Notes: generated by a model from the letters alone, not told the origin. A stretch of DNA of 64,000 nucleotides from Carcharhinus amblyrhynchos (GCA_965287045.1 OZ336874.1:84072001-84136000); one strand, 5' to 3'. Shown: positions 1 to 64,000, counted from the stretch's first letter. Translations and numbers: made by a program.

Positions 1-905
1 GCAGAGGACCCAGCACTGATCCCTGTGGTACACCGCTGGTAACTGGCCTCCAGTCTGAAAATTTTCCTTCCACCACCACTCTCTGTCTTCTATGAGACAG
101 CCAGTTACTTATCCAATCGGCCAAATTTCCCCCTATCCCACACCTTCTTACTTTCTACATGAACCTACTGTAGGGAACCTTATCAAACGCCTTACTAAAT
201 TCCATGTATATGACATCAACTGTCCTACCTTCATCTACACACTTCCTCCTCAAATAATTCCATCAAATTTGTGAGGCAAGACTCACCCTTCATAAATCCA
301 TACTGACTATCCCGGATTAAGCCGCATCTTTCCAAATGGTCATAAATCCTATCCCTCAGGACCTTTTCCATTAGCTTACTGACCACCGAAGTAAGACCAA
401 CCAGCCTATAATTATCAGGGTCATTCCTATTTCCTTTCTTGAACAGAAGAACAACATTCGCCACTCTCTAGTCCTCTGCAATCTCATCCCTTGCCTCCCA
501 AAGAATCCTAGGATATATCCTATCTATCTCAGGGGACTTATCGACCCTCAGGTTTTTCAAAATTACTAATACATCTTTCCTCAGAATATCTACCTCTTCC
601 AGCCATTTAGCCTGTATCACACCCTCATCCTCAAAAACATAGCCCCTCTCCTTGATAAACACTGAATAAAAGTATTCATTCATCGCCTCTCCTATCTCTT
701 CTGACTCCATGCACAAGTTCCCACTACTATCCTTGATTGGCCCTAACTTCATCCTGGTCATTCTTTTATTTCTCACGTAAGAATAAAAAGCCTTGGGGTT
801 TGCCTTTGTCCCACCCACCAAGTACTTCTCATGCCCCCTCCTAGCTTTCCTACTCCCTTTCTTTAGCTCATTCCTTGCTACCTTATAACCCTCAAGCGAC
901 TCAAC
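1..905 (-). mobile_element. CR1 LINE ORF2 fragment (region preceding RT and RT N-terminus), disrupted; runs off the window edge
   Basis: ORFs 468-1034 and 231-464 give KANPKAFYSYVRNKR, DKSPEIDRIYPRILWEARDEIA and ANVVLLFKKGNRNDPDNYRLVGLTSVVSKLME, typical CR1 ORF2 motifs. Confidence 0.9.
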
Positions 906-1200
906 TGAACATATGTCTGGAGGTTCATCTGTCCTTTTGCAAATACAGGATCTCTTTCCTTCTCTCCACAACTTGTGCCAAATATGCAAAGCATCTAAAA
1001 AGCTTGGTGCACATTCTCCCACATGTTCAACCATTCCTTAAAATATCATCACAGCCCCGTTTCATTTTTCAAAACTCTCCCACAATCCACATTAATGAAA
1101 TATAGGTTGCACTTAAGTAACACCTCCAGGACCTCTGAAATATGTCCAGCCAATGAACAGCATAGGTAACAGGCAGCAATCATTTAAAATAGCAGGCAAC

Positions 1201-3413
1201 CAGAAACAGACTTACAATGAAACACCATACCTAGGCACAGGCCCCCAACTAATGGGGGTGCAGGTGGCGGGGCATGATGGCCAGTGGCTTTGGGGCACCA
1301 GTCAGAGCCTGAGAGCTTTGTATTTCTTGAGTGCATCAGCAAATTCAATGAGCAACATCAGGCTCTAATTGGTGGAGGCTCCTTAGAATGGGCAAACATT
1401 GTGCAAGATCTTTGAGAGGCTGGTGACTTTGGAGGAGAGAACAGCAGTAACGAGTATCTCAAAAAATATTTTTTAAAACAGTGGCAGATCAGGTTTCTTA
1501 AACATGAGTGAGGACAGCAAAACAACTGCTTTTCAGAAAATTCATTAGTTAAAATCAAGAAAGGTCAGTCAATATGAGCAACGTTCTTAATCTGGCAGTC
1601 AAAAGCGCTGAACATTGAAGGTGTGAGGCAAGAGGAAGAAGCTAGGTAAAAATACAGTTTGTTGTTTTATTTTAGAAATTTTGAAGTATTGAGCAGTGCA
1701 CAAACTGCACTTTAATCCTCATCCACCAAAAGTTTTCCAGAGATCCCCCATCACCTGAAAAAGTTGAACAAGTTGTTCAAGAACAAGGAGAAGCTGAAAT
1801 GAGGGAAGAAACCTACTCTGAAGATTGCCTATGGCTAAAATCTGTTCCACTGTGTATGACCAAATGTTTCACAATAAATAAACCAAAGAACATAGGTAAC
1901 ATGGAAAATGTGAGAAAAGAGGTTGATGTTGGAAACTGAAAGCAGTTTCGAAGACTTCATGAGTCTCATTTTCTGAGGGTGAAAAGAAATGACATGATAG
2001 AAAGGAGAAATTGGTTGATTTTTCTCAGAAACCTCTAAGGCAATGTACTGTTATGTTTGTAAATTGTTCCCTGACTCTAGTTTTAAAAAACACATATTCG
2101 TTGGCAGACACTATAACTGGAGAAATGTTGGAAGAGATCTTGCTGACCATGAGACTTAGAAAAGTCATATTCAGTGTGTTCATTCAAAGATGTAAATCAT
2201 CTGGAAGAATTGATTCTGTGTTATTGGTTCAGTTTGAAAAAGAGCATTCTTTCAGAAAGAAAGTGCTGAGATGTGTTGTTGCCACAGTCAAACTGCTGTC
2301 TTCGTTGGGACTTCTTTTATGAGGAGTTGAAGAATCATTGGTGTTAAGTCAAAGAGGTTTTTTTTGCCTGCCTTGAATACCTCAGTGAATTTGATGAGCT
2401 TCTTAAAGAGCATTTGAAAAGCTATCAATATTGTGGCTTAGGGAAGACCAATATTTTAATGCACAGAAGTTGCAATAAATTCATCACCGTAATGGCAGAG
2501 CAGCTCAGAAACCAATCCACTAATGAAGTTAAAGATGCCAAATATTATTCTATAATAGTTGATTCAACACCAGAATCATGTGAACCAATTAACATTAACT
2601 TTAAGATATGTGACCAGTGATGGTGAGGTTATAGAGCAATTTCTCTGTTTTGTCCAGCTACAATCCCGCACTTCTGATTGACTGGAGACAATAGTTTACA
2701 ACTTTAGGTTATGACATCGAAAATTGTCATGGGCAGAGCTTCAATAATGCCACAAATGTGGCAGGAAAATATTCAGATCTACAAACAAGACAAAAAGATG
2801 CAACCCCTTGTGTATTATTCATCCCATGTTCCAGTTACTCCTTGACTTTAATTTGCAATGCAGCAGCTGAATCTTGTGAGGTAAACATACTTTTTTTTGA
2901 CTTTGCTCAAAACTTGTATACCATTTTCTCAGCTTTCAAGTATTGGTGGAATGTGCTGCAATCATGATTTGAGAAGGCACATGGAAAACATTTGACAGTC
3001 AAAAGTATTTGTGACACAAGGTGGCCCACATGTGAACTGAGATCAGCAGCTGATTTGTACAGATATGTATGTGATTGTTTGCATGCAACCCTTCCAAATG
3101 TGGAGACTATTCTGAGAATATTTTTGACAATATCTGTCACAAATGCTTCCAGTGAATGTTCTTTCTCTGTATTGAAAAGAGTTATAAATGATCTGTGAAG
3201 TGTGATGAGTCAGAAACACTTGACATGTTCAACAATACTGATAATTGAAAATGCATACTTGCCAAATTTTACCTATGATGATGTTACCTTTGATTTTGTG
3301 AAGAAAAAGTGTAGGAAGAAAGCTACCTAAATCACCATGTGTGGTTGGTGTGAGGCTGTGGTGTGGGCCCCTGCATGGAGGCAGAGCATGGGCCTCCGAA
3401 AAGTCTGCCTCTG
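1201..3413 (+). mobile_element. Decayed hAT DNA transposon (Tip100/ZMYM1-like transposase) with both ends
   Basis: TIRs CAGAAACAGACTT (1201-1213) and AAGTCTGCCTCTG (3401-3413) match 11/13; 8-bp flanks CAGGCAAC/CAGGCAGT; broken transposase motifs KYYSIIVDSTP, AGKYSDLQ, FIPCSSYSL, KSICDTRW and dimerisation motif LPNVETILRIFLTISVTNASSECSFSVLKRV. Confidence 0.88.
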
Positions 3414-4545
3414 CAGGCAGTACTAATGTAATGTCCTGCAGGCATACCATGATTTCCTCATTATTTTAGGGGAGGTGATTCCCATTGCCCCTTAATAGTA
3501 TAAAAAATAACTATAGGGAAAGAACCAATGTGTAATTCAAACAACAGTGGTCAAAATATTTACACTTGAAAATCTCTTTAATTTAATGAACACGTACTTC
3601 TGAAGATTGATTTTGTGCTTTCTATTCTGCTGATTTCTGATGAAAGGTGTTTGGCCCATTTATAAGGATTTGCTTTAGAAGTGCCATTTAATATTTTACT
3701 GGTAATTATCAGCACTGACACTGCAAAATTGAAAGTATTTTTTCAGTATCCATTTATTCCATTTTTTCCCTGTAACCAACCACCCTGCATTTTACAGATG
3801 AAAATGTGGGCAAATTGTCAACTTGAGGACTACTATCAAAAATATGTTTGCTTCTTGTGCTTAAAAGTCATTGGCTCAGTGCTTTTTCTTCCTATTTCTG
3901 GGAAATCAGCTTGTTCCCATCAGCAACAATGTTGCTGGCAAGGGCAGCACAGTGTCTGGAACTTTCCATGTAGTGATTCATAGCTGTGAGCATCAATAAC
4001 TGTCCTTAACCTCCCCTTGAACACACAAGTATGAATTCTAGGGGGCTAGAGTAGACCTTCATCACTATAACAGAGCCAGCTAAAAGAAAGCTGGATTCAA
4101 TAATGTATCATAACAGGGTTGTAAATTGACACCGATATTGCAGATCTTTATTGTGCTAAAACATGCACCCTGCTTTAAAGTAAGTATGTACTTATTTCAA
4201 CAGAAACCAATTCAGTAATTATGTGTAATATACAGAATTGCAGTTTACAGGAGAGTGGTATAAGGACAAAGGCTAACTGTGCTAATATCACTACAGATAA
4301 ATGAGGATTAATAACAGGTTCTGCAATAAAATCAATTAATGAAAAGTTGAGTGCAGCTTCAGGCAAATGATGGACAGCACAATTAGTAGTGGATTTAACA
4401 TGTTGCTGCCCATTGTGTGTCTGAGATTGCACTTAATTCTTCAATAGTCAAATGTATACTGATAATATCAGTGGTGCACAGCATTGTTAATCTGAGCATT
4501 AGTAATTAGCTCATTTGTGACCCTTGATAGTCATTTTCTTACATT

Positions 4546-4725
4546 GAAAATGCAAAACACAGCAGATGCCAGAAGTCTGAAATGAAAACAGGAAATGCTG
4601 GAAATACACAGCAGGTCAGCTCTGTGGAGAGAGAATGACTGGTTACATCCCTGAAATGCTGTTTTTCTCTCCACAGAGGCTGCCTGACATGCAGTGTATC
4701 CCCAGTATTTTCTGTTTTTATTTTC
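4546..4725. mobile_element. Short inverted-repeat remnant, probably a Penelope-like element terminus (second family)
   Basis: Arm ~4584-4633 (AAAACAGGAAATGCTGGAAATACACAGCAGGTCAGCTCTGTGGAGAGA) pairs imperfectly with ~4666-4718; only the left arm has an extra ~40-nt tail. Confidence 0.6.
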
Positions 4726-5224
4726 TTAAATTAGGCAGGATTCAAAATCTTAAGTACGACCAATATCAGTCATCTCAACCAAGCACCTTACTCCTGCAAT
4801 ATCTGAATAGTTATTTACCTACAAAATGCAGGACAAATCCTAACCAATCAATCACTGCTGCATCAGTAAAGTGATGAAAGGAATTGTCAACAAAGCTATC
4901 AAGCAGCACTTGCATTGCAATAATTTGCTCACTGATGCACAATTTGGGTTCTGCCAGGGCTACTCAGTTCCTGACCTCATTATAGCCATAGTTCAAACAT
5001 GGACAGAAGAACTGAACTCAAGAGGTGAGGTGAAAATGACTGCCCTTTACACCAAGGCAGCATTTGACTGGGGGTGACATCAAGGAGCCTGAAGTCAATG
5101 GGAATCAGGGAAAACTCTCTGCTGGTTAGAGTCATACCTAGCACAAAGGGAGATGATTGTAGTTGTTGGAAGTCAATCATCTCTTTCCCAGGATATCAGT
5201 CTTCATAGTAGGCTCAACCATCTT

Positions 5225-5718
5225 TTGATTTGATTTGATTTATTATTGTCACATATATTGGGATACAGTGAAAAGTATTGTTTCTTGTGTGCTATACAAA
5301 TAAAACATACCATTCTTAAATATTGGGGAGAAGGAGACACTGCAGAATATAGTGTTGCAGTAACAGATAGGGTGTAGAGAAAGATCAGCTTACTGTATGG
5401 TAAGTCCATTCAAAAGTTTGATGGCAGCAAGGAAGAAGCTAGTTGAGTCAATAAGTATGCAATCTCAGACTTTTGTATCTTTTCCCCGAAGGAAAAAGAT
5501 AGAAGACAGTATGTCCAAGGTGTGTGGGGTCCTTGATTGTGCTGGCTGCTTTTCCAAGGCATTGGGAAGTGTAGATTGAGTAAATGCATGGGAGGCTGGT
5601 TTGTATAATAGATTGGGATGCATCTGGAAAGGATGCTTTCTATGGTGCATCTGTAAAAACTGATGAGTTATAGGGGACATGCTGAATTTCTTTAGCCCCC
5701 TGAGAAAATAGAGGTGTT
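5225..5718 (-). mobile_element. Rex1/Babar-type LINE 3' fragment nested in family B LINE
   Basis: (GATTT)n tail; HLYFLRGLKKFSMSP; homologous to 10245-11164 and 39688-40985; host sequence CAACCATCTT|CAGCTGC resumes after it. Confidence 0.85.
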
Positions 5719-5884
5719 TTTCAGCTGCTGCCTCAATGACTTTCCCACCATCAAAATTAGAGGTGGTGATGTTTGCTGGTGATTGTGCAATGTTCAGCAT
5801 CATTTGTAACTCCTCAGATACTGAAGTAGTCTGTATCCACGCAAGACAACATTCAGGCTTGGGTCACCAAGTGACAAGTAATAT

Positions 5885-6261
5885 TTTTAAATTTTTTTTT
5901 CATGAGATGTGGACATTGCCGGCAAGGCCAGCATTTTTTGCCCATCCTTAAATGCCCTTGAACTGAGTGGCTTGCTAGACCATTTCAGAGGGTAGTTAAG
6001 AGACTTCTGCATTTCTGTGGATCTGGAGACATATGTTGGCCAAACCAAGCAAGAACAATAGAATTTCTCCCCTAAAGATCATTAGTGAATCAGATGGGTT
6101 TTTACACCAACCGACAATGTCATGGTCATCATTACTAAGTCTACTGTTGTGTTCCAGATTTATTAACTGAATTCAAATTCCACCAGCTGCCATGATGGGG
6201 TGTAAACCACATCCCCAAAGCTTTAGGTTGCTAATCCTGTGATGTTACTACTATGCCACCA
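5885..6261 (-). mobile_element. tRNA-derived SINE sharing its 3' tail with family B LINE
   Basis: Reverse complement aligns with 37602-37963 (CCCATCTG.TTCACTAATG.CTTTAGGG core; GGATGGGCAA.AAATGCTGG tail). Confidence 0.8.
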
Positions 6262-7149
6262 TGTGCCATGCAAGTGCCAGTCAATGACCATCTCCATTAG
6301 GAAAGAATCCAATCATCTCCCCTTGACATCAATGACATCCCCAACATTGGAACCCACAATCAATATCCTGTGGATTGCCATTGACCAGAAACTGAAATGG
6401 GCTAGCCATATAATTACCATAGTGAGAAGGATAGTTAGAGATTAGATATTCTGAAACAGGTAATTTACTTCTGACTCCCCAAAGCCTGTCCACCATCTAC
6501 AAGGCAGATGTCAGGAGTATGATGAAATACTCTCCACTTTCCTGGATGAATACAACTTTAACAACACTCAATAAGCACCACCTTAAACATTCACTCCAAC
6601 AACACACAGTGGCAGTATGTAAAATCTACAGGATGCACTGCAGCAATCCACCAAAACCCCTTTGCAGCACCATCCAAATCTGTGACTGCTACCACCTAGC
6701 AGGGCATGGGCAGCAGAAGCATGGGAACACTGCCATCTGGAAGTTGCCTTCCAAGCTACATCTAATTTTGACTTGCAAACATATAACTTTTCTTTCATTA
6801 TCATTGAATCAAAATCCATGAACATCCTTCCTAATAGCACTGTGGGTGTTTCTGCACCACATGGACTGCAACAATTCAAGCTTTTTCAAGGGTATTTATA
6901 AGTGAGCTTTAAATGCTGGTTCAGCCAGCAATGCTGACATCCTGTGGACAAATAAATGCACGTCTCAAATCTTCCCTCAAATTCACAAAACTGTCAAATC
7001 TCCACTCAATTTCCTTCACTAACCTAATGTTGTAGCTAAATTCTTTATACAAAATTATAAAGTCTATCCACTGAATACTGAGTGTCAACCAATCACACTG
7101 AAACTTTGCCACTCTCATGAGGAATTCCAGCTGTCACCTACATAGATGT

Positions 7150-8236
7150 TGGGAGTGGTTATCCCAAAAAAGTTCTAAGGGCTGAATTTGGTGGGAAACT
7201 GGTGTAAATCACCATTGTGTTTTCAATGGGAGTTTAGGCAAGAATCCCACGCACTGTGCAACTCTGAGGTTTGTGAATGTCACTAAAAGCTCAGGGGCGG
7301 GGCCTATTCATGCCAGGGTCTGACCCCTGAGCCTCTGCACATGCACAGTGGCCTCAGACTGTCAGCCTGCAGTTTGCTGACTAGCTCAATCACTGGCCAG
7401 TGCAGGACCTCCCACGGCTCAATCATGGCCCCCATGACCAGTACCAGGCCAGTCCCAACCCTCTTCCGTCCTAGTGCACCTCAATCTCCAGCGCCACCCT
7501 CCCCCAACTCAGCAGTGGCAATCCACCCCATCCTGGCAGGCCACCACCAACCCACCACCGCTCCCCCCCCCCACCCCCACCACAGCCAGTCCTGTTTGCT
7601 TTCTTCCTTCCAGTCCAGACCAATCCCCATGCAGAGTGGCAGCAGGACCCCCACCCCCACCAATTGCCCTAAGCCCCCACCCCTAGGCCCTACTACCCAC
7701 TACCCGCCTCCCTTGGTTCTGCCCCTTGGCACTGCCCCCTTGGCACTGCACGATGTCCCATGGGCAGTGCCAAGGTGCCCCCGACATGGGCACTTTGCCC
7801 CTTGGGCAGTGCCAGGGGACATAGGCTGGCACTGCCAGGGTGTCCATAGCAGGCAGGTACCATCATCCTGCCGCCTGACCCTCTGGGGGCCCCAACTGTT
7901 GCCCTTTCGCTCCAGCGTGGTTTCCTGCCAGTTCCCTGAAAGTGGGGAGTATTCTAAACCCCACCAGAGTAATATTGTACTGGTAGAGTGGGAGATGGTA
8001 TCGGGAGAATTCAGTCCCAAGCTTGATAATCACATTTAAAATAGATTCTTAAGATTAAAATCACTTACTTGTTGTTCCTGCCTGATAAGAGTGTGTTCCC
8101 AATTGCGTCAGATATCCATCACTGGGAGATGCATGCATGTCCAGAACACGTGCGAATCCCATGAATCGGTGCACATGTGAATTTCCCTGCCCAACCCATC
8201 AAAAAATTAGTGGTTTAGAATGGGAGAATCACCCCC
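7150..8236. mobile_element. Non-autonomous Harbinger/PIF-like element (GC-rich)
   Basis: Imperfect TIRs GGGAGTGGTTATCCCA / TGGGAGAATCACCCC; left end resembles the terminus of the Harbinger ending at 53836; interior similar to ~37970-38600 in the opposite orientation. Confidence 0.55.
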
Positions 8237-9859
8237 TTAATCTTGGAATTCTCTCCAAACGTCGCTCCAATGCAGACAGTGTCAATAATGGCCCACTTTG
8301 CAGGGTTTCAATCTTATCTCCTGGGATTCTATTTCCTTGGATTCCCAAGTATGCACTCAAGCCCCAACTCAGAAGTACAATTTCACCCCTTTGTCTGCAC
8401 TGAGTAGACTATTAGTACTCCAAAAAATTACCCTTACTGCCTGCAACATGGAGTCTTCAACCATCTGCTACATTATTGGATATTCAGTGCTTCTCTTCTC
8501 GTAGGCCCTCTTCAAATATCAGGGCATCTTCAGAAATCTCTTTGCTCAATGGCTTTCAAGGCATTTTCCCTTCAACATAGGGGTGGGTCCTCAACCCAAA
8601 GAACTTAAAAATGCAAAACTGCTCATGTGTAGCCTGCTGCTGTTCTGCACATATACAAATTTCTGAACATGTTGGGACTTGGAATTCCTGGCTGCCTGCA
8701 TCCGACGAGGTAAGTGAAACTTTCATAACAATAGCAATTAGCAAGTTAGGATGCATTTACAGGACATAACCACATATGTGAGGCCAGTAAATGTCTTGCA
8801 ATCCTGCATCTGTGATTTTGACCCCTCTGTTGGCATTGGCCACCCTGGCTACTTATGTTTATGCCTCGTGAGTAGTTGTCCTTGAGGGAACACGACCCCT
8901 CCTGTTGAAAGGTAGTCTGGCTTTAAGTAGTTCGGGCCAGTTTTAATTGGTGCTACTATCACATGAAGTTGGAACCCCTTGTGAGAAAGGCAGCTACTCA
9001 AAAGCATGTTTGGCTGCACACTACAATCATGGACATGAATAGGCAGCATTAAATTTTCTTGCTGCCTCATCAATTTGATTGAGCATGGATAGTTGCATAT
9101 CACACTCCTGCACTCAAATTCGGGAGGCTACCCAATTTTCCCCACCATAACTTATTGTTGAGCATTTATCCTGTATTATATGTTAATTAAGAGAGAATCA
9201 GTTAAAAAAAATAAGTTCCAAACTAAGCTGCTTAAATATTATTCCTTTTATAATATGTCTAGGGTAGCTGGAAGTTTAGGGAAAATTGTTACATTTACAG
9301 ATTTAGACTCAGCACTGAGGTATTAAACTGGAGTGTTTAGCAGATTCCTCTTTAATTGCAAACAAGAGATCGTTTAGGGATGCAATGTGGGATACAAACC
9401 ATCCTGCCAACAGGATTGGTAAAGTTAAACAGGGTGTGCCCATAACATTTATAACCTACAGAGTTATGTGTTTGGAATTTCCACAGCAGGAGATCAGGAG
9501 AACCCAGGGGATGTTCAAGGTTAAGGATTCAATGTTCCCATTTGTTCTTCGTTACAGTAATTCCATGTAAAATATTGAATTTGAGGTCATCTATATAAAA
9601 CAGCGTTCATCAGAAGGGCAATATTTTATTTGCCTTGCTTCCTTGATCTCCTTGAAGAAAAATATATTTGATAAAGTTCCACATATATAGCTTTATAGTA
9701 AATAATTCATGAATTTGTCTTCAAAGTTATGCTAGGTGTAATATGAGGACTGTAAAGAGCTTAATGTGGGGATTACTAACCAACTACCATTTTAAATACT
9801 GGCAGAAAATGAGTAGGGCACGCTTGCAGCCTGGTTATTCCTACTATTTGGAAGCTGCC

Positions 9860-11220
9860 ACTGGTAGAATTTAAATTTGAATAATCAATAAGAAATTAAA
9901 AAGCTATTCTCTGTAATGGTGACCATTGGCTTGTCATAAAAATCCATATAGTCCACTAATGTCCGTAGAGAAAAAAAATCTAGCGTTCTGATTTGGTCTG
10001 CCCTACATGAGACTCCAGACCCACGCAATAATTGACTCTTAACTACCCTCTGAAATGGATACAGAAGACACTCAGTTGTACCAAACTGTAACAGAAAAGT
10101 CAAAATGGGGGAAAAAAAATCAGATGGACCAAAGCAGACTCTGCCCAGTTGATCCCGCAAAGTCCTCTTTACTAATGTGTGGGGCATTAGCCAAAATGGG
10201 GAGAGCTGTCCCATAGTGTAGTCAGGCAACAGCTTGGCATTAACCAATCGATTAATTGATTTGATTTATTGTCACATGTACAGGGTTACAGTGAAAAGTA
10301 TTGTTTCTTGTGCACTATAGAAGCAAAAGATACTGCTCATGAAGTACATCTGGAAAAGGGTAGGGTGCAGAATATATGTTGAACTACAGGTAGGGTGAAG
10401 AAAGTAAGCTTAGAATATGATAGGACCACTCAAAAGTCTGATGAGAGCAGGGAAGAAGCTGTTCTTGAATCTGTTGGTACGTGTTTTCAGACTTTGTGTC
10501 TTTTTCCCAATGGGGGAAGGTATAAAAGAATATGTCCAGAATGCATGAGGTCTTTGATTATGCTGGCTGTTTTCCTGAGGCAGCAATAAGTGCAGACAAA
10601 GTCAATGGATGGGATTCTGGTTTGCATGACAGGCAGGGCTACGTTCACAACCCTTTGTCACTTCTTGCGGTCTTGGTCAGAGTAGGAACCATACGAAGCT
10701 GTGATACAACCAGATAAAATGCTTTCTATGATACATCTGTAAAAATTCGTGAGAGTTATAGTGGGCATGCTGGATTTCCTTAGCCCTCTGAGAAAGTAGA
10801 GGCATTGGTAAGCTTTATTAATTGTAGTGTCAGTGTGGAGGGTCCAAGACAGATTTTTGGTGATCTGAGCGCCTAGGAACTTGACATTCTTGACCATCTC
10901 CACTTCATTGATCTAGGTAGGGGCATGTCCTCCACTATGTTTTCTGAAGTTGATGACTATCTCCTTCATTTTGTTGACATTGAGGGAGAGATTATTATCG
11001 TCGCACTTTTTCATCAAATTCTCTGTCTCTTTCCTGTACTCCATCTCTCCGTTGTTCGTGATCTGATCCACTACGGTGGTGTCATCAGCAAACTTGAAAA
11101 TGGAGTTGGACCAGAATTTGACCACACTGTCATAAGTGTATAAAGACTGTAATAAAGGGTTGAGGACATTGTCATACTCATCGAATCGTACCTTTTAGCT
11201 AATGTTCCAGATTCCTCCAT
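9860..11220 (+). mobile_element. 5' region of family B LINE (UTR plus start of APE endonuclease), split by Rex1
   Basis: KVLFTNVWG and GELSHSVVRQQ at 10156-10241 resume as DIVILIESYL at 11165; GGCATT/GACATT duplicated around the Rex1. Confidence 0.7.
10245..11164 (-). mobile_element. Rex1/Babar-type LINE, 5'-truncated
   Basis: [63 protein letters not shown]; (GATTT)n tail. Confidence 0.9.
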
Positions 11221-11420
11221 GGGTGTTCTGGTTTTCTCCCACATACCAAAGATATGCATGTTAGATTGATTGACCATGCTTAATTGCCCCTTAGCATCAG
11301 GAGGACTAGCAGGGTAAATACTTGGGGCTACGGAGATAGGGCCTGTGTGGGATTGTTGTCAGTGCAGGCTTGATGGGCCAAATGGACCACTTTTGCACTG
11401 TAGAGATTCTAAGATTCTAT
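11218..11420 (+). mobile_element. HE1-type V-SINE, 5'-truncated
   Basis: GGTTTTCTCCCACA..CCAAAGAT V-domain; CR1-derived tail GATGGGCCAAATGG..GCACTGTAGAGATTCTA. Confidence 0.8.
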
Positions 11421-12110
11421 TTTTACAGTTTATAAAAATGACTTGGATGAAGGGACCAAATGTATGATTGCCAAATTTACTGATGCTACAAAGATAAGTA
11501 GGAAAGTAAGTTGTGAAGAGGACTTAAGGACATAGATAGGTTAAGATAAATAGGTTGAATGAGTGAGCAAAGTTCTAGCAAATAGAATATAATGTGGACG
11601 AATGTGAAATTGTCCATTTTGGCAGGAGAATAATAAGGAAGTTTATTATCTAAACGGGGATAGTTTACAAAGCTCTGAGATTCAGAGGGTGTCCAAGTAC
11701 ATGAATCAAAAGGATAGTAAGCAGGTATTAGTAATTAGGAAAACTAATAAAATATTATTGTTTATTGTGAGGGGAATTGAAAAAAAGAGTATAGAGCTTA
11801 TGCTCCAGTTGCATAGTGCACTGGTGAAACTACATCTCAAGTGCTGTGTACAGTATAGGTCTCCTTATTTAAGGAAGGATCTGTTGGAAACAGATTGGGA
11901 AGGTTTATTAGACTAATACCAGAAGTAGGCGGGTTGTCTTGTGCAGAAAGGTTGGACAGGCTAAGCTTGTATCCACTGGAGTTTAGCAAAGTAAGAGGTG
12001 ACTTGATTGAATAAATAAGATCCTGCGGGATTGTGACTAGGTGGATGTGGAATGGATTTTCTGACCTGTGGGAGAATCTAGAATTAGGGGTCACTTTTTA
12101 AAAATAAGGA
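11421..12110 (+). mobile_element. Old CR1 ORF2 3' fragment
   Basis: Degenerate KFTDATK; ELMLQLHSALVKLHLKCCVQYRSPYLRKD; ESRIRGH. Confidence 0.8.
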
Positions 12111-12111
12111 T

Positions 12112-12498
12112 CACTCATGCCTCCATCACTGACAAAAGTGGCAGTTTCCTAACAAGAAGTTTCTCAGCAACTCGCGAAGCCACTTACAGCATCACCTTCC
12201 AAACCCATGATTTTCTACCCCCTAGAAGAACAAGGGTAACAGAAGTACAGGAACAGCACCACCTGGAAGTTTCCCTCCATACTATACCACCTTTACTTGG
12301 ACCTACATTGCTGCTTCTTCACCATTGCTGAGCCAAATTTCTGAAATTCCCTCTTCAACAGTGCTATGGATGTACCTACACAAAATGGACTTCAGAGATT
12401 CAAGAAAGCAACTTGTCTTTGGCTTTTCAAGAGTAATTGGAGATGGGCAGAAAATGTTGGCCTTACCACTAATATTCAGATCCAATGAATGGATAAAA
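12112..12498 (+). mobile_element. Family B LINE 3' end
   Basis: Homologous to ~6590-6957; tail GGAGATGGGCAGAAAATGTTGGCC..AATGAATGGATAAAA. Confidence 0.7.
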
Positions 12499-12606
12499 AC
12501 ATCTGAAACAGTTGCTATCTGATATAATCCACTTTGATTACAATGGACCTAACTTAAAGGAGGTGTTGTCAGGAAAAAAGCACAACATTTTCCTGCCATT
12601 GACAAT

Positions 12607-13278
12607 TGGTGTGGAGTTGCCAGCATTGGACTAGCGTAAGCACAGTAAGAAGTCTCACAACACCAAGTTAAAGTCCAGCGAGTTTATTTGGTCGCACAAG
12701 CTTTCAGAATATCACTCCTTCTTCAGGTGAGTGAGGAGTTGTGTTCACAAACAGGACTTATATAGACACAAACTCAAGAGAACACTCCTGTCTGGTGCCT
12801 TCTTCCTATCAGGGAACACTTCAGCGGTCACAGGCGTTCAACCTCTGATCTTCGAGTAAGCGTTCTCCAAGGCAGCCTTCACGACACATGACAACACAGA
12901 ATCACTGAGCAGAAACTGATAGCCAAGTTCCGCACACATGAGGATGTCCTCAGCCAGTACCTTGGGTTCATGTCACGCCATCTGTAACTCGCACGACTTG
13001 CTTGGACTTGCGAAATCTCACTAACTGTCCTGGCTGGAGACAATGCACATCTCTTTAACCTATGCTTAACCCTCTTTCCATTCACATTGTCTGTACCTTT
13101 AAGACTTGATTACCTGTAAAGACTTGCATTCCAACCTCTTGTAAATTGAGTTTGTGTCTATATATTTTCTGTTTGTGAACTCAACTCCTCACTCACCTGA
13201 AGAAGGAGTGACACTCCGAAAACTTGTGCTATCAAATAAACCTGTTGGACTTTAACCTGGTGTTGTGAGACTTCTTAT
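12607..13278 (+). mobile_element. Penelope-like element, truncated, with inverted pLTR
   Basis: GIY-YIG C-terminal remnant (EHFSGHRRSTSDLRVSVLQG..EQKLIAKFRTHED); ~12647-12777 is an inverted copy of ~13146-13277; ATTGACAATTGG at 12598-12609 and 13279-13290 as TSD. Confidence 0.9.
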
Positions 13279-14166
13279 ATTGACAATTGGCACAGCAGTG
13301 GAAAAGTTAATGGTTTAGTCATCCACTGGATGGCCAATTAAGTCAGTTAAGTAGCAATTGAAGTCTCCATGTGAGGAGACAGTGGTAAACATTGGCAGTC
13401 GCCCAGCAGATTCCAAGCCTGTGCTCCATGGCTAAGGCAGAGCCCTTAATGGCAATGTCCTTGCAATGTCAGACTCCAGCTTCCTCCAAACATTCTAACC
13501 TATCATCAGAGGTGACCCATCATGAGGCACCCGGCATCTAGTGATGCAGCAGCAGAAATTTATATTACTAGCAGTGACATTGCTGAGTTGCTAGTCCTCT
13601 CATTGAGCTGCCCTAGTTTGAAGGCTGCAACAGCCTCTTAACTGGCTGCTGCTGTCAACATGTAACATTGGTTCATGCTGCCTGCAAAAATTGTGTTGCC
13701 TTCCACTTCTGGCTTCAGCAGTGGGATTTCAAAGTCAATGGCAAAATTCTTCTTTATAATTAACACTGTATGACCTTGGCATGTAGTGTCCTGACCAACT
13801 CAGAGGGCAGATTCTGCAGGGCTACATCTTGATATCAGACTTAGAATTGGGAGAGAAGATTGTATACCCATTTTTTCATGGGCTAAAGTTCAGCGGTTTA
13901 GCAGCTGGAGATTTTGCACCTGTTTCAAGCTTTAGATTTTTAAAGCTGTGATTCGATAAATAGCTTCACTGAGGTATTGGATTTGAAGCAAAATATTTAA
14001 ATTACGCCCTCGCACAACATTGTCTCTTTAATCTAGATTTCTTCTATTTGCTTTGTATACTCATTTGGAATAAAAGTAATGGGAGCTTCAGAGACAAAGC
14101 AAATCTTAACATGCAGCAGGCTTTGTATATTTTTGCTGTAATACTTATAATATCTTTTTAGTATTG

Positions 14167-14285
14167 GGGACAAATTTTCCGTTCCATTCACCACATGAAT
14201 TGGGAGGGATGAACTATGGAAAGGTCCATTGACTTCAGGTGGGATTTTCCAATTTTGGGGTGAACATGGCCAGAAAATCCCACCC
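14167..14285. mobile_element. Short Harbinger-like MITE
   Basis: Ends GGGGACAAATTTTC ... GAAAATCCCACCC; right end shared with 30826-31017. Confidence 0.5.
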
Positions 14286-14581
14286 ATAGTATTTTATTTA
14301 CAATTCTTGATACATTTCTGACAGTTTTCATTTGCACTTATGACAAACATATTCTTAAAGCACCTCAAACATAGTTGTTTGTAGGAATAAGGTGAAAGTA
14401 AGCATTTTAGGGAAACTGAACAATTCCTGAGGTGGTGCTAGGGCCACAATTTACTGACGTAATAATGAATATGCTACCACACTGAGCCAAGCTGACAAAT
14501 TATAGGTACACCAGATTTAAATATTGAAACTGTGTGGGGCACATCACTTGAGAAGAATATGTTTGAGAACTGATTTCAGTT

Positions 14582-15722
14582 AGAAGTCTCACAACACCAG
14601 ATTAAAGTCCAACAGGTTTATTTGGTAGCAAAAGCCACTAGCTTTCAGAGCGCTGCTCCTTCGTCAGGTAAGTGGGAGTTCTGTTCACAAACAGGACATA
14701 TAAAGACACAAACTCAATTTACAAAATAATTGGAATGCGAGTCTTTACAGGTAACAAGTCTCAAAGGTACAGACAATGTGAGTGAAGAGAGCGTTAAGCA
14801 CAGGTTAAAGAGATGTGTAGTGTCTCCAGACAGGACAGTTAGTGAGATTTTGCAAGCCCAGGCAAGCCATGGGGGTCACAGATAGTGTGACGTGAACCCA
14901 AGGTCCCAGTTGAGGCCATCCTCGTGTGTGTGGAACTTGGCTGTCAGTCTCTGCTCAGCAACTCTGTGCTGTCATGTGTCGTGAAGGCCGTCTTGGAGAA
15001 CACTTACCCAAAGATCAGAAGATGAATGCCCATGACCACTGAAATGTTCCCCAACACAAAGAGAACACTCTTGCCTGGTGATTGTCCAGCGGTGTTCATT
15101 CATCTGCTGTCGTAGCGTCTGCATGGTCTCCCCAATGTACCATGCCTTGGGACATCCTTTCCTGTAGCGTATCAGGTAGACAGTGTTGGCCGAGTTACAA
15201 GAGTATGTACTGTGTACCTGATGGATGATGTTGTCTCGTGAAATGATGGCATCCATGTTGGTGATCCGGCATGTCTTGCAGAGGTTGCTGTGACAGGATT
15301 GTATGGTGTCGTGGTCACTGTTCTCCTGAAGGCTGGTAGTTTGCTGCAGACAATTGTCTGTTTGAGGTTATGCAGTTATTTGAATGCAAGAAGTGGGGGT
15401 GTGGGGATGGCCTTGGTGAAATGTTCGTCTTCATCAATGACACATTGAACGCTCTGGAGAAGATGTCGTAGCTTCTCAACTTCAGGGAAGTACTGGACGA
15501 CGAAGGGTACAATGTCCACCGTGTCACGTGTTTGTCTTCTGAGGAGGTTGATGCGGTTTTTCGCTGTGGCACGTTGGAACTGTTGATCGATGAGTCAAGC
15601 GCCATATCCTGTACTTATGAGGGCATCTTTCAGCGTTTGGAGGTGTCTGTTGCAATCCTCCTCATCTGAGCAGATCCTGTGTATATGGAGGGCTTGTCCG
15701 TAGGTTAACAATCTCCACATCA
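14582..15722 (-). mobile_element. Penelope-like retroelement, 5'-truncated (thumb region, GIY-YIG endonuclease, pLTR)
   Basis: ORF 14972-15256: YSCNSANTVYLIRYRKGCPKAWYIGETMQTLRQQMNEHR..VGEHFSGHGHS; pLTR matches 12607-13278. Confidence 0.93.
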
Positions 15723-16199
15723 TAAGAACTAATTTGCCGGAGACATATACTACTAACTTCTAACAGTCTTTGGAAATTCACCAAAACTCATTTTGCAGTT
15801 GCTCAGTACTGGACAATAAAAACATTTTATCTTCTTCTCATTCCACCATGATCCAATGTTGAAAATGTTTGGTTTGCTGTGATTTTTTTTGATCACTTGA
15901 AACATTCTGGTGAAATGTTAGCTAGCTATCTGGCCAGAAATGTTAGTCGTTGATGATGAACAATATTTCATATTAGCTCAGTGATGTTAGTAGATGGCTG
16001 GGGACTTAGTACAAAAACAGTTGTTCTTCCTTTGTAAATAACTGCAGGAACACTGTAGGAATAAACTGTATTGGTGCAGGAGAAATGCACTTCGATCAAA
16101 TTAGAGCAGAGATTTGCAAGGAGTATTGAGGGAACAATTGAAATTCAATTAGAAAGATAGTGAGAGGGACAGGGCAGTAAAATAAATGGACCGTAGATG

Positions 16200-16870
16200 A
16201 AGTAGCTAATAGTTTAATTTATTTAACGGATGGATATGGAAACAATAATCCTGGGAGACAAATATGAACTCATGAAAAAGCTGACAAAGGGGCATATGAA
16301 GGAGGGAAATCGACAATATGATGCTTATATATGAATACTAGAAGAACTAAGAATAAAATGGTAGAACTGGAGGGGATTGGGAGCTGCGATGTGGTGGGAA
16401 TATCAGAAACACAGCTAAGCCCAGAGGATTCAAATTAATTTATTCTTCAGGGGTATAAAGTCTTTCAAAAGGATAAAAAAGAAGAGGCAGTAGCCCTATA
16501 TATCAACTGGGAGATAAATGAAGTTGATCCTTTGGAGGGGGAAGCTAAAAAATAATACTCTGCTTAGAAATCTTTGCTATTTATAAATTCAAACCAATAC
16601 TAAGAGTTTGTCATGGATCACCAGGTCAACACAAGAAGGACAGTTCCATCTATGAAATAGCTAAGAGGCGAATGTGAGAAATTGAAAATATATTAAAGCA
16701 ACTTCAGAACTTATATCAGGAAGTATTCTAAACAAGCAGCCATTAATACATGAAATAAACTCTTGGATAGAATGGTACAAATGAAACCCCTTGAATCATT
16801 TAAGAAGCAATGGGTTACAACAAGGAGTGAATGCAGAGTTGCTCTGGATGGATTAATGAAGAAGCACATA
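16200..16870 (+). mobile_element. Very old CR1 fragments (endonuclease start and 3' end)
   Basis: CLYMNTRRTKNKMVELEG and CDVVGISETQL near 16320-16420; degenerate 3' end near 16670-16860. Confidence 0.55.
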
Positions 16871-17254
16871 ATAAACTTCCTTCTCTGAAGAATCTTTTGT
16901 CGTGCCTTCTATTTTCAATTTACAAAGCCACCATTTAAATTGGGTGATCTTAATCCAAAAATTATTGAGATATAACTTTGGAAAGTTGTTCAAATAGGGT
17001 AAGCCCAGCAGAGCTTTACTTTAGAGAAAAGTTTGTTTTGTATCCATAGTTTGCAGAACAACTGAATGCACATTCAAGAATGGTCACCCAGTAAACAATA
17101 TGTAACAAGCTTGTTGCTTAAGTGTAATGTTGCAGGACAATTTCTAGAATTTCATGGCATTCTTCTGTGAATTTATCTCAGAAAATCCAGCAACTTAATT
17201 GGCATCATTATTTCATTATATCAAATATGAGGTAGTGGCATTTTCTGTTTTGGA

Positions 17255-18350
17255 TCAATAACCCAGTATTCGTTGCCCATCCCTAATTGCCCTAAAGAAA
17301 GTAGTGGTAAGCTGCCTTCTTACACCATGCAGTCCATGTGTGGGTATACACACACTGCTGTTAGGAGGGAATTCCAGGATTTTGCCTCAGCAACAGTGAA
17401 GGAATGGCAATATATTGCTAAGGTGATGAGTGGCTTGGAGGGGAACATCCAGGTGCCCTTGTCCTTCTGGATGGCAATAGTTGTGGGTTTGAAAAGTGCA
17501 CTCTAAGGGCCTCCATGAGCTAAATCCAGCAAATAGTTATCACGTATGAGTTCTCTTTAAGTTTAGGAAACCTTTCTTCGGTTCAGCATAGTTTTTCCCT
17601 GAGGTTTTCAAATCAGCAGCTTCTAGCCTAGAATTCAGCTTCCCAGATGGGTGTTGCTTTGGTTGTAACTGCTTACCAGGGTGCTTCGGTTTCCTCCCAC
17701 TGTCCAAAGATATGCGGTTTAGGTTGATTGGCCATGCTAAATTGACCCTAGTTTCGGGGGGATTAGCAGAATAAATATGTGGGGTTATGGGAATAGGATA
17801 GGATTGTTGTCAGTGCAGACTCAATGGGCTGAATGACCTCCATCTATACTGTAGAGATTCTATAATTCTTAGTCAGTTTCTGCAGTGCAACTTGTAAATG
17901 GTACATGTTGTTACTGTGCATCGGTGGTGGAGGGAATGAATGTTTGTGGAAGGGATGCTGATCTATAAGGATGATTTTTGTTTGTTGAGTTTTTCTGGAG
18001 CTACACTAATCCAGACAATTATTCCATTACACCCCTGACCTATATCTTGCAGACAGACTTTGGGGAATCAGGAGTTGAGTTACTCATTGTAGGACTCCTA
18101 GCCTCCAATCTGCTCTTGAATCATAGTATTTATATGGCTGGTCCAGTTGAGTTTTTGTTCAGTGATAACCCCCAGGATGCAGATAGGGGGCTTCAGTGAT
18201 GATACTGTCATTGAATGTCAAGGGGCGATGGTTAGATTCTCTTTTGTTGGAGAGGGTCAGTGGCTGACACTTTTGTGGTGCAAATGGTACTTGCCATTTG
18301 TCAGCCCAGTTCTGGATATTGTACAGGTTTTGCTGCATTTGGACATTGTA
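17255..18350 (-). mobile_element. Family B LINE 3' part, interrupted by an HE1 fragment (~17678-17868, +)
   Basis: ORF 18159-18392 QMQQNLYNIQNWADKWQVPFAPQKCQPLTLSNKRESNHRPLTFN; tail TTGCCCATCCCTAATTGCCC at ~17273. Confidence 0.8.
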
Positions 18351-18869
18351 ATGATGCATGCTAACAGACTTCGTCCGAAACACCCAAGGCATTAATTAAT
18401 AAGGAAAAACTTTACAGAGCCTAGCAGCCAACATAAATAATTCTATAAGTCAAATCCAGCTTATTGTTACCACACAACACAGGGCTGATGATCAAGTCTA
18501 AGAGCTGTCTTTTCCTGGCCCAGCTAAGGTATTTAAACTGCCTTTACAAAGATTTCCTGCAACGTCTTGGCTCTAAGACTTAGATGTACCACTTTAGCAT
18601 CCCTGAGGAGTAAAAGATGTTGCTGTGAGGTGTGGACTGGCTTTGACCATGAGGTTGAATTGCCTCTCTGCTTCTGATGGGGCTAGGGTGAGGTAACAGT
18701 TATAGTATTCCCCTTTTTGTATTTCAAACTTGGAAGTTGGCTGTCTACATATCTTCCCTTATTTCCTTTTGTGGAGTTTAACATTTCTATAGCCCTAAAT
18801 CATCCACCTTTAACCAATACATCACATAGTAAGATCAGAAAGTGATTGGCTGAGAATAATAACTTTTTA

Positions 18870-21750
18870 ATGGGAATTTGGACAGCTTCCGCTGGCCTAA
18901 GTTGAAAGAAAGTATCGATGAAAGATGGAAATTTTTATTGAAAACTCTGACCAATGACATTTAATACTGTTAGACTTAACATCTTCCAAGACTCTGCAAC
19001 AGTTCCTACAGATTGGAAGGTAGCTAATGTAACCCTACTATTTAAAATGGGAGGTAGAGAGAAGACAGAGAATTATAGATCAGTCAGTCTGATGCCGGCA
19101 GTAGGGAAAATGTGAGAATCCATTATCAAAGATTTTTTAACAAAACACTTGGAAAACAGTGGCAGGATTGGACAGAATCAGCATGAAAGGGAAATCATGC
19201 CTGACAAATCTATGGAATTTTTTTGAGGATGTAACTAGTAGAGTTGATGAGAGGGAGCCAGTGGATGTCGTTTATTTGGACTTTCATAAGAACATAAGAA
19301 ATAGGAGCAGGAGTAGGCCATCTAGCCCTTCGAGCCTGCCCCACCATTCAGTAAGATCATGGCTGATCTGTCGTGGCTCAGTTCCACATTCCCGCCCTCT
19401 CCCCATAACCCTTAATCCCCTCTCTTATCAAAAACCCATCAACCCGCTTCTTAAAAATATTTAGCGAGGCAGCCTCCACCACCTCAACGGGCAGAGAATT
19501 CCAGAGATTCACCACCCTTTGAGTGAAGAAGTTCCTCCTCAACTCCATTCTAAACCGCCCCCCCTTTATCTTGAGGCTGTGCCCCCTAGTCCTACTGTCT
19601 TTTTTGAGCGGGAAGAGTCTCTCCACCTCTATCCTATCCATCCCATTCATCATCTTATACGTCTCAATGAGATCTCCCCTCATTCTTCTAAACTCTAACG
19701 AGTACAAGCCTAGTTTATTCAGCCTCTCCTCATAGCTCAACCCCCTCAACTCCGGTATCAGCCTAGTAAACCTCCTCTGCACTCCTTCCAAGGCCAAAAT
19801 ATCCTTGCGTAAGTGCGGCGACCAAAACTGCACACAGTACTCCAGCTGCGGCCTCACCAATGCCCTATACAGCTGCAGCAAGACCTCCTTACTTTTATAT
19901 TCAATCCCCCTCGCTATGAAGGCCAGCATCCCATTAGCCTTCCTGACCACCTGCTGCACCTGCAGGCTGGGTTTTTGCAACTCATGCACAAGGACCCCGA
20001 GGTCCCTCTGCACCGTCGCCTGCTGCAGTTTTTCGCCACGTAAGTAATAGTCCTTCCTACCATTATTCCTACCAAAGTGGACCACCTCGCACTTGCCAAC
20101 ATTAAATTCCATTTGCCAGTTCCTGGCCCATTCGCCCAGCCTATCTAGATCCTTCTGCAGACTCTCCACACCCTCCGCGCAATTTGCCGTTCCACCAATC
20201 TTGGTGTCATCAGCAAATTTCGACACCATACACTCGGTTCCCTCCTCCAGATCATCTATATAAATGGTAAATAGCTGATGCCCCAGCACCGACCCCTGGG
20301 GCACTCCACTAGTCACCAACTGCCAATCCGAATAGCACCCATTAACCCCCACTCTTTGCCTCCTATTTGGCAACCAATCCTCTATCCACGCTAACACCCT
20401 ATCCCCAACTCCATGCCCCATTACCTTCTGCAATAACCTCTTGTGAGGTACCTTGTCAAATGTCTTCTGAAAATCAAGAAAGACCACATCCACCGGCTCT
20501 CCTCTATCCACCTCCCTAGACACATCCTCATAGAACTCCAATAAATTTGTCAGACACGACTTCCCCTTAACGAAACCGTGCTGCGTCTGCTCTATCAAGC
20601 AATTCCCCTCAAGATGCTTTCGGAAGGCTTTTGACAAAGTCGCACATAAGACAATTGTGTGTAAAATTAAAGCACATGGGATTGGGGGTAGTGTATTGAG
20701 ATGGATAGAAAACTGGAAGCAAAGAGTAGGAATAAACAAGTAATTTTTAAAATGGCAGGCAGCGACTGGTAGTGTAGTACAGGGATCAGTGCTGGGACCC
20801 CAGCCATTGACTACATATATTAATGATTTAGATGAACAAACTAAATGTAATATCTGCAAATTTGAAGACACAAAGCTGGAAGGGAGGGTGAGCTCTGAAG
20901 AGGATGCAGAGATCCTTCAGTGTGATTTGGAGAAGTTGAGTGAGTGGGCAAATGAATGGCAGATGCAGTTTAATTTGGATAAATGTAAGGTTGCCCACTT
21001 TGGTAGCAAAAGCGGGAATACTATACAAATACTATCCAAATGGTCATAAATTAGGAGAGGAGGAACGTGCAATGAGGCCTCATATACCTGTCACTGATGG
21101 TAAGCATGGAAGCTCAGCAAGCAGTAAAAAAGGCAAATGCTATGTTTACCTTCAAAGTGAGAGGATTCGTGTATAAGAGCAGGGATATCTTAACGCAATT
21201 ATTTACGACCTTGGTGAGGCCATACCTGGAATGCTGTGCGTAGTTCTGATCTCCTTATCTGAGGAAGGATGTTCTTGCTTGAGATGCAATGCAGAGGTTT
21301 ACCAGACTGATTCCTGGTGTGGCAGAACTGATGTTTGAGGAGGGATTGAGTCAGTTAGGATTGTATTCACTGGAGTTCAGAACAATGAGAGGGCAGCTCA
21401 TAAAACTTATAAAATTCTTGTCAAAAACTAGACAGGGTAGACGCAAGGAAGGTGCTCCTGATGGTGAGGATGTCCAGAACCAGAAATCACAATCTGAAGA
21501 TACGGGGTAGATGGTTTAGGACAAAGATGACAAGTTTCTTCACCCAGAGAGTGGTCAGTCTGTGGAATTCACTACCAAAGAAAGTAGTTGCATGTTTTCA
21601 AGAAGCAGGGGTGAAGGGGCTCAAATTATCTGAAGGGAAGGTGGGATCAGGCTATTGAGTTGGATAATGATCATAATGAATGGTGGAGCAGGCCCAAAGG
21701 GCCAAATGGCCTCCACCTGCTCCTATTTTCTATGTCCTTTGTTTCTATTT
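18870..21750 (+). mobile_element. Old CR1 ORF2 (RT to 3' UTR) split by a young antisense CR1
   Basis: DWKVANVTLLFK; KSCLTNL..VDVVYLDF resumes as KAFDKV at ~20620; YINDLDE; RFTRLIPG; FFTQRVVSLWNSLP. Confidence 0.9.
19285..20617 (-). mobile_element. Young CR1 LINE, 5'-truncated, with an uninterrupted RT-domain reading frame
   Basis: Open frame from KHLEGNCLIEQTQHGFVKGKSCLTNL through SGVPQGSVLG and KFADDTK to the stop at 19378; (TTCTTATG)n tail; CTTTC at both junctions. Confidence 0.96.
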
Positions 21751-21828
21751 CAGAACTTCAATTTATTAATACAGTCGAAATTTAGTTATCAGCTTCAGCT
21801 GATATTTGCATTCTGTCTCCTCCTTTCT

Positions 21829-22158
21829 GACATGGTGGCGCAATGGTTAGCACTGCTGCCCCACAGTTTCAGAGACCCGGGGTTCAATTATAGTCTTGGG
21901 TAACTGCGTGGAGTTTGCACATTCTCCCCATGTCTGTCTGGGTTTCCTCCCACAGTCCAAAGATGTGCGGATTAGGTAGATTGGTCATGCCAAATTGCCT
22001 CAGTGTGTCCCGGTATGTACAGGTTAGATGGGTTTGCCATAGTATTTGTGTGGGGTAATGGGGATAGAATATGGGAGAGGACCTGCATGGGATACTCTGT
22101 CAGAAGTCAGTGCAGGTTTGATGGGCTTTTCTGCACTGTAGGGATCCTATTCTATGTT
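21829..22158 (+). mobile_element. HE1-type tRNA-derived V-SINE, near full length
   Basis: A box TGGCGCAATGG, B box GGTTCAATT, V-domain GGGTTTCCTCCCACAGTCCAAAGATGTGC, CR1-like tail. Confidence 0.85.
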
Positions 22159-22405
22159 TCTTTCTTAGCTTAAAGAAAAGTAGCTAAAAGCAGCAATTCA
22201 TAAAATACAATTTGTTGTGGTCTACCAAATAACCATAAAGCAGCATTGGCTGAATTCTATCAACAACAGCTAATGTGACTTTGAAGTGAACAGAATGAAA
22301 CACAAAAATACATGAAAAGATTAAAAATAGATAGTTTAAGAAATAATCAGCTTGATTTTACTTTACATGGTGTGATTGTGATTTTCTTCTCATTATTTTG
22401 TTTAG

Positions 22406-22525
22406 ATCTATCTTGTTACAGTTTGGAACTTTGAGCTCTATGTGATTCCACTGATGCTGCTCGTTTTGATGATCTACAACTACTGTTTAATTAGATCAGG
22501 AAGTGACAACAGAATAAGCTCTATG
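22406..22525 (+). CDS. MCTP1: Internal coding exon of an MCTP-family gene (MCTP1-like; first hydrophobic/transmembrane region)
   Basis: Polypyrimidine TTTTGTTTAG acceptor and ATG|GTAAGA donor; 120 nt, phase 0; IYLVTVWNFELYVIPLMLLVLMIYNYCLIRSGSDNRISSM matches the recalled MCTP1/2 motif VWNFELYMIPL. Family call is strong; the paralogue (MCTP1, MCTP2 or another) is uncertain. Confidence 0.88.
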
Positions 22526-23039
22526 GTAAGAATACATTTTGTCATTTTCCCTGAATCAGCCTCAGGGTAAAGCTTGTTTAGCTACTTGACTCATAGAAGA
22601 TGGACCTTGTTCTTACAAACCACAGAGTGCTCAACCTCCCCCCACCATTCTACAGCAGTGTACAGCTCATAATTACAATAGATTTTAATGTTGTTTAAAG
22701 TTTTTAGATTGTTCATCCACTATACAGATATAGACACTCCCTTTTCCCCCAAAAAATTCTGTATTAGGTTATTTATTAAGCCTATTTATATTTGAACTTT
22801 CTTCTCAATTTAATTGACAGTACTTTGAAATACAGTTTGTGAAGCCTTGTTGGAATCTGCCCCTTATAACTAAAGAGCAAGGAATATTATTCACACTCAT
22901 TTGCTGCATTGGCTGTGTGTTGTATTCTCATAAACAAGCCCAGGCAATATGAGCTTCTACTGTCAACCATGGACTTGTAAAGAGTAATACCGCTGTTCTG
23001 CTCTTTTTCATAAACTATCAAGGATTATAATTTCTGAGT

Positions 23040-23437
23040 TTTTTCTTTATTCTTTCATGGGATGTGAATATCACTAGCAAAACCAGCCCATTTCTTGCCC
23101 ATTTTTCATTGCTCTTGAACTGCATGGCTTGCTTGGCTATTTCAGAGCATAGTTAAAAGCCAACCATTTTGCCGTGGGTCTGTAGTTATATGTAAACCTG
23201 ACCAAGAAAGGAGGGTAGACTTCCTTCCCTACAAGGCATTAGTGAAGCAGATGGGTTTTAAAACAAAAGCTTCCTGGCCACCATCACTGAGGCTAGCTTT
23301 CAATTCCAGATTTTATTAAATGCATTTAAATTCAATCAGCTACTGTGGTGAGATTTGAATCCATATTCCTGAACGAATATGCCTAGGCCTCTGCATTACT
23401 AGTGCAGTGACATTACGAGAATGCTGCCACCTTTCCC
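23040..23437 (-). mobile_element. tRNA-derived SINE (same family as 37602-37963)
   Basis: CTTCCTTCCCTACAAGGCATTAGTGAAGCAGATGGG core and family B tail on the minus strand. Confidence 0.75.
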
Positions 23438-24261
23438 TGAAGATTAGCTTGGCCAGAATTCAAGGCATTCAAGTGCATTCAAGCCAGAATTCAAGCACAT
23501 GCCTAACCTGACCACAGGTAAAATTGCGTCCTGACGTCACCACACATACGGGCAATATTGAGGTCGGTGATCCCGCAGGATTTGGAGCTGTGCCTGCCTA
23601 CACTTCAAAGGCTAGTTAAGGCCACTAAAAAGCATATTAACACAGATTTTGTGTTGTTCTATGCAATTTTGCACTCGTTGCATGGATAAAAAAGGCAAGC
23701 AGCCATTACGTCTTTATCAATTTGTCATCCAATTTCTCATAAGAGGCCCCCGCATCATAAGCACTTTCATTTTATCTGTGATTTTGTCATATTTCTGAGT
23801 TTTGCCAGATTTCATTTTGATTGCATTAACTTTCTAAGCTGGTTTTCACAGACATCTGTGCCAAAGTTCTAAGAAAGCAAATTGGTCTGTCAAAACCATG
23901 AGGATCACTGACATTTACAAAAGATATTGGCCTTGAAAATCCATGGCCATTTGGCAGATTGCCGCTGTAATTATTATGGGAATGGGCTGGGAGGATTGAG
24001 CTGAGGGTCTGAGCTCTTTGAATGCTACACTCCCCATGACCCAGGCCTTCATATTGACCCAGCATGCTGCAGGTTTGTTATCAGGCTTGCCCCAACTGAC
24101 TCAGCAGTAGGTGTAGTATATGACCAGATCTCTTCATAATTAAAAACAGTTTCTTAAAAAAGGTTTCCCCTGTAAAAGAGAACAAGGGATTGGTCACATT
24201 TTGTTAGCAGCCCAATTCACCAGTTGCAGCACTGCCCCCACTCCCCCACCCCCCACCCGAC

Positions 24262-24678
24262 CAGTGCCGGATTTAGGCATAAGCTAAACAAGTTGCAGCT
24301 TAGGGCCTCACAATCCGCAGGGGCCTCACAAAATTTCAGAAGGTTTACAATGAAGAGAACATTTAAGAGTGGATACCAGGAAAGAAAAAGGAAGCACCAG
24401 CTTGAAGAGCAACTCAAAAAATTACCAAAAGTTGACAGTTACTTTACTCCAGAAACAGATAAGGATCCACAAACCCAAAGTGATCAGCAAAGTCCACAAC
24501 AACCATAGTCTAGTGCTCTGCTACTGAGACAACAGAGTCTGGAATCTCAGCTGAGGAAAACAGACCCAAGGTCCTGTTTTGGTATACACCTTTGTGAGAC
24601 CTTTTGGTGTAACTTTTTAACAACGGGCCTCCAAGCTTTGTATAGCTTAGGACCTCACCAAGTCTAAATTCGGCACTG
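24262..24678 (+). mobile_element. Internally deleted non-autonomous hAT element, 417 bp
   Basis: 15-bp TIRs CAGTGCCGGATTTAG / CTAAATTCGGCACTG (14/15); perfect 8-bp TSD CACCCGAC at 24254-24261 and 24679-24686; transposase-like N-terminus MKRTFKSGYQERKRKHQLEEQLKKLPKVDSYF. Confidence 0.93.
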
Positions 24679-24794
24679 CACCCGACACACTCCACCACAG
24701 CCACTAACCCTAGCTGCACCATGTCAGCCAGGCAGTCCAGAGATGCACCTTTGATGGCATGGGTGTCTGCCACATTGGCGCATTCAGCTCCCTG

Positions 24795-25065
24795 GAGTTC
24801 AGGAGATAATGGGTTCAAGACCCACTCCAAAGAATTAAGCACATGGGCTTACAATCCCAGTGCAGTCCTGAGAGAGTGCTACACTGTCTGTGGTTCCAGT
24901 GTTCATGTGAAATGTTGATCTAAGACCTCATCTACCCAATCAGATGTATGTAAACAATCTAAAATTGCTGTCTGTGAGAGTTTGCAATGTGCAAAATGGC
25001 TGGCATATTTTCTACATTATGCCAGCAGCCCACACTTTAAAAGTAGTGAAGTGCTCTGGGATGTA
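24795..25065 (+). mobile_element. Deu-domain SINE (SacSINE1/AmnSINE1-like), decayed and internally deleted
   Basis: B box GGGTTCAAGACCC; CCAGTGCAGT..GAG.GAGTGCT.CACTGTC; TTGC..TGTGCAAAATGGCTG; similar to 59310-59605. Confidence 0.6.
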
Positions 25066-27642
25066 AGTATGAAGGGAAATTCCACACCAACTCTTCTCTC
25101 CCTCCCCCACCTACAGCTTCCTCACTGAATCAGAGGCAGAGGCTGGGCAGGACCTGTAGATTTTTAAGGCATATTTCAGAGCTATTATATACAAATGCAT
25201 TGAGTCAGTGAAGGTTTTAGTTAGAATCAATTCATTGCTGAAAAGCCACAACATTAATGCTAAATAGGTTTCCATCTTTTTTTTTAACTAGAAATTTAAT
25301 TGAAGTTACCAAAGTCCTAGGGGATACCATTGGACCCAACATTCAGCTTATTCCAGTCAGCCTTCCATGTCAGGCTGACTGGAAGACACATTTCACATTA
25401 GGCAGGCCTTAATTGGTCACCCAGCATGGAATCGCATTGAGAAGACAATCTCGCCCGGGAGCAGATTCTATATCTGCTTCCCAGCTCGTCGGCTTGGTAC
25501 ATGTGCCATGTGTGAAATTCAGGCACTTGCATTGTATAAATTTTGAACCATCATTTTTTGTGAAATTAATTGGGGGTACCAGAATAGTTAATTATTCTTT
25601 TACATTTGAGAAGCAAACAAGCATGTTTACCTCCTTTATCTAATTTTCTTCCTCATTGATTTTCTCTTCAATTTTCTCCCACTGGCTGTTCTTATTTAAG
25701 GGCAGCAAGTCACCAACATATAGGGCTAATTTTCATCCTTGAGTTGAATTCGGGATAGCTCCCTGTTCAACCTGCCCACAGGAAAGTGCCAGTAATGAAA
25801 ATATTTTCATTGTAGAGAGCAGATGAATGCTACAACCTGGTCAGCCTACCCAGGAGATAGTTCAAAGGCTGAGAACCCAAAAATCCATGACTGTACTAAA
25901 GTACCTGAGCCCCAGGGGACACATTGCTTCTTAGACAGCTTTAGCTTTCTGACCTCTTCTGTCACTTGCACAATGTTTATTGTCACAACATAAAATAGGG
26001 TTTCAAATGCTTGCAGTTTCACCTACTGATACTTTAATAGGATCTAGCTGATTTATATTTTTATTAGCCTGTACTAAAAAGGAGGTTTTTCTCTAACAAG
26101 GTAGAAAATTATCAATGAATGACTTTTTTCAAAGCTTTTTATACATCTTGTTGTCACTATAGTGTTCATTGATCCATATAGTGTATAGAGGATGAATGGG
26201 TATGGAAGAACCATAGCTTGGCATGGGCCATGAGTGCCCAAAGGAGATGGTTGGGGTCATACCTTGGCATGGGGCATAAAGAAGACCTTCTTCAAAAGGT
26301 GCCCTTGAAGTGTTGTGATCCAAAACGCTTTGAAAAACTGAATCAATGAATATTAATGTAAGAAAAGGCTTGTATTGTTCACAAAAATGACTGTATTACC
26401 TTAATTAAGAAGAAACTAACATTTTAATTTATTTCTGTCATGCTGTGGTCATTTGTGCATCGCATCCCATCCTTAGCCTGGTAATAGTTTATATCAATAT
26501 CACTCTTAAAACAGTTACTGTGTCATACAAAGCAACAGCCTGATATAACTTTTATAATGGTAGTTCCATTGGTTATGCTGTAGTGACAGACAGATGCAGG
26601 AATGGGGGTGCTGAAGATTCAAGATCAGGCTTGTTATGCCCCTTTACATTTGACCACTTTGAAACACAACATTGCCTGTCTTCTGAAGCAGAGATAGAGC
26701 TAATTGTAATATGGATTAATTTTTCATTAAGGGGAATTTCGAACAGGAACTTGGAGTAATTCAGTACTCAATTGGGAATTCACACTTTATTAATATCCTT
26801 AATTCTACAAAGGTAAATAGTCAGCAAGGCTCTGAGAAACTTTAGCTGGATTGCACCAGAAACATAATTTCAATATTTTATGATTTTATGAATTTAAATT
26901 AAAAAAAAACTCTTATTCTGAATCTTTGGTTATTAAACATGGAAGTAAAATAGTAGGTGAAATCTTTGAGTTTAATAGGCTGTAGTGTAGTCAGTTTAGT
27001 TAGCACATTATTTTGAACAGGTTATGAAATCCTCTGCTTTTCTTCTTTGTCAGTGTGTTAAGAATCTAATGAGGCCAATATCTTTAAAAAAATTAGTTTT
27101 GAAATATAGTTGCTGCACCCGTAACATAATTAAATGTCCCAAGGTGCTTTGCAGAAACATTATAAAACAAAATCCGATTGCCCTATTAGATGATTCTTGA
27201 CTGTCAGTCACCAGCATTTATTCTTACCACAAATATTTTTATAACTAATGAAAGAATGAAAATGAACAAAAAGGCATACAATGTTTTTAATGCCTCACTG
27301 ATGACAGCAACATCCTGGCTATTAATCTTAAATTCTTGGAGATTCCAGAACAATCCTGGGTAATGTCAAACTTAGCCTATTGTGTTCTGATGCATATCTG
27401 AATACCTTTGTCTTTTCTCTTCCCTATAAAGTCTTACCCTATTTAAACTAGATATTTATCTAACTGTTGAGCAGAATGAATGAAAACAGCATCATGTGCT
27501 GATAGTCATTTCAACATTTTCACTGTTTTACAAAGCACACAGTATAATGCATAACTTTGAATCTGAGTTCTTTAATTCTGCACTCACAATGCAATTCAAA
27601 CATTTAACATCTCCTTGAAAATCTGAATCATGTAGTCTCTCA

Positions 27643-27731
27643 GTAAGAAGCCTCACAACACCAGGTTAAAGTCCAATAGGTTTATTTGATATCACAAGCT
27701 TTCGGAATACTGCACCCTCATTAGGTGAGTC
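27643..27731 (-). mobile_element. Penelope pLTR terminal fragment
   Basis: TAAGAAGCCTCACAACACCAGGTTAAAGTCCAA..AAGCTTTCGGA matches the termini at 12647 and 14582. Confidence 0.85.
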
Positions 27732-29269
27732 CTCAATGTCGGTTCTCAGTCACCTTTCTATGGTGAAAACAAGTTTAGCTGAGTAACTCCCATTTGATAA
27801 CAGTCTTTAGCCCTAAAATCATTCTTGGCACTCTTCCATAAATCCCCTCTAATGTGAAAATACAGTTACAAGGTGTTTCCAAAATGGCAAAGAATAGAAC
27901 TGTAATGGTGTTATGAATGAGGGGAACTCTCTCTGCATTTTTTAGTTTAATCAGACTACCTAAAGACCAGCATTGAATAAATATCAGACAACCCTCCAGG
28001 TTAACAATGTCAGGGGGGCTAAAAGTTGGGAGAAAAAATTGGGGTTGTGATTTATACTTTATCAGAAATATAAACATCGGTTTGATGAACCATTCAAATT
28101 AATAGTTAAAGAGTTGACCAATGCTATTTCAGCTTAGCACTTCCTGAACCACATTATCCTTGGAGGGGAAAACTTACTATTCATTTGGAATACAAGTTGT
28201 GTGATTAATTTGAAACACGCTAAGGCATAGTTTTTCTCCTGGGGTTCAGGGCTCTAGAATTAGGGTCAAATGGGGTTCAGGACACAAAACCAAGGTCAAA
28301 TGTGGGTCAGAAACTCACATTGCATTAGAAACAGTCATTTTCCCCAAACTGGCCAAGGTGGACATGTCCTCCCTCCAACATTTTGAACCCTTACATTAAA
28401 AAATTCTCTCAGCAACTGGGCCACCATAGTCAAGCCTGAGGCCTTTTGATTGGGGGGGGGGGGTCCTAAAGGCTGTCTAGAGCACTGGTCACCCCTGTCT
28501 GTCGCCTGGAGATTGCATTCGGGCTGCTGGTCTGTTCCTTCTGATAAAGGCCTGAGTTGGACCTCAGCTATCAAGTGGCTACTGACTGCTTGCAAGTGGT
28601 TAATCCTGCTGTCTCCAATCCCACCTCCTTCAAAATGGCCCAGGGTTAAGATGGTGCCAGCAACGTGAATTTTCATGTCCACTCACTTCCCAACTCATCC
28701 CCAGCCAGAGCTAAATATCCTGTCCATGCTGTTTTAAACTGAATGTTGTTCTCTTAAATTATTTTTTCAATATACAAATGCAAAAAAATGTGGGTTCTGT
28801 TATTTGTATTGCTTCTCAATAATGTTGACTACTATTTATTGATTACCTCCAGATTTTCAGTATGCAGTATCCAAAAGCCCTTATTTTGTTCCATCCACTA
28901 CAGCTAGCATCTGCCAAATATGAAAGATCTGAGGCAGTTTCAGATATCAAAACACTCTCATCAGGCCTGCTTCAGCTGGGACCATGGGTATGATTGCTAT
29001 GTGAGCATGAGTAAGAAGATCGCCTTTCTCAGAATGCAATGCCAAGCCTGTCAGTTTGACTCTAGCAGGGCTGACCCTCAAGCAGCTACCTGACAAGTCT
29101 TGACAAATTCATCAGACATATGACTGCAGTTTGAACTGAGCCTCACCCAAGATCTGAACCTGCAATCAAGGAATTAGCAATGCCAGTATTTTACAGCCAG
29201 GCTGCTATAGTACATTGATTGTTCTCATGTGCTTCACTTTCTGAACAGTAAACAGTGTATATGGAGTCA

Positions 29270-30410
29270 GAAGGAAAGGAACATTGATAGATCAAGTGAA
29301 TGGCAAACTATGATAGATCAAGTTCAATGCACATTCATTTTGGCCACAAGAAATGATAGATAAAGTACTTTCTAAATGATGAGAAACTACAAACCATGGA
29401 GGGAAGGTAAATGTACAGGTCCGTGTACATAAATTACTGAAAGTTGCTACAAATAATAATTAATGGTATGTTGACCTTTATCTGAAAGGACATGCAATGC
29501 ATAGATTGAAGTTATGATAGTTATATAATTCTCTGCAAATGGGATGCTGGCCTTCATAGCGAGGGGGATTGAATATAAAAGTAGGGAGGTCTTGCTGCAG
29601 CTGTATAGGGCATTGGTGAGGCCGCAGCTGGAGTACTGTGTGCAGTTTTGGGCGCCGCACCTGCGCAAAGATATTTTGGCCTTGGAGGGAGTGCAGAGGA
29701 GGTTTAGTAGGCTGATACCGGAGTTGAGGGGGTTGAGCTATGAGGAGAGGCTGAATAAACTGGGCTTGTACTCGTTAGAGTTTAGAAGAATGAGGGGAGA
29801 TCTCATTGAGACGTATAAGATGATGAATGGGATGGATAGGATAGAGGTGGAGAGACTCTTCCCGCTCAAAAAAGACAGTAGGACTAGGGGGCACAGCCTC
29901 AAGATAAAAGGGGGGCGGTTTAGAACGGAGTTGAGGAGGAACTTCTTCACTCAAAGGGTGGCGAATCTCTGGAATTCTCTGCCCGTTGAAGTGGTGGAGG
30001 CTGCCTCGCTAAATATTTTTAAGACGCGGGTTGATGGGTTTTTGATAAGAGAGGGGATTAAGGGTTATGGGGAGAAAGCGGGAAAGTGGAACTGAGCAGC
30101 GACAGATCAGCCATGATCTTATTGAATGGCGGGGCAGGCTTGAAGGGCTAGATGGCCTACTCCTGCTCCTATTTCTTATGTTCTTATGTTCTTATCTGGA
30201 CACCACAGGAAGGATATTTGGCTTGGAATGGGCTGCAGTGCCAATTTCATCAGAATAACTTTCCAGCTAACTGGTTAAGTTATGAGGGCAGTGCATAGAT
30301 TAAGCTTGTGTTCTCTCAAGTACAGAACACTAAATAGTTGCATTAATGTCCTCAGGAAGATTAAAGAAGAGAAACTATTCCTCCAAATGACCAAGTCCAG
30401 AACAAGGGGC
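29270..30410 (+). mobile_element. Old CR1 3' fragment hosting a young CR1
   Basis: Degenerate ORF2 on both sides of the insert (HFGHKK and GMLTFI before; RKDI..LE and KSRTRG after). Confidence 0.65.
29537..30195 (+). mobile_element. Young CR1, 5'-truncated (same family as 19285-20617)
   Basis: 183-aa open frame almost identical to the C-terminus of the 19378 ORF; (TTCTTATG)n tail; TCTG at both junctions. Confidence 0.95.
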
Positions 30411-30825
30411 AGATATTTTGGTTGGCAGAGTTTCACACATCACCACTCGAATAGTCAGTGGGCAGTGTGCCCCACCAATCATGGCAAATCGCAGACATTT
30501 AATGCTCTAAGAAATGTTAATTGACTGGAGACAGGACTTCCATCCCTCAACCAGTCAACTTGATTGCAACCCAGCAGTCAGGTCTACAAACGGCCCCAAG
30601 ATTCTGAATCCTAGAGTCCAGGTCCAAGTAAATCCACTTACTACATGTAAAAATAGGATACAGCGAAGCGATCAGGTGGCCAGCCTGCCTTTGGACCCAT
30701 TCAGACCCTTATACTGTTAATTAATGGGGGTGCGAAGGCCCACACTAATCGGAAAGCTCAACAGTTATAAATAAGCGTGCTGGTTTCATACAATCGTGAC
30801 AGCACAGTAGGCCATTTGGCCTATT

Positions 30826-31017
30826 GGCTGGAATCTTCTGGCTAGTGGGATTTCTGGTCTTGCCAATGGTGAACCCCCACCATGGGTTTCGCTGTGAAGA
30901 GGGTGCATAAAACAAGAAACCCTGTTGACAGCAGTGGGAACAGAACATCCTGTCATTGGTCAAAGACTGTGCCTCTGTTGCGTATACACACAATGGGAGA
31001 CACAGGAAATCCCACCC
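30826..31017. mobile_element. Harbinger-like MITE inside an old CR1 3' end
   Basis: Imperfect TIRs GGCTGGAATCTTC ... GAAATCCCACCC. Confidence 0.5.
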
Positions 31018-31124
31018 AATTATTGTTTCTATGCTGGCTCTCCTCAGAAGCAATTCATTTTCTGCCACTTCCCTGTTCTCTCCCCACATCTCTGCACATT
31101 CCTCCTTTTCAGATATTTGGAAAC

Positions 31125-31345
31125 AGGTGGCACAGTGGTTAGTACTGCTGCCTCACAGTGCCAAGGACCCAAGTTCAATTCCGACCTTGCATGATTGTGT
31201 GGAGTTTACGAATTCTCCCTGTATCTGCATGGGTTTCCGCTGAATGCTCCGGTTTACTCCCACAGTCCAGAGATCTGCAGATTAGGAGGGTTGTCCAAGC
31301 TGAATTGCCCCTTAGTATCCAAAGATGTGTAGATTAGGTCAATGG
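31125..31345 (+). mobile_element. HE1-type V-SINE, 5' two-thirds
   Basis: GGTGGCACAGTGGTTAG A box, GTTCAATTCC B box, V-domain. Confidence 0.85.
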
Positions 31346-31519
31346 CAGACTGCATTTCCCACTGTTGAGCATTAGTGTAATAGATTTGCCTTTCATTATC
31401 ATGCCCATATGCCAGAATCATACCCTCTACCCCGTCAAAAAAAATCCATTCATGGCAGCATGATGTCACAACAATGCAAAACATGACTCCCTTCAAAGGC
31501 CATGGGAATGTATTGATGA

Positions 31520-32310
31520 GCTGAACTCTGAGGGGAGCTCAGAGGTGAGCGCAGCACTTATGGAGTTTGGCAGATAAAGTTTAATGTAGATAAGAATGAG
31601 GTTATCCATTTTGGCAGAAAAAATAGAAAGGCAAATTATTACCTAAATGGAAAGCAGATTCAAAATGCATCAGAGCAGAGGGATCTGGGCATCTATGTTC
31701 ATGAATCACAGGAAATCAGTGTGCATATGTCATAAAAAAGGCAAATGGGATGTGGGCATTTATTTCAAAAGAACTGGAGTATAAAAGTAGAGAAGTGCTG
31801 TTGCAGTTGTAGAGTGTGTTGGTGAGACCACATCTAGAATATTGGGTCCAGTTTTGGTCTCCTTATTTGAGGAAGAACGTGGTAGCATTGGAGATAGTTG
31901 GGCTTGTACTCACTGGAGTTTAGAAGGATGAGAGAGGATCTGATTGAGATATATAACATTTTAAATGGGATTAATAAAGTAAATGTAGACCAAATATTTC
32001 CTCTTATGGGGCAATCTAGAAGAAGAGGTCATAGGTACAGGTTGAGAGGCAATAGATTTAAAACTGAGATAAGGAGGAACTACTTCTCGCAGAAGGTGGT
32101 GAATTTGTGGACCTCGCAGCCCCATAGCGCAGTGGAGTCTAAATCATTGAATGGTTTCAAAAGGGATAAATTAAGGGAAGGAGGGTTATGAAGAATAGGT
32201 GGGAGGTAGATTTGAGACTAGGGAGAGATAAGCCATGATCTGATTGAATAGTGGAGCGGGCTGAAAGGGCTGAATCTGCCTACTTCTGCTACTAATTCAT
32301 ATGTTCCTAT
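31520..32310 (+). mobile_element. CR1 ORF2 3' fragment with tail
   Basis: GLYSLEFRRMREDLIEIY..RRNYFSQKVVNLW; 3' UTR ends TTCATATGTTCCTATG. Confidence 0.88.
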
Positions 32311-32939
32311 GGAGCAGCTCTGTGTCTTTGGGGGGAGAGTATGATGGTTGCTTCAGGGGGCATGATGCTTGAGGTTCAGTGGGGGGGGTAATGGTATGAG
32401 GATAGGCTCAGGGGACCAGGGAGTGACTTGGGGCTACCGGGGGCTGACTTGGGAAGACAAAGGTTGACTCAGGAGACAAGGGGCGAGTCAGGGGAGATGA
32501 AGGTTGACTCATGGGAAGTTGGGGAAGACAAGGGCGAATCGGGAGAGATGTGGGGGGCATGGGCAATGAGTTGGGGGAGACAGGATTCACAGACAGTGTG
32601 TGTAATGCAGTATTTTGGAGAATGTCTTCTGCTGCCTAGCCATAGGCTTCTTGGAAAGGACTCGTAAAGGGAAGGGCAACCTTAGGCCAAGGCTTCTTAG
32701 AAAGGCTGCACAGAGGGAATAGAAGCCTGGGGCACGGACTTCTTAGAAAAGCCGTGCAAAAGGAAGGGAAGCCTGGAGCACGGGCTTCACCGAAAGGCTG
32801 CACATAGGGAGGGGAAGCTTGTGCTAATGCAGTGGAGGGGTGTGGAGTCACCATGGGCTAACTGTTCCACTTAATCTGGGAGGGGCTTTGCGAGGCAGGA
32901 TGTTGACAAGGGCAAGGCTAATAGAAAAACATTTCAGTT

Positions 32940-33330
32940 ATTAGTACCCTTTTGCCGCTGAGACAAGATGCAATGAGGTTCATGCTGCAGCTCGAACTTT
33001 GATGGGGCAGACCACCGGGATGCTGAAGATGAAGTTGCAGTGCTTGGACCCGTCTGGTTGAGCCCTGCAATACAATCCATGGAGGGTGGCATGCATCGTG
33101 GTCGCCTGCTGTACCCTGCACAACCTGGTGCTGCAATAGGGGGAGGAACTGCCTGAGGTGGAGATGAAGGAAGAACGGCACATTTCTTCCAATGAGGAGG
33201 ATATCAATGGGAATGAAGCTGAGATCTCGAGTGAGAGGATGTTTGCCACGAGGCATGGCAATGTGCAGATGAAGCAAGTGAACTTGGGACGGACTCATTG
33301 CACTAGATTTACAGGAGGGTGATGAGGACA
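32940..33330 (+). mobile_element. Harbinger transposase (HARBI1-like DDE) C-terminal remnant
   Basis: NEVHAAARTLMGQTTGMLKMKLQCLDPSG*ALQYNPWRVACIVVACCTLHNL followed by an acidic tail. Confidence 0.85.
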
Positions 33331-33332
33331 TT

Positions 33333-33749
33333 CATAAGAACATAAGAACATAAGAAATAGGAGCAGGAGTAGGCCATCTAGCCCTTCGAGCCTGCCCCGC
33401 CATTCAATAAGATCATGGCTGATCTGTCGTGGCTCAGTTCCACTTTCCCGCCCTCTCCCCATAACCCTTAATCCCTTCTCTTATCAAAAACCCATCAACC
33501 CGCTTCTTAAAAATATTTAGCGAGGCAGCCTCCACCACTTCAACGGGCAGAGAATTCCAGAGATTCACCACCCTTTGAGTGAAGAAGTTCCTCCTCAACT
33601 CCGTTCTAAACCGCCTCCCCTTTATCTTGAGGCTGTGCCCCCTAGTCCTACTGTCTTTTTTGAGCGGGAAGAGTCTCTCCACCTCTATCCTATCCATCCC
33701 ATTCATCATCTTATACGTCTCAATGAGATCTCCCCTCATTCTTCTAAAC
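33333..33749 (-). mobile_element. Young CR1 3' end (same family as 19285-20617)
   Basis: Near-identical to ~19285-19690; ACATTC at 33328-33333 and 33748-33753 as TSD. Confidence 0.95.
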
Positions 33750-34519
33750 ATTCTTCTCACATTCAGTGAGAGCATCCTCTTATCTTCATATGGTTTCTAG
33801 GAGCATTGCGCTCCTGTCAGTGATGGCTGCACAAAGCATCTCTGATAAGGTTCCTGTCATGGAGACACAGTGGTTGCCCCTAGATCCTACATTCCAGAGA
33901 ATGATGATGGTGACTTGCAGCTGGGACAGTACACACATCCTCACAAAGCTCTGTGAGACTCCTGTCTGACTGATGGCAGCTCATTGCTCTCAACTAGGGT
34001 CATATCATGGCAATGCAGCGGGGAAGGTTTTACCTCTCCTGATCCTATGGCATCCTTTATGAGCAGCACCCTTGGTGAACAATGTTACCAGAGGTAGAAG
34101 CAGATGGGACTGAGGGCCAATTGCACCTCAAAGATACAAAGAGCCCTCATGGACAATGGCTGAAAGGTGTGATGCTAGCCCTGTATGTTGTGAGAGACAT
34201 TTTCATACCCTACAAGACACAGACATTGCTGCTATGTTCAGTCACTGTGAAGAAATACTATCAATGTGCTGACAACTTTGCACAAAGCACAGGGAGGAAG
34301 TGTTGGATTGATCTCTTTGTCTTTATCTTGCGCAGAGATCAGGTTTTCACTGAAGGATTAAAGGAACACAGCTCATAAGAAGGAGGAGATGCAGGAAGGA
34401 TGCGATAAATGGGAGTGTATTTTCAGAGGTGAACATTTTGTACAAGTGATTAACACCCTTGATTAGACTGTGCAACTGAACATTTATATCCTTTAAACCC
34501 TGCCACTATGTCTTGGTGT

Positions 34520-37300
34520 ATCTTTTACATCCACAGCAGAGGTAGAGGCAGCCTGCTGTCTGCCATGCCCTGTTGTCTGTGATGGCGTCCTCTGGAGAGG
34601 CAAGAGCTTGGGTGCCTTGGCCTGTTTTCGGGCCCTGCTATCTGCCACCCTCCTTGGTCTGTGGAGCTGGAGTTGCTACATGGGAAAAGGGGCTTCCGAT
34701 GGGTGGGACACTCCAGAGTCAACTGGATAGATGGCCCCAGTGTGTGCTCCAGCTGATCGTCCTCTTTATGTGTGCCCGAGGATCCCTGGCTTCCTCCTTG
34801 GGGTAGGTGGGCAGCTGTCCACTGGCATTGGCACTGATGGATTCCAGAAAGTGGCTGTACCATGGCATGCGTTTCCTGCAGCAGTGCAGAACAGAAGTCT
34901 TGGACCAAAGTTTCCATAGCAACCAACCTCCAAGCTGTGTTGTCCTCGGTGCATTGAAGTGTCAGCACAATCACCTCAGACAGAACATGGATGGATTCCT
35001 CCATGCAACCTTTAAATCCAAGGAGTGCATCAGACATTACTTCCTGATTTTCCCAAGTTTGCCTTTAGAGCTCCAGCAACTGAGTCATGACTGAGTCCAG
35101 AGTCTAGTCACCTAACAGGGACCCAGCAGATTCCTGGCCTCCAGCAATATTCTGAGTTCCGACACCCTGGGATGTCCCTGTCTCTACCTGCTATTGATCA
35201 GACAGTGTGATATGCTCGCCAGATTGTGATTCTAAGGCCACTCTAGAACTAGGTCTCACCAAGGTGTGTGCCTCAATGCTGGTGGAGGGTGTGGGTGAAT
35301 GCTGTGATGGTTCTTCCACTTTGGGCTCTGAGAAATCATGGTCTGTGCTGCTGTCAGGGCTGGTGTTGAGGACTTGGCCGGTGGACCTTTTGGCTGCGTC
35401 CCAAATGTGCCTGTGAAAGAGAGTCATTAATGCATGGCATGGCCTGATAAAAAGGAAATATGACTCACAACATTGTTGATCGATGGGTGAATTCAAACTT
35501 GATTTAGGCCACTGAATTCACTATCAGCACAGGAACAGTGCATGTTCACACCAGCCAGTTGCATGACTCTCTCCTTAAAGTCTGAGGTCAGTGAGTTCTG
35601 GCATCTCTCCATACCTCTGGAGTCTTACCTCTGAGTGTGAGTTGAGAATTATGAGAAGAGCGACTCACCCTAGTGAAACAGAGGAGATCATTCATCCTAT
35701 TCCAGCATTAGATGGTTGTCCTCTCCTTCAGAGCATTGGCATTGACCACTGTTGCCACCATCTGATGACACCAAGATGGCAGGGTTGGCGGGTACGGAAC
35801 TGGATTGTCAGGTGATACAACAGGATATAGATAGGTTGGTGCAGTGGGCAGATAGGTGGCAGATGGCATTTAATCCTGACAAATGCGAGGTGATGCATTT
35901 TGGACGGAATAATGCAGAGAGGAGCTATGTGATAAAAGGTAGGCCGATTAGGAGTATAGACATACAGAGGGACCTGGGAGTGCAGGTTCACAAATCCATG
36001 AAGGTTGCGTCACAAGTAGAGAAGGTTGTTAGGAAGGCTTATGGGATGTTAGCCTTTATAGGAAGGGGCATAGAGTATAAAAGCTGCCGTCTAATGCTTC
36101 AGTTGTACAGAACGTTGGTTAGACCGCATTTGGAGTACTGCGTCCAGTTCTGGTCACCTTACTACCGGAAGGACGTGGAGTCTCTGGAAAGGGTGCAGAG
36201 GAGGTTTACCAGGATGTTGCCTGGCATGGGGGGACTGGGTTACGAGGAGAGATTGAAGAAACTGGGGCTATTCTCCTTGGAAAGACGGAGATTGAGAGGG
36301 GACATGATAGAAGTATATAAGATGCTGAAGGGAATAGATTAATAGATTAATAGACTAAGGGGATAGGTTAATAGTGAGAGACTGCTCCCTAGACTGGGTA
36401 CGAACACGAGAGGTCATCATTTAAGGGTGAGGGGGGGAGGTAGAATTTGGAGGTGAGAAGAAGGTTCTTTACGCAGAGAGTTGTGGGGGTCTGGAATGCG
36501 CTACTGAGTAGGGTGGTGGAGGCAGGAACGTTGGACTCGTTTAAGATGCAGTTAGATAGGCACATGAGTGAAACGAGAATGGAGGGATATGGTAGGGGCT
36601 ATTAAATAGGGTTAAACCTCGGGAGACACCGGAAGGGCAGGCTGTATGATTAATATTTTTTGTCTTTATTCCACAGGTGGAGGTCCACCTCGTGTCAAGC
36701 GAGGGGCATGCACACGGCAGGTCGTGCATGGGCTGCTCTTGGAAGTCCAGGAGTGGCCTAGTACTTCATGTCGGTGTGTGTGCTTGATCCTGGACCGGTA
36801 GACGGGCGCCGCAACAGCTCAGTGACTAGCACTGCTGGCTGTGCAGACACATGGATTTGGGCCTGTTTCTGTGGGAGTTTGCGCATTCTCCCTGTGGTTG
36901 CGTGGGTTTCCTCCGGGCGCTCCGGTTTCCTCCCACACCCCAAAGATGTGCTCTTAGGCTGATCGGTTTTTACCAAATTGACACTATTTCTTCCCTGAAT
37001 CTGACTGAGTAGGGTTCCATTCGTAGACACGCAGGGTAGAATAGGTGTAGGGTGATGCGGCGGCGCGGGCTCGTTGGGCCGAAGGGCCTGTTTCCCGTGC
37101 TGGGTTGTTCTTTGTTCTTTGTTCTTTGTTCTTTGTTCTTTGTTCTTATCTCCTATGCTGGATCAATAGCCTTGCTGGCAGGATTTCATCTTCAGTGTGA
37201 ATAGATGACCTCAGAGCAGGGCTCCACAGTGTCAAGCAGTCTCTGTAGGGAAGCATCAGAGATATTCAAGGCACATTTTCTGGCAGTCATCACTGAAGAG
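34520..37300 (-). mobile_element. Harbinger Myb/SANT-like accessory gene remnant, convergent with the transposase and split by a CR1
   Basis: ARKCALNISDASLQRLLDTVE..EVIY (37290-37200); after removing the CR1 it reads PA*EMVATVVNANALKERTTI*CWNRMNDL followed by a GTGAGT donor. Confidence 0.7.
35762..37147 (+). mobile_element. CR1 LINE with a long composite 3' UTR containing a V-SINE-derived segment
   Basis: DDTK..WQMAFNPDKCEVMHFG..LEYCVQFWSP; ORF2 stop at 36603-36605; V-domain at ~36805-36985; (TTTGTTC)n tail; ATCT at both junctions. Confidence 0.9.
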
Positions 37301-37520
37301 TGGCCTGCAAATTGTGGTTGCTGTATGCTGTGGTAGTCTTTAAATATGATGCCCCAATCATTAATTGATGGAGCGGCAGGTAAATCAGAGACTGTCTGCA
37401 AGCGATACAGTGTAGAACCCCTGCACTATATGGTGTAAAAAGCTATTATTGTTGGTGGGCTAAATGTCGCTTCCCCTACTTGTCATTGGCCTTTGCCGAT
37501 ATTGGAGAAATCTCACACAT

Positions 37521-38600
37521 GGGGAGCAATTCTCCCATCCTGCTGAAGGCCAGGATATTTAGGCGGCACCCGATCCGTGGGTTGCACACTGGGCATCCAG
37601 TGGAGGGAAGGTGATGGCCAATTGGTATTATCACTAGACTATTATTCCAGAAGTTCAGCCCATGTTCTGGGAACGCAGGTTCGAATCCCACTACGGCAGA
37701 TGGTGAAATCAATTTTTTAAAAATCTGAAATTAAGGATCTACTGATGACTATGAAACCATTGTCAATTGTCGGAAAAACCCATCTGGTTCACTAATGTCC
37801 TTTAGGGAAGGAAATTTGTCACTCTTATTCAGTCTGGCCTACATGTGACTGCAGACCCACTGCAATGTGGTTGACTCTCAACTGCCCTCCAAGGGCAACT
37901 AGGGATGGGCAATAAATGCTGGACAGCCAGCAATGCCCATGTCCTATGAACGGATTTTAAAAAATCCAGTCCTGAGCATGTCTCCCAGCAGTGGATTTCT
38001 GGCACTGTCAGCTCTGTGCAGGAAATCGGTGCAGAGCCACATCATTCATGTTCGTGGAAATTTAAATCTAATTTAAATGTAATTAGTGGGCCCAGAGATT
38101 TCAGTGCCAGCCCTACTAGCTTCTTCCCACCCCTCCCCCCACCAGTATTTTGCTCCAGCGGGGTTTAAAGTAGCTCCCCACTTTCGGGGAGCTGGCAGCC
38201 TGACCCCGCTGGAGTGAAGTAAGGGCAATTGGGACCCCCCCCACAAGAGGATTAGGTCCCCTGAGCATTGGCACCTTGGCACTACCAAAGGGGCAAAGTG
38301 CTAATTCCCAGGGACGCCTTGGCACAGCCTGTTGGGCATGAGGCACTACCAAGAGGGTGGAGCTCAATGGGGCAACCTCATGGGAGGCAGGATCTCCAAG
38401 GGTGATCTGTGGGTTTGAGTGTCCCACTGACACTCTGCATTTGGGCTGAGTGAGAGAGGGAGGGCGGCCAGCGGTGGGGCTAACCATCAGGGTCGGGAGG
38501 GAAGCCTGCTGGGGGGGGTCGGGGCTGCAGGGAGGGGTCAGGATGGCAGGGTGGGGGGTGTGGTTCAGGATTGCGTGCAAGTACAAAATACAGGATTTAC
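37521..38600. mobile_element. Harbinger-like non-autonomous element related to 7150-8236, with nested SINE
   Basis: TIR-like GGGGAGCAATTCTCCCA; GC-rich GGCAC/GTGCC-rich interior antiparallel to ~7480-8100. Confidence 0.5.
37602..37963 (+). mobile_element. Full-length tRNA-derived SINE with family B LINE tail
   Basis: A box TGGCCAATTGG, B box GGTTCGAATCCC, tail CAAGGGCAACTAGGGATGGGCAATAAATGCTGG; TSD ATCCAGT at 37595-37601 and 37964-37970. Confidence 0.88.
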
Positions 38601-39687
38601 GTACTTCATTTTGGATTCTAGGCAATAATTTAGTGCAAAGCTTTTGTCACAGTTTTTCTGGCTCCACTGTTTGTAAGCTTATATCTTTGCTGCCCATGCG
38701 TATGTACATGGGAAGACAGTAAAAAAAATCACAAAGGCAAACTCTGACTGACGAAAGAGTCAGAGTTTGCCTGCTTGAAATTTCACATGACACCTCTGAA
38801 ATCTTTTGAACAAACTAAACAATCCACTCTTTTCATTTAGTGTTCTCCTGAGACTATCAAAAAGCTTTGCCTTTTTTTTCTGAGGGTGCTTATGTGATGT
38901 TTTGCTCTTAGACAAATATAATCGGTGAATACCAAGTGAATAGCTGCTGTTATATATCTAAATCCCTGTGAAGCTTTGGTTCAATTACTTTTAATGTTTG
39001 ACATAGGAGCAGCCTGGAGGCCTAGTGGTAAAACATTCAGCTCACATTTCTTTTATTGGATCTTAGTTTGTGTGGTTGAATTTGTTGGTGTTCCCTGCCA
39101 GATCCTGGAGGTTCACTGGTTATAAACTTACAAATTTGGCATGGTTACTCAAAGTCTCTTGTCTGCTTACTTATGCACACACCTCCTCTCCACCCCCAAG
39201 TAACTCTGCATCCTGTTGGCAAACCATGTAATCTGCATGGTGTTAATATTAATTGCACCAGTAGCAAAGGGTGCAATTGCAGCTGGACAGAAGCCAGTAT
39301 GAATTTTGTGATGCCTAATATGATTCAATCACATCAGGGATTACAACCAGTGTCAGTCATGGTTTTTGAAGGATGTTTCTTTATATATGATTTGTTGACC
39401 ATCAAGAGAGTTTATTGGCTTCCTGCCTACCTCTTACAGCTTGTTCCACAGGTTGAGCAGGATGAAACAGGTCATTAAGATATCTTGTTTTTCTTACTGA
39501 ACTCCAATGGATAGAATAGAAAGCAAAAATCAGCAATAATCTCTCGAGAACTCAGAGGCCAACTTTATTGCAGCAAAGTGTAATTCCTCAAGATGGCAAA
39601 TAGCCAATCTTAGCACGGTGTCAGTCCAAGACATGTGCCAAGAAAAGGCTAGCCACATATCTCAAGGAAGGGAATGAAATTCATTGC

Positions 39688-40985
39688 ATTGATTTGATTT
39701 ATTATTGTCACATGTATGAACATACAGTGAAAAGTATTGTTTCTTGCGTGCTATACAGATAAAACATACCATTCATAGAGAAGGAAACGAGAAGGTGCAG
39801 AATGTAGTGTTACAGTCATAGCTAGTTGTGGAGAAAGATCAACTTAATGCAAGATAAGTCCATTCAAAAGTCTGTCAGCAGCAGGAAAGAAGCTGTTCTT
39901 GAGTTGGTTGGGATGTGACCTCAGACTTTTGTATCTTTTTCCTGGAAGAAGGTGGAAGAGAGAATGTCCAGGGTGCTTGGGGTCCTTAATTATGCTGGCT
40001 GCTTCGCTGAGGCAGTGGGAAATGTCAACAGAGTCAACGGATGGGAGGCTGGTTTGGGCTACATTCATGATCTTTGTAGTTCCTTGCGGTCTTGGGCAGA
40101 GCAGGAGCCATACCAAGCTGTCATACAACCAGAAAGAATGCTTTCTGTGGTTCAGGTGTAAAAGTTGGTGAGAGTCGGAGCTGACATGACAAATTTCCTT
40201 AGTCTTCTGAAAAAGCAGAGATGTTGGTGGGTTTTCTTAACTATAATATCGGACAGGTTGTTGGTGATCTGGACACCTAAAAACTTGAAGCTGTCGACCC
40301 TTTCTACTTCATCCCCATTTATGTAGACAGGGGTATGTTCTCCTTTATGCTTCCTAAGTCAATGACAATCCCTTTCGTTTTGTTGACATTGAGGGAGAGA
40401 TTATTGTTGCCGCACCAGTTCACCAGATTCTGTATCTCATTCCTGTACTCTGTCTCATCAGTGTTTGAGATCTGATCCACTACAGTGGTGTCATCAGCAA
40501 ACTTGAAAATTGAATTGCAGGGGAATTTGGCCACACAGTCATAGATGTATAAGGAGTATAGTAGGGGACTGAGAACACAGCCTTGTGGGACACCAGTGCT
40601 GAGGATGATCGTGGAGGAAGTGTTGTTGCCTATCCTTACTGATTGTGGTCTGTGAGTTAGGAAGTTCAGGATCCAATCGTGGAGGGAGGTGCCGAGGCCC
40701 AGGCCAGAGTTTGGAGATAAGTTTTGTGGGATTAATAGTGTTGAAGGCCGAGCTGTAGTCAATAAATAGGAGTCTGACATAGGCGTCCTTGTTATCTCGG
40801 TGTTCCAGGGTTGAGTGCAGGATCAAAGAGATGGCGTCTGCTGTGGACCCCTGTTACAGCAGTAGGCAAGCTGCAGGGGATTTAGATAGTCCGGGAGACT
40901 GGAATTGATTTGTGCCATGACTAGCCTTTTGAAGCACTTCATAATGATGGATGTCAGAGCCACCATCCAAGAGTCATTAAGGATT
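39688..40985 (-). mobile_element. Rex1/Babar-type LINE RT and 3' end
   Basis: [58 protein letters not shown]; (GATTT)n tail. Confidence 0.93.
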
Positions 40986-41249
40986 CAAGTGAACGCATAG
41001 CAACTAATAGCAGTTTGATCACTTAGTGTTTTGGTAAAAGAAGTGTAGGTTAATTGGCCAAAGTAAATTGGAGACAAAAAGAAGTGAAAATATCGATATT
41101 TTCTTCCTTCCAACTTAATTTTGCAGAATCATGCATTATTTATTGGCTCAAGCAAACCTCAGTATAAAGAACTGAACATAAAGCTCTATTCCTACATTGA
41201 TGGGGTTAGATGAAGAAAGGTAGGAGGAGGCTCTTGTGGAGCATAAGTA

Positions 41250-41765
41250 GCATTCATGCCACATAAATGCCAAGAAATGACCACCTCCAACAAGAGAGAA
41301 TCTAAACATTGTCCCTTAATGTTCAGTGGCATTAGTATCACTGAATCCCACACTATCAACATCTTGGGAGTTACCATTGACCAGAAATTGAACTGGATTA
41401 GCCATATAAATTCTATGGTTAGAGAGCAGGTAAGAAGCTAGAAATTCTGTGGTGAGTAACACCCCGTGACTCCCCAAATCTGCCCGCAATCCACAAGGCA
41501 CAAGTCAAGAGTGTGATGGAATACTTTGCACTTGCCTGGATAAGTGCAGCTTCAATAAAACTCAAGAATGTAACACCATCCAGGACAAAGCAGCCGGCTT
41601 GATTAGCGTGCCATTCATAGTCATTCACTTCCTTCACACATATTAGCAGCAGTGTGTGCCATCGACAAGATTCAAGCAGGTAGTTCACCACCACCGTCTC
41701 AAGGGCAAATAAGGATGGGCAATAAATGGTGGATTAACCAGCAAAGCCCATATCCTATGAATGAG
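41250..41765 (+). mobile_element. Family B LINE 3' fragment
   Basis: PHKCQEMTTSNKRES..INILGVTIDQKLNWISHIN; tail GGATGGGCAATAAATG. Confidence 0.85.
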
Positions 41766-41924
41766 GTTTTAAGATTTTAAAAATAACCACTGACATTAAC
41801 CTGTTGAGTCATTTGGATATTTTCTGTGTTGTAAATATTTTGTAATACAACTTAATGCAGGGATGAATTTTTGTCTTTATAATGTGGGTGGTAATCTGGG
41901 TTATATTTTTCTTATTTTTATTAA

Positions 41925-43155
41925 TTTACAGGATATGGGCTTTGCTGGCTAATCCAGCGTTTATTGCCCATCCTTGCCCTTGAGACAGTAGTAGTAAGCT
42001 GCCTTCTTGAACTATTGCAGTCCTGGAGGTGTAAGTACACAAAGAGATTTTAAAAACGGAGTTCCAGGATTGTGGCCCAACGATAGTGAAGGAACGACAA
42101 TATATTTCCAAGTCAGGATGGTGAATGGCTTGGAGGAGAACATCAAATTGGTGGTGTTCCCATGTGTCTGCTGCTCTTGTCTTTCTCGTTCGTTGTGTTT
42201 GTGACTTTGGATGGTACTGTCTAAGGAGCCTTTGTGAGTTCCTGCAGTGCATCTTGCGGACGGTAAACATTGCAGATACACACAGTTCACTGATTATGGA
42301 GGGAATAACGTTTGTGGAAGGAGTACCAAAGAAGTGGGCTGTCTTGTTTTGAATGGTACTGAGTTAATGCATGTTTGTGGAACTGCATTCAGTTAAGCAA
42401 GCTGAGAGCGCACTCCTGACTTGTATCTTGTAGATGGTGGACAAGCTTTGGGGATTCAGGAGTTCAGTTACTCACTGGGGGATTCAGATCCTCAGATAGT
42501 TTTAGTAGTCACAGTATTTATATGGGCTTGTCAGGTTCAATTTCTGGCCAATATTAATTTTAGGATGCTGATAGTCGGCTTTGGAGCGCCAGTGAATGTC
42601 AAGGCGCAATGGCTTGATTCTCTCTTGTTGGAGATGGTAATTGTGTGGTTTGAATGTTATTTGCCACTTGTCAGAACAAGCTTCCATATTGTTTAAGTCT
42701 TTTGTATTTGGTCATGGGCTGTTTCAGTATCTGAGGAGTCACATATAATGCTGAACATTGTGCAGTCATCAGCGATCGTCCACATTTCTGACTGTATGAT
42801 GGAAGGAAGATCATTGATAAAGCAATTAAAAATTGTTGGGCCTTGAACACTATTCTGAAAAATTCCTGCAGTGGGGTCCTGGAGCTGGGATGATTGTCCT
42901 TTAGCCACCACAACCATCTTCCTTGTACTAGGTATGATTCAACCAGTGGAGGGATTTCCTCCCGATTCCCATTGACTCTAGTTTTCGGGCTTCTTAATGC
43001 CACACTGGGTCACATGCTGCCTTGATGTCAAGGACAGTTACTCTCACCTCGCTTTTTGGGTGCAGCCCTTTTGTCTATGTTTGAACTAAGGCTGTAATGA
43101 GGTCAGGACCTGGATGGCCCTGGCAAAACTCAAGCTGAACATCAGTGAGCAGATA
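41925..43155 (-). mobile_element. Family B LINE RT and 3' end, tail-to-tail with the previous copy
   Basis: VVVAKGQSSQLQD..GPTIFNCFINDLPSIIQSE..ADDCTMFS; tail at ~41930-41980. Confidence 0.87.
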
Positions 43156-43649
43156 GGGGTACTGCAAAAGGAGCAGTAAGGATGGCACTTCTTTTCTGGA
43201 AACTGTATGATTTTTATCCCTTTGAAATAAATATCAGCTTAATATAATCAATCAGATTAGCTATAAAGCACAGCCAAATGGCCCCAGCAGTAGTAAAGGC
43301 AAGAATCAAACCCCGTGAGTCAAAGTGGTGAGGAAATTTCCAATGTAGAGTGAAAGTAGTGGTAAATAGGAAAAATTATTAATCATGTATAACAAGTATT
43401 ACAGCAATGAACTTTGTGTAAAATAAGCAAGTATTTTCACATTTGTTAAGTTAACATTGCACAGAGTGAAGCCTATGCAACATAATTCAAGAGCAGGTGA
43501 TGAACAAAATAACTTGCAAATACTATCCTTACTCCTGAAGCCCATTGTAGCTATGCTTTCCATTCTAACTGAAATCAGCTAATCCATCTGGAATCATTTC
43601 CATACATATATGTATGAATTTCTTCAATCAGAGAATGGTGAATCTAGAG

Positions 43650-43897
43650 ATGTACAAGGCAGGATTTTTACACAGAGGGTGATGGGTGCCTGGAACTCAC
43701 TGCCAGGGAGGTAGTGGAAGCAGATGCGATAGTGAATTCCAAGGGGCATCTTGACAAATATATGAATAGGATAGGAACGGAGGGATATGATCCCTGGAAG
43801 GGTCGGGGGTTTTAGTTAAGTCGGGCAGCATGGTTGGAGCAGGCTTGGAGGCCGAAGGGCCTGTTCTTGTGCTGTAATTTGCTTTGTTCTTTGTTCT
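43650..43897 (+). mobile_element. CR1 3' end
   Basis: FFTQRVMGAWNSLP; GGCCGAAGGGCCTGTT tail with TTTGTTC repeats. Confidence 0.85.
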
Positions 43898-44004
43898 AAC
43901 CAGCTGTGGAGGAAGAGCAGAGAACCAACGTAATTCCTAGCTTTCAGTTCAGATTTCATGATCAGCAATCAAAGCTGCTCACCCTGACCCCAAAGAATCA
44001 TAAA

Positions 44005-44310
44005 ATCCCATAGAATGCCTACATTGCAGAAGGAGGCATTCAGCCTATCAGTCCACCGAGTCTGCACTAACAACAAGCCTACCTAGGCTCTATCCCATAA
44101 CTCCAGGTATTTACCCTGCTTATCCCCCTGACACTATGGGACAATTTTTAGCCTAATCAACTTTTGGAGTGTGAGAAGAAACCAGCAGAAACCCATGCAC
44201 ACACAGGGGGAACGTGCAAACTCCACACAGAATGGAGTTCACCGAAGGCCAGGATTAAATCCAGGTCCTTGGCGCTGTGAGTCAGCAATGTTAACAACAG
44301 TACCACCCTG
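44005..44310 (-). mobile_element. HE1-type V-SINE
   Basis: Reverse complement has a tRNA-like head, GTGGAGTTTGCAC and a GATTCTATGG..ATGATTCT-type tail. Confidence 0.8.
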
Positions 44311-44727
44311 GACTGGAATACTGTGTACAAAGATCTAGTGATCTCTGCAGCTTAAATTTCCCCTTTTGTTAGTTTGAATCTGGCACCAATGTCAAGGGAA
44401 TCTCTAGATGTTCTGCAAAGGAGAAATCATCAAACAAGGTAAACAACCAATCATATGGAAGTATTCTCACAAACAACAAGGTCGGATATAAAATGCCCTG
44501 ATTGTCCTTCCCTTCTTATTACATTTTACAGGGAGCAAAATAAATGATTGTGTTATGCAGATGGGATTAAGGTAGAAACTGAAATATCATAAATTCTTTA
44601 AAAATAATTATTTTTTAAAAAAAGTTCATCATAATAGAGGGATTTGACATTTCAGAAATATAAAATTAGACTTTCAGAACCAGAAAGCTTTTTTTTAGCA
44701 AAAATTAAGGATTTAATAAACTAATTA

Positions 44728-46030
44728 CATAAGAACATAAGAAATAGGAGCAGGAGTAGGCCATCTAGCCCTTCGAGCCTGCCCCACCATTCAATAAGAT
44801 CATGGCTGATCTGAAGTGGATCAGTTCCACTTTCCCTCCTTCTCCCCATAACCCTTAATTCCCTTGTCTGTCAGAAACCTATCTACCCGTGACTTAAGTA
44901 TATTTAGCGAAGTAGCCTCCACCACTTCAACGGGCAGAGAATCCCAGAGATTCGCCATCCTTTGAGTGAAGAAGTTCCTCCTCAACTCTGATCTAAACTC
45001 CACGCCCCCCCCCCCTTATCTTGAGGCTGTGTCCTCTCGTCCTGCTATCCTTCCTAAGCAGGAAGAATCTCTCTACCTCTACCCTATCCATCCCTTTCGT
45101 TATCTTATACGTTTCTATAAGATCCCCCCCCCATCCTTCTAAACTCCAACGAGTACAGACCCAGTCTATTTAGTCTCTCTTCATAGGCCAACTCCCTCAT
45201 CCCCAGTATCAGCCTAGTGAACCTCCTCTGCACTCCCTCCAAGGCCAATATATCCTTCCGCAAGTGCGGCGACCAAAACTGCGCACAGTACTCCAGCTGC
45301 AGCCTCACCAGTACCCTGTACAGTTGCAGCAAGACCTCCCTACTTTGATATTCTATCCCCCTCGTGATAAAGGCCAACATTCCATTCGCCTTCTTGATCA
45401 CCTGCTGCACCTGCAGACTGGGTTTTTGCAACTCGTGCACAAGGACCCCCAGGTCCCCCTGCACCGTAGCATGTTGCAGCTTTTTGCCTTTTAAATAATA
45501 ATCCCTCCTACTATTATTTCTGCCGAAGTGGATAACCTCACACTTGCTAACATTATACTCCATCAGCCAGGTCCTCGCATACTCGCTCAGCCTATCCAGA
45601 TCTCTCTGCAGACTTTCCACACCCTCCATACAATTTGCTTTTCCACTCATCTTTGTGTCATCAGCAAATTTCGTCACCCTACACTCAGCCCCTTCCTCCA
45701 GGTCATCTATATAAATGGTAAACAGTAGAGGCCCCAGCACCGATCCCTGCGGCACTCCACTAGTCACCAACTGCCAACCAGAATAGCACCCATTGATACC
45801 AACTCTTTGCTTCCTATTAGATAGCCAATCCTCCACGCTAAAACCTTACCCCCAACTCCGTTCACCCTAACCTTTTGCAGCAACCTTTTGTGAGGCACCT
45901 TATTAAACGCCTTTTGGAAATGTAAAATCACCACATCCACCAGTTCCCCTCTGTCTACAGCACTAGTCACATCCTCATAGAAATCCAATAAATTCGTCAA
46001 ACACGACTTCCCCTTAACGAATCTGTGCTG
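44728..46030 (-). mobile_element. Fairly young CR1 (sister subfamily of 19285-20617) with frameshifts
   Basis: ORFs 45764-46000, 45105-45836 and 44821-45003 tile the RT domain; same (TTCTTATG)n tail. Confidence 0.95.
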
Positions 46031-46297
46031 AGATTAAAAAATCTCATTCAACAAGCTGCAACTTTTTCAAAGAAAGAAGTTAACACTGTATGTGGCTAAG
46101 TTGTCATCAATTCAGTGATTTCCAATTGATTAAACAGCACACCACAGGAAGAAGGTAATATCACTGATAGCAACTTCTGAATTTCTGCCTTTAATTGCAT
46201 GTAGAGGAGTGGCTGTCAGTTTCAGTTTTGCCTTACTTTTGCAAAATTTGGTCTTATCTTTTACATTTGTATCTGTCTTTTTCTCTGTCATGGATAA

Positions 46298-46317
46298 ACA
46301 CACACACACACACACAC
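46298..46317. repeat. (AC)n microsatellite
   Basis: About 10 AC units read directly. Confidence 0.9.
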
Positions 46318-47101
46318 AAAGGAAAATGTGTTCAAATGCATATTGGAAATGTGGAAATATAAATCAAATTGCACAGCTGGCTATAACATATTTTATTTCT
46401 GCCATGATTTGGTAATTTATGGGTTTTTTTCAAATAAATTATCCTGCAAACTATACTAGCGGTGGGAGGCAGAAATAAGAATATTGTTTGTCTTATTTCA
46501 TCTGGTATTACTTTGATTATCATCTCTTATTGAATTCTGTTGCCTAGAAATCATGCTGTGCAGTATTACTCTACTGATGCCCTAACTAATTTGTGTGAAA
46601 TTACATTGCTTTTTAACAGAATTTAATCCATTTTTTTATTTGTTCTGATATTAAAATACAATTTCTTGACATTCATATTTTATTGATTATAAGTTCATTG
46701 TTGAAAGGGTACTTATGGTGTTATAATTACAGGATTTAACTTTCTATAGTGAGTTTGGTAGACAAGTGCATAAAAACCTTGGGCAGATTAACAATGAAAC
46801 ATTAATTCTGCGAAGATAAGGAAGTTGCCAAGCAACTTATGGCAATTCAGAATTCATGGGGTATTTCTTCCTCCCCACCAGTTGCTGGCCAACTTCCACA
46901 TTATCCACATGTGTGTCATCCAAGTTTGAGACCGGTATATTTGACCTACATTATGTAACATCACTGTTGAATTTATTAATGGTGAATAATTCATTGTGCA
47001 AGTTCAGAAAGTTAGTGTGTAAAGCTAGTCCTGCAGAGGGAGACATTGTTCAAGAAATAACTACTCTCTTTTCTCCTGCTGAACATCCTCCAAAGTAGTC
47101 A

Positions 47102-47177
47102 TGATGTGGAGATGCTGGCGTTGGACTGGGGTAAACACAGTAAGAAGTCTGACAACACCAGGTTTAAACCTGGTGTT
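47102..47177. mobile_element. Minimal Penelope terminus (tail plus fold-back)
   Basis: TGATGTGGAGATGCTGGCGTTGGACTGGGGTAAACACAGTAAGAAGTCT matches ~12607-12655; ends in a 24-bp perfect palindrome. Confidence 0.85.
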
Positions 47178-47928
47178 TAGATCAGAAAAAAATAACAAGT
47201 GAACAATAAAAAGCATGATATGAAAAATCCCAGCACCAAAATGTAGCTGATGAGGTGGCATGACATCAGTCTGATTTTCGTTCACCAGCTGACAGTTAAG
47301 TATATTGTCATCCCAGTGAAGATTCTCCTGTGGTATCTGTACTATCACTAAGTGGTGCTTTGGGCAAGGCATTTTCTCAGCTGTCACTCAGCAAAAGTAA
47401 AGGTTGACTTCTCCAAAATGACAAGTTAAAATAACCTGCCAAGTTTGGCATGTAAGTGATAATGATAACTCCATGATCATACGGAGCAATTTTTACAATG
47501 GAGTGTAGAAAAATTAATGTGTAATGAAAATTTTCACCCTACAATCACTTGAACTCAATTCTTGTGTCTATAAAGATTTCCATGTTTCTATTGTGACATT
47601 CGCAGGCCCTAACTCTTACACAAGTGAATGGATGGTGAATTTCTAGTAGAGTTTATCTGCGCTCTGCCATAACTTCAGTAGAAGAGCCTTGAAATGCCTC
47701 TGGAAATTCACTCTCCCAAATCTTTAACGTACTCTCAAAATTAGCAACACCTGCCATTAGCTCCTCTTTGTAATGTTTGATGATTTGTTTGTGAATTTAA
47801 AACATTTTGCTCTGATTGTTCTTTATAATGCAATGTTAACTCACAATACAATACATTTTCACAATAATTTGTCAGATATTTGCAATCTTTGTTAAAGAGT
47901 TGATAAAATTTAGAAACCATGAGGATAA

Positions 47929-48825
47929 TTGCTGATGACACCAAAGTCGGAGGAGTGGTAGATAGTGAAGAGGGGTGTCATAGTTTACAGAGAGACTTGG
48001 ACAAGTTGCAGAGCTGGGCCGAGAGGTGGCGGATGGAGTTTAATGCGGAAAAGTGTGAGGTGATTCACTTTGGCAGGAATAACAGATGTGTAGAGTATAG
48101 GGCTAACGGTAGGACTCTAAATAGTGTTGATGAACAGAGGGATCTAGGTGTATGTGTACATAGATCCCTGAAAGTTGGGAATCAAGTAGATAAAGTTGTT
48201 AGGAAGGCATACGGTGTCTTGGCGTTTATTGGTAGGGGGATTGAATTTAGGAGCCGCAACGTCATGTTGCAACTGTACAAAACTCTGGTGCGTCCGCACT
48301 TGGTGTATTGTGTGCAGTTCTGGTCCCCACATTATAGGAAGGATGTGGAGGCATTGGAGAGGGTGCAGAGGAGGTTTACCAGGATGTTGCCTGGTACGGA
48401 GGGAAGGTCCTATGAGGAGAGGCTGAGGGATTTGAGGTTGTTTTCGTTAGAAAGAAGGCGGCTAAGAGGGGACCTTATTGAAACATACAAGATGATTAGA
48501 GGTTTAGATAGGGTGGACAGTGATAGCCTTTTTCCTCGGATGGAGAAAGCTAGCACAAGGGGGCATAGCTTTAAATTAAGGGGTGGTAGTTATGGGACGG
48601 ATGTCAGAGGTAGGTTCTTTACCCAGAGGGTGGTGAGGGATTGGAATGCCCTGCCTGCTGCAGTTGTAAATGCGCCTAGTTTGGGGGCGTTTAAGAGATC
48701 CGTGGATAGGTTTATGGATGGAAAGGGATTGGTTTAGGTTAGAGGGTCATTGCTTTTTTAATTGGTTGGCGCAACATTGTGGGCCGAAGGGCCTGTTCTG
48801 CGCTGTAATGTTCTATGTTCTATGA
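47929..48825 (+). mobile_element. Young CR1 of another subfamily, 5'-truncated, open frame
   Basis: ADDTKVGGVVDSEE..WRMEFNAEKCEVIHFG..FFTQRVVRDWNALP, stop at 48737; (TGTTCTA)n tail. Confidence 0.95.
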
Positions 48826-49497
48826 TATCAAATCTTTGAATAATAGAAGGCATACTAATAGAAGGAATCTTTGTTTTACTGCTTAATTCACAGGACAGAT
48901 TCCTTTAATTAGTTTGGTCTTGAGCTTTTTTTTATATATAAATTATTGCAGTGCTACTGCAACTAGAAAACACATCAAACTGTCAGGTTCTGAGCCTTGA
49001 TTTTGCCTTGGGCAGGAATCAGGGACATGAAGGCTTAAGTGAACAATGACCAATATGGTACCTCAAAGTGTGAGGCCCGGGACACATCTCCCAGGTCGCA
49101 TTAACATTCTGACTCCCACCTGAAGGCAGCAGTGATAATGTGAAGACTAGCAGCAAAGAAACCCCACAATTCATGTATCTCAAGCTTGTTTACATCAAGA
49201 TATAAAGTATATCTCCCAGACATCATTAGGCAGGAAGAGAGAGGAGGGAAGGCTGAATACACATCAGAATTGACCTTCATTGCTTTTAACCCGCCTGATA
49301 CTTATTTTATATAATGTGTAAAATTCAACCTTTACAAACCTTAAAGCATCCAAATGACAAGAATGAAAGTGAAATCCATTTTATTTGTCCATATATATCC
49401 AAAGATATATTTTACAAATTACCTGTATTCATATTATTATGGTTTTATTTTATTTGTTTTATTTGATCAGTGTTATCCTTTTCATTGTTGATTCACA

Positions 49498-49605
49498 GAG
49501 AGTGAAATTGGTCTTCCTGGAAAAGAAAATCAAGAATGGTGTAAAATTGGCTGCCAATTTGCTATTACCCACTTTGCGCAACCTCTGAAGGCCAATTTCA
49601 CCCTC
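49498..49605. mobile_element. 108-bp MITE
   Basis: 19-bp TIRs GAGAGTGAAATTGGTCTTC / GAAGGCCAATTTCACCCTC (17/19). Confidence 0.65.
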
Positions 49606-52399
49606 ACTGACTTAACAAAACTTTAAAATAAGAAAGTAGCATAAATAGCAAAATTCCTACAAAGTCAGCAGCCAAAAGGTTAATGAGAAGTGGTCACAGG
49701 TTAGTAAATCTCTATGGCTTTTGACAAACTGACTGTGCATTGTAAAAGAGACTGATCAAAATGACTAATAACTAGGTTATTGACTCTATGTGAAGTCAGC
49801 TGAACCATAGGTTCTATGGGCTGACCCCAATGTTTCTCGACAGACCTCAATCCATACAATGTCAATAACCTATTATTACATTTACACACATAAAATGTAA
49901 ATCAATTCCCACACAAACATACATTGTGATCTATTTATGTGCCATGGGTCATGGAGAAATCAAGTCCAGGCCAGCTAGATTAATTGATCTCCAACCCAAA
50001 TCTTTGGTATCATGAGGTTAGAGTCATTTTCCTGAATCCATTTTAACTTTCAATAAAGTCATCAATTTTTAAATTTATTCAGTCTTCTTTTATTGAATAC
50101 ATTTTGAAACAAAGAGGCTATTTTTCTTTTGATAGACTTTAAAGTCAGGATAAAAAATTAAAACTGCAGAACTTTACTTTCTCCTTGCACAGGTCCTAAT
50201 ATAACTTTTAAAGGCGCTCACTTAAAACATTATACCATTTACATTTCCTATTGTACTCCCTGTCTGTAGAGATATATCTCAGAGTGCCTTTTGGTGGACA
50301 GTGAATGGATAAATGATACATCATTATACATTATGATCTTGAAAATGACTTTCTGTTGGTCAAAATCAAATTAGTTGAATAAAAGCATTGCTTATCCTTC
50401 AGAAAAAACATTAAGGTGGTCCTAGCATTACTTTCAGCCTGTGTTTTTATTAAAGCAACAGGAAAAGTTTTGATTACTTTCCTGTAAATATTTTGTTGAA
50501 CAGTGGAAGTAAACCATTTAACTCCAGATGAAAATGTCATTCTAATAAAGCTGATTATATCACAAAAGCTAACCAGCAACTCTAAAAAATAAAATTATTG
50601 ATCTAAATTAAAGAATTTGATTCTGTCCTTCAGAAAGATGAACTGTTGGGGAAATAAGCCTTTTCTATCAACAAGTTCACATGCTTACCTGAAAATTACA
50701 TTTTAAGATAACCACATAGACTGCTTTTTCTAAAAGCTTGAAGAAAGAAAAATGAATAGGATTAAGTCTTGAATGTTATTATTGGCTGAGAAGAATTTTT
50801 TCGATTGAATATAAATAATCTGAGTGAATTCATGCATTCATAAATGATGTTGGTTACTCTCAAGAAGTCATTTATAACCTCTCTAATCAATTGTTGTACA
50901 GCATAGAAAATTAATTGTTGATCTTCAATGTGAGTAACATCAATAATTTAAATGCTTCTCTGACAATGCAAACCAATCAGGGGTAGCACCATGAGTTAGA
51001 AAAGACTTATTTTGCTTTTAGGATCAAGATTTCAATCCAGCTGACATTTATGCCCAAATTTCCACCAAGAGAGAAAGGGCACATTTAGCTGGACACTGGA
51101 GTCCAAATTCCAGAAGTCCTGCCTCTGAGCTCAGCATATACCATCCTTGACTGGGTGGGGAACAGTTGAGTCTAGTTTGCACATCATGGTTCACAGAGGC
51201 AGCTGCAAATGAAAGGTGCAGCTGCCTTCAAACAGATGCACTGTTCATTAGTGGGATCTGCAAAACATGACTCATGAACTTTTGACATTTGAACAGAAAG
51301 TTTAAAGCTGCTGGAGTCATTTACAGAGGTAGCATACCCTTTTGGAGAGATATGGGGGCCCTTTTGGATATGTTCAGCCTCTTTGTGAAAGCTTAGCTGC
51401 ACTTTGGGATTGTTAAACATAAACACGAATGTGCATAAAAAGTGGATAACCTCATTGGAACTGTCAAGCTATAAAATCCTCAAGCCCTTTAAATAACAAA
51501 AAACTGTTGTGACTGCCTGCAATTCCCCTAAGTCAGTCAACAAAAGCCTGGGGGTTTCATTATAAGATGAATGCTGCATTGTTAAATCCACAGCCTGTCA
51601 CTATTATTGTGAGGGCCTCTGCTTCGCAGTTTGATTGGTAACTGCAAGTGGTTGTAAAGTCATTGGTGCAAAGCTATAAATATAAATGTTTGTCTTTTGA
51701 AGATTGAGTGCTTGAATGAAATGTTTGCTTTCATAAGGGATGAAGTGGTTGAAGGAATTTAAGTGTATTGAATTTTAGCGATGAGAGTCTTTAAGTGGTG
51801 AAGTCTGTGCGCGAATCACTTGAAATACGTTTAGGGCGCCACAATTGCGAGGGCAAGCAAGGAGGTGAGTACTGCTTAGCACAAACCTCCAGGGTTCAAA
51901 AGCCACTGCCATGATGTGGGGTGGGATGGGCAGTTGCAGGGATACGGGGGCTTGGGGGTTCGAGCTGGGCCAGAGGTCCTCAGGTTGGAAGTTACTGCTG
52001 GTTGGGACTTGTAGTGGATATTCACGCTGTCGTCTGAAAGACATTTGAGGGGTTTCATATGAGGTCGAGTTCAAATCCCACTAATGTTGCACTGGTTGCT
52101 ATGCCATCTGTCTGCTGGACAGGCCATATGGTTTATTGAAGACATTCCGTCCCAGGCCCCACTAACAGTTACAAGCACCAGGTCTAGTCTGTTGCCCAAT
52201 AAGGGGAGTTTGATGGTATTAATACAGCTCTTCACACTGCATGAATTCTGCAGTGCTCACTACAATGGGCATCTGTCTTGTGGAAGTCAGGAGGGTGTTT
52301 TTCTATCATCAGACCAACCTGCACGCCATGCCTGGAAACCATACTTCCAGGTGTGTGCACGCAGGTTTATACTGCAAGGGTTCGTCACTGGGAACATTC

Positions 52400-53836
52400 T
52401 CACAGACATGTTCTTATGCTCTACATGAATGCCAGAATGCTGAGCCCAGTTGGAGACCATACCAGAACAACAGCAGGCCGCTGGTCAGGGTCAGGACATA
52501 GCCACTCATTGGTCTGAGGAGGGGGTGCCAGAAAATGACGGAGAAGGAGACCTCAGCTGTACAGGGCTCGCATGCCCTATAATGAGCTACCGGACACTGT
52601 GCCGCTGGAGACTCTGCTTGAGTGTGGAAACAGTGCAGGACCTGTGCATGTTCTCATGTTCCTGGCACCTCAGAGGAGAGGGGGACACCCACTCCCGATG
52701 GCATGAAGGTTATAGCAACTTTGAACTTCTACGGATCATTCCAGATCTTGAGAAGGGACTGGTGTGGCATCTCCCAGTTATCATCCCACAAGTGCATCCA
52801 GGGGGTCACGGAATACTCTGTGTGACCAGGCATCCCAATACATCTATTTTGATCTGGGCCAGGCCCAACAGGATGTCCACACTCCCAGCTTTGCCACCAT
52901 TGCCAATATACCTCCAGTACAGGGGGTTTTATAATGTTGCTTTGTGAGCCCTATGGCATCCCCTTTGTCAGTTGCGAAGGGTTCCACTCCCTCAATATCC
53001 AGATTGTGTACAACCACTGCTCAAATCATGCATGTATATGCACACTATCCATGGAGCGTGCATAACAGTCTCATTCTGCTGCATTCAGATATCACCGGGG
53101 TCTTCGAGGGCCACCTGAAACTGCCAGGGTGGCTTGTCAGGGACAAGGGCTACCCGCTGAATTCATGCCCGATGATGCCAGTGGGGAGGCCTGAGACCTA
53201 GGCAGAAACCTGCGATAATGAGGCCCACGCTGCCGCCCAATCCATCATTGGATATTGCATTGGCCTGCTCAAGATGTGATTATACTGCCTGGACCACTCT
53301 GGCATTGCTCTGCAATATAGTCCCAGAGGGTCATCTGCATAGTGATCTGCTGTGTGCTCCATAACCTGACACAGCAGTGGTGGGATATCCTGGAGCAGAA
53401 AGACCAGGTGCATTCCTCTGAGAAGCATTCTCTCTGAGACGGAGAGAGTGGAGGACAAAGGCAAAGAGGCGATCTTGGGGGGAGTGGGGGGTGCTGCAAC
53501 TGTTGGTAGTGATTTGGGAGGGGCATGATGGCGGGGGGGTGATCAGGTGAGTGGGGGTGTGATGTCTCAGGGGGAGTGAGGAGTGACAGTCTCCCAGTGC
53601 ACTGTATACTCTTGACATAGTTCATTGGGAGATCAAGGCGCTTGTGCAATAGGGTGGTCTTCAGTCGGCTTGCTGGCAAGCTTAGGCCTCACCCCATTCC
53701 CTGCTGGTGAGAATCAGATTGTGACTCATTTTTTGAACTAAGCAACAAGATTTGATTTATCCCCACACCAAAAATATGAGTCTGAAGCTCTCTGGTTTTC
53801 ACATTTGTTTGGCACTTTTTTGGTAAGATCACACCC
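52400..53836 (+). mobile_element. Decayed Harbinger transposon: HARBI1-like transposase and right terminus
   Basis: GISQLSSHKCIQGVT, KGFHSLNIQI, YPWSVHNSLIL, GWLVRDKGYPL, NEAHAAAQSII, CLDHSGIALQYSP; terminus GGTAAGATCACACCC; left end not determined. Confidence 0.88.
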
Positions 53837-55250
53837 TCCAAACCATTCAGCCTTTCCTCATAAGATATTCCCTCCACTCCGGGAATCATCCGAGTGAATC
53901 TTCTGTGAACTGCCTCCAATGTAATAATGGCTGGAATTCTTTAACCATTCATGCAGTGCTACCAGTGCCAGGGAGGATTCAAAATTTGGCACTCAGCCAC
54001 ATCCTCATTCACTGCAGCAAGACAGGAGAATCAGCTGGCATGAATGGCCTGAAGAATCCTGGCCAATATCTTTCCTTAAATAAGGAGACCAAGATTGTTC
54101 ATAGCATTCCATAGCAGTCTCACCAATACCTTGTACAGTTGCAGCAAGACTTCGCTACTCTAATACTCCAACCGCTTTGAAATAAGGGCCAAGATTCCAT
54201 TAGCCTTCCTGATTACCTCCTGCATCTGTGCTAGTGTGTTTCACACACAAATACTTCCAAGAGCCTTGGTGTTGCAGCTTCCTGCAGTTTTTCTCCATTT
54301 TAATAATACTATTTTATTCTCCTTTCCAAAATGAACAGCTTCACATTTTCCCACATTATATTCCATTTGCGAACTTCTTGCCACTTAGCTAACTTATCAA
54401 TATCTCTTTCTAAATTGTGTGTTTAAACCCTGTTTCCTGCCCATTAGCCAATTCTCTATCCATGCCAATATACCACCTCCAGCATCATAGACTCTTATGA
54501 CTTAACTTTTTGCAAGGTACCTTGTCGAACACTTTCTGGAAGTCCAAATACAACACGTCTACTGGTTTCCCTCTATACACACTGGTTGTGACCCCTTCAA
54601 AAAATTCCAATAAATTATGGTCAGACACTATTTCCTTTTCATGAAGCCATGCTGCCTCTGCTTGATTAGATTATGACGTTTTAAAAGTACTGCTATTTTT
54701 TCCTTAATTATTGATTCCAACATTTTTCCGACAATAGATGTTAGGCTAATTGGCCGATTTTACCTACTTCTTGCCTCCCTTTTAAAAGTAAAGTTGATTT
54801 ATTAGTCACAAACAGGCTTACATTAACACTGCAATGAAGTTACCGTGAAAATCCCCAATCGTCACACTCCGGCACCTATTCAGGTACACTGAGGGAGAAT
54901 TTAGCACCTAACCAGCACATCTTTCAGACTGTGGGAGGAAACTGGAGCACCCAGAGAAAACCCACACAGACAAAGGCAAATATGCAAACTTCACACAGAC
55001 AATGATCCCAGCCAGGAATCGATCCCAGGCCCCTGGTGCTGTGAGGCATCAGTGCTAACCACTGTGCCACATGCCACCTAGGGATGTCACATTGGCAGTT
55101 TTCCAATCCTTCAGTCCTTCTCCAGGATCCAGGAATGTTTGGAAAATTATATCTACTATCTCTATAGCTACTTTTTTTTTAGCATCTTAGGATGCAAGTC
55201 ATCAGGGCCAGTGGATCTATCTGCCGAGAGCCCCATTAGTTTTTCTAATT
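53837..55250 (-). mobile_element. Old CR1 ORF2 fragments with nested insertions
   Basis: EAVHRRFTRMIPGVEGISYEERLN; degenerate VDVLYLDFQKVFDKVP and QHGFMKRK. Confidence 0.8.
54788..55077 (-). mobile_element. V-SINE with HE1-like head and a different (non-CR1) tail
   Basis: GTGGCACAGTGGTTAGCACTG..GGATCGATTCC head and V-domain; tail CTTCATTGCAGTGTTAATGTAAGCCT..AATAAAT differs from the other HE1 copies. Confidence 0.8.
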
Positions 55251-58129
55251 CATTCAGCAGGACTTCCAGGGAGGCTTCCCTGAATCTGGGGGTCAGGGAT
55301 CCTTGGGATTGATGGGCTAGTTAGGTAATTAACAATGGTGTAAGATATCCAAATCATAAGAGAATGGAGTCTCCATGATATGTGGAATGTTTTTGTGTTT
55401 GTGTCAATTTGCACCAACTGAGGTTTCCCATCATAGACAAATATTCCAGCCATGATATCATTCAAATACTTGTGATTGGAAATTAGTCAGGGACATCAAA
55501 AAAATCTTCCACAGATTTAGACATTCAGGGATTGAGATAACAATAGTGATCTCTGCCTTTAAATAAACAACACTAAATAATGAGTAATATTTGAAGATGA
55601 ATTGTGATTGATTTGTCACACACATTGCAATTGAACTATTTTTAGACAGTAGTGATTCTAATATTTCTGTTATTCCCCAGTCTATTACCTGTCAGTACAT
55701 CAGTAGGAAAGCACAATCAACATTTCTATCATTACCTCATTTCATTGACTGGTTTAAGGTGTAAATAGTTATATGGTGGTATAGGATTTTTCAAGAGATT
55801 TCCAGTGTTGGTTTTACATCATATGTAAATAAGTGCAGATTGCAAGTATTGAACTATTCAATGCTGCAAAAGTGCACATTTTGCTTTGCAAGCAAAGGAT
55901 TAGCCTTGCTTTGGGTTGTGAGAAAGGTTTACAAATTGCATTGTAAACCCAGATAATGTGTCTTTCATTCTCTTTTAATAAAATATGTTCCACCACCTGC
56001 TGCCAGCATTTTTTTTGTGCAATTAAATTGGTGTTACTGATATTACTTTAAGTTAGTTAAACAGCTATTTTACTGGAAGCTTAAGTTATACAGAAGTGTA
56101 TAAGTTTGTGTAATGATGAAACAAAGTGCAATTTAAGTGCCACTGTAACAAAAATTAAGAAATGGACATCAGCAGCTTTCTACCCTGTATTCACTAGATT
56201 GACAAACAATTCTGTACCATCATCTGGAAATGTACAAAAAAAATTATGTTGAACCCAAAATAGGCAGGTGCATTATGATGTCACAACTATAAGTGGAAAG
56301 CAACAATCAAAATATATCGCACCTTTTATTTCCTAGAAATGGTGGCCACAATCAATGCCTGGATGTCCCTAGTGTTCAACATAGCTAAGGGATTTGAGTT
56401 AAACATTTAGAATTTTAATAGAGGGATGATTCCTTTCAGGAAGCTAGCCTCCAGAAAATGTTGCAGCATTTTGTAGTTTTTATTCGTAATGCCCTCTTTT
56501 CCTGGGTCCACATATCCTGCAGCAGGGTGTCACAGCAAATCGCCTATTAGTGCCTGCCAGAAACATTCATTGTGCCTGACTTGAGGATTGTGACAGACTA
56601 GGGCACATCCACAGTGAAGTGGATGATTTGCCTGCCCCCAGATGCATCCTCAGAAGTCAGTTACCAGTAATTGTGAAATGTGTTCCCCACTCAGCTAAAG
56701 AGATGCATCAACATCATGGATGTGCCTTGACCCCATGGGAAAAATATGGGTCAGGGATATCGCTCATCACTGAATGATTTTCTTTTCTGTCCACTGCTCA
56801 GTGTTTTAGGAGTTTAATCTTCTACTTTAAATTTGTTTCCAATTTTCTTATTTTTGTAAGAATTTTCCTTCCTTTGCTGAATGACTTTAGACCACTGACC
56901 ACTGAGACCAGAGACAGGCACTGGATTGCAACATCTCTCCCATTGCCACTCTTGAATTAAGTATCATGACCTACAAGCGGCAGAACAGATTAATCTCAGT
57001 TTCTAATTTTCCCTCAAGGGAAGCATTTCCGTTTCCCCAACTGACTGTCTCAGCTGAGACAGAATTATACCATGCAGAAGTGGAGGATATCGTGAGTATG
57101 AACTGATATTGCTCCTCTGTGACATTGGATATTTGAGAGTTGATATCCTGTACATTTGCCTTACCTTTTTCTAAGAAATCTCAATGAAAGACCAAGTACT
57201 TTAGACCTGGTCACCACCAGGGTTGAAAATAGGAGAGAAGAAAACATGAATTAAACAAGAAATAGGTGATAACTGACACCAAGTTCTTATCTGAAGTCAA
57301 TAGAAGTGACGACCTTGACAAAATTGTTTAGTAATAATGGATAGATTACCTTAGATGCAGTTTCCTCCAATTTATTGGTACAATTGGGTCACCGAATAGA
57401 TTATCTTACTGCTAATGGAACGTTCCAACAAAGAGAAAATACAAAGTTACATGGCCCAGCTCACACAGCACAAACAAAAGACATATGTGATCACTCATTT
57501 TAGATTTGCACCATAGCTTTAATAAGGAGACTTGTTGATAGGGTTTGTGCTACAACAACTGTAGCATTTGTTGTAGTTTAGCTTTGTACATCAGTTTGCA
57601 TTTCACTAGGGTGTTTTTAAGCAATCTATCCAGGGATTGAACATGCCAATAAAACCTTTAAGGAGGTAACCCTTCTTTAATATTTTCTTAAAATGCAACA
57701 AAATATGATTTGTCATAGACAGGACCTAAGAGGAGGAATGGTCAGGGAGAAGAGTCATTCACTTTTCTCTCTCATCATGTATTGTGTTCTTTTTTCAATG
57801 TAAATATGACAATTATACACAGGATTGATCAAACAATAATATGGGTTCTTTATCTGAAGGTAAGACTATATAGAAATAGATTTAATTAGGAAGTGAAGTA
57901 TAGCAAATCTAATCACTTGTTCAGTTGCTTGCAAACTGATTTGCATATTAAGGACTAATACATAATATTCTGTGTCAGTGGTAGTTATGACTGACGTACT
58001 TTAAGATATCACTCCCTTAAAGGTACATGTCATCATTTCATAACACACGTATCTCCCAGCAGCCAGTTTCAGAGTAGACTTGGTGATAGATTTTTCCCTT
58101 TCTCTTGAATCGTCTCTCCTTAGATAGCA

Positions 58130-58690
58130 AGTAGAGGACATAAGTGGCCATTCAGTCCAACTGATCCACACCAATACCACTCTCCTCCAAAACCTCATCA
58201 TTTAATCCTATAAGTGTAATCTTCTAATCCTTTCTTCCTGCATTTATTTAAATGAATCTATGCAGTTCGCTTTAACTATTCTTTGTGGTAGGGTAGGAAA
58301 TTCTATATTCTAACTACATTGTAGATGTTACGTGGACTGCGGTGAGTTAAGAAGGTGGATCAACAAGGACAAGTAAAGATGTGCAATAAATGCTGGCCTT
58401 GTCAGAAATGCCAGCATCATATGATTGAATAAAAACGTCTAAGCATTTTGAGTAAAGATCTTTCTCCAGAATTCCCTATTAGCATTATTAGTGTTTAACT
58501 TATATTTACGACCTTTCATTTTGGTCTCCATGACAAGTAGAAACATCTACCATATCTTATTTATATCAGGTAACATCTCAGCCTTCTCTTCCCTGGAGAA
58601 AAGAGCCCCAAACTGTTCCAATTTTTCTGCTAGTTATAACCTCTCAGTTTTGACATCACCATTGTAATTTTTTTGACCCTTCCTGGTATG
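58130..58690 (-). mobile_element. Very old CR1 3' fragment
   Basis: Degenerate GLFSPGKRRLRC region and GGACTGAATGGCC tail. Confidence 0.55.
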
Positions 58691-59309
58691 ATTCCATGGC
58701 TCCCATGTTTTTGATTTAGATGCAACAAACTTTGATTTGCTTGGCTCCAAAGCAGTGCTTTGCTTATATTTGTATTCTATATTTCGTATCCAGTTTTTTC
58801 TGTATGTGGAAGATTTAACTGTTACTATTGTTTATTGCATGTTCATTATTAATTCTGACCCCAGGTCATATCTTTATTTGAAGGCACAGTGTTTTTGCTT
58901 GTTGTATATCTATTTTGATTCTGTCACTGTGGATAAAACCCTATACCAGCAATAATGCTGACCGATCATGAGTTAGATGAAATCACTGTATCTTTAAATC
59001 TGTGTCTGTGCATTCAGAAACCTTTCTTTTGTACTCTCCCAATGTGACTGTGTGAGTATTCTCCCAGTTGTGGTGGGTTTCATTCCCACACATCTAGCAG
59101 AATTGTCAGTCTTGGTTCAGTTGTCGCATTTTCACCATTGTGTCAGAATATGGTGAATTTGGGTTCCATTCCAGCCACATGAGCATATAGGCCAGGAGTT
59201 TCCACACCCCTGCTTCCAATTAAATACAGCAGACATTCTCTTATGTGTATAAACAAGGTTCCTGCCACCCTTCCAGTAAAGTTACAGGAGTAGAATGAGA
59301 GCAGCTTAA

Positions 59310-59605
59310 AGAAAATTATCAGCCTAATACAGATTGACACTTCACTTCAGGAGCGAGAGTGCTGCAATTTGAAGTCACTGTCTTTCAGGTGCAGTGTTAA
59401 ACTGCAATCCCATCTGCCCTCTGAGGTGGATGTCAAAAACCTTTAGGTGCAAATCAAAAGAAAACAAAGGATTTCCGGTGTCCTCGTCACAATTTATACC
59501 TTAACCAACCTCACTACAACAGATTATCTGGTTATTTATTGTCTTGTCATTTGGAGAAACTTGCTGTATGCAAATTGGCTTCCAAGTGTCCTTACATTAT
59601 AACAA
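59310..59605 (+). mobile_element. Deu-domain SINE (SacSINE1/AmnSINE1-like)
   Basis: GTCTTTCAG.TG..GTGTTAAAC..TCTGCCCTCT.AGGTGGATGT.AAAA..CCGGTGTCCT..ACAGATTATCTGG..CTTGCTGT..GCAAATTGGCT matches the recalled Deu-SINE body. Confidence 0.7.
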
Positions 59606-59747
59606 GGTCCCTGAAGAGGAGTTTAAATTTACATCTATTTCTAGTGCTATTTTTAAAGCATAACCTGAATATTATCCCAGCAACTTAACTTTACATTTCC
59701 CTTTCATTGCTGATGACTGCTGCACTTTTTCTCTTTTCTCACAACAG

Positions 59748-59807
59748 CAAGAGTTAGAAGAGAGTTTAATAGCATACGAGGAGGATGAAGAGGACAAAAC
59801 TGACAAG
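59748..59807 (+). CDS. MCTP1: Next coding exon of the MCTP-family gene (acidic linker)
   Basis: CTTTTTCTCTTTTCTCACAACAG acceptor and AAG|GTAATT donor; 60 nt, phase 0, in frame with 22406-22525; QELEESLIAYEEDEEDKTDK resembles recalled MCTP1 EDEEEEDDKDDK. Confidence 0.85.
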
Positions 59808-61901
59808 GTAATTATCTTTGGAACACTTCTGCTTTCCCTCAGGTATGGAAGATTGTTGTTTTTAGTCCTGATGGAGTCCTGCAGACTGCAAAGTTGAAGA
59901 GTTTGAGTACAGATAATTGGATAGAGCTGTTTATCATCCTAACAACAGTTAGTGTGTACAATATGAAGGGGAAAAGTGAGCAATAAATCCTTTTCTCTGG
60001 CCCATGACTGGGTCAAACATATTTTTCATGTGTGTGAAAGTGGGTGTTTGCTTGTGTGTGCATGCACATAAGGAAGTAAGACTAATACGGCGTGTCTTTG
60101 TAAAGACAAAGACAGTGATTGACTTTTGAAGGACAAAATTGAGTTTTAGAAATAGTGTGGCAACTTCTAGGTGGCAAGAATTTTAAATCACAATGCATCT
60201 GAGAAATTGAAGTAAGTTCTAAGCTTTCAAAAATGAAAAGCAGTCAGCAGCCACATGAATGAAGCACTAAATATAAGGCTTTTCAAATTGGCAATCATTG
60301 GAATTTCTATTCCAGTCCCAGCATTGTTTTCCTTTTCACATGTGATGCTTGATATTTATGTTAATTTATGTGAAATCCATTTTACTGTAGATTTTGACAC
60401 AGATTTTATTGCACGTAGAAGGTCACAATTGCTTAATCATAATAATGGCATATAATAGGAAAAATATAATTGAAGAATATGCTGTGTTCATGACGAAATA
60501 AGCTGAGCTTTATTAAATCTCAGTCCAAAAACACATAGTGCACTCTTATTCTTAGAATGATATTACTAAATTACAGCAACCAATAATGAAAGTGACAAAA
60601 ATACATGTAGAATTATGGATAAATGGTGTTGAGCTTGCAGTCAAACTTGGAATCATTGCTTTGTAATCCTCCAACATGAAGCTTCAATCATTTTGCAGGT
60701 CATACAAGTACCTGAGACGTTTATTTCCTAGCACATACTGTTAGCATTTTTATTTTTACCTATATAGTTAATATTTATATAATGTGCTTATCCATACAAT
60801 GCAGTGTGATTTTTAGATGTCTCACTTTTTACTGGCAGGAATTTGTATTCAAAAATGTATTTGTTTGTCCTTGTGTTCCTGAGAAATGCAAAGAATATTT
60901 TGGAAGTGTATGTTATGGATACTGCACTATTTTCTGGCAGGACAGTCACATGTTCCAGCAGTTTGAATAATTTGTAATGTCTGATTATAAAGTAATTCAT
61001 AGTATAAGAATCTATAAAAGTACTGGTGACTGTTTCCATGGGTGCATAAGCTTACACACCAAAGCAAACAACGGGGAGAAATTGTTCCAGTTCCTTGATC
61101 AAAAGTGAGAATTGGGGTGATTTTTACGATTGATCTTCTATATCAATCATCTACCTTTTACCTTCAATCATTGCGCCTGGCACCATATTGGCAGCTAGTA
61201 ATTCTCAAGTGTCAGACCACTCATCTAAAACATCCTTATGCCATTTGAATGTACAAATCAGGGGGCCTAAAGATTATTTTAACACAGTGGCATACTCTAC
61301 TCCGTTGTCCTGGGTTTACCACAGCCTAACTGGCAATCCAAGACCTGAAGTTTGTTTCTTTTTTATTACTTACATTAATGTGGAGCCAGGAGGATCAGGA
61401 GTGCAGGGTACAGAGCAATATAGCAAGCCGCGTTGCGCACCTACCCACTTCCAGTTTGTCTTCCTCCTCCAACCCAGGCACTCTGTCATTCCAATACCCA
61501 GCAAGGTTCGACTATAGTCCATATCTGAAGCAGACAAAGTTTGGCAGAATTTTGGTTGACAAGGTTGTCAAGGTTTATTGGAGGCAGGCAGGTGTGTGGA
61601 GTTAAGGCCAAGATCAGACTAGCCATAATCTTAGTAAATAGTGGAGCATGAGGTGCTAAATGGTTTACTCCTGCTCCCATTTCCTAAGTTCCAGGTCCCC
61701 ATCTAGCAAGCTACATCCAGATACCTAATTAATATAGTTAAGCTACAAAGATCATCTACATTATTCTTTCACCTAAAAGCTGTTGGGGGTCTAGAACCTG
61801 CTGCCTGAAAGAGTGAAAGAAGCAGAAACCATCATTGAATTTCAAAAGTATTTGAGATGCCATCGCTTCCGGGCCAAGAGCTGGAAAGTGGAATTAGGCT
61901 T

Positions 61902-62313
61902 TAAGAACATAAGAAATAAGAACATAAGAAATAGGAGCAGGAGTAGGCCATCTAGCCCTTCGAGCCTGCCCCGCCATTCAATAAGATCATGGCTGATCTG
62001 TCGTGGCTCAGTTCCACTTTCCCGCCCTCTCCCCATAACCCTTAATCCCCTCTCTTATCAAGAACCCATCAACCCGCTTCTTAAAAATATTTAGCGAGGC
62101 AGCCTCCACCACTTCAACGGGCAGAGAATTCCAGAGATTCACCACCCTTTGAGTGAAGAAGTTCCTCCTCAACTCCGTTCTAAACCGCCTCCCCTTTATC
62201 TTGAGGCTGTGCCCCCTAGTCCTACTGTCTTTTTTGAGCGGGAAGAGTCTCTCCGCCTCTATCCTATCCATCCCATTCATCATCTTATACGTCTCAATGA
62301 GATCTCCCCTCAT
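61902..62313 (-). mobile_element. Young CR1 3' end (same family as 19285-20617), inserted in an old CR1 3' UTR
   Basis: Near-identical to ~33340-33740; flanks ~61780-61900 and ~62316-62360 are degenerate CR1 3' end. Confidence 0.95.
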
Positions 62314-62969
62314 CTCTCAACTGGTACACATAATGGGCCCAAAGGTCTCCTTCTATGACATATAGACAGAATTTTATGCAAAAAGGCTACTATAAAACTC
62401 ACTCCTGGCTCCACAATGCGGCACTGCAGCCAATTAATTCTCTGAGAAGATTAATTGGCTTAAAATGGGTTGAAGTCCCAGCTCTGGGAACTGCCGGCCA
62501 ATCTAATTGACTAGCAGTTCTCTGGCCACAGCAGCACCAAAGGAGGCAGTGGCCACTTCTGGAAATGCATCCAGCTCCCAAAGGACAGCCAGAAATTGGA
62601 TGACTAATAGGTTGGGAATGATTAGGGGGTGGTGGCTCTCTACGGGTCCAGGATAGAAGGGCCTGGGGAGGGAATGTAAGGGCAGGCAGGCACAGGCAAA
62701 GGGGAGGAGGGCAAAAATCAGCCAGACAAACATTGGGGAAGCCTCCAATCAGATAAGGGGGCCTGTGAGGTAGACAATAGATGTAATGCAGGTTGCATGA
62801 CATTTGGTCATTGACATGATTTCTGCATGTAACGAATGCTGGATTAGTATTAATTGGCTGTCCATAGTACTGTTAATCAATACTTGCTAACACTACTTAA
62901 AGCTATCCTTGCTTAAGGAGGTGGTACTGGAAATCTTGTGTGAGCTGAATCTAGCCTCCAAAAGACAGA

Positions 62970-63600
62970 ACAGTTAAACACAGGAGCTTGCGACATCCAA
63001 GTGTTCTGACACTGCATTGGAAGTCTTGTTCAGAAAGAGAGATGTCATGTACCTACAGGGAGATAGGGGCCTTCCAGACACAGGCAGTGGGAGCTGTTAA
63101 CTATGAAGGTTACTCTTTGGAGTCTGGCCCTGAAGACCAGGATGCAGTTTCACAAGAAGTTTACTGGCCTCTTGGGAAAGGTCAGTAAATGCAACTTCGA
63201 ATGCCATAACTATGCCACTAATCAACCATTGGTCAAAGCATCACACTCATTTTCACTCCTGTATCAGCCATCTACATCAATCAGTATTCGTATCTAATAT
63301 GTATCTGCTTTACCTTGGCCTCACACACACAGCACTGTTGCAAGCCTCAGACATCTAAACCTCATCACAGCTTGTCGGGGCTACTGTTAAACGATTACAG
63401 TCACATCACCCAAATATATTGCACAATATTCACTTAACCACCTCCCTTTTTCTTGCAGGCCAATGTGGCACACATAACTAGAGTTAACAGGAACCAACCA
63501 GAGATGGGACAGTATTCCAGCATGCCCAAATACCCTCACCCACGGAGGAGGCAATGCTGGCCAATACCTTGAAGGTCATTGATGAGGCCAGTGGCGAATG
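62970..63600 (+). mobile_element. Harbinger Myb/SANT-like accessory gene remnant (two exon-like blocks)
   Basis: SKCSDTALEVL..RKRDVMY, a later KKFTGLLGK followed by a GTCAGT donor at 63181, then acceptor TTTTTCTTGCAG (63458) and ANVAH. Confidence 0.55.
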
Positions 63601-64000
63601 GAATATGATAACATCATCATACTTCTTTCTCTTTCTCACACTCGACTTCATGCACAATGTCTTCTGACTGACAAGTTACAAATTGTATAAGCAGTGACAC
63701 TTACATTCCCCACTACTCTCACCTAAATCCTAGCTGTGTCAATTTTTTCATTCAAATTCCCAAGGTGTGCAGCCTGGCCATTCAGCAGAGAAACACAGAA
63801 TGGAAAATGAAGGCAAAGACATAATATCACTTGATTTAGTTAAAATTAAATTTTAATTCTTGGCTCCTCTCCCAATCTGTGTCTCTATTTTCAGCCTTCT
63901 ACACTGTTCCGATGAAGCTCAAAAGAAGTTCAAGGAAGGCAACCACATCTTTCAATGAGGCAATTTACAATCATCCAAACACACCATTGAGTTCAACAGT

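Follow-up and report, generated by a model that had tools for sequence, protein, structure and literature searches.

The element at positions 35764–37147 in a stretch of Carcharhinus amblyrhynchos DNA raises the question of how a CR1-type LINE and a V-SINE came to share one 3′ end. Is it a LINE that carries a captured SINE in its own 3′ untranslated region (UTR), as a sequence-only reading had proposed, or were the two joined only at this locus? All positions refer to the whole stretch of 64,000 nucleotides that was analyzed, here called the window. The window is repeat-rich vertebrate DNA, containing many CR1-like ORF2 pieces, V-SINE-like copies, and Harbinger-like remnants.

Boundaries of the unit and its host element

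The composite unit occupies 35764–37147 on the plus strand and is bracketed by ATCT at 35760–35763 and 37148–37151, the left and right copies of a target-site duplication. The left copy ends in two bases that match the LINE as well, CT being read at the same place in three other ORF2 copies of the window, and the 5′ junction thus has a 2-base microhomology, a usual feature of such junctions. This microhomology accounts for the start at 35762 given in the sequence-only reading, which we shift to 35764; the end at 37147 is retained. A 4-base match is expected by chance with a probability of about 0.005. Among other CR1 copies of the window, two have duplications of 4 and 6 bases and a third has none, so the length observed here is ordinary. 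The 5′ truncation combined with a short target duplication is that of the CR1 group.

The unit interrupts a decayed gene on the minus strand, with its 5′ half at 37153–37296 and its 3′ half at 35642–35761. We take this gene to be Myb/SANT-like on the basis of a motif; Pfam gave no match with either half. The C-terminal piece of a decayed DDE_Tnp_4 (Harbinger-type) transposase lies at 32945–33136 on the plus strand, convergent with the Myb-like gene, and this match (Pfam E = 1.4e-6) supports the Harbinger setting. When the unit and one ATCT were excised in silico, the minus-strand host gene read on in frame without an extra residue, just as had been claimed for removal of the unit with ATCT at both ends. 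The frame described earlier as that of a Harbinger Myb gene is therefore genuine as a frame, whereas its Myb label has no Pfam match. The only duplication found spans ORF2 as well, the SINE part having no target duplication of its own. The one enclosing duplication and the continuous host frame indicate a single insertion event, and it is well supported that the unit is a real composite that entered a decayed Harbinger element in a single step. The proposal that it moved as one RNA is supported by the single target duplication, the continuity of the host frame over the empty site, and the 2-base 5′ microhomology.

For CpG, ORF2 has an observed/expected ratio of 0.55 and the UTR one of 0.68, compared with 0.15 and 0.26 in the flanks. 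The ratio is high, in keeping with the sequence-only reading, which had CpGs retained throughout, but the copy is not pristine, since its ORF2 has two lesions.

Several other repeats were recorded in the window. A very young short-tailed CR1 family is present at 19285–20583, 29535–30195, 33333–33749, and 61902–62313, with 97–99% identity; the copy at 33333 lies inside the same Harbinger element as the unit, and an older relative is found at 44703–46030. A second decayed Harbinger-like transposase was recognized by eye at 52400–53700 on the plus strand. A repeat family with inverted copies lies at 12607–15367, 27640–27730, and 47102–47167, and its ORF at 14972–15367 (minus strand) has a YIGET motif, presumably that of a Penelope-like GIY-YIG element. 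Reverse transcriptase remnants at 39688–40822 and 10255–11168 (minus strand) belong to another LINE clade, which we take to be Rex1/L2-like.

The ORF2 and its long 3′ UTR

The LINE part (35764–36605, plus strand) is the 3′ part of a CR1-type ORF2, truncated at its 5′ end inside the reverse transcriptase. It ends with TAA at 36603–36605, the stop already noted. The clade name CR1 is our presumption. Pfam RVT_1 matched the truncated piece weakly, below the cut-off (E = 0.13). The identity to most other ORF2 pieces of the window is 46–69%, and the closest of them is the copy at 47907, with 68%. A second copy of this ORF2 was found in the ENA protein P0011, from a 1799-base contig, which is identical at 107 of 114 and 50 of 53 residues (157/167). 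The two lesions in the window copy, near 36333–36358 and near 36430–36445, are copy-specific: P0011 is open through both sites and terminates at the identical stop position, which indicates that the ORF2 subfamily is multi-copy and that the lesions are private to the window copy. In a tree of seven rows, the focal ORF2, P0011, P0012, and the window copy at 47907 grouped together, apart from three copies of the other young family (support 100/99). Three of the 10 changes in P0011 fall, by codon reading, on CpGs retained in the window copy.

Within 36320–36370 of the ORF2, an insert of approximately 24 nt consists of an 8-base repeat, and three residue changes relative to P0011 cluster just upstream. 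ATTAAA at 36601–36606 overlaps the stop. A spliced, C-terminally extended ORF2 using an acceptor-like site at 36676 was considered and is unsupported, P0011 stopping at the normal stop.

The UTR measures 542 nt from the stop to the end of the terminal repeat; the CR1s at 47907 and 29529 have 87 and 100 nt, respectively, so the earlier estimate of approximately 540 nt versus 90 nt in the other young CR1s was accurate; three further CR1 ends in the window are likewise short. The first module of the UTR (36606–36705) contains a T6 run and a splice-acceptor-like stretch ending at 36676, and the whole spacer (36606–36804) has no other copy in the 64-kb window. The splice-acceptor-like stretch (36650–36676) is strong and may represent decayed terminal repeats of an old tail. 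Positions 36622–36672 faintly resemble a decayed LINE tail with decayed terminal repeats. When the first 70 nt of the UTR were compared with tails, 10 of 500 shuffles reached the score of the best of 10 tails tried, and four profile tests of the trace gave 10, 30, 33, and 149 of 1000. A window-wide search with a tail profile found no intact tail after the stop. The trace is only a hint of an ancient read-through. The single CR1 tail of the sequence-only reading is hence correct as regards intact tails, and a decayed second one is perhaps present right after the stop.

The spacer continues with a 33-bp RNA hairpin at 36706–36783 (plus strand), which is predicted to be stable on the sense strand only. 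Its folding z-score is −6.5 for the sense and −2.0 for the antisense strand, and the corresponding values for the spacer are −5.2 and −1.0. The hairpin contains eight G.U pairs against no A.C mismatch (p = 0.008). A neutrally decaying DNA palindrome would show both kinds of mismatch, and the hairpin has therefore been shaped as RNA, by selection or editing. It went unmentioned in the sequence-only reading. Among 5114 folds of the window, the only more stable ones came from two related repeats at about 7700 and 38130, where both strands fold; the z-scores in this window-wide scan were computed for the 25 most stable folds only. This related, G+C-rich pair (7676–7984 and 38101–38391), with strong folding on both strands, resembles a palindromic MITE. 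As for known RNA classes, Rfam assigned the spacer to no family, its two matches (E = 2.9 and 7.4) being far below the gathering scores, and a crude motif scan found no hammerhead core. ARAGORN found no tRNA gene in the window, nor did Rfam find a tRNA in the focal region. An snRNA, ribozyme, miRNA, or tRNA in the spacer was rejected on these grounds.

The V-SINE-derived part and the tail

Downstream of the hairpin, positions 36804–36985 align with six free SINE copies of the window. The part begins with a remnant of a tRNA-derived V-SINE head (36804–36861), in which the A box (36815–36825) is degraded and the B box is deleted near 36861. The V-domain (36874–36951) departs from the free-copy majority at 8 of 72 sites, and its region has six other matches in the window (75–83% identity, best E = 1e-14). 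The SINE body (36952–37050) can be aligned to the free copies only as far as approximately 36985. The name V-domain is our assumption, the comparison having been made with the free copies of the window. An HE1-like head and an intact V-domain had been proposed for about 36805–36985. The motifs quoted for them occur once each in the window (36815/6 and 36904), and the V-domain is borne out by the free copies; the head match, however, covers only approximately 21 nt and is weak when taken alone, since 7, 7, 35, and 43 of 500 shuffles reach it against four free heads. No special fold was detected in the head and V region (z = 0.19).

Neither an A box nor a B box is found within two mismatches in the focal head, whereas the B box is exact in the free copies at 31125 and 55073, has one mismatch in that at 21829, and is degenerate in that at 44307. 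The reported absence of the B box carried by the free copies at 21829 and 31125 is thus confirmed. Between fixed anchors the focal head measures 40 nt, compared with 54, 55, and 58 nt (14–18 nt shorter), in a comparison with three free copies from which the fourth was omitted because its anchor was mis-set. The body also contains T5 at 36967–36971, a run present in none of the six free copies. T5 terminates Pol III transcription, and this run would therefore stop Pol III before the tail. From these features, the SINE part is predicted to be dead for Pol III in three ways: by its A box, its B box, and the internal T5. With respect to membership among HE1-type V-SINEs, the V-domain and a tail shared with a LINE are present, and a Pol III head, a terminator-free body, and a duplication of its own are absent.

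The SINE-like part shows a CpG observed/expected ratio of 0.70, compared with 0.25 in the six free copies pooled (p = 0.0016), and the young CR1s have 0.47–0.55. Because this value is at the level of the young CR1s, the part would not be an old decayed SINE taken from a flank. The contrast with the free SINEs, which are themselves old and decayed, shows youth, not transport by a LINE as such. Differences from the free majority amount to 8/72 in the V-domain, 11/42 in the head, and 18/34 after the V-domain, the last figure being inflated by a one-base alignment slip, whereas they are even in the free copies (15–17%). Three of the eight V-domain differences are CpGs lost in the free copies. The better preservation of the V-domain may predate the capture.

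The unit ends with a single intact CR1-type tail (37051–37104) containing a stem-loop at 37076–37088, of the same type as the tails at 48764–48824 and 43832–43897, followed by a terminal 7-base repeat (37105–37147) in 6.1 perfect copies. A stem-loop with a tandem 7-base repeat in place of poly(A) is the 3′ end of the CR1 group; the fold alone is not significant (z = −0.7). A tail profile built from two other CR1 ends matches the focal tail with E = 2.7e-5. In pairwise comparisons, the tail scored 55 and 59 against the CR1 ends of 47907 and 43700, 26–35 against three other CR1 ends, and 19–31 against four free SINE tails. It therefore groups with two CR1 tails and not with the free SINE tails, which leaves the earlier view that the LINE had captured its own dependent SINE unsupported. 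The tail type also agrees with the ORF2, the closest ORF2 of the window (47907) bearing the same type, and on sequence grounds the tail seems to fit the ORF2 lineage and not the free SINEs of the window. Accordingly, the captured SINE either belonged to another subfamily or exchanged its own tail for that of the LINE. Another tail variant was noticed in the free V-SINE at 54790–55078 (minus strand), whose 3′ end is unlike those of the other free copies and adjoins a CR1 ORF2 remnant.

Second copies elsewhere were sought among predicted proteins. A search with the antisense frame of the UTR gave one match among eight candidates, the ENA protein P0007, which runs antisense through another CR1 ORF2 and approximately three terminal repeat units, and then through the counterpart of 36962–37105, with 42 of 48 residues identical. 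The flank being a different CR1 ORF2 and not Harbinger, P0007 represents an independent insertion. Its divergence (6/48) is compatible with that of P0011 (10/167; p = 0.21). Three of its six changes fall, by codon reading, on CpGs still present in the window copy, and together with the three of 10 in P0011 they indicate a CpG-rich source element. The residues of P0007 are compatible with T5, whose presence there is suggested by parsimony from the protein and not seen as DNA. The protein ends just before the V-domain, and the loss of the B box is therefore known from one copy only. P0007 and P0011 may derive from different species. The same GD is read antisense after the terminal repeat at 37148–37153 and at residues 143–144 of P0007, which may reflect a weak target preference or coincidence.

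The junction of ORF2 and spacer, searched among predicted proteins in its only open frame, gave two weak, repetitive matches among eight candidates (E = 7.5e-5 and 3.8e-4, with 7–8 short stretches). Of 13 candidates for the read-through frame, two matched, and both matches stop where ORF2 does; the head-V frame had no candidate and no match. These blanks are weak evidence, since they concern predicted proteins only, with 8, 13, and 0 candidates. As regards copy number, ORF2 (P0011) and the body with the tail (P0007) each have a second copy, and the junction has none among predicted proteins. The claim that a LINE lineage captured the SINE is accordingly supported indirectly, by the recurrence of both halves elsewhere, the non-Pol III nature of the SINE, and the lack of an intact tail after the stop, whereas the junction itself is seen in one copy, with no second one in the protein searches.

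Origin of the composite

The unit is probably a 5′-truncated member of a CR1 subfamily in which the native 3′ UTR, approximately 540 nt long, contains a captured V-SINE. The main argument is that a complete and young ORF2 is followed by no intact tail: with an ORF2 as young as P0011 indicates (157/167), a short native tail, if there had been one, should still be recognizable downstream of the stop. LINEs of the stringent type depend on a 3′ stem-loop of their own, as shown for zebrafish L2s (PMC4176376). If this requirement extends to CR1, as we infer, the lack of an intact tail after the stop implies that the RNA behind this copy used the distal tail. A long native UTR also accounts for a repeated, CpG-rich, SINE-derived end that Pol III cannot make, and it needs no lucky switch of template.

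Such a switch is central to the view that the unit is a one-off chimera. Reverse transcription would have started on a separate non-autonomous RNA, consisting of the hairpin, the dead V-SINE, and the tail and made either by Pol II or from a promoter upstream, and would then have moved to a CR1 RNA, joining the families only here. Because ORF2 reaches its stop in full and has no intact tail beyond it, the switch must fall between the stop and the hairpin of the tail, a distance of approximately 40 nt (the CR1 at 47907 has 44 nt here). The single duplication and both second copies are explained in this way without a linked family, and no second junction was seen among predicted proteins, but an additional, hypothetical promoter is required for the non-autonomous partner. 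Precedent exists in chimeras of SINEs and LINEs arising as single insertions, with 113 Alu/L1 cases described; these have the LINE at the 3′ end, the opposite order (10.1101/2025.02.02.635956). On balance, a one-off chimera is unlikely.

It is quite improbable that two events were involved, with an independent SINE-like element (from 36606 or 36804 to 37147) adjacent to or nested with a CR1 piece. No internal duplication and no LINE tail is left on either side, excision of exactly the whole unit keeps the host frame and spacing, and the A box, the B box, and T5 speak against a Pol III SINE; in its favor are the occurrence of the body and tail at another site (P0007) and a chance of about 0.005 for the 4-base duplication, small yet not nil. 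A one-off 3′ transduction, in which a CR1 source read through its tail into a flank with an old decayed V-SINE and inserted a single product, is still less credible, and we regard it as very improbable. The weak trace of an old tail after the stop (10/500 shuffles with 10 tails tried; 10–149/1000 in the profiles) and the resemblance of the splice-acceptor-like spacer stretch to host DNA would be explained. The trace tail, however, is much more decayed than ORF2, and no intact LINE 3′ end follows the stop. Moreover, the SINE part is not CpG-decayed (0.70 vs 0.25), the hairpin has an RNA-level strand asymmetry, and the insertion of the same body and tail elsewhere (P0007) shows that the downstream part is repeated as well. 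A different matter is an ancient read-through at the founding of the family, which remains part of the explanation that we prefer.

According to that explanation, an ancestral source copy of the CR1 subfamily would have gained a sense-oriented V-SINE downstream of ORF2, either because transcription ran past the old tail into a neighboring SINE or because the homologous tails allowed template switching or recombination. ORF2 would then have come to bind the distal tail. With the LINE promoter driving Pol II transcription of the whole unit, target-primed reverse transcription would have copied it. Once the Pol III signals were lost, a SINE RNA bearing the same tail may no longer have been made in competition. 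The V-domain and the sense-strand hairpin would have been kept while the rest drifted. The direction of transfer, from SINE to LINE, is suggested by the tRNA-type head remnant and by the much wider spread of V-SINEs, which range from cnidarians to fish (PMC4824008). A more tentative picture, possible although somewhat doubtful, is that an autonomous elasmobranch CR1 lineage has long carried the whole V-SINE with its Pol III signals purged, the V-domain and the 33-bp hairpin being under selection because they aid the LINE RNA in stability, export, or ORF2 loading.

The conservation of middle domains of SINEs, such as V, over hundreds of millions of years is an open question. If the family is real, it would offer an autonomous element in which the V-domain can be deleted and retrotransposition measured. 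Sequence would have flowed from SINE to LINE, opposite to the usual direction, and annotation of shark repeats would count LINE ends as SINEs. A LINE holding a conserved domain of SINEs would also run contrary to a 2016 paper stating that such domains had not been found in LINEs (PMC5804259), and new V-SINEs with a fresh tail could arise from it. Should the join prove single-copy, the unit would be only an uncommon chimera.

Comparison with known systems

In a search of the openly accessible literature, no CR1 bearing a V-SINE in the 3′ UTR was reported, which is weak evidence of absence. General background and the definition of SINEs follow parts of PMC5499810 and PMC3531059. A Repbase-wide comparison lists SINE bodies derived from RTE and Vingi only, and its accessible part reports no CR1 with a V-domain (PMC5786205). 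The available text of a 2026 survey of the CR1 group makes no mention of such an element; the shark CR1 consensus sequences in its Table S2 may include this subfamily, and a motif search in the first 400 letters of each entry was blank, which is uninformative for 3′ UTRs (PMC13343379).

Among elements that combine SINE and LINE sequence, SINE-related stretches are described in Ingi-3_AC and R4-1_ADi (Ceph/RTE-like, in the 5′ UTR) and in RTE-1_DAn (tRNA-like), and one of these cases is ascribed to LINE-SINE recombination. They resemble the present unit in having SINE-related sequence within a LINE, but belong to other clades, lie in the 5′ UTR where the position is stated, and lack a V-domain in the descriptions available (PMC5786205). 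The Alu/L1 and U6/L1 chimeras share with the unit a SINE and a LINE in the same orientation under one target duplication; in contrast, they have the SINE 5′ and the LINE 3′, mostly with a full-length, intact Alu, and are described as single insertions, whereas here the LINE is 5′, the crippled SINE is 3′, and there are signs of a lineage (10.1101/2025.02.02.635956). In MER6/MER6A, a V-SINE without its head likewise spread as a passenger of another transposable element. The carrier there is a non-coding Mariner DNA MITE of mammals, whereas the SINE part of the present unit ends in the tail needed for reverse transcription and is carried by a coding retrotransposon (PMC6887750).

In sharks and rays, the HE1 V-SINE is listed as sharing its tail with the HER1 LINE (PMC3747384). 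The unit resembles this pair in its tRNA-like head remnant, V-domain, and CR1-type tail with stem-loop and terminal repeat, and free copies occur in the window. HE1 and HER1 share the tail only, whereas here the head remnant and the V-domain lie inside the UTR of the LINE, the Pol III signals are lost, and the tail type departs from that of the free copies. The short-tailed CR1s of the window (47907 and the family at 19285/29529/33340/61916) agree with the unit in the ORF2 C-terminus, tail hairpin, terminal microsatellite, 5′ truncation, short duplication, and a CpG observed/expected ratio of approximately 0.5; unlike the unit, their UTRs are 87–100 nt and contain no SINE part or long hairpin. 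The composite works like a CR1 and falls outside the V-SINEs as a member; most likely, it represents a CR1 subfamily that holds in its UTR a captured V-SINE dead for Pol III.
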